Shown here piece by piece: positions 1 to 36,245 of a stretch of DNA of 36,245 nucleotides. The notes under the pieces were generated by a model. That model saw only the letters and a list, made by a program, of their open reading frames with translations. It made no database searches and had not been told where the DNA came from. Numbering within the stretch: the first letter of the stretch is position 1; each line of letters opens with the position of its first letter. The stretch is from the NCBI GenBank assembly GCA_003990765.1, contig RBNJ01000225.1, positions 1 to 36,245 on the forward strand. The letters are read 5' to 3'. The translations under genes were made by a program, and so were the position numbers. This stretch comes from Jimgerdemannia flammicorona (taxonomy: Eukaryota).

Positions 1-108
1 ACAGCACAAGCATCCTGAAGAATATAAAAGAAGGATCAAGGAACCGCAGTAGCAGCAGCCAACAAGAACCCCAATCCCAAAATAGCTCAAAGACTTACCA
101 CAAACAAA

Positions 109-663
109 ATGCCTGCTGCCCGCCAAACCTCAAGGTCAAGGAATCATCAAGGTATCTCGGTCGAGGAAAGGATGTTTCAAGATATCAGAAGAGCCATGAG
201 GACCCGCTCAAGAAGGACTCCTAGCGTCAACCTGGGTACTGCAGACCCTTATCACTTTATCCTCTACTGACATGAAATGGAAACAAGGATCACCATTGCC
301 ACCAAATACCTCCAAATGTGGCAGGAATACGAAATAGGAAACCTCCTCTGCTGGGAGTTCCCACAGGCCAGCCCTCAAGAGCTACAAGATGCCACCCCCA
401 TAGACCTACGTGAGACAAGGACAGCAAAGAAGATCCATCAGATCTTCAGGCATGCACCATGGTCGATCCCCAACTTGGAGTATGTTAGAGTCTCAGACTT
501 CAGAGACCTGTCATCCCGCCATATCAATGCACTAGAAGCCAGGGTAGCCACAGAAGCCCAGTTCACCATCACCCTCAACAGCGAAGAAGTAGAAGACTTC
601 TGGCACCCTATCCTTCAGGACAACCCAGACCAATTCCTGCAAGGATTGATCTCAGTATTCTAA
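109..663 (+). pseudogene. Retrotransposon 3' accessory ORF (~184 codons, one internal TGA), unknown function
   Basis: ATG at 109 is in frame with ORF 277-663. The single TGA at 268-270 is explainable as CGA>TGA. Shares a Y-x-I-G-x-x-L...A-x-K/R-I/L-x-x-I-F/Y pattern with 32205-32639. Confidence 0.55.
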
Positions 664-955
664 GGCCCAAGCATCCGAGTTAGATCTCCCCAAGACCCCA
701 CATTTGTCTCCTATTTTGTGGAAGAGAACCTCATAGACTGGAGAGCTCCAGACCTTGTTCCCGATTTCCCCACCACACCCGAACGTGATGATGTCATTGA
801 TGACGTCATCCCGCGCAACATCGAGGCACGCGAAAATGATGAAGTACGCGAAACGCGTGACCTACATGACGAATTCGCGGACCTCATCTCCTTCAGTGAT
901 GATGATGATGATGATGAAGCTCCCATGATCCTGAACTTTCTGCTCTAAAGTTCTT

Positions 956-1095
956 TGTTATACTGGATAATGCCAGCACCGGTATTCTCATGTAACACTG
1001 GATAATGCCAGCACCAGTATTCTGAGGTGATGCGAAATTATTCCAGCACCGGTATTTTGATGTGGTACTAAATAATGCCAGCCCTGGAACTCAGT
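956..1095. repeat. Four tandem ~35-bp repeats with a near-palindromic core
   Basis: Units start at 956, 991, 1026 and 1061; core AATGCCAGCACCGGTATT; no spacers. Confidence 0.85.
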
Positions 1096-1391
1096 AGTTT
1101 TAGTTATTGGAATTTATATTTAGCTTTATATCTTAGCAACCATTGAATTATATTTTGTATAAATACCTCTCTTATTTCCTCTGAAATAAAGTCAGTTCCT
1201 CTTAGTGCAATACACACACTTCCTTACAAGCAATCTAAGAGATAACAAGACAGTTAAAGATAAGAAGTTTGAGGACTATAAGACCTTGGGAAGGCACTCC
1301 AACAAGAACTTGCTTATAACAACTTGAGTTAGTCTAAGAGATACACCTTGAAGAGAATCTGGTGTATTTGAAGGACTCAGCGACCACTACA

Positions 1392-1531
1392 TGACAATAA
1401 AGATATTAAAGGTCAGAAGGCAAAAATCCTCATTAATATATAAGTAGCTATGTATCTATATCATTACTAAATAATTTCTAGATATCCTTTAGTAGCCCAT
1501 TAATAGACTATCTAATCTCAGAATTATTATA
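1392..1531 (+). mobile_element. Decayed Gypsy protease fragment, left part (same family as 11380-18730)
   Basis: AAAAATCCTCATTAATATA...CTATCTAATCTCAG aligns by eye to the reverse complement of ~15320-15440 (KILIDT[G]A region). Confidence 0.75.
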
Positions 1532-1639
1532 TGATACCTTTCTCAGTTATCACTCATGTTACACACACTTTTACAATATACTTTCAAGCATTTATTAGAG
1601 AAAGATACTAAGGCAATAGCAATCAACAAGTAAGCCAAC

Positions 1640-3650
1640 ATGCATACTAGGTTGGGTAGACCTGAAGCCTTTAACTGGCAATATGTTAGATGTGGATATG
1701 GATTAGAGATGAGGTCATTCAGTAGTCCAAGTGGGCAGAGTGGTTCAGGCAGTAGTAGTGGTGCTGGGAGAGGAGCAGGTGGGCAGAAAGAGAGGAGCTT
1801 TGCAGATATGCTGAAGAATAGTAGATGGCCTGTTGGATCTTGTGGCAGATGAATAGAGAGGAAGAGAAAGCAAAGAGTAGGAGAAGTGGGAGGTGCTGGA
1901 TCTTAGCCAGTAGAGGGAAGGGCCAGTGAAACAGCAGCTGGAAGTAGGAGGGGGACTGCTGATGGTAGTATAACTGGGAATCTGGAAAAAAATCCAGATA
2001 TGACTACTGATAGGGGGGCTGGACAGATGGACCCAAAGAGGAAGGGGGATCTGGCAGATATGTAGTATGATAGGGCTGGTAGTGGTACTATTACTCAAGA
2101 AGTTGATTTCAGAGTTTGCAGCAACCTTGTACTTCTGGGGCTTGGCCATAACAGTGAGGATAGTTCTGGAGATTATCTCAGAGCAAGTGGCTGAGGCTGC
2201 ATCAATGAAGTTTCTGAAGGAACTGGAAGGAATTGTGGTGGGTTTTGAGAAAGCAGGTCCACTGAAGGAAGCTTTGAAGACCAGAGTGGCAGTAGGAGAG
2301 GTGGTGGTTTCTATAGTGCAATATTTGAGATGGGACCCCAGGGTTGTTCAGTTACTAGTGAAAGGGGTGCCTATGGTGATAAAGGTTGAGACTAGGAGGA
2401 GGGTGGAGGAGATAATGGTAGAGTATGGCAATGTAGTTGATATTAGGTTCCAGATGTAGGAGGAGACCACTTTCAGGATAGGAGATATTGATATCAGGAT
2501 TAGACTGGCAGAAAGAGAGGCCACTGAGAAGACAAGTGACTGGCCTTCAGTTATGTTGTGGGGGGCCTTCATCTGTAAGGTGTCTAGAGTGAAGAGGAGT
2601 GAGGAGGAGGAGGAGGATCTGCTGGAGGCCCTAGAGGAGATGAGTGGGGCAGTTGAGTAGAGGGCAAAAGCCTGGAGGATATATGAAGAGGCTATACATT
2701 TAGAGATTGTAGATGAGAAGCATATTTTTATAGACAAGGGAAAGTAGAAGAGGGCTCAAGGGTGCAAAAAATAGAGGGAGTTGTTGGTGAGCATGGATGG
2801 AGAAATGAAGAAAGATACTAATGGAGCTGAAGTATTTGGAGGGGCTAAGGTGAGTGTCTGGGCTAGTAAGAGAGGAGGGAATAGAGAGGAGGGCCTGGAT
2901 GGGACCAGGAAGATATCATGCAATGACCCATATGCTGATGGTACCTTTGAGGTCTAGGAAGAGGAATTGGATGATACTCCTCCTCCTCTTATCAGAAGGA
3001 GTCCAGCTGAGAGGAGTAAGGTGGTGGAAAATGTACTAATATATAGTATCCAGTGAGTTCACTTTGGAGTTCCAGATATGGCAAAAGGAGGACAGATGGT
3101 GGCAGTTGATGAGGATGAGCTGGTGGATGTTCCAGAGGAGGGGTGGGATGAGACAGTAAGTATGGGGGCTGATACCACAATGCTGGATGCCAGGAGGCCA
3201 GTGATGTCAGAAGGGAAGGAGGTGGGGAATCTACTGTGAATGTATTGAATGATGAACAACTTCATAGCTAAAGAGTTGAGAGAAGTGGACCTGAGAGTGA
3301 TGAGTGAGGAGTATTGAGTATAGATTCTGTGTAGAGATAGAGTGGTAGAGATGCTGAGGGTAGAGATACTTGCAATTCTTCTGGAGAAGAAGGGGTATGA
3401 GGTTGATAAGAAGAGAGAGGCCAAGCTGACTGTTATTGCTAGTGAGAGGGCCACCTTCTGTTGGGCAGAGCATCATGGACTGAAACTCTGACAGAAGGCC
3501 TGCCTGGAGTATTATGAGGAATTTGAAGAAAAGGAGGATAGGAAGATGGCTGAACTACTGGTTGAATTGGAGGCAAGGGAGGCTGAGGAGGAGGGATTGG
3601 CTGCTAAATATAACTTAGATGTAGCTCAAGAGGAGAGGGATGTAGACTTG
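1640..3650 (+). pseudogene. LINE ORF1 remnant (boundaries approximate)
   Basis: Purine-rich interrupted frames upstream of the endonuclease; degenerate knuckle-like xxFCWAEHHGLKL at ~3450-3490. Confidence 0.5.
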
Positions 3651-3656
3651 TAGAGG

Positions 3657-6600
3657 ATGAGCAGGACACTACTTCTAAACATTCTTCTCAATGAACAGTA
3701 CAACTAACATTTTTTCTCTAAATATAAATGGGCTATGAGGTGGAAGAATATTTTTACTTAGCTTAAGAGATTAGAGGCTGATCTCTTTCTGCTGCAGGAT
3801 GTATACTGTGAGGATGAGATAGATCAAGTGGAGTGGGCTAGAGAATGGAGAGGAGCTATAGCTTGGATTGACAAAGTGGCAATATTAGTGCAGAGGGGTA
3901 AAGGGGATCTTGGTGGAATTAGGAGCTAGAGTGACTATTTGGTATAGGGGGAATGGTGTTGACCTGGGTAGGAGCCAGTGAGAGTTGGCTCTTACTACTG
4001 TCCAGTAGCTAGGAGTGAGCAGATTGCTTGGATTCAGAGTCTTTTAGAGGAGAGTACATTCTTGAAGGATGAGATGGATGTTCTGGGAGGTGACTTCAAT
4101 ATGGTGTAGGATCTTCAGTTAGATAGAACTGATAGAAGAAAGAGTGCTGATGGAAGGAGCAGTGGCCTGGATACATGAGAGAAGGTGGAGAACCTTAGCT
4201 TCTTAGGAGATATGAGCAGAATATAGTGGAGAGATAAGAGGGTTTACACACATTGAGTGAATGGTCTAGGTACAAGAATTGACTGGATACTGACAGCCGA
4301 ATGCTGGGGCCTGGATGTTTAGAGGACTCTAGAGGTAGAGTAGTGCCCATAGTCAGATCATTGGAGACTGTTAGGGCAGGGGCAGTTTGGAGAGAGTAGA
4401 GATGAATCTGGACATTAGTACCTTAACTCCTCCCTGCTGGCTGAGAAGGTATTGTAGGACTCTTGGGCAGAGGACATTAAGGAGAAGATCCTAGGCTGGA
4501 TACATGAGGGCTTGTAAGTAAATATCTGGTAGATGAAGTTAAAAGAGGCTGTGAGGATTTACTGGAGAGAAGTTGGTAGGAATGCTGGGAGGTGAAGGAG
4601 AAGAAGAGTGTGATGTATTTCCAATAGACTGGTTAGACTGCAGATGGAATGGGCTGATTTGATAAATTTAAGTGAGGCAGATGATTGATGGTTAGCATAA
4701 GTTAGACTAGAGGTAATGGAACTACAACAGGTGTTGAGAGAGAAGGAGAAGATGTATATATATGAAAGGAATGGCAGCTAGGTTGAGGTGGCAGGGGCTT
4801 GAAGAGGGGGAGAGGCCATCTAGGTACTTGTCAAGACTCCTTCAGGTAAGAAGGGTGTGCTACTGGTAGAATGGAGTCCTTGATGCTGAAGAGGAAATGG
4901 TACATAGTATGCAATATATCTTAGGGTTACTGAAGGAGTGATAGTGGGGTCTGTGGAGTGAGAAGAAAGGGGGTACTGATGTAGAGGCAATTGAAGACAC
5001 TTCAGAGAACTGAGAGCTACCACTAGTAGAGGGCCTAGGGGATTTGATCCTTCCAGTCCAAGAAGAGGAGGTCCAGAGAGTCCTTGTAGCAACTAAGCTT
5101 GGCATGACACCAGGAGAGGATGGTCTACCTTGGGACTTTTGAAAGAAGATAGTGCAGGTCCCTAGAGTATTAGAAGAGATGACAGTCCTCTGTGATCTTG
5201 TTCTTTTGAGGGGTCAGTGGGTAAGAGGGCAGGACCTGAGACTGATAGCCCTGTTATATATAAGGATAAGAGAAGGAGAGAGAATTGGAAGAACTGGAGG
5301 CTGATCATGCTTCTGAATATAGATAGGAAGATAGTAACTAAGGTAATTATGGCAAGATTACAGAGAGTTGCCCAGCAGATATTGGGTGAAGAGCAGTGGA
5401 GCTTTGTTGGTAGTAGACTTATTAGAGATGAGATGGCCTAGGTCTATGGTATCATTGAAGGGACAAGTGCTAGTGGATTGGATGAGAGACTAGTCTTTTT
5501 GGATCAGAAGAAGGCCTATAACTGTATTTGGCAAGTGTGGTTGGGTAAGATATTAGACAGAATAAGAGTTCCTCTATTATTTCAAGCTTCTATATTGAAT
5601 CTGTTAGAGGGTAGTAGGGCAGTGCTAATGTGTAATGGTCACTAGAGCATAGCATTTTACTTGAGGAGAGGAGTTCCTCAGAAGGACCCATTGTCTCTCA
5701 TTTTATATACCCTTTTGTAAGAACCTTTGATAGATAGGATTTGGCAGAGAGTGGCAGGGCTTACTATTTATGGTGTAGTATGGAAGATAGGGGCCTTTGC
5801 AGATAACATAGTGGTTGGACTTGGCTTAGTAGTAGATGTTGAGGCTCTTAAGAAGATAGTAGAATGATATGAGGTATACTCTGGAGCAAAGCTCAACTAG
5901 TATAAGTGTGAGTATAGTATTGGACAATGGGTTAGTGGGTGGGGATATCATTGGAACAATTGTCCTAACAGGAAAGACAGTGCAGTATCTAGGTATCTTC
6001 CTTTTAGTATATAGATTGACCTTACTATGAGTATGGTGGGAGAGAAGAGTAGCTATCTGGAGAGAGGTGCTTAGAGGCTGGAGAGGTCACCACATCTCTC
6101 TAGTAGGTAGAGTTTTGATTCTGAATATTTACTGGTTCCCTAAGCTGTAGTATATTGCCTATTACTTGAACTTTCCAACTTGAGTGGTGAAGAGACTGAT
6201 GAAGATAGCTAGAGATTAGATTTGAGCTGGAAGATAATCCCAGATCAGCTGGGATACCCTTTCATTACTAGTAATTCAAGGGGGGCTAGGACTGGTAGAC
6301 TTTTCTAAGAGACTGGACTGTCTGAGAGCTTGGTGGTTAAAGAAGATGGTGAGGAGGATGGGTGTCATTGATGCAGAAGGTATAGGAGATGAGATTCTCC
6401 CCAAGAGGAATCTTAGGAGATTTGCTTTCCCTGGTGGGCCTGGGTGAAAGCAATAGGCTATAGTATAAAGGTTTCTGATAGGGGGTGGCAGATGGAGCAT
6501 ACCATATAGGCCTATACTGAAGTAGTAATAAAGGGGAGATACTGTGGGGTCTGACTATGTGGCAATGAGACAGACTGCTTCTGGGGAGTATTCCCCTAAT

Positions 6601-7340
6601 TGCCTTTGATATTGGTGATGGAGTGAAGTGTCAGAGGGGGCTTGGTCAGGATCTTTGGCCTGATAGTTGGTAAGTAGTGAGGATTGGTGAGAAGTGGAAT
6701 TGGGCAGGAGTCTGGAAATGGAGTATTGAGGTATAGAGGTGGCTTTCTCTCAAGTATTGGGTAGTATGATAGTAGATGCTCCAGAGGAATGTTATGTTGA
6801 ATTTCCATGCTAGGCATCTGGTAAATAATAGTATACTGGAATGTGAGGCATACTACAATGTTGGATAAGTTGGGAGATTTATACAGATACCAGAATATTG
6901 ACTGGGAGAGTATGAGGTTCTGAGAGACTTTTGGATAGTAGTAGAGAACTAGCTGGGTGTAAAGAGGAGGTCAGATGGGGAGAGAGATCACCAGGAGAAT
7001 TTGAGAACTAGGTTGATGGGAGGGGTGGGCAATGAATGGCTCACTATAGGGTGGGTTTTAGCTATATGAGTTGGGTTGACCAGATATTAGCTCTTTGTAT
7101 TTGAGGAGAGGCAGTAGCTGGACTTACAGGAGAGTTTGTTAAGATAAGAGAAGTTGTTGGATGATATACTGACAGGGTGGTGGGTTGGATGGAGTCTCCA
7201 GAGTAGGTGTTACTATTATCTGGTGGAAAAATTTATAGACAGAATAGTGAGCAGATGGGAGTAATTAATGACCTAGTGGTCTTTAATTGAGAGAGAGTAG
7301 AGGAGGGGGGAGGGGCCTCCCTAGGGGGATAGATTAGGGG
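3657..7340 (+). pseudogene. LINE ORF2 remnant (APE endonuclease + reverse transcriptase; boundaries approximate)
   Basis: Motifs listed for the LINE; many TAG/TGA/TAA stops arising from transitions. Confidence 0.88.
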
Positions 7341-7420
7341 GTGAGTTCACTGTACTTATATGGGATAGATGGGATGTAATAAAGGGAGAGTCTGAGTGAC
7401 TATAAAAAAAAAAAAAAAAA

Positions 7421-8030
7421 TCAGTATTATTATAGTAGATAGAGTCAAAATTCAATCTCTTGAAGAAGTATGAAACATTATTATCTCTTTTGGACATATT
7501 TAGTTCTTTATTCTAAAAGCTATTATTATTAAAACTGTTATTTATAATATAATCCTTGGTACTAACTAGATGAAGAAAATAAATACAGTTATTAATATTG
7601 ATCAACAGGTGCTCAAATTTAACTATAGAAGAAAGTATAGAATCAAGATAACTAACTATGAGTAATTAAAGAAGAAGTAGAAGGTTACTATCTAGAAAGA
7701 GTATACTAATAGTAAAGAATCTATTATAGAGAAAGAAGAAGAATCTAAAGATAGAAATAATCTCAGACTTAATTTACAAATCAATCTAGTAGATGATAGG
7801 CTAGAAGATAATATATGGGCAAAAGACACTATCTCTATCACAATCAGAGCCATTACAGAACAAGCCAGAGAATGTCTCATCTGTCTCAAAAAATACAAAT
7901 GTTCTGAATATTTTTTAAAGATCATCAGAATAAGAAATTCATCTGATATAGTCTGCCTTAAGTGTAGAAAAAGGAAGAAGAAGTGCAACCACTCTCTGAA
8001 AATACCTACAACTGAAGTTACAGAGATATA
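7421..8030 (+). mobile_element. Decayed Gypsy fragment, right part (protease C-half and Cys-rich region)
   Basis: Continues the alignment to the reverse complement of ~14715-15325. Antisense ORF 7692-8039 resembles ORF 14783-15076. Confidence 0.85.
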
Positions 8031-8480
8031 TACTGACACTTGATGCCCAAGGTCAGCTGACTCCCTATATAGTCTATGATATACATACTATAATAATATC
8101 TTATTGATAATTGCAAAAGGAAAAAGGTACCACATCAAAATAAGTATACTTTAAATGCAGCTAAAGGTATCAGAAACTATGAAAAGATAGAAAAAGTACT
8201 GATCTGATATCAATAAAAGGAGCAACTCATCACTATTGCCTTCCTTACAGCAAACCACACTGGGGTAGAGGAATATATAAATATCCTCTTTCTCTGCTTG
8301 AATAAAGCTCAGCTTATTTTCTTTAAAACCACTTAAACCTATAAGTATCTCTTTGAACTACTTTAGGCCTACTAGAACTTTCCTGATTTAGCCACTTCCT
8401 CTTAAAGAACTAGAACCATTACAATATATGTGAGATATATAGTATATACTTATAGCAACAGTTCAGGGCTCATAATATAT
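8031..8480 (+). mobile_element. CpG-free decayed transposon remnant, possibly an integrase N-terminal region
   Basis: No CpG; NHTGVEE and PLPLKELEPL-like translated segments; weak. Confidence 0.3.
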
Positions 8481-9116
8481 ACAAATAACGCGTAACTGAT
8501 TGTTAGTGACGTAGACATTGATGACGTATATATAAGCCACAAATTCCTAAATATTGAGTTGCCTAACCACCAGATTCGTCATCCTGGAGCGCCTTCTCTA
8601 CAACCCCTCCGCAACATAAGTAAAGCAATGTGCCTTCATCTATATGGTAGGCATTTATCCCTTTCGCTGTTCGTGATGAATTCCATCGATGCTTTCATGG
8701 ACACATCCTCGCAACTCAAAGCCTTTTCACATTGCGCTTGCGAAAACACAATATGTCCTTCTGGCGACGTAGCGATCGAGCCTAGTTTTGATAATCACGT
8801 GTCTTCCCAACGGGGTTGGATGAAAGATCGGACTAACTCGAAATAGTATTGCATCGCTGGCATGATTGACATGATTGACTTGATCCAGCCATCTATGGAA
8901 TCTATTCATATTTGCAGATAAAACATTAGAAGTGGTGCCTGACCAAAAATTTTACACGCCGATAGTTGAAACCTAAACAAAGACGGGTCAAACCCAGTCA
9001 AACCGGTCAATTCGGTCAACGAGTGTATATATATGACAAATTGCTATATATATATATATAACTACCGTGATCTATTTACCGTCCCAACTACATATTCATA
9101 TAACTATGTATATATT

Positions 9117-9707
9117 TTAACAATAATTGTATGTACACCTTCTGTATACATTTGATAGCGAGATCGAAATCAAAATTATAGAAATGGTCGTCAAAATTGA
9201 CAACACGAGATCAACCTTCGCCCACATCCTTGCACTCGGGTTCGGATTCTTGATATCGCAGATCCCAATATACCACGCTAGAGGGATGCACCAGCCGACC
9301 CAGAAGCAGATGAACGCCATGGAGCCATAACCGGTATTGACGTCTGTGTAGACATTATTGACGACCACAGTAGTGTAGGCTTGCTGCGGGGCTGGGACCG
9401 GCTGGGGCTGGCCGTAGGACTGCTGCGGCTGGCCGTAGGACTGCGGTTGGCCGTAGGACTGCGGCTGGCCGTAGGGCTGCGGGGACGGGACCGGCTGGGG
9501 CTGGCCGTAGGGCTGCGGGGACGGGACCGGCTGGGGCTGGCCGTAGTAGGCTGGTACGTTTTGGCTCTGGTGATAGTTGGGAGGAGGTGGGGAGAAAGCC
9601 TGCTGGCGCTGCTCCGGCATAGTCATCGAGGGAACTGAGCCCGAGGCGCCATAGAGTGGTTCAGGAATGGGAGGGGTATCCGTGAACTGGGGATTTTTCG
9701 TGGCCAT
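9117..9707 (-). CDS. Pro/Gln/Tyr-rich (YGQPQ repeat) protein with C-terminal hydrophobic membrane segments, ~196 aa
   Basis: Likely start MATKNPQF at 9707 within ORF 9117-9878; PPPPNY motif; six YGQPQ units; two hydrophobic stretches (FICFWVGWCIPLAWYIG; LVLSILTTISIILISISL); CpG retained. Confidence 0.8.
   Translation of the reverse strand: MATKNPQFTDTPPIPEPLYGASGSVPSMTMPEQRQQAFSPPPPNYHQSQNVPAYYGQPQPVPSPQPYGQPQPVPSPQPYGQPQSYGQPQSYGQPQQSYGQPQPVPAPQQAYTTVVVNNVYTDVNTGYGSMAFICFWVGWCIPLAWYIGICDIKNPNPSARMWAKVDLVLSILTTISIILISISLSNVYRRCTYNYC
9382..9546 (-). repeat. Coding tandem repeats (36-, 18- and 21-bp units encoding YGQPQ variants)
   Basis: Repeated GGCTGGCCGTAG units visible on the + strand. 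Confidence 0.85.
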
Positions 9708-11379
9708 GGTGGTTGAGAACAAAAATGAGAGAGAGAAGTTGTCAATGCTTGGCCTCCGTCTCGGGACACTATAAACACCAATAATTATAATAATAATAAT
9801 CAGGTTCCTCAACGCTGATTGGTTTCGTATGCTGGCCGCGCCACAGCAAAATGTTACGCAAATTAAGGGGGTGAACACGCGGACAACCGGTTAACACCAA
9901 TTGGGAATGACTCCACGCATTACTAGATTCACTGGAAATGACACTTTGCCATAGGCCTTTGGACCACAGATATGTAAGAGGCAGTCCATGCAAGCTCATC
10001 TGGTACTCACATGAATCTCACCAGCCTACAGTATCTTACTGATCCACATGTATTAATGGCAGTACAATTTCGGTAATCAGACAGCTACGGATATTGTGCT
10101 CTGTCAGATATTATAATCTTAACTATAAATAATATCTTATAAATTATTATATTAATTAAAATTCTTTCGAACATAATAAATAAGTATATAATTATTATCT
10201 ATTATCTATAAATATAAGAATCTGTTTAATTCAGAGAACTGTAGTGCTATAAAATCTTCTTATTAAGCTATAGATATTACTTAATATTATACTGATAACT
10301 TATTAATATTAAAGTATAATTTAAACTTAATTTTTTAAAATTTAATAATTTGATTAAAATATCTAAATTTAATAAATTTTAGCTTATGGAATTTGTCTTA
10401 TATTAGTAATAAAAAATATTAAATTTAGTTATATTTTTATTAGATAAAATTTTAAATTTAATTAAATTGAATTAAACTTTAATTTATATTATTATCAGAA
10501 CTTAGAATTTATTATAACTATATAGTTTTTTATATATAAATAATAATACTTTAGTAATATTGTAGTTATTGTAATATAGCAGATATATAATCTAGAAAGT
10601 ATAACAGATTTCTATATTTCTTCTTAACTCTTTAAAGTTATAGATAATATCTGTCTGATCTCATTATCAGACTATTAGAGTGAGGCTCAAATACTTTTGA
10701 TCTGAGATTTATTTACTCTAGATACTGGGATTATTTATATATATAAGTTTGCTAGCTATATAGTAGTTAAGACTTCTTTTCTTATAAGTTTTTTCTCACA
10801 ATTGTGATATCTATATCTCTATATAATCTATATATCTGTATATTTCTTATAATTGTACAAATTGTATAACTGTAAGATTGGATAACTACTAACTATAATA
10901 CTATACTATATTGAGAATTAGATTTAGATACTGTAATTAAATACTATCTCCTGATTATTTCTAATTTAGATCATATTTATATTATAACTTCCTTCTAAAT
11001 AGATGATCTTGTCCTCAAGACATCTTATTCAAACTCAAAAATATATAATTTGAATACTTTGATAGTAATATATTTATTCCTCCTACATATATAGATATTT
11101 GATAGAATTACTTTACTAATTATCAAGTTAAGTATCTAAGTTATATAATCTCAGCTTAAAGAACCTATACTGATCTCTATAAAGTAGAGAAAGATAAGAA
11201 CTATTCTGAATCAACTATATATATCAAAAAAGACTTTATCTTTTCTCATATTGGTCTCTTACTACTGATAGTTTATCTCTGAGATTTTTTAATAAAATAG
11301 TGCTACTTTGTGAAGTTTTAAGAAGGATCAACCATTCTATTAAAAGAAAAAATAGTAATAGACCTTTGATTTACTCAAA

Positions 11380-14300
11380 AAGATACTCACATTTCTTAAG
11401 TATATCCTGGACTTATGTTCTGAGATTGGGCCAATATTGGTATATTGTTTGTAATATTTCTTCTATGTTTGCTTATTCTTAGTGGACTTTCTGGTATTCT
11501 TTTCAGATAAGATCTTCTTGTACCTTGATGGTCTGAGGAGCTTCCTTTAGAGTATAGTTCCTTGAGACATCCTTCTTCTAGTTCATTAGAGCTGGTGGAA
11601 AAGTATATCAACATTGTTGTGAGCTTTCCCTACTTTGTAGATGATGGTGATTTTGTAATCCTGAAGGATAAGAATCCAGCAGGCTAGGATTCTGGTAGGT
11701 TTTTTGTAGTTGAATAGCCATTTGAGAGCCACATGGTCTGTGATCAGAGTGAATTTTTTTCCAATGAAGTAATGCTTGAATAGAGTGACCATCCATATGA
11801 CTGTAAGGCATTCCAGTTTGGTGCTGCCATAGTTCATCTGCTGCTGATTGGTAGCTCGGCTTGTATAAGCTATTATATAGTATTATTGGTCAGGTTCTTC
11901 TTGGGCTAGAACTGCTCCTAGGCTATCTTTGAAAGCATCTGTATATAAGATGAATGGCTTCTGTAGATTGGAGTGCACAAGGATTAGTACTGTAGTTATG
12001 TGGTTCTTGAGTTCTTTGAAGACTTTCTCTTGTGATTCTGTCTATTTGTAAGGTACTTCTTTCTTGAGAAGGGTTTAGATTGGAGTAGTGATTTGGGTGA
12101 AATTCTTGATAAATCTTCTATAGTAGAATACTAGTATCAGGAATAATAGTGTTTCCTTCAGAGTCTTGGGTACTAGCTAATTGTTGATTTTCTCAGTTTT
12201 TTTTGAGTCTGTATAGATTCCTTTTTTTGAAACTATGAATTTAAGAAATTCAAGTTTCTGTTTCCCAAAGTAGTATTTCTTTGTATTGAGTTTCAGATGG
12301 TTCTTGCAGGTGAGCTTGAAGAATTTCTCTAGGTGGTGTAGGTGTTCTTCAAAATTTGCTGAATAGATGTTAAAATTATCTATATATATAATTAGGTAGT
12401 AATAGATCAAGGGAGTATAGACTGAATTCATTATTCTTTGAAAGAGGTATATTACAAAGTCCAAAGGGCATTTAGAGATATTCAAACAGTTTTCCTAGAG
12501 CAAAGAAGGCTGTCTTTTGAATGTCTTTTAGGTTTATGGGAATCTCATGAAATTCTACAAAAAGGTCCATACTGCTGAAATATCTGGTATCTTGTAACTG
12601 ATCCAAAAGGTCATTGATTCTGAGCAAAGGATAGGCATTCTTTTCAGTAACTAAATTGAGTTTCTGTAATCTATACAGAGTCTCCATCCTCCTTTCTTTG
12701 GTACAATAAGTATAGGACTAGCTCAGGGGCTGGTAGAGGATCAGATGACTCCATTGTCTAGAAGTTCTTAAATGTACTCCTTTTTGAATGTTTTTAGATA
12801 ATGGGGTATTCTATAGGGTTTCTGTTGGATGGGTATTATATTTCCTGTATTTATGCTATAGTGATATAGCAGGTTACCATAATTGGTAATGAAGATATCT
12901 TGATATTTGTTGAGAAGTTCTACTAGTTGTTACCATTATTGGGGGTGTCAATTCTTCTCCAATGTCAGTGGAAGACTTCACTGTCTCTTGGGTCACAGAG
13001 GGGTCTTTTCTTTCTTCTGAGACCTTTTGTCATTTCCTGATAAGTTTAGTTCATAAACTTCTCTATGAGTTTAATTGAGAAAAGGCACCAGGTGTCCTAT
13101 GATAGTTCCTTTTGACAAGATGATGGTCTCCCAACTTTGGTTGGTTGCTTGGGAGTATACTAGGTTCATCTTGTTAGAGAAGATATATCCTTCTATATCT
13201 AGGTATGGAATATCTATATTGGGTTCAAAGAAGAGATTTCTTGGATTGAGTGGTGTAAAGATTTTGAAGGTAGTTTGTTCTCTAGACTCTAAGATGAGGT
13301 TTTTGTACAGTTTGACTGGCTGGTGGTATACTTACTGGAGAACATTCCTTTTGAGGTGGTTGACTTGAAGAAGATGTACTTCTTTCTTATCTAAACTTTC
13401 AAATCCTTTGGCTTGTCTTATTCCTTTAGTCAGTTTGGAGACTTCTTGTAATTGTGAGGTCTTGATCTTCATAAAGACTGCTTGGACAATCTTCTGTTCT
13501 CTAATAATTCAGTACTATTCAGCACTACTATTGTATAGGATGACCTTAATTTTACCTATATATCCTGGGTCAATAATTCCTCCTTCTATGGTTATCTTTT
13601 ATCTGGCAAGTCCAGACCTTGAGGTCAATTATATGTAGATTCCTTGAGGTGGCTGTATGGCTAGTCTTATTCTGATTATGAATATTTTTTCAGGTTTGAT
13701 GAATTCATCCTCCAGACTGTGAAGATCATATCCTATATCTTCTGAGTGAGCTTTGGTCAGAGGTTTGGCCTTGAGATATAGCAGAGTATACTGAGTAATA
13801 TTTTTACTGAGTTCAGACTATCCTTGGGCTGAAGCTCTACTAGCAGAGAGCTTTCAGGCTCTGAGATTGAGGTGTAGCCATCTGGCTCCAGTAGAGGGAT
13901 CTCATAGATAGTTTATTCCTCTTCTTCCTATAGGGTCTAGGGCTTCTATGAAGTTGGTGGCATCTTTTATCCATCCTTAGCAGGTTGTATATCTGATAAG
14001 AGTTAGAATGTCTTCTTCTAAATTATAGATCTTAAGGGTCCTTCTTTCTGGCTTCTTGGTCTGGCTTTTTCAGATCTGGCCTCTATTATCTTCTCTCTTC
14101 AAAGTGTAGATTACAACATCATGACTGAGGTGAATCTTCTGATGTCTACAGTCTCAGTAGTCTGGGTGTCTTCTATGGTTACAATATCCCATTACTTAGA
14201 AATAATATTTCTGGTTATTGATTTCTTATTATCTTGGGAATCAGTATCCATCTTGATCATAAGTTGGGGGAAGAGTAGACAAGAGGTACACTTCTGTTTG

Positions 14301-17300
14301 GGTGAAGAGACCTTGTTCTCTAAATCAACTTTGTAACTTAGTGGTAACTTTCTGGAAGATAGTTGACTATATAACTATATTTAGGGGTTCTGGTCTTTGG
14401 GGTCTTTGTCTCTCTTACTGGTCAAGTAGATAGCACTGATAACAGTAGTCTTGAAGAGAGTAGAAGACCATTTGGTATGGATATCTTCCTAGCCGAAAAG
14501 TTCTTTCTTGATGGGTTTCTTTCTTGGGAATAATGGGGATTATACTGAGTTCTTCTTCCATATTCCAAGAGTCATTGTCTTCAGGTAGTGTCCAGTGAGG
14601 GTTATCTCAGAGAATGAGTTTGGGGACCTCTTCTTCTTCAGATGCTTCTTGTTCAGGAACTTCTTGGTCAGGAACTTCTTCCTCAGATGATTCTTATCTC
14701 CAAATTACTTGTACTTCTGTAGCTTCAGCTATAGGTATTTCTGGAATACATATGTCTGTATTTCTTCTTCTTTCTTCTACACTTGGGACAGGCTGTGCCA
14801 GGTGAATTCCTTGTCTCAATAATCTTGAAGAAGTGCTTGGGACACTTATATCTCTTGAGACAGATGAGGTATCCTTTGATTTCTTCTACAATGGCTCTAA
14901 TAGTAATGGGGATAGTATTCTTGGCCCATACATTGTCTTCTGGCCTGTCATCCACTAGGTTGATCCTGGGATTAAGTCTGGGATCATTTCCATCTTCAGA
15001 TTCTTCTTCCTCCTCTGTAAGACTCTTCACTGCTGACATATTCTTCCTAGATAGTGACCTTCTTCTTCTTCTTTAATTGCTCATAACTGATCACCTTAAC
15101 TCTGTACTTCTTGTCTCAGTAGTTAAACTTGAGTACTTATTGACTGATATTAACAACTGTATTCATTTTCTTCATCCAGTTGGTACTAAGAATTATATCA
15201 TAGGTGATAGCTTTAGTAATAACAGCTTTTGGGATAGAGAACTGAATGTGTCCAAGAGAAATAGTGATATTTCATACTTCTTCAAGGGGTTGAGTTTGGG
15301 CTCCATCTGCTACTATGATGCTGAGATTGGATAGTCCATCAATAGGCCATTAGAGGGTATCCAGAAATTGCTTAGCAATGATACAGATAGCTGCTCTTGT
15401 ATCTATGAGGATTTTTGTCTTTTGTCCTCCAATATCTCTATGTAAGTAGGTGCTGACATGTCTCTCTGCAGCTTGGATAGAAATAGAAGCTGGCTCTTAT
15501 TATGGATCAGAACTCAGCCAGTGCTAGACCTAGTAGTTCTCAGCAATTTATTTCAGACTCTAGCTAGTATTAGTTGCAGAAACTATAAAAGAGGGACCTC
15601 TATCTTGGCCTCTTGAATCTTCTGCCAGACTTTATTGTAGATATCTCTAGATATGGTCTTTGGGGTATACTTCTTCTTGAGTTTTGGGGCAGTAGGTTCT
15701 TATTCTTCTTGTTTCATTTCTTCATTCTCTGATGGTAGCTCATTTGTTTCAGAGACAAATAGTGAGAGGGTTCAGAGAGATATTTCTACTTGTTCTTCTT
15801 CATGCTCTTCATCTTCCTCTTGGATAATTCTTCTGCTGATATTACTGGATGGCCTTCTTACAGGTCTCTTCCTTTTCTCTACTGGGTAGATTGTTTTTTA
15901 GATAGTAACCTTAGTAGGATATAAGTTCAGGTTACTGTAGTCTTCACTATTGCTTGCTTCCTCAAAATCTTCAATGGGATGAGCTTCAGTCTTCTTGTAC
16001 TGAGTGTCATTCTTTTGATTTAATGGTTCTGAGTCCCTTCAGTCACTTTTTTTATTATCACATTCAGTGGTATAGTGTCTGAATAGTCTACAGTAGAAGT
16101 ATTGAACTTGGGCTCTATCTCAAACAAGATATCTTCTTTCTTCTTACTGATAGCTCCTGTTATCTCTTAGTGGATAACCTTAGGTGGGTATCTTCTGTTG
16201 TCTTGATAACTCTGATTTTCATATATAGTGAGTTTTTCAATCTATCCAACCAATTGGTCCAACTTGGAGCAGAGGTCTTAGATTTCACTCCTGTCCTTCT
16301 TTTCTTCTTTGGCTAGTCTTCTTTCTTTGGATCTCTCTTGTCCTTAAAGAAGTCTTTGTAGGGCTTTGACCAGAATGTCTTCTTTATCTTCTCTCTTATT
16401 ATGGTCACTCTAGGTAGTTCTTTATCTGATATCAAAGAATCCTTGGGCTACATCTACTTGCTCTTCAGACCTTCTGATGCCTAGAGTACAGACATGCTGG
16501 GCAATGTTTGGGGAAATCTCATTCATGAAGATCATTGGACCTATGATGTTCTGATTAGTAGCATTGAACCCGATAGCATGTATTCTCTTCTGAATTCTAG
16601 TGAAGAAGGCTCTGGGTGATTCTCCAAGATTCATCTTTATCTCCATGATGGATTCTTGAGCTTTGTGACAGATTTCATTTCCTGCATATTTTTCAATAAG
16701 CCAGTAGACCATGGCTACATATTCTAGCTCACAAGATGCTACTGCTTGTATCTATCTTAATAGTTCTGAATGTGGGTCATTTACTATTTGGTGGAAAATT
16801 CCTCTGACTAGTTCTCTGAGCTGGGCCTTGTAGATGGTGATTTTTCTTTCATCTGATAGCTTTCTCAGGGCTGTGATTTCTTCAATTCTATCAAGGAATT
16901 CTCTGGGGTCTTCCTTCAGATATCCTGCAAAAGTTGGCAGTAAGGTGGCCATTTCATTATCACTTTCTTCTGATTCTGATTCTGGTCTAGATTCTGATTC
17001 AGATTTAGATTCTGATTCACTTTCTGAACTATCACTGGAAATGGGAGTGTTTGGATATCTTGAGGATGGTGTTCTAGATCTTAGACAAAGTAGAATAAGC
17101 CCAGATATTCTTATAAGAGCTACTTCTAATTCTGCAAAGACTGATGGTAAAGGTTCTATAGATAAAATTAGTGAAACTGATATGGGGTGTCTGGCTATAA
17201 GATCTTGGGCTTGTGTGATGAGATCTTTTAGTTTTTGTGTAAGTTCTTCAAGTTATTCAGGAGAGCCATCTATATTGTCTGGCTGATCTGATTGAGAATT

Positions 17301-18730
17301 TCGAGCTATACTGATTTCTGGTTGAGATTCTTCTGATACTGAGTAGTTGGCAAGTCTTGAGGTGATTACTTTTCTTCTGTCTAGATGCTAGTGATAACTG
17401 GTTCTTCTATAGTAGCAGAAATTAGTATTATATCAAATGTATCCAGTTTGACTGTGGGTCCTTGTGAGCTAAAAAGTTATATTGATTTGAAATCTTCCTA
17501 GTTGAATCTCTAAATATAATGTGTCTGACTCAATAGAGGTAAATTACAAGGTTAGAGATTGATGTAGTTTGGCTTGAGCCCCTAGTTACTTTGTTAAAAA
17601 GTAATAAAATATTCTAAAATTCTTGAGGTTCTTGATATTTATTAATATAATAGTTAAGTTCTAGATATAATGGTCAATTTCATTAAGTTTTCTTATTGAG
17701 ACAGTTCTCTGGGTATAGCAGTAATTTGTATATAAATGAGTTTCCTTTTTGGATTAACTGGGAATTGGTAGAATTTCATGTATAGTATGATAATCTCTAT
17801 ATGGTACAGGTGGACTTCTTATGCAATTTGACAGATAACTCAATTTGGGTATAGCTTCTCTTGAAGCAGACTCACTGGAAATAAAAAATGGTATAGATTC
17901 TTCTTACTGGAAATAATACTGATAGCAGGTTCTTCTGTATCAGACTCATTGGGAATAAACAAATAACTTAGATGATATAGATAACTCAGATAACTCAGAT
18001 GTTACAGATTCTTTCTGAATTAGTGAGCTTCTGAAAAATAACTCAGATAGTGTAAATTCTTTCTGAATTGGCTCACTGAGAATAATAACTCATATTCTTG
18101 GCAAGTTACATTAAGACTAGTTTCATTTGTATGGAGTTATATCAATAGACTGGCTCTACTGCAAAGTTACATCAATAGACTGACTTGTAGCAAGAATAGA
18201 ACTCTCTGAGAATATATCAAATAACTCAAAAGATAGTAAAGTTCTTTCTTAAACTTGGCAGTAAATCTTCAGGCTTATCTGGCAAGCAAACCAATTAATC
18301 TTTATATCAGAAAGTAGATCAGAGTAGAAAGAGGACCAATGCTTAATCTTTAGAGACTTCTTTGGTTTGTATTTCAGACTGAGGTTTATTCACTCTTATC
18401 TCTAGAGTATTTTATACATTATGGTTGCTATCTAGTTACTATGTGGCTAACTATAGATTTGCTACTTATGGTAAGTATACTGGTTTAGTATAAGGGTACA
18501 AGTCTAGCACAGATGTACAACTCTAGTACAGATATGCAACTCTTGCACAAGTATACAACTCTTGTATAGATATATCTTATCTAGTAGTCTGACTATTTAT
18601 ATAGTTTTTTGCAGCAATGGTTACTGTGTCTGATTACTATGCTATATGTTTATGTCATCTGACTAAGTTACTAATTGTTTATATTATCTGACTAAGTTAT
18701 AATTTAGGTGGTATATTTTGGTTTATCATA
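11380..18730 (-). mobile_element. Decayed Ty3/Gypsy retrotransposon copy 1: 5' LTR-gag-PR-Cys-rich-dUTPase-RT-RNaseH-truncated IN
   Basis: Gag LPTFAG..EDPREFL (16752-16952); CCHC knuckle remnant ~16060-16101; IDT(G>R)A at 15395-15406; dUTPase ~13390-13805; RT/RH fragments in ORFs 12472-12687, 12177-12485 and 11586-11837; 11380-14110 is colinear with 33500-36245. Confidence 0.93.
17695..18730 (-). repeat. 5' LTR of Gypsy copy 1 (may extend further left)
   Basis: Homologous to 30885-32087 (e.g. GGTTGCTATCT.GTTACTATGTGGCTAACTATAGATTTGCTA); terminal TGTTACA decayed to TATCATA at 18724-18730. Confidence 0.8.
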
Positions 18731-19258
18731 ATATTCTTAGTTCAATTTAGTATACTATATGAGGTGAGAAGCTTGTCTTTTTTTTGGTACAGCTTAAGGA
18801 CTTCTGTCCTCTATATACAAAAAAGAAGGATTGACCAGATGTTGTCTGTTTTGATAGATTTCCAAGCCAGGGTTCTTAAGGCTTAACAAAGGGCAGATAT
18901 TCTTCAGCACTATCTAGTAATATAAGGTCCTGAGCTAAGAATTCACCAACCATATGCTTGCATCACATTAAAATATGTCAGGCACAACATTTCTCTGCCC
19001 ACATATACAGATAATAATATTACTTCAGTAATGTTTTATATTCCAGAAAGAAAGGGCCCAACTTGAAGAAACAGTAGTGATATCTAGTATGACCTCACCT
19101 ATGATTTTGGGGTCTTGTTTGTGGCCAACATGGCTATCCTATTCCAACCACATGATCTTCATAACACTGTCACCTTTGAGGAGAGCTCAGACACTATAGT
19201 TATCACACTCACAACAGATGACAGGCTTATCAAGGTCTGGGACCAGTGGGTGGAGCAA

Positions 19259-19384
19259 TTTTGTAAAGGTTAGACAGTCTTTTGTGAAGGTTAGGTGGTC
19301 TTTTGTGAAGGTTAGGCAGTCTTTTGCAAAGGTTAGGCAATCTTTTGTGAAGGTTAGGCAGTCTTTTGTAAAGGTTAAGCAGTC
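19259..19384. repeat. Six tandem 21-bp repeats, consensus TTTTGTGAAGGTTAGGCAGTC
   Basis: Directly visible head-to-tail units without spacers. Confidence 0.95.
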
Positions 19385-19410
19385 AGGCACCTCTTTTTGT
19401 AGCACTAGTT

Positions 19411-19650
19411 TTAGCTTTTTGCCAGCTGTGAGCATGCAAGCTCAACACGACAGGGACTGTTGGGCATAATCACGCTCGACCACACATGTGTCGCCGTATT
19501 GTACTGAACGGTCGGGTTCCTGTTGGTGAGGTTCCCATTCTTCAGTCCCATTCGATCGCCAAAAACCCAGAGCGTCACACCATCTGCATCAAGTTGGAGC
19601 GTCGGTTTGCAACGCGTGTAGACAAGAGACGGGTCGGTCAAATCACTGCT
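19411..19650 (-). pseudogene. Possible Kelch-repeat-like exon fragment
   Basis: DGVTLWVFG...VQYNTATHVWS resembles a Kelch blade; preceded by a CTGATAACAG branch/acceptor-like site; runs into decayed sequence. Confidence 0.3.
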
Positions 19651-20324
19651 GTTATCAGTCTACCAAAACAGAAAGACCACTATAGTTTGAGCAGGGTTTT
19701 CTTATTTCTGTGCGAGGTATCCCATAGCTATTACAGACAGGGAGCTCGTCGCCAAGGCCGGAGATCTTGATTGTATTGTTTGTTCGGTTTTTGAATTTGG
19801 ATTTTCAGAGCGATTTTTCCTGTCTGAGGGGTGGTCCTGATTTTGCTTTGATTTTCCTACACCAGTTACTTGTCCAGCTTTAATATATCACTCAATAATA
19901 TTCTTGGGTTCTAGTGCTCATTCGTAAAGCATCACCTGGATGGGTTGCCATTAACCCGGGCGAAATGCTCGATATGTGAGTGGCGGGTGATCTCTGAACA
20001 CTCCATTCCAAGCATATGGAATGCAAATTTTTTTTTCGCACGACAGAAAAGGATGATTGCTTGGATTGATGGCGCTTCTGAGTTCCGAGCTTGTGAAACG
20101 GACATTTTTCGGACGTTACCCATAATTTACGGCATTCAATCTTCCATCCCGAAACATTTTCCACTGGCATTTCTGTGAATCATTTACAAATTTAATATCG
20201 CTTTTCGCTTTGAGGAAAATATCCTTTCCTCGAAGAGTGATTACCAGCGTAGATTCCATAAAGATCCCATCAATCCATTACACTCTCCCTTCGCACTCCT
20301 TGCTACGCACCCATCTCACACTCA

Positions 20325-21830
20325 TCACATCCTCACCAATATCCCCTCATCTATATCCCATTCCCTCCCTTTACACTCCTCCTCCTCGAAGGCGACCCCC
20401 TTCTTCACCCACGGTTTCCCCTTCCATACCCATCCCTCCAACGGCTTCCTCTCCACGAACCCCTTCTCGCGTAACAACTTCACCACACGCTGATACCTTT
20501 TGAAATCCCCACGCTCAATCCTGACACACTCGAGTTGCGGGCAATCCTCCAGTATGGCCACCACGGCCGTTTGCCTCACGCCCCAACACTCACCCAGCAC
20601 GAGCTCCCTGAGCTCGGGCCACGCGAGAGGTGCGATGTTGTCGCGCGTGTGGTGCTTCTCAAGGTCGCAAGAGCAGTCGACGAATGAGAGGTCGAGGGTA
20701 CGGAGGCGGGGCATCGGAGTGGTAAGAAGGTGGGCGATGAGGCGATCGCTGTTATCCGGGACCCGCTCAATCTTTGGGATAGTGAGGGCAGTCAGGGTGG
20801 ACGCGCAGGCGGTGACGAGCCGCGGCAAGTCAAGATCTGGGTCATGGCAAACGTAGTCCTCGAGGTCGAGGACGGCGAGATTGCGTGGTGGGTGGTACGA
20901 GAGGCGGCGGACGGTCCGAGCAAGGAAGGGCTTCGGTCGGGTGAGGGCGCCGGAGAGGTTGTGCACGGAGAGAGTGTGGAGGTCGGACCAACGGGCGATG
21001 GTGTCGGCGAAGTGGTCCGGGGGCAGGCTGGCGTAGACGGAATGGAGACGAAGGGTGTGGATGCGGGTACAGCGGCGGAGGGCCAGGGAGAGATCGACGG
21101 TGAGGCGACTATTGTGGAGGTGGAGCTGCTGGAGTTGCGGGTGAAGGCGGTCGATGAGGAGGAGGAGTGAGTGTGGCGGGCGTGACAGCTCGGCGCAGAA
21201 GAGATCGTTTGGATTCAGCTTTGGGCTGACGAGGTTGCTGAGCTTGTGGACGAGGGTGGGGATCGTGGGGCGCGGTTTGGGGGTGGGGACGCGGAAGATC
21301 TGGTGCTGGGCTCCACCTTTCGTAGATAGCTTGGAAACACGTAGACTCGTTATGGTTTGTGGATTCTGTAGCAGTGGCATGAGAAACTTGTCCAGAAGCC
21401 GCAGACGGCCATACTCCACCGTGTGGTTGAAGTCCAGAGACAGGGTCTGGATGTTAGGTTGCAATGCACGTACGATTTGGCTGATGGGATTCGCGCGAGT
21501 CGGGTCCAGGATAACTGGATGGTAGCAGGTGACGTCCCCGTACATGATCTCTACCCAACGTGTCATGGCTCCGAGTGCTAGGCCGTGTCGCTGGGAATCG
21601 GTCAGAATGTCGGCGAGACGATTGAGCTCATAGTCCCTATATATGTTGGTTCGCAGCCATCTCACGGTCTGCAGATTCTGCTGTAGATGGGACACTGCGC
21701 TGTTGTACCATGAGCGGCAGACCAGACAACAGGAGAGGAGGTCGAGCGTGTAGAAGTAATTGTACTTGTAGGGGGTGACGTAGATGAAGATGACATTAAG
21801 GATCTCTGGAGGGAGGGTAGGAGCTGGCAT
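20325..21830 (-). CDS. F-box / leucine-rich-repeat (RNI-like) protein, 501 aa, intronless
   Basis: N-terminal LPPEILNVIF...LLSCCLVCRSW F-box; LRR units LQQLHL, LHTLSV, LAVLDL, LRTLDLS, LRELVLGEC, CPQLECVRI. Confidence 0.9.
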   Translation of the reverse strand: MPAPTLPPEILNVIFIYVTPYKYNYFYTLDLLSCCLVCRSWYNSAVSHLQQNLQTVRWLRTNIYRDYELNRLADILTDSQRHGLALGAMTRWVEIMYGDVTCYHPVILDPTRANPISQIVRALQPNIQTLSLDFNHTVEYGRLRLLDKFLMPLLQNPQTITSLRVSKLSTKGGAQHQIFRVPTPKPRPTIPTLVHKLSNLVSPKLNPNDLFCAELSRPPHSLLLLIDRLHPQLQQLHLHNSRLTVDLSLALRRCTRIHTLRLHSVYASLPPDHFADTIARWSDLHTLSVHNLSGALTRPKPFLARTVRRLSYHPPRNLAVLDLEDYVCHDPDLDLPRLVTACASTLTALTIPKIERVPDNSDRLIAHLLTTPMPRLRTLDLSFVDCSCDLEKHHTRDNIAPLAWPELRELVLGECWGVRQTAVVAILEDCPQLECVRIERGDFKRYQRVVKLLREKGFVERKPLEGWVWKGKPWVKKGVAFEEEECKGREWDIDEGILVRM

Positions 21831-22163
21831 GGTTGACCATGTAATAAATGGAAGAACCAGTCAGACAGTCACCACCCACCACCGCCACCAAAACCATCCG
21901 AGGAAAAAAGCAGACCAACTTTCTTGTCGCCCATATAATATAGCCATTACACCTGACGTTCCGTTGTCAGAAGGAAACCCAGCCATGACCAAAAAACAAA
22001 ATTACTTGTAGCTTAGTCCAATTTATAAGTGTAACAATCTACCACTAGCAGGAGTGTTACCTTTGTGTCTCTCTTTCGCGATGACATAATATTCCATTTT
22101 GAAAGCGATGGCCCTCCCGCAAACATCAATGGTGCTTAATTAATTCGAGGGACTCTTTCATCA

Positions 22164-22638
22164 CTATAGCTTCGCCTTGATCCCTGTGCGTTCAAAGACG
22201 ACCGTTAGCATAACCTTCAAGCCGACAACGACCGAGAACGTATCGCGAAACCAACCTGTCGAATGAGATGATCGTCTGTTGTCCAGTCCCAACCTCTCGA
22301 CCGCATCGGCTGGCCCCTGGTCTAGATCTGCTGTACCTGGAGGGGCCGGCGGGCCGTTACCGTGCGGGACAGCATCTGGCGCGACTACTTTTGATTGCGA
22401 AGGGAGAAGCAAATTACGATACCAGCAATGTGCACGAAAGCAATGTCGACTATGTGTGGACGCTCACTGTTCAGCTCCGCCCAGTCGGCCCAGTAGCTTA
22501 TCCGGTCGGCCTCTTCGGCAGTCATGCCATCTGTTCGAGGGACGCAGAGGTCGGGAATTGGAAAAGGGTATAGGTGCTGCGGATGGTGAAAAGATGAGAT
22601 GTGTGGTACAAACTGTAATCTTCGTCGTCGCCGCTCAT
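22164..22638 (-). CDS. Predicted 4-exon small protein (~78 aa) ending in -AKL; exons 22638-22614, 22530-22468, 22384(or 22387)-22256, 22183-22164
   Basis: Three GT-AG introns of 72-83 nt (donors GTTTGT, GTGAGC, GTTGGT; GCTAAC branch in intron 3) join into one open frame MSGDDEDYNGMTAEEADRISYWADWAELNIAPDAVPHG...STGIKAKL. Confidence 0.55.
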
Positions 22639-23027
22639 GATGAAGATGTATTGATGGATGGAGCGAGATTCTGATCCGACCGTCATGTGATTCCGTGACG
22701 AGTCAACCCCTTTTGCCCAAGGACCACACGTTTATGCTTTCCATTTAGGTTTGAATGTTTGAAACCAGAAGCAGCAAAACATTGCTCCCTTGGAGCACAT
22801 ACTAGAATAATAGCCGTCTAATGAACATGAAGCTAGCCCTCAACCTTCAACAATACATGTCGGATTCCGGCACGGCAACCTATACCCGGAAAACGTCGTC
22901 TCCATAGAGAGCGTTTCCGATTGATCCATGAAAGAGCATTCGAAATTTGTCGCCGGGAATAGGGCATGTATATATTATGATGGTATCAAAATTGTACTTG
23001 CGCATGATACGCCAGATATCAATAATG

Positions 23028-24059
23028 TTATACTCTCGTCTCAAAACGGATATCATGCAACCCTTTCGCCACTGCCATGACCAACGCCTCCCCATCGCAC
23101 GCCAAGGTCAAATACGTCAACAGCTCCACAACCTGGTTCGCGGCCCCTAAACAATCCCCCACCACACCCCCAATCATCGACACGATATATCTTCCCGCCA
23201 CGATTGTCGCCACAACCGTCACCGCTCCCATTGTCATTAACTTCCACATGTCCCCGTTCAATGCCACCCACGCGAACCCAACAGTGGACACCGTCCCGAA
23301 CAGCAGCCTCGCGATGGGCACATGCATCTTGAACTCCTTGCCCTCGGCGCTTACGCCCTCGAGGTACTCGTGCCGCCACAATAGGTACAAGCACGACCAC
23401 CGGCCGAGGACATGAGCGAGGACGAGCCAGCGTAGCGTGAAGCCCGGAAGCACGACGAGCGACGCCACGGCAGAGAGCTTGGCTAGCACGACGAGCGTCA
23501 GACCCACACAGCCGTAGGTGCCGATCCGCGAATCGCGCATAATCCGCATGATCTGATCACGGCCCCAGCCACCGCCGAAGCCATCGAACGTGTCGGCGAG
23601 GCCATCCTCGTGGAAGGCACCCGTTAGCCAGACGGTCGAGAGGGTGTAGAGGACAGATGCAATCGAAGGGTTCCAGGCGGCCAAAGAGAAATAAAAGGAG
23701 ATCGCGCCGAAGTAGCCAACAAAGATACCTAGAAAGGTTTATGGTTTGGTGGAAAGGTTGAATGAGAGCAAAGTTAGCGTGTTGTGTTTTTAAGATGTTT
23801 GTCTCAGTTCTATCATAAGCGTGAATAAAGACCACGTGCCGATGGCTGGGTAATACGCCGTGCTCAGGCTCATCCAGTACATGTCGTGGTTGACCCATGG
23901 TGGAACGGGCAGCCGCGTGAAGAACATGATCCCCGTCAGGAGCGCCTGAATTTCTTGCCCAACGAAGGACTGCTGCGAGGGCTTCTGTTGCTGCGCAGGC
24001 GCGTCGGCGTCGGCCGATTGGGCTCTGGATTTTTTCGACGAGTTCTTCTTGGAGACCAT
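23028..24059 (-). CDS. cobS: Cobalamin 5'-phosphate synthase / adenosylcobinamide-GDP ribazoletransferase (CobS family), 306 aa; exons 24059-23840 and 23728-23028
   Basis: CobS motifs FFTRLP, YPAIGIFVG (formed by splicing), TGAFHEDGLADTFDG, IMRDSRIGTYG, GGVVGDCLGA..QVVE; multi-pass hydrophobic; 111-nt GC-AG intron with GCTAAC branch. Confidence 0.92.
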
Positions 24060-24438
24060 GTTTTTGCGGGACGCGGTTTCACAAAAATGGGGTTTTCCCA
24101 GAACGCGTCAGAGGAATGGTGGCGGCCAATGGGGTGAGGTTTCTATGTTCCATAACGAGCAATAACGAGGAGCCCTTGTTTTCGACGACATAGCCCATAT
24201 ACCTGGTGAAGAATCAAGAACAGGTGAAGGGGCTAATGAAAATTTCTGGCACTGGCGAATGATGTCATGAAGCATTTATGCAGATATTTATACCAAGTTC
24301 GGTGGTGCCAATGTAAAAATCGAGGAGGTATATATATATACATTGCCAAGTCCAAAGTACACGTACACTGGAGGTGCCACACACACGAGTTCAACGGATC
24401 TGATTGCCCAGTAACAAAAAATAAAATAATCAAAAGTG

Positions 24439-24511
24439 TGGAGAACCTGGGCATCGATCCCAGTGCCTATCGCATGCTAAGCGATCGCTCTACCATTTGA
24501 GCTAGATCCCC
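24439..24511 (-). tRNA. tRNA-Ala (anticodon AGC)
   Basis: GGGGATCTAGCTCAAATGGTAGAGCGATCGCTTAGCATGCGATAGGCACTGGGATCGATGCCCAGGTTCTCCA folds as a cloverleaf; G3:U70 Ala determinant; eukaryotic A34 and GATCGATG T-loop; no encoded CCA; T-runs downstream. Confidence 0.96.
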
Positions 24512-24755
24512 AATTGTGCTGTTTGTATAGGTAAATTTGATATTAAAATATATTAGATAGCATCTAGGTAGATATTGTATGCCAATCCTTGACGCTGTTC
24601 ATCATGGTAATATGAGGCAAACTACATGTGTTGTAGGTGATATGTTATATAATGTTCGGTGGAAAGGCGACTCTGGACAGGATGTGTGACGTGCGGCGAG
24701 TTAGATCAAGAAATTTTTTCAAGCCTTCCGTCCGTCCTGTATCTTGATCCAAATC

Positions 24756-27700
24756 ATGTCCTCTTCACAAGGACCCGCATACACCTCCTTCAATAGGAAG
24801 GGTTACAGCTCCATAAACTCAAACCAGAGTGAGGACGACGTATCCATCCACTCCCAGTCCTCCTCCCACCGCCCCATCTCCCGCACGAACCGCACCCGCC
24901 TCGTCCTCCTTGGCGTCGCCGCCGCCTTCCTCCTAACCACCGCCTACCTCTCGTCTTCTTCCTCCCTCAAGAACCCCGAGTTCACTACGTTCGCCGACGA
25001 TTTCGCCACCAAGGAAGCGCCGTCGCCACCCCCCGTCAACTTCCTCGCGCCTGGCATCTCCGACCAGGCCTTCCGGGCCGGCTTGGCCAAGTGCCACGCC
25101 ATCGAGCAGCGCCGGAATTTCACGCGTCCCAAGGGCGAGCGTACCTGGAACCCGCGCGCCGTTCCCGGCACTAAGCCCTTGCTGATCAAGGACGGCGTTC
25201 TCTGGATGGGCGACGGGTACCTCGACGGGTACGACGTCCTGCTCGAGAACGGCCTGATTGCGAGGATCGACAAGAACATTGAGGCGCCAGAAGACGCCAG
25301 AGTCATCGAAGCGAATGGCCGCGTCGTCACGCCGGGTATTATTGACATGCATAGTCACATGGGCGTTGAAAGCTTGCCCGCCACGGACGGCTTGTCCGAT
25401 ACCAATGAGATGTCTGATCCGTTGACTCCGCAGGCACGTTCTTCGAATTCATGCACCCTATCCCCTCTCCTCCAAATCGCAACTCTACATCTTCCATTCC
25501 ATCCCAAAATCTAACTTCAATACCTCCTTTCACCCACCGCCCCTACTAGGTGCGTGCCATCGAAGCCTTCAACCCTTCGGACCCCGGCATCCGTATCGTC
25601 TCGTCCGGCGGCATCACCACTTCGCTCATCCTCCCTGGCTCGGGCAATGTGATGGGCGGCGAGGCCCTGGCCGTCAAGCTTCGACCCGTCTCGACTCTCA
25701 GCGTCGAAGACATGCAGGTCGCCGCCGGCGTTACTGATGAGAAGAGGTGGCGCTACATGAAGATGGCGTGCGGCGAGAACCCGAAGAACGTTTACGGGAA
25801 CAGGGACGCCGTGCCCGTGTCACGTGAGTCATAGGTTCCCTTTTTGTGGTTGATATAGCGAACTTCACCCCACATCTGATCCACGCTCCCCCAACATAGG
25901 TATGGGCGAAGCCTACCTTGTCCGGAAGCGCCTTCAATCCGCACAGCAGCTCCTCCACGCACAGGATGACTGGTGCAACGCGGCGGAGCAGATTGCTGAG
26001 CAGCCGCGATCGACGTACCGGCTTTCGGAACGGTTCCCTGAGGACCTGGAGAATGAGTCACTGGTGGCACTGCTGCGGGGGGACGTCAAGCTCAACATAC
26101 ACTGTTACGAGCCGCACGACATTGAGGCCATGATCCGCCACTCCATCGAGTTTGAATTTGAAATCACCGCGTTCCATCACGCGCTGCAGGCGTGGAAAAT
26201 CCCCGAGGTTATCAAGAGGGCCAGGAATAATATCACGGTGGCGACGTTTGCGGGTGGGTGATTTGGATGGGACAGGGGATTCAGGGTCAGAAGTGGGATG
26301 GGTAGGATGTGGTGGAGATAGATTGGTCAACGCGCGCATGTTAATAACAAGATTATGCATTCGCCATTTTTTTCTTGATTCGCTATTATGAAGATATGTG
26401 GGGCTATAAGGTATACTATCAATGGTTTGGTCGTTGAGTGAACGAACATTGCGTATCATCTACACCACCCGGCAATATGTTAAACCCAATTTCCTTTTCA
26501 CGATCTTCATGGCTTCCGCCGAGCTAGGTCGAAGCTTACCCCGCCAACGTCAACACCCCCAAGATCCTCACCGACGCTGGTATCCCCGTTGCCTTTAAGA
26601 GCGATCACCCGGTCTTGAACTCAGTGAGTTATGCTATTTCTCCCATACCACCATCTTCCGTTCTCTTCCCTCTCCACCACAATTAACCTAACCCGCCCCC
26701 GGGAATCAGCAAGACCTCGTCTGGGAAGCCGCCAAGGCCTACCACTACGGTCTTCCCGAGCACCTTGCCCTCTCAGCCGTGACCTCGGTCCCCGCGCGCG
26801 CTATGGGTCTGGACCACCGCATCGGCCACCTCCGGCTAGGCTACGACGCCGACGTGGTCATCTGGGAGAACCATCCGCTGACGCTGGGCGCGCGACCCGC
26901 GCAGGTGGTAGTCGACGGCGTCGAGCTCGACTTCGAAGAAGACCTGCTTACGAAGCAGGCGCGCAAGGTTCTTGGCGAGGAGGATGAGAACGAGAAAGCA
27001 AACAAGGAAGAAATAAAGCCCATGGCGAAGTTGGAGAAACACGACCACGAGATGACCGCGTCCGTCAACGGTGCACCCGTCGACGCGAGGCAGGCGTGCT
27101 CGGGCGAGACGGACACATTCGTGATTCGCAACATCGGAAAGCTGTTCTTGTCACAGGATAGGGTGTTCTCGGCGGCCGACGTTAAGGGGAAGGAGATCGT
27201 CGTCATTGTGTACCACGGCAAGCTGCGCTGCGCAGGGACCGACTGCAGGGAGAAGGGCGAGTGGCCCGAGGGTCCCGTGTTCGACTTACAGCATGGTTAC
27301 GTGTTGCCGGTGGGTTTCTCTAATCCGGGTGTGGAGTTTCTGTCATCCTCGTTTCTTTCTGTTAAGAAACATGTCGTCGAGCTCGTGCGGCGCCACTATA
27401 AGATCTTAATTGACTTACTCCGCCAATCCAGGGTCTCATCTCCACCGGCGCTCGCATCGGCCTTATCGAAATCGAATCCGAGTCCTCCGCGATTGACGGC
27501 TTTGTGTCCAACAATCCGAATGACCCTGACCTGGAAAAGAGTGTCGTCCGCGCCGTGGACGGACTTAAGTTCGGCGGGTTGCACCTAGAGAAGCCGTACA
27601 AGGCCGGTACGTCTTGCTCGGCGTGGATTGGGATTTTGGTGGTTCGGGGCGATAGGTTATGTTTGGGCGGGTATTTATAAGCTTGCTGATGCACGTGGAC

Positions 27701-28978
27701 ATGTTGTGCTTCTCTTCAACCGATCAGGCGTTCTGACTTCTTTGACCCAGCCCATCATCGGATGGGGAGGATTCATCTCAGGAGTGTCGTCGGCGTTCAG
27801 GACTGGTGCTTTGAACACAGGTGAGTTTGAAGATGATGTGTAGTCGGAGTGTGGAGGTGGAGGTGGAGAAGGGTGGGGATCGGTATTATAGCTTGCATTT
27901 CAATGATTTCAGTGTGGTTTGTTGAAGCCATTGGTATGGGAATGTCTCGATCTGGACTCACCTTTGTATTTTGGTTATTGCAGTGCTTGATGACGACATC
28001 ATCGTCAAGGACGAGGCTGCCCTGCATGTGCTTCTTGGTGCCAGTGGTGAGTGAATGAATCTAGTTTTTTAATGTCCATGTGCGATTTCCAACAGCCTTC
28101 GTTTCCGATATGAAGTATCCCTACCGGATTGGCCGAACAATTCGCTTGTATCCTCCTGTCACCATCCCAACAACAGCGAGCCTTACCGTCTCTCAACAAG
28201 TGGCTCTCCTTCGCCGCCTCCTCCTGACCCATATCAACACTACTGCCGCGGCTGACCCCAACAGCTCGATCTTCACGCGCGCGGCGCATGGCCATCTTCC
28301 CGTGGTGGTGTACACGGAGAACAAGGACGAGATTGCCTCGGTGGTGACGATCAAGCGAGCGACCCGCGCCGCCGGTGGCTCCCCGCGCTTTATCATCATG
28401 GGCGCTACTGAGTCCTGGCTCGTCGCTGACCACCTAGCCCGCGAGGACATTGCCGTCATTCTCCGGCCCGCCAGGTGCACCCCGCGCACCTGGTTCTCGC
28501 AACATTGTCTCGTCGGGCCACCTATCTCCCCTGTCACGGCGCTCGACGTGCTTGTCAGGAAGGGCGTGCTGGTCGGGCTGGCGTCACTGGATGTTGATGA
28601 TGGATACGTCAGGAACCTGGTGTGGGATGCCGGTAAGTTGTTTCTTCATATGGGTTTTCGTCCGTGCGTTTCTTGGCGGTTGACGGTTGCCGTGACTTAG
28701 GGGGTTCGAGCCATCACGCTAAACTTCGCTTCTTGATCCAATTGGTCACAGGGTGGAACCTCGCCACGAACCCCACTCTCACTGAGACCGACGCGGTAGG
28801 CCTCGTAAGCTGGAATATCGCCAAAATGTTTGGCCTCCGCGACACCGGCAGGATCGAGGAAGGCAGCCTTGCCGAGCTCGTGGCCTACAACGGGAACCCG
28901 TTCCAGATGGGCACAAAGGTCCAACTGGTCGTTGGCGGCGGGAGAAAGGGGATCACGTGTTTCCCACAGCAGGTCTAG
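24756..28978 (+). CDS. Membrane-anchored tandem amidohydrolase-superfamily protein, ~1010 aa, 11 exons (24756-25433, 25550-25823, 25900-26253, 26394-26410, 26528-26623, 26710-27309, 27432-27606, 27728-27820, 27984-28046, 28177-28632, 28752-28978)
   Basis: PGIIDMHSHMG, KMACGENPK, SRMG, IHCY, FHHA, DMWGYKVEAY, KSDHP, G.L..GYDADVVIW; second domain PGLIS...GRIEEGSLAELVAYNGNP; N-terminal hydrophobic anchor. Exon phases sum to 3033 nt. The exon-10 acceptor could instead be 28096. Confidence 0.88.
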
Positions 28979-29853
28979 AGCGGTGCGTTTGGGATCTGAG
29001 AATTTGACGGATGGCACTGTTTACGTTGATTCGGTTTTGGTATTCATGGGGAAACAATAAGAGAAGTATTCTTACGTGAAATAGGCAGGTGTGGTCTTCG
29101 GGATTACACATTCCTAATATACTAGTTCTTTCTGAACGCATTTTGTATATATACGTAATGTATGGATGATTTGCCCCAAGCATAATCGTGAAGCTTAGTG
29201 ACCTTTGTTTTGGTGATCTCGCAAATTCAGTTACCACGATAACGTCACTCGCAATCAAGACACATTCAAAGCCTCACACCGAATTCTTACTATATGACAA
29301 CGACGATCGATACTCGCATTCCTATGCTGAACTACAAAGCCTCCTGTTCCTACCAACGTCTCCCCTTAGTTCGTGCCATGGGCGACTCGTTACAGGACAA
29401 AAGGCGATTTATTTCGTTCCGCCTAAGGGAATAAACTTCAGGTTCATCGCCTCGACCTCGATGGGAATGCGACCTCAGCGAATACTGTACATGCCATGTC
29501 CGCACCCTCCATCACTGCCTAGCTGACGAGCCCTTGATATACATACAATCCATCTCTCCGCTGACCGTGTACCTCCTATGTTCTCACCTGCTCGTCAGGC
29601 CCTGTCCCTCCGAAGGCCTGCCCTCAGAGCAGGCATCCCGCGATACCCGTGAACTCTTACAGCGTACTATATAGTATATTACAATAGGGTGGGAACTTCG
29701 CGCACCCGTCCCAGCCCGGCCAACCACACATGACCTTTCCCCTCCTATAACCTCTTAGAAAAAAATGTCTGTTGCACTGCATTGTCCGGCACACAAATAG
29801 CAAAAACGGCTTCTCCCCCTCTTCCACGCCTCAACCCGGTTGCACCGTATCAC

Positions 29854-30789
29854 CTAATGCTGCAACATCTCGACCTTCGACTCTTCCCTCGAGTTCATGA
29901 ACGACTTGAAATACTCGTACACGGACCACGAGATAGCGGTGGCAGGCATGTTTGACAAGACTCTAGGCCTGAGGCCTCGAAACATGCCGGCGGCGCCGTG
30001 TCGCTCGTAGATGATCTTGCTCGCCTCCCACAGGCCGGAGCACTGCCGTATCCGTGCATCGAGCGAGACCCCGCGCGTCTGTAGCAACGTCTTGATCACG
30101 TCCAGCGGGGTCGTGGCGGCCGCCGCGATGGCTCCGGCCGCGCCGCCGGCCAGCACGTGCGTTTTTGGGTCGTAGTCCCCTCGCGGGTTCAACACTTTGC
30201 GGAAATATTCGTACGACGCAAACTGGATTGACTGAAACGGGATTGTCATCGTCAGCGTCGTCGGGTAAGATATGTAGAAGGCGATCAGGCCCTCCGCCGC
30301 GTAGACACGGCGCGCGCACTCAAAGACGTTGCGATAGACGGAGCCGTGGATTTGCATGCGCTGTTTGATAACATCAAATGGGTTCATGAGTGCGTCGGCT
30401 GCGATGGTCGCGCACGCGCCTGCGGCCCCCGTCGCCAGCAGGTGATGCCCCTCTGTGGCTACGTTCCCACCAAACGCCTCCTTGCATTGCTCGTACGTGG
30501 CGAAGTAGAGCGCGTGCGCGGGGCCGGCGCCGATCACCACCGAGTTGATACCGCGCCACAGCGTTCGCGCGCCTTCCGTAGTCGTGATCCGCGAGAACGC
30601 GTTCCCGATCCCCGTGTACATGGCCTGTCGGGTCGGGCTCAGCACTTGCATGCGTGTCTTGATGCTATCCACGGGATACATAATACTGTGCTCGGCAATA
30701 CCTGCTAACGCGCCGGCGATGGCGTTGGCGAGCATGCTCGAGTTCGCTCCCAGGGACTCGTAGTCGTGGTCTTCTACTGCGTCCATCAT
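29854..30789 (-). CDS. Mitochondrial carrier, mitoferrin (MRS3/MRS4-type iron transporter), intronless
   Basis: Three Px(D/E)xxK signatures (PVDSIKTRMQ, PFDVIKQRMQ, PLDVIKTLLQ); DYESL, EHSIMYP and GAGPAHALYF typical of mitoferrins. Likely start MMDAVED; an upstream in-frame ATG lies at 30849. Confidence 0.93.
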   Translation of the reverse strand: MMDAVEDHDYESLGANSSMLANAIAGALAGIAEHSIMYPVDSIKTRMQVLSPTRQAMYTGIGNAFSRITTTEGARTLWRGINSVVIGAGPAHALYFATYEQCKEAFGGNVATEGHHLLATGAAGACATIAADALMNPFDVIKQRMQIHGSVYRNVFECARRVYAAEGLIAFYISYPTTLTMTIPFQSIQFASYEYFRKVLNPRGDYDPKTHVLAGGAAGAIAAAATTPLDVIKTLLQTRGVSLDARIRQCSGLWEASKIIYERHGAAGMFRGLRPRVLSNMPATAISWSVYEYFKSFMNSREESKVEMLQH

Positions 30790-30884
30790 GTTTGTGGTGA
30801 TCAAGAGGGGGAGTTCTGGGCGGAGCGTGGGGCGTGTGTCAAGTGACATGTTTATATCGAAGAAGATGAATGTTTAGAAAAGTG

Positions 30885-32087
30885 ATTGGGATGGTTCTCT
30901 GGGTATAGTGGCAACTTGTATCTCTTCTTCTTGGGTCAACTGGGAATGGCACAATTTTGTGTAGCAAGATAATTTCCAAAAGGATGTGATTTCTGGGTGT
31001 CAGTCTTAGTGCAACAATCTTTGTGTAGTGTGACGATCTGGCAATTTAGCAGTTCTCCTTATGTAGATTTGGCAGATAACTCGATTTGGCTTATAGGGAA
31101 TTGTATGGTGTAGATTCTTCCTAGGCTTACTAGAAATAATGAATAACTCAGGTGTCATGGATTCTTCCTAAATTGGTGGCTTTAACTGAGAATACAATGG
31201 CATGGATTCTTCCTGAATCGGTGGACTTCTGGGAAATAACTCAGATAGTGCAGATCCTTCCTGAATTGGCGGGGTTCTTCTGGAAATGTGGTTGATAACT
31301 CGAAAATGGTAGATGATGCGGATTCTTCCTAAATCGGTGGGCTCTAACTGGGAAACGGGATGGTGGCTTGAAAAGGGTCTCTTGGCAAAGTTGTGTCAAA
31401 GACTGGCTTCGTTTGTGCAAACAGGTCACTGCGAAGTTGTGTCAGAAACTGGCTTGAGCAAGGTGGCTTTCTCTGGGAATGTGGATAACTTAGAAACAGT
31501 GACATATTCCTTAAGCGGCAGATTACTCAAAAGGCAGCAAAGTTCTTCTTGAACTTAGGTGGCAAATCTTCAGGCTTATCTGGCAAGTGAACCAATAGTT
31601 CCAAAGGCAGCGAAGTTCTTCCTCAAACTTGGTGGCAAAATCAGCTTTGTATCGAAAAGTGGACCGGAGTGGGAATAAGGAGACCAATTGCTCAATCTTT
31701 AGAGGCTTCTTTGGTTTGCACTTCAATTTGGACTGAGGCTTTATTCACTCTCATCTCTGGGGTAATTTATACAAGTTGGTTGCTATCTGGTTACTATGTG
31801 GCTAACTATAGATTTGCTATCTTCGGTAATATTTGGGTGTGTCCTCTAGGTATAGGTGTGTCCACTGGGTATGAGTGTGTCCACAGGACATAAGTGTGTC
31901 TGCAGGACATAAGTGTGTCCTCAGGACACAGGTAAACAATTCTGATCTGGTGTCTTGGCTAATTATAAGTATGGTGGGCATGAGTAACTATGATACACTG
32001 GAAGTCACATCATGCTGAGTAAGTATGCTAATTGTTCATGTCATCTGGCTAAGTTATAATTCAGGTAGTATGTTTTGGTCTGTTACA
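30885..32087 (-). repeat. 3' LTR of Gypsy copy 2
   Basis: Starts TGTAACA at 32087 after purine-rich CAGTAGGGGCTGA (32100-32088); TGTATAAA at 31773-31766; AATAAA at 31745-31740; internal degenerate repeats; homology to the copy 1 LTR stops at ~30885. Confidence 0.85.
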
Positions 32088-32204
32088 TCAGCCCCTACTG
32101 AAGGGTAGTCTGTCCCAGACTATTCTTCAGTCATCATCCCAATAGGCATAAGCAGCTTCTGCATCTATACCTGTTCCATTATCACCATCTGAGCTACAGT
32201 TACT

Positions 32205-32639
32205 CTATTCCAGGGGCTCTTCTTCTTTCTCAGGAAATAGGGTCTCCACTTGGTGAATAATGCTGAGGTAGGTGGGTAGTATCATCCTTTGAAGGTCATT
32301 CAGGGAAAACTGGGCCTGGATTAAGGCAGAAGGATTTCGTTTATATATGGTATATAGTCTGTCTGCAGCAGTAGTGTTCCTTTTGTTCAGGCCAGTGGTG
32401 TTTCGGACATAGGCTAGGTCTGGGAGAGGAAGATTCTGCAATTGTTCTCCAATTGCATAATATGCCTGCAGCTGGTGGACCTGGAGTAGCCTCTCAGCCA
32501 AAGTGAGGTTCTCTTGATGAACTCAGATTCTCTGAAGATAGGTTCCATTGGGTTCCCAGAACTGAGGCAGGAGAACTGGTAGGGCTTGGAGGGAACTGAG
32601 AACAAGAGTTTGGAGGTGGTTGTCAATTCTCTGATTCAT
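32205..32639 (-). pseudogene. Post-integrase accessory ORF (~144 codons, one TGA), unknown function
   Basis: ATG at 32639 overlaps the integrase end and is in frame with ORF 32205-32501; TGA at 32525-32523 is explainable as CGA>TGA. Confidence 0.6.
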
Positions 32640-33702
32640 GGTGTGAGAAGAAGTATATCTTGAGGCGATTGATATATACTGGTGTTCTCAGGGTTCGTCC
32701 ATCCATACTTCTTAAATAGATGCTGGTTCCTCTGATGTTGTGTACAAGATAAGGTCCTTCCCATTTTGGTTCCAGTTTGGTGGCAAAGTTTGTCTCAATC
32801 ATGCTTCTCCAAACTAGGACTTGATCTCCAATCTTGATCTCCTGATCCTTCTGTTTTTGGTTATAGTACTTCTTTTGTCTTTCCTGGGCTTTGATAATCT
32901 GTCCTTGGGCTTGATTTCATAACTGTTCTGCCTTCTTGAGGAGGTCTCTGAGATTCTCATGGTCAGCAGTTCTGGTTTTCTTGGCAAACATCATTTCGAA
33001 TGGCTTTTGTTTGGTGGATGTGACAGGGGTATTCCGAATTTCCCATAGAATCTCAGGTAAGCAGAGGTCCCAATTAATAGGGTTGACTTGGGCAAGTCCT
33101 TTCTTGATGGTCTGGTTCATTCTTTCTATCATGCCATTGGTCTGGGGGTGGTATGATGTGGTCCTTTTGAGGTGGATCTTGTGAATTTGGATATAACTTG
33201 TGATTATGTTATTGATGAATTCTGTGCCTCAGTCAGAGATGAGTTCTTCTGGAGGTCCATATCTGAGTGTGAGTCCATGGAGGAGGCCTACAATGGTTAA
33301 GGCATCTGCGATTTCCATTGGGAAAGCCTCGGGCCACTTGGTCAGATGTTCTACAAATACAAGGATGTATTTGTTTCTTCTTGGTGTAACTGGTAGAGGT
33401 CCAATTACATCTACTCCCCATCTTTGAAAGAGGTGAGTGGGTGGGGGAATCGGTTGCAGAAGGGCTTGATAGTTCTTCTTTCCTTAGTACTTCTGGCAGA
33501 TGTCACATTTCTGGATGATGTCCTGAACTTGAGTTCTGAGGTGGGGCCAATGTTGATATTGTTTTCAAATCCTGTCTTCTATGCTTGTCTGTCCTTGGTG
33601 GGCTTTCTGATGTTCTTTTTGGATAAGATCTTCTTGTGCTTTGATAGTCTGAGGAGCTTCCTTTAGGGTGTGGTTCCTCGGGACACCCTTCTTCTGATTT
33701 AT
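32623..33702 (-). pseudogene. Integrase (360 codons in one frame, several nonsense transitions)
   Basis: H..AHQG...CDICQ, WGVDVIGPLP, ISD*GTEF, YHPQTNGMIERMN, KWEGPY. Confidence 0.9.
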
Positions 33703-35160
33703 TGGGGCTGGCAGGAAAGTACATCAACATTGTTGTGGGCTTTCTCTGCTTTGTGAATGATGGTAATTTTGTAATCCTGAAGGATAAGGATCCAGTGGGC
33801 TAGAATTCCAGCAGGTTCCTTATGGTTGAATAGTCATTTGAGGGCTATATGGTCTGTGATCAGGGTGAACCTTTTTCTGATAAGATAATGCTTGAACAGA
33901 GTGACTGCCTATATGACTGCAAGGCATTCCAGTTTGGTGCTACCATAGTTCATCTGCTGCTGATTGGTAGCTCTGCTTGCATAAGCTATCACGTGGTGCT
34001 GTTGGTCAGGTCCTTCTTGGGCTAGAACTGCTCCTAGGCCATCTTTGGAAGCATCTGTATACAAGATGAATGGCTTCTGTAGATTGGGGTGTACAAGAAT
34101 TGGTGCTGTAGTCATGCAGTTCTTGAGTTCTCTGAAGGCTTTTTCCTGTAATTCTGTCCATTTGAATGTCATTCCTTTCTTGAGAAGGATTCGGATTGGG
34201 GTAGCGATTTAGGCAAAATCCTTGATGAACCTTCTGTAGTAGGATACTAACATCAGGAATGATAGTGTTTCTTTTGAAGTCTTGGGTACTGGCCAATTGT
34301 TGATCTTTTCGGTTTTCTTTGGATCTGCATGAGTTCCTTCTTTTGAGACCACAAATCCAAGGAATTTGAGTTTCTGTGCATTTCTTTACATTTAGTTTCA
34401 AGTAATTCTTGTGGGTGAGCTTGAAGAATTCCTCTAGGTGGTGCAGGTGTTCTTCGAAATTTGCTGAATAGATGTTGGAATCATCCATGTATACAATCAG
34501 ACAGTGGTGGATCAAGGGGGCATAGACTGAATTCATCATCCTCTGGAAGGTGGGGGGTGCATTGCAGAGTCCAAAGGGCATTTGGAGGTATTCAAACAGT
34601 TTTTCTAAAGCAAGGAAGGCTGTCTTTTGAATGTCCTTGGGGTCCATGGGGATCTCATGGAATCCCATGAAGAGGTCCATACTGCTGAAGTATCTGGCAT
34701 CTTGTAACTGGTCCAAAAGATCATCGATTCTGGGCAAAGGATAAGCATCCTTTTCAGTGACTGAGTTGAGTTTTCTATAATCCATGCAGAGTCTCCATCC
34801 TCCTTTCTTTGGTACAATAAGTATAGGGCTGGCCCAGGGGCTAGTAGAGGGTCGGATGACTCCATTGTCTAAGAGTTCTTGGATGTGCTCCTTTTCGAAT
34901 ATTTTCAAGTGATGGGGTATTCTATAGGGTTTCTGCCAGATGGGTGTTGCACTTCCTGTATTTATGCTGTGGTGATATGATGGATTGTATGGCAGATTGT
35001 CATAATCGGTGGTGAAGATATCTTGATATTTGTTGAGAAGTTGTGCTAGTTGTTGCTGTTGTTGAGGTGTTAATTCTTCTCCAATGTTAGTGGAAGGCTT
35101 CACTGTCTCCTGGATTACAGAGGGGCCTTTCCTTTCTTCTGGGACCTTTTGCCATTTCCC
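33699..35160 (-). pseudogene. Reverse transcriptase-RNase H (11-nt deletion at ~34378 relative to copy 1, plus stops)
   Basis: ORFs 34006-35103 and 33909-34172; ends ...HNNVDVLS.QPQ*. Confidence 0.93.
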
Positions 35161-35510
35161 GATAGGTTTAGTTCATAAACTTCCCTATGAGTTCAGTTGA
35201 GAAAAGGCACCAGATGTCCTATGATGGTTCCTTTTGGCAGGATGATGGTCTCCCAACTTTGGTTGGTTGCTCAGGAGTATACTGGGTTCATCTTGTCAGG
35301 GAATGTGTATCCCTCTATGTCCAGGTGTGGGATATCTTCCTTAGGTTCAAAGAAAAGGTTTCTGGGGTCAGGTGGTGCAAAGATTTCGAAAGTAGTTTGT
35401 TCTCTGGGCTCCAAGATGAGATTCTTGTGCAGTCTGACTGATTGCCGGTATACTTGCTGGGGAGCATTCCTCTTGAGGTAGTTGACTTGAAGGAGATGAA
35501 CTTCTTTCCT

Positions 35511-35924
35511 GTCTGAACTTCCAAATCCCTTAGCTTGTCTTGTTCCTTCGGTTAGTCCAGAGACTTCCTGTAGCTGTGAGGTCTTGACCTTCATGAAGAC
35601 TGCTTGGGCAATCTTCTGTCCTCTAATGATTCGGTGCCATTCTGCACTGCTGTTGTGTAGGATAACCTTGATTTTGCCTGTATATCCAGAGTCAATAGTT
35701 CCTCCTTCTACAGTTATCTCTTGTCTGGCAAGCCCAGACCTTGAGGTCAGTTGAATATAAGCTCCTTGAGGTGGTTGCATGGCTAATCCAGTTCTGACTA
35801 TAAAGGTTTTTCCAGGCTTAATAGATTCATCCTCCAGGCTGTGAAGATCATATCCTACATTCTCTGGGTGGACTTTGGTTGGGGGTTTGGCCTTAGGGTG
35901 CAGCAGGGCATATTGGGCAATGTC
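35511..35924 (-). CDS. dut: Trimeric dUTPase domain within the retrotransposon polyprotein
   Basis: All five motifs: VGYDL, SRSG, GTIDSGYTG, KIAQ, TRQAKGFGSSD. Confidence 0.93.
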
Positions 35925-36245
35925 CTTGCTGAGTTCAGGCTTTCCTAAGGCTGAAGCTCCACTAGTAGAAAGTCTCCAAGCTCTAAGGTTGAGGTGTGGC
36001 CACCTGGCTCCAGTGGAGGGGTCTCAGAGGTAATTGATTCCCCTTCTTCCTGTAGGGTCAAGGGCTTCCATGAAGTTGGTGGCATCTTCTGCCCATCCTT
36101 GGCAGGTTACATGTCTGATGAGAGCTAGGATGTCTTCTCCTAGATCATAGATCTTGAGAATTCTTTTTCCAGGCTTCTTGGTCTGGCTTTTTCGAATCTG
36201 ACTTTTTCGGATCTGGCTTTGGTTATCTCCTTTCTTCAGGGTGTG

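What the first reader, a model, noticed from the sequence alone, without database searches (positions are those of the whole stretch)
23028..24059. A spliced, nuclear cobalamin synthase (cobS) in an apparently fungal genome
Seen: a full CobS motif set in a two-exon gene flanked by a eukaryotic tRNA, an F-box gene and a mitoferrin, so it is not simple bacterial contamination. Established: CobS attaches the alpha-ribazole lower ligand to adenosylcobinamide-GDP; eukaryotes do not build the corrin ring; some algae remodel cobamides and carry CobS/CobT homologues; non-Dikarya fungi retain B12-dependent enzymes. Inference: this fungus may finish or remodel cobamides scavenged from soil or endohyphal bacteria. 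I cannot check whether fungal CobS has already been described.
Basis: partly seen in the sequence, partly recalled or inferred. Interest (0 to 1): 0.85.

Follow-up and report, generated by a model that had tools for sequence, protein, structure and literature searches.

The report
Spliced fungal cobalamin synthase (CobS) gene
A soil or root fungus carries an intact, expressed and correctly spliced gene for the enzyme that attaches the lower base to vitamin B12, which suggests that some fungi can finish or rebuild B12-type cofactors that they take up rather than only consume them.

Summary
On the minus strand, 24059..23028 encodes a 306-aa CobS-family protein in two exons (Pfam PF02654, E 4.6e-38 on exon 2 alone). 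The 111-nt intron (23839..23729) is a rare GC-AG type. Contigs from two runs, one a root metatranscriptome, lack exactly these 111 bases, and a third shows the same junction as a 10-nt overhang. Both motifs shown by mutagenesis to be essential in Salmonella CobS are present. GC3 matches the neighbouring fungal genes.

The neighbouring mitoferrin groups with Mucoromycotina, not chytrids (single gene). In trees the protein falls in a fully supported fungal CobS clade. Its other named members are all chytrids or blastoclads. It forms a separate branch with two unnamed environmental sequences. This fits old vertical descent and argues against a recent bacterial transfer.

Cobamide salvage or remodelling is inferred only. 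No genome is held, so CobT, CobU, CobC and the B12-dependent enzymes could not be sought.

Eukaryotic COBS is already known from algae, and zoosporic-fungal homologues are annotated in GenBank. I found no paper discussing fungal CobS. Verdict: a new member of a known kind, of moderate interest.

The parts
23840..24059 (-). CobS exon 1 (ATG at 24059; codons 1-73 and the first base of Gly74). It holds an N-terminal extension of about 34 residues and the start of the conserved core.
   Evidence: Residues 35-72 match NF001277 positions 3-40. RNA-type contigs cover it.
23729..23839 (-). Intron of 111 nt, GC-AG type (donor GCACGT, branch CTAAC, acceptor CTAG), GC 0.387.
   Evidence: Sequence. Contigs of X1 and X4 skip 111 bases here and X2 has a matching 10-nt loose end. 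GC content.
23028..23728 (-). CobS exon 2 (last two bases of Gly74 to the TAA stop at 23030..23028).
   Evidence: Pfam PF02654 E 4.6e-38. NF001277 positions 44-250.
23583..23612 (-). HxDxxxDxxD motif (HEDGLADTFD, residues 113-122), which corresponds to cytoplasmic loop 2 of Salmonella CobS.
   Evidence: Motif found. It is invariant in 15 of 15 fungal-type sequences. D82, D86 and D89 are essential and H80 is important in Salmonella CobS (PMC8092220, passages).
23145..23168 (-). GxxGDxxG motif (GVVGDCLG, residues 261-268), which corresponds to cytoplasmic loop 6.
   Evidence: G, G, D and G are invariant in alignment A1. D229 is essential in Salmonella CobS (PMC8092220).
24060..24242 (-). 5' untranslated region as covered by the X1 contig (183 nt in the window, with three upstream ATGs). 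X1 lacks 12 nt at 24183.
22803..23027 (-). 3' untranslated region as covered by the X1 contig (225 nt). X1 lacks 2 nt at 22969.
24438..24511 (-). Context: tRNA-Ala(AGC), 379 bp upstream of the CobS start codon.
   Evidence: ARAGORN. Rfam RF00005, 51.5 bits. That the AGC anticodon for Ala is the eukaryotic type is recalled knowledge.
20325..21860 (-). Context: F-box-like plus LRR protein ORF.
   Evidence: PF12937 E 4.2e-07 and PF12799 E 5.7e-05.
29854..30873 (-). Context: mitochondrial carrier (mitoferrin/MRS3-4 type). It was used to place the host organism.
   Evidence: PF00153 E 3.2e-72, three repeats. Best hits 72-76% to Glomeromycotina, Mortierellomycotina and Bifiguratus. Single-gene tree.

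Best explanation
This is a functional nuclear gene of a terrestrial, Mucoromycotina-like fungus. It encodes cobamide synthase (CobS, adenosylcobinamide-GDP ribazoletransferase), a polytopic membrane enzyme.

Shown:
- The gene is intact, transcribed and spliced through a GC-AG intron.
- It keeps the catalytic motifs.
- It has the host's codon usage.
- It belongs to a fungus-specific CobS clade that also holds chytrid and blastoclad genes.

Inferred:
- As in bacteria and, by correlation, in remodelling algae, the enzyme joins an activated corrinoid (adenosylcobinamide-GDP, or possibly an intact cobamide by base exchange) to alpha-ribazole phosphate.
- This would let the fungus complete or re-tailor corrinoids taken up from bacteria into cobalamin for its B12-dependent enzymes.
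- The gene most likely descends vertically from an early fungal or eukaryotic ancestor and was lost, or has been overlooked, in most other terrestrial fungi.
For: Family and motifs:
- Pfam CobS E 4.6e-38 on exon 2 alone.
- The two exons are contiguous in the NCBIfam profile.
- HEDGLADTFD and GVVGDCLG are present. They match the HxDxxxDxxD and GxxGDxxG motifs whose Asp residues are essential in Salmonella CobS (PMC8092220, passages). Both are invariant in 15 of 15 fungal-type sequences.
- A Kyte-Doolittle scan gives several hydrophobic segments.

Expression and splicing:
- Spliced contigs occur in X1 and in the root metatranscriptome X4, and X2 has a junction overhang.
- Of 6 variant positions in the CDS, 4 are synonymous and 2 are conservative (K236R, M234V).

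Native gene:
- GC3 is 0.762, against 0.782 for the mitoferrin and 0.729 for the F-box gene. The intron is AT-rich.
- Eukaryotic genes and decayed LTR retroelements lie on both sides.

Phylogeny:
- In the careful tree of 47 rows, the fungal clade of 20 rows including the window has support 100/99. The window+P0003+P0004 branch has 98/94 and lies outside the chytrid clade (100/98) and the blastoclad clade (96/97). The bacterial clade has 100/99 and the other eukaryotes 100/100.
- The same three groups appear.

Functional anchors:
- In the 2 metagenome loci read in full (L011, L016), the bacterial relatives sit in aminotransferase-cobU-cobT-cobS operons, followed by a His_Phos_1 gene in L016. The ORFs scanned in L001 gave DBI_PRT and His_Phos_1 beside the match.
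- CobT-CobS fusion proteins exist in Sphaeroforma arctica and in unnamed eukaryote-type proteins.
- Algal COBT/COBS/COBC correlate with pseudocobalamin remodelling (PMC4850488).
- Endogonales, Glomeromycotina and other non-Dikarya fungi keep B12-dependent pathways (PMC8085122).
Against: - No activity was measured.
- No partner gene (CobT, CobU/CobY, CobC, a ligand-removing enzyme) and no B12-dependent enzyme could be sought in this organism, because no genome is held.
- Exon 2 alone stays below the NCBIfam equivalog cut-offs: TIGR00317 82.3 against 110, and NF001277 161.3 against 273. The full spliced protein could not be scored.
- In Chlamydomonas, no COBS knockout with a remodelling phenotype was obtained. 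The authors consider COBS possibly non-essential for remodelling (bioRxiv 10.64898/2026.08.07.738727, passages).
- The host placement rests on one protein tree with moderate support (SH-aLRT 92 and 83).
- The root of the CobS tree is not established, so whether eukaryotes acquired the gene once or more than once stays open.
Confidence: 0.65

Rival explanations
1. The gene is a real, expressed CobS-family protein, but in fungi it has been put to another use. For example, it could transfer a different phosphoryl-linked head group in a membrane, and so have nothing to do with cobamides.
For: - No partner or B12-dependent gene was shown for this organism.
- Fungal proteins carry an N-terminal extension that the bacterial relatives lack.
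- They fall below the NF001277 equivalog cut-off: P0005 scores 212.6 against 273.
- No COBS knockout phenotype has been obtained in Chlamydomonas.
Against: - Both motifs needed for cobamide synthesis in Salmonella are invariant across the fungal clade.
- The nearest bacterial relatives lie in cobU-cobT-cobS operons.
- Eukaryotic CobT-CobS fusions tie the family to lower-ligand activation.
- Related fungal lineages keep B12-dependent enzymes.
- No alternative substrate is known for this family (recalled knowledge).
Confidence: 0.17
2. The gene is a relic on its way out. It is still transcribed and spliced but no longer needed, because the rest of the pathway has been lost in this lineage.
For: - Among named hits, CobS appears only in zoosporic fungi. 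0 of the 120 listed hits come from Mucoromycota, Zoopagomycota or Dikarya, which points to widespread loss in terrestrial fungi.
- The gene lies in a region rich in retroelements.
Against: - The 306-codon frame is open and all key motifs are intact.
- Two further members of the same branch, at 76% and 64% identity, also keep them.
- Variants among runs are mostly synonymous, 4 of 6.
- Spliced transcripts were recovered in independent runs.
Confidence: 0.1
3. The gene reached this fungus by a recent horizontal transfer from a bacterium, for example an endohyphal or soil bacterium, or from a chytrid.
For: - The family is bacterial in origin, and the nearest non-eukaryotic relatives are about 45-50% identical.
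- The gene's occurrence among fungi is patchy.
Against: - The window sequence lies inside the fungal clade (100/99). It lies outside the chytrid clade (100/98), the blastoclad clade (96/97) and the bacterial clade (100/99).
- It has a spliceosomal intron.
- Its GC3 equals that of the host genes.
Confidence: 0.04
4. Bacterial contamination or an assembly artefact.
For: None beyond the prokaryotic reputation of the family.
Against: - The intron is removed in RNA contigs.
- Fungal genes, a tRNA-Ala(AGC) and LTR retroelements lie on the same contig.
- Codon usage is that of the host.
Confidence: 0.01

Closest known systems
Salmonella enterica CobS (cobamide synthase, adenosylcobinamide-GDP ribazoletransferase)
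   Same: - Same Pfam family.
- Same HxDxxxDxxD and GxxGDxxG motifs, whose Asp residues are essential.
- Hydrophobic, multi-segment protein.
   Different: - The fungal gene is nuclear and interrupted by a GC-AG intron.
- Its product has an N-terminal extension of about 34 residues.
- It is not in an operon. Partners are unknown here, whereas the bacterial relatives sit beside cobU, cobT and cobC.
Algal COBS (Chlamydomonas reinhardtii, Pavlova/Diacronema lutheri), linked to pseudocobalamin remodelling
   Same: - It is a eukaryotic nuclear CobS homologue in an organism that cannot make the corrin ring.
- Presence of COBT/COBS/COBC correlates with remodelling (PMC4850488).
- Algal and fungal proteins lie on the same side of the branch that separates the sampled bacteria (99).
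   Different: - Fungal sequences form their own clade (100/99), apart from the algal and protist clade (100/100).
- Identity is about 42% to the green-algal-type P0101.
- No remodelling phenotype is known for any fungus, and none turned up in my searches.
Annotated CobS proteins of zoosporic fungi (Polychytrium aggregatum, Catenaria anguillulae, Allomyces arbusculus, Paraphysoderma sedebokerense, Cladochytrium replicatum, Blastocladiella emersonii and others)
   Same: - Same fungal clade.
- 39-57% identity to exon 2.
- Same motifs and same kind of N-terminal extension.
   Different: - Those hosts are flagellated chytrids and blastoclads. The window's host groups with Mucoromycotina on its mitoferrin.
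- Its CobS forms a separate branch with two unnamed environmental sequences (98/94).
Sphaeroforma arctica CobT-CobS fusion protein (748 aa)
   Same: It is an opisthokont CobS homologue. The fusion to DBI_PRT (CobT) links eukaryotic CobS to lower-ligand activation.
   Different: - The window protein is not fused.
- Sphaeroforma groups with the algal and protist clade, not with fungi.
Vibrio cholerae CobS, proposed to remodel pseudocobalamin directly
   Same: It offers a way for CobS to act on an intact cobamide without CbiZ or CbiR. Such a route would suit a eukaryote that lacks those enzymes (PMC7733943 and PMC8092220, passages).
   Different: - It is a bacterial enzyme.
- In-vitro support for the activity is said to be lacking.
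- No sequence comparison with it was made here.

Membership tests
CobS / cobalamin-5'-phosphate synthase (Pfam PF02654; EC 2.7.8.26) | Profile match above Pfam's curated gathering score | tested here: met
   Exon 2 alone scores 131.9 bits against a cut-off of 23.2, E 4.6e-38, profile positions 27-207 of 207.
CobS / cobalamin-5'-phosphate synthase (Pfam PF02654; EC 2.7.8.26) | NCBIfam equivalog cut-offs (TIGR00317 110 bits; NF001277 273 bits) | tested here: inconclusive
   - Exon 2 alone scores 82.3 on TIGR00317 and 161.3 on NF001277. Exon 1 alone scores 23 on NF001277.
- The joined protein could not be handed to the tool.
- The full-length fungal homologue P0005 passes TIGR00317 (111.6) but not NF001277 (212.6).
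- The bacterial-type relative P0014 also fails NF001277 (252.1).
CobS / cobalamin-5'-phosphate synthase (Pfam PF02654; EC 2.7.8.26) | Loop-2 motif HxDxxxDxxD with essential aspartates | tested here: met
   HEDGLADTFD at residues 113-122. The motif definition comes from PMC8092220. It is invariant in alignment A1.
CobS / cobalamin-5'-phosphate synthase (Pfam PF02654; EC 2.7.8.26) | Loop-6 motif GxxGDxxG with an essential aspartate | tested here: met
   GVVGDCLG at residues 261-268. Motif definition. Invariant G, G, D and G in A1.
CobS / cobalamin-5'-phosphate synthase (Pfam PF02654; EC 2.7.8.26) | Polytopic integral membrane protein | tested here: met
   A crude Kyte-Doolittle scan (19-residue window, threshold 1.5) finds hydrophobic stretches around residues 72-90, 148-178, 212-230, 234-267 and 276-294. 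No topology predictor or structure was used. No PDB entry matches by sequence.
CobS / cobalamin-5'-phosphate synthase (Pfam PF02654; EC 2.7.8.26) | Catalysis: AdoCbi-GDP + alpha-ribazole 5'-phosphate gives adenosylcobalamin 5'-phosphate + GMP | not testable with these tools
   This needs complementation or an enzyme assay.
Nucleotide-loop-assembly pathway (CobU/CobY, CobT, CobS, CobC) | Partner genes present in the same genome | not testable with these tools
   No genome is held for the window. None of the Pfam matches in the window is a cob gene. Partners are seen only in the bacterial relatives' operons and as CobT fusions in other eukaryotes.
Eukaryotic COBS of the algal remodelling type | Groups with algal COBS to the exclusion of bacteria | tested here: inconclusive
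   Fungi, other eukaryotes and the sampled bacteria form three fully supported clades that meet at one node. Eukaryotes lie on one side of a 99 branch in the FastTree with 51 bacterial or metagenome rows. The root is unknown and the bacterial sample is biased towards close relatives.

The most novel reading that the evidence does not exclude
Fungi have kept an ancestral eukaryotic branch of the cobamide nucleotide-loop pathway. This holds for the zoosporic phyla and for at least one terrestrial, root-associated Mucoromycotina-like lineage. These fungi would actively rebuild corrinoids, turning bacterial cobinamide or pseudocobalamin plus DMB into cobalamin, so fungi would be cobamide remodellers in soil and the rhizosphere. 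The gene may have gone unnoticed in other terrestrial fungi because its GC-AG intron defeats gene prediction.
Probability: 0.4. Interest if true: 0.72.

Novelty: new member of a known kind. Interest (0 to 1): 0.55.

Why it matters
B12 use by early-diverging fungi was recognised only in 2021. That paper leaves open where fungi get the cofactor (PMC8085122, passage), and it does not mention CobS or CobT (0 occurrences).

An expressed CobS in a terrestrial fungus turns this into a testable question: can fungi use incomplete or wrong-base corrinoids, as some algae do? If they can, fungi would join bacteria and algae as players in the environmental B12 cycle, including around plant roots, where plants themselves neither make nor use B12.

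The clean fungal clade also gives a marker for tracing the loss of B12 metabolism along the fungal tree.

Tried and rejected
- **Whole-genome search for partner genes:** impossible, because no genome is held.
- **GT-AG intron models:** the GT dinucleotides near the exon 1 end leave phase 2, while the only acceptor after the branch site needs phase 1. These models were rejected in favour of GC-AG, which RNA contigs then confirmed.
- **Metagenome scan with exon 2 alone:** 229 pattern matches, none confirmed.
- **Metagenome scan with the fungal alignment:** 494 of 600 stretches were confirmed and 80 loci kept, all at 48% identity or less. Of the three loci I examined, L011 and L016 showed a complete bacterial cob operon. 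The ORFs scanned in L001 gave DBI_PRT and His_Phos_1 beside the match. No fungal locus was gained.
- **PDB sequence search:** 0 matches.
- **ESM Atlas with the CobT part of the Sphaeroforma fusion:** bacterial CobT clusters and one diatom-dominated DBI_PRT+CobS cluster. Nothing on fungi.
- **Neighbouring amidohydrolase genes as a possible CbiZ-like ligand-removing enzyme:** rejected. They match Amidohydro_1 and Amidohydro_3. That CbiZ is a different family is recalled knowledge, and I did not scan specifically for CbiZ.
- **Rfam scan of the window:** only the tRNA.
- **Earlier findings of this scan:** nothing relevant.
- **Literature searches:** no listed paper deals with fungal CobS. In some searches the term 'cobs' appears from the titles to have matched mostly other uses of the word. 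Searches were too broad to be conclusive.
- **Parts of the stretch without cover in runs X2, X4 and X6** are not taken as evidence of anything.
- **Full-length scoring:** the spliced protein could not be given to the family, fold or search tools, because a joined sequence may not be typed. Only exon-wise results exist.
- **Supplementary tables** of PMC8085122 and PMC4850488 were not opened. They may list per-species gene presence that bears on this finding.
Full report
**1. What is there**

On the minus strand an ATG at 24059 opens a frame that runs to about 23840. A second frame runs from 23728 to a TAA at 23030..23028.

Joining 24059..23840 to 23728..23028 gives a 921-nt CDS and a 306-aa protein. 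Exon 2 alone matches Pfam CobS (PF02654) at E 4.6e-38, 131.9 bits against a gathering score of 23.2, over profile positions 27-207 of 207.

Against NCBIfam NF001277 (adenosylcobinamide-GDP ribazoletransferase), exon 1 residues 35-72 cover positions 3-40 and exon 2 covers positions 44-250. The two exons therefore abut in the profile, with only the junction codon and two positions between them.

**2. The intron**

No GT near the end of exon 1 leaves the phase that the only acceptor after the CTAAC branch site requires. The frame closes only with donor G|GCACGT and acceptor CTAG|, which makes a 111-nt GC-AG intron at 23839..23729.

Public runs test this directly:
- A 1315-nt contig of run X1 covers 22803..23727 and 23839..24242 and skips 111 bases. 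X1 is labelled RNA by guess.
- A 409-nt contig of X4, a root metatranscriptome, shows the same skip with 149 and 260 nt on its two sides.
- A contig of X2 ends at 23839 with a 10-nt overhang identical to 23718..23727.

The joint can slide by two bases. Of the three placements, only GC..AG has recognised splice ends. GC-AG introns are a minor class handled by the major spliceosome (recalled knowledge).

The X1 contig also outlines a 5' leader of about 183 nt with three upstream ATGs, and a 3' UTR of about 225 nt.

**3. Is it intact and native?**

Both motifs that mutagenesis of Salmonella CobS showed to matter are present. These are HxDxxxDxxD, with D82, D86 and D89 essential, and GxxGDxxG, with D229 essential (PMC8092220, passages). 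In the window protein they are HEDGLADTFD at residues 113-122 and GVVGDCLG at 261-268. Both are invariant in an alignment of 15 fungal-type sequences.

A simple hydropathy scan finds several membrane-length hydrophobic stretches.

Six positions in the CDS differ between the window and the laid contigs. Four are synonymous and two are conservative, K236R and M234V.

GC3 of the CDS is 0.762, against 0.782 for the mitoferrin ORF and 0.729 for the F-box ORF. The intron has GC 0.387.

**4. Surroundings and host**

The gene lies in a gene island that holds:
- an F-box/LRR ORF (20325..21860, minus strand);
- tRNA-Ala(AGC) (24438..24511, minus strand);
- amidohydrolase-family ORFs with two separate C-terminal matches, probably two tandem genes (24705..28978, plus strand);
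- a mitochondrial carrier (29854..30873, minus strand).

Decayed Ty3-type LTR retroelements lie on both sides. None of the Pfam matches in the window is a further cob gene.

The carrier's best named hits are Glomeromycotina, Mortierellomycotina and Bifiguratus at 72-76% identity, while chytrids reach 61-65%. In a 46-row tree it sits with Mucoromycotina (SH-aLRT 92) next to Glomeromycotina (83). It lies outside the Glomeromycotina (98), Mortierellomycotina (99), chytrid (95) and Ascomycota (99) clades. This is one gene with moderate support.

My reading is a terrestrial, non-flagellated, Mucoromycotina-like fungus. The X4 contig places a spliced transcript fragment, with 2 mismatches in 409 nt, in a root metatranscriptome.

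**5. Relatives**

A word-indexed search with exon 2 scored 8000 candidates, of which 7338 had E ≤ 0.001, and listed the best 120.
- The top two are unnamed: P0003 (76%, Logan) and P0004 (64%, JGI).
- 12 of the 120 carry fungal names, and by my recalled taxonomy all are zoosporic. Eight are chytrids: Polychytrium, Quaeritorhiza, two Phlyctochytrium, Dinochytrium, Cladochytrium, Nowakowskiella and Obelidium. Four are blastoclads: Paraphysoderma, Allomyces, Catenaria and Blastocladiella.
- 0 of the 120 are named from Mucoromycota, Zoopagomycota or Dikarya.
- 4 are named bacterial MAG proteins (Gemmatimonadota and Bacteroidota).

An exhaustive profile search of 1.84 billion representatives found 12652 proteins at E ≤ 0.001 and listed the best 150. 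It gives ten fungal-type representatives at 340 bits or more, then drops to 311 bits for a bacterial-type protein. Eight of the ten are named and all are zoosporic fungi, including Blastocladiella emersonii, Podochytrium and Rhizoclosmatium. The other two are P0029 and P0003.

The window's own branch is therefore known only from the window and two unnamed environmental sequences. One caveat applies: these are annotated or called proteins, and a GC-AG intron could cause the gene to be missed in other fungal annotations.

**6. Phylogeny**

Four trees agree: IQ-TREE quick with 72 and 77 rows, FastTree with 99 rows, and IQ-TREE careful with 47 rows.

In the careful tree:
- The fungal sequences, 20 rows including the window, form a clade with support 100/99.
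- The sampled bacterial and metagenome proteins form another clade (100/99).
- All other eukaryotes form a third clade (100/100). These are green algae, haptophytes, a cryptophyte, a dinoflagellate, stramenopiles, Euglena, Hondaea and the ichthyosporean Sphaeroforma.

Inside the fungal clade there are four lineages in a polytomy: Quaeritorhiza, the window branch (98/94), the blastoclads (96/97) and the chytrids (100/98).

With 51 bacterial or metagenome rows, all eukaryotes lie on one side of a branch supported at 99.

Rows left out:
- Searches used subsets chosen for time.
- Aphanomyces was dropped after because of its long branch.
- Ten bacterial rows were thinned.

The trees are unrooted and the bacterial sample is biased to near relatives. 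What they show is that the window gene is not a recent bacterial or chytrid import. Whether eukaryotes acquired the gene once is not settled.

**7. What it most likely does**

The close bacterial relatives are ordinary nucleotide-loop genes. In the 2 metagenome loci read in full (L011, L016) the homologue follows an aminotransferase, cobU and cobT, and in L016 it is followed by a His_Phos_1 (CobC-type) gene. The ORFs scanned in L001 gave DBI_PRT and His_Phos_1 beside the match.

In eukaryotes, CobS is fused to CobT (DBI_PRT) in the Sphaeroforma arctica protein and in several unnamed proteins, in both domain orders.

Evidence from the papers:
- In algae, the presence of COBT, COBS and COBC goes with the ability to turn pseudocobalamin plus DMB into a usable form. 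Those authors noted Sphaeroforma as the best non-algal COBS hit and do not mention fungi (PMC4850488, passages).
- Disruption of COBT by gene editing in Chlamydomonas is reported under the heading that COBT is necessary for remodelling. No COBS mutant with that phenotype was obtained (bioRxiv 10.64898/2026.08.07.738727, passages).
- A direct remodelling role has been proposed for Vibrio cholerae CobS, without in-vitro proof (PMC7733943 and PMC8092220, passages).
- Non-Dikarya fungi, including Endogonales and Glomeromycotina, keep B12-dependent pathways, and the source of their cobalamin is called an open question (PMC8085122, passages).

Taken together, the best reading is that the fungal enzyme attaches alpha-ribazole phosphate to an activated corrinoid during salvage or remodelling of imported corrinoids. 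The chemistry, the substrates, the partners and the cellular site are all inferred.

**8. Known or new**

Eukaryotic COBS is established for algae, and fungal homologues are deposited under CobS-type names.

The paper on fungal B12 use has 0 occurrences of CobS, CobT, ribazole or remodel. Two large fungal comparative papers mention cobalamin only by reference to it. None of the listings from ten searches shows a paper on fungal CobS. Several of these searches were broad or were polluted by the word 'cobs'. Supplements were not opened.

I therefore file the gene as a new member of a known kind. Two points add to what is known. Its host appears to be a terrestrial Mucoromycotina-like fungus rather than a zoosporic one, and its expression and GC-AG splicing are documented.

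**9. Limits**

- No genome was available for the partner search.
- The full-length protein could not be scored against curated cut-offs.
- Exon 2 alone is below the NCBIfam equivalog thresholds. The full-length Polychytrium homologue passes TIGR00317 (111.6 against 110) but not NF001277.
- No solved CobS structure was found by sequence.

Noticed in passing
window 24705-28978 (+): Amidohydrolase-family ORFs (Amidohydro_1 and Amidohydro_3 matches). There are two separate C-terminal matches, so this is probably two tandem multi-exon genes. The first starts with a hydrophobic anchor and an HxH metal motif. They lie beside CobS on the far side of the tRNA. No link to B12 is evident.
   Followed up: partly
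window 32920-36023 (-): LTR-retrotransposon pol region in the order dUTPase, reverse transcriptase, RNase H, integrase (Ty3-type order), with frame breaks. A retroelement that carries a dUTPase domain is uncommon enough to note.
   Followed up: partly
window 5196-5438 (+) and 11589-12494 (-): Further decayed reverse-transcriptase and RNase H fragments. The left 20 kb of the window is AT-rich repeat debris with no intact gene detected.
   Followed up: partly
window 2001-8000 and 10001-11000: Strong positive GC skew (0.36-0.50) over about 6 kb, and a 1-kb block with GC of only 0.199. Unexplained; possibly strand-biased decay of old repeats.
   Followed up: no
window 9400-9546: An 18/36-nt tandem repeat (about 3-4 copies) inside a 257-aa ORF (9117..9890, minus strand) that has no Pfam match.
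   Followed up: no
window 24060-24242 (-): Three upstream ATGs lie in the CobS 5' leader. The X1 transcript contig lacks 12 nt at 24183 relative to the window.
   Followed up: no
proteins P0404, P0350, P0363, P0399, P0402, P0417, P0468: CobT (DBI_PRT) and CobS occur as one polypeptide in both domain orders, in Sphaeroforma arctica and in unnamed metagenome or Logan proteins. Aphanomyces astaci has a short (~80-residue) DBI_PRT match upstream of CobS. An ESM Atlas cluster dominated by diatoms shows the same fusion.
   Followed up: partly
protein P0343 (Blastocladiella emersonii, 1483 aa): CobS occupies only residues 80-333, and no other Pfam domain is found at E <= 1e-4. This may be a merged gene model or a long uncharacterised extension.
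   Followed up: no
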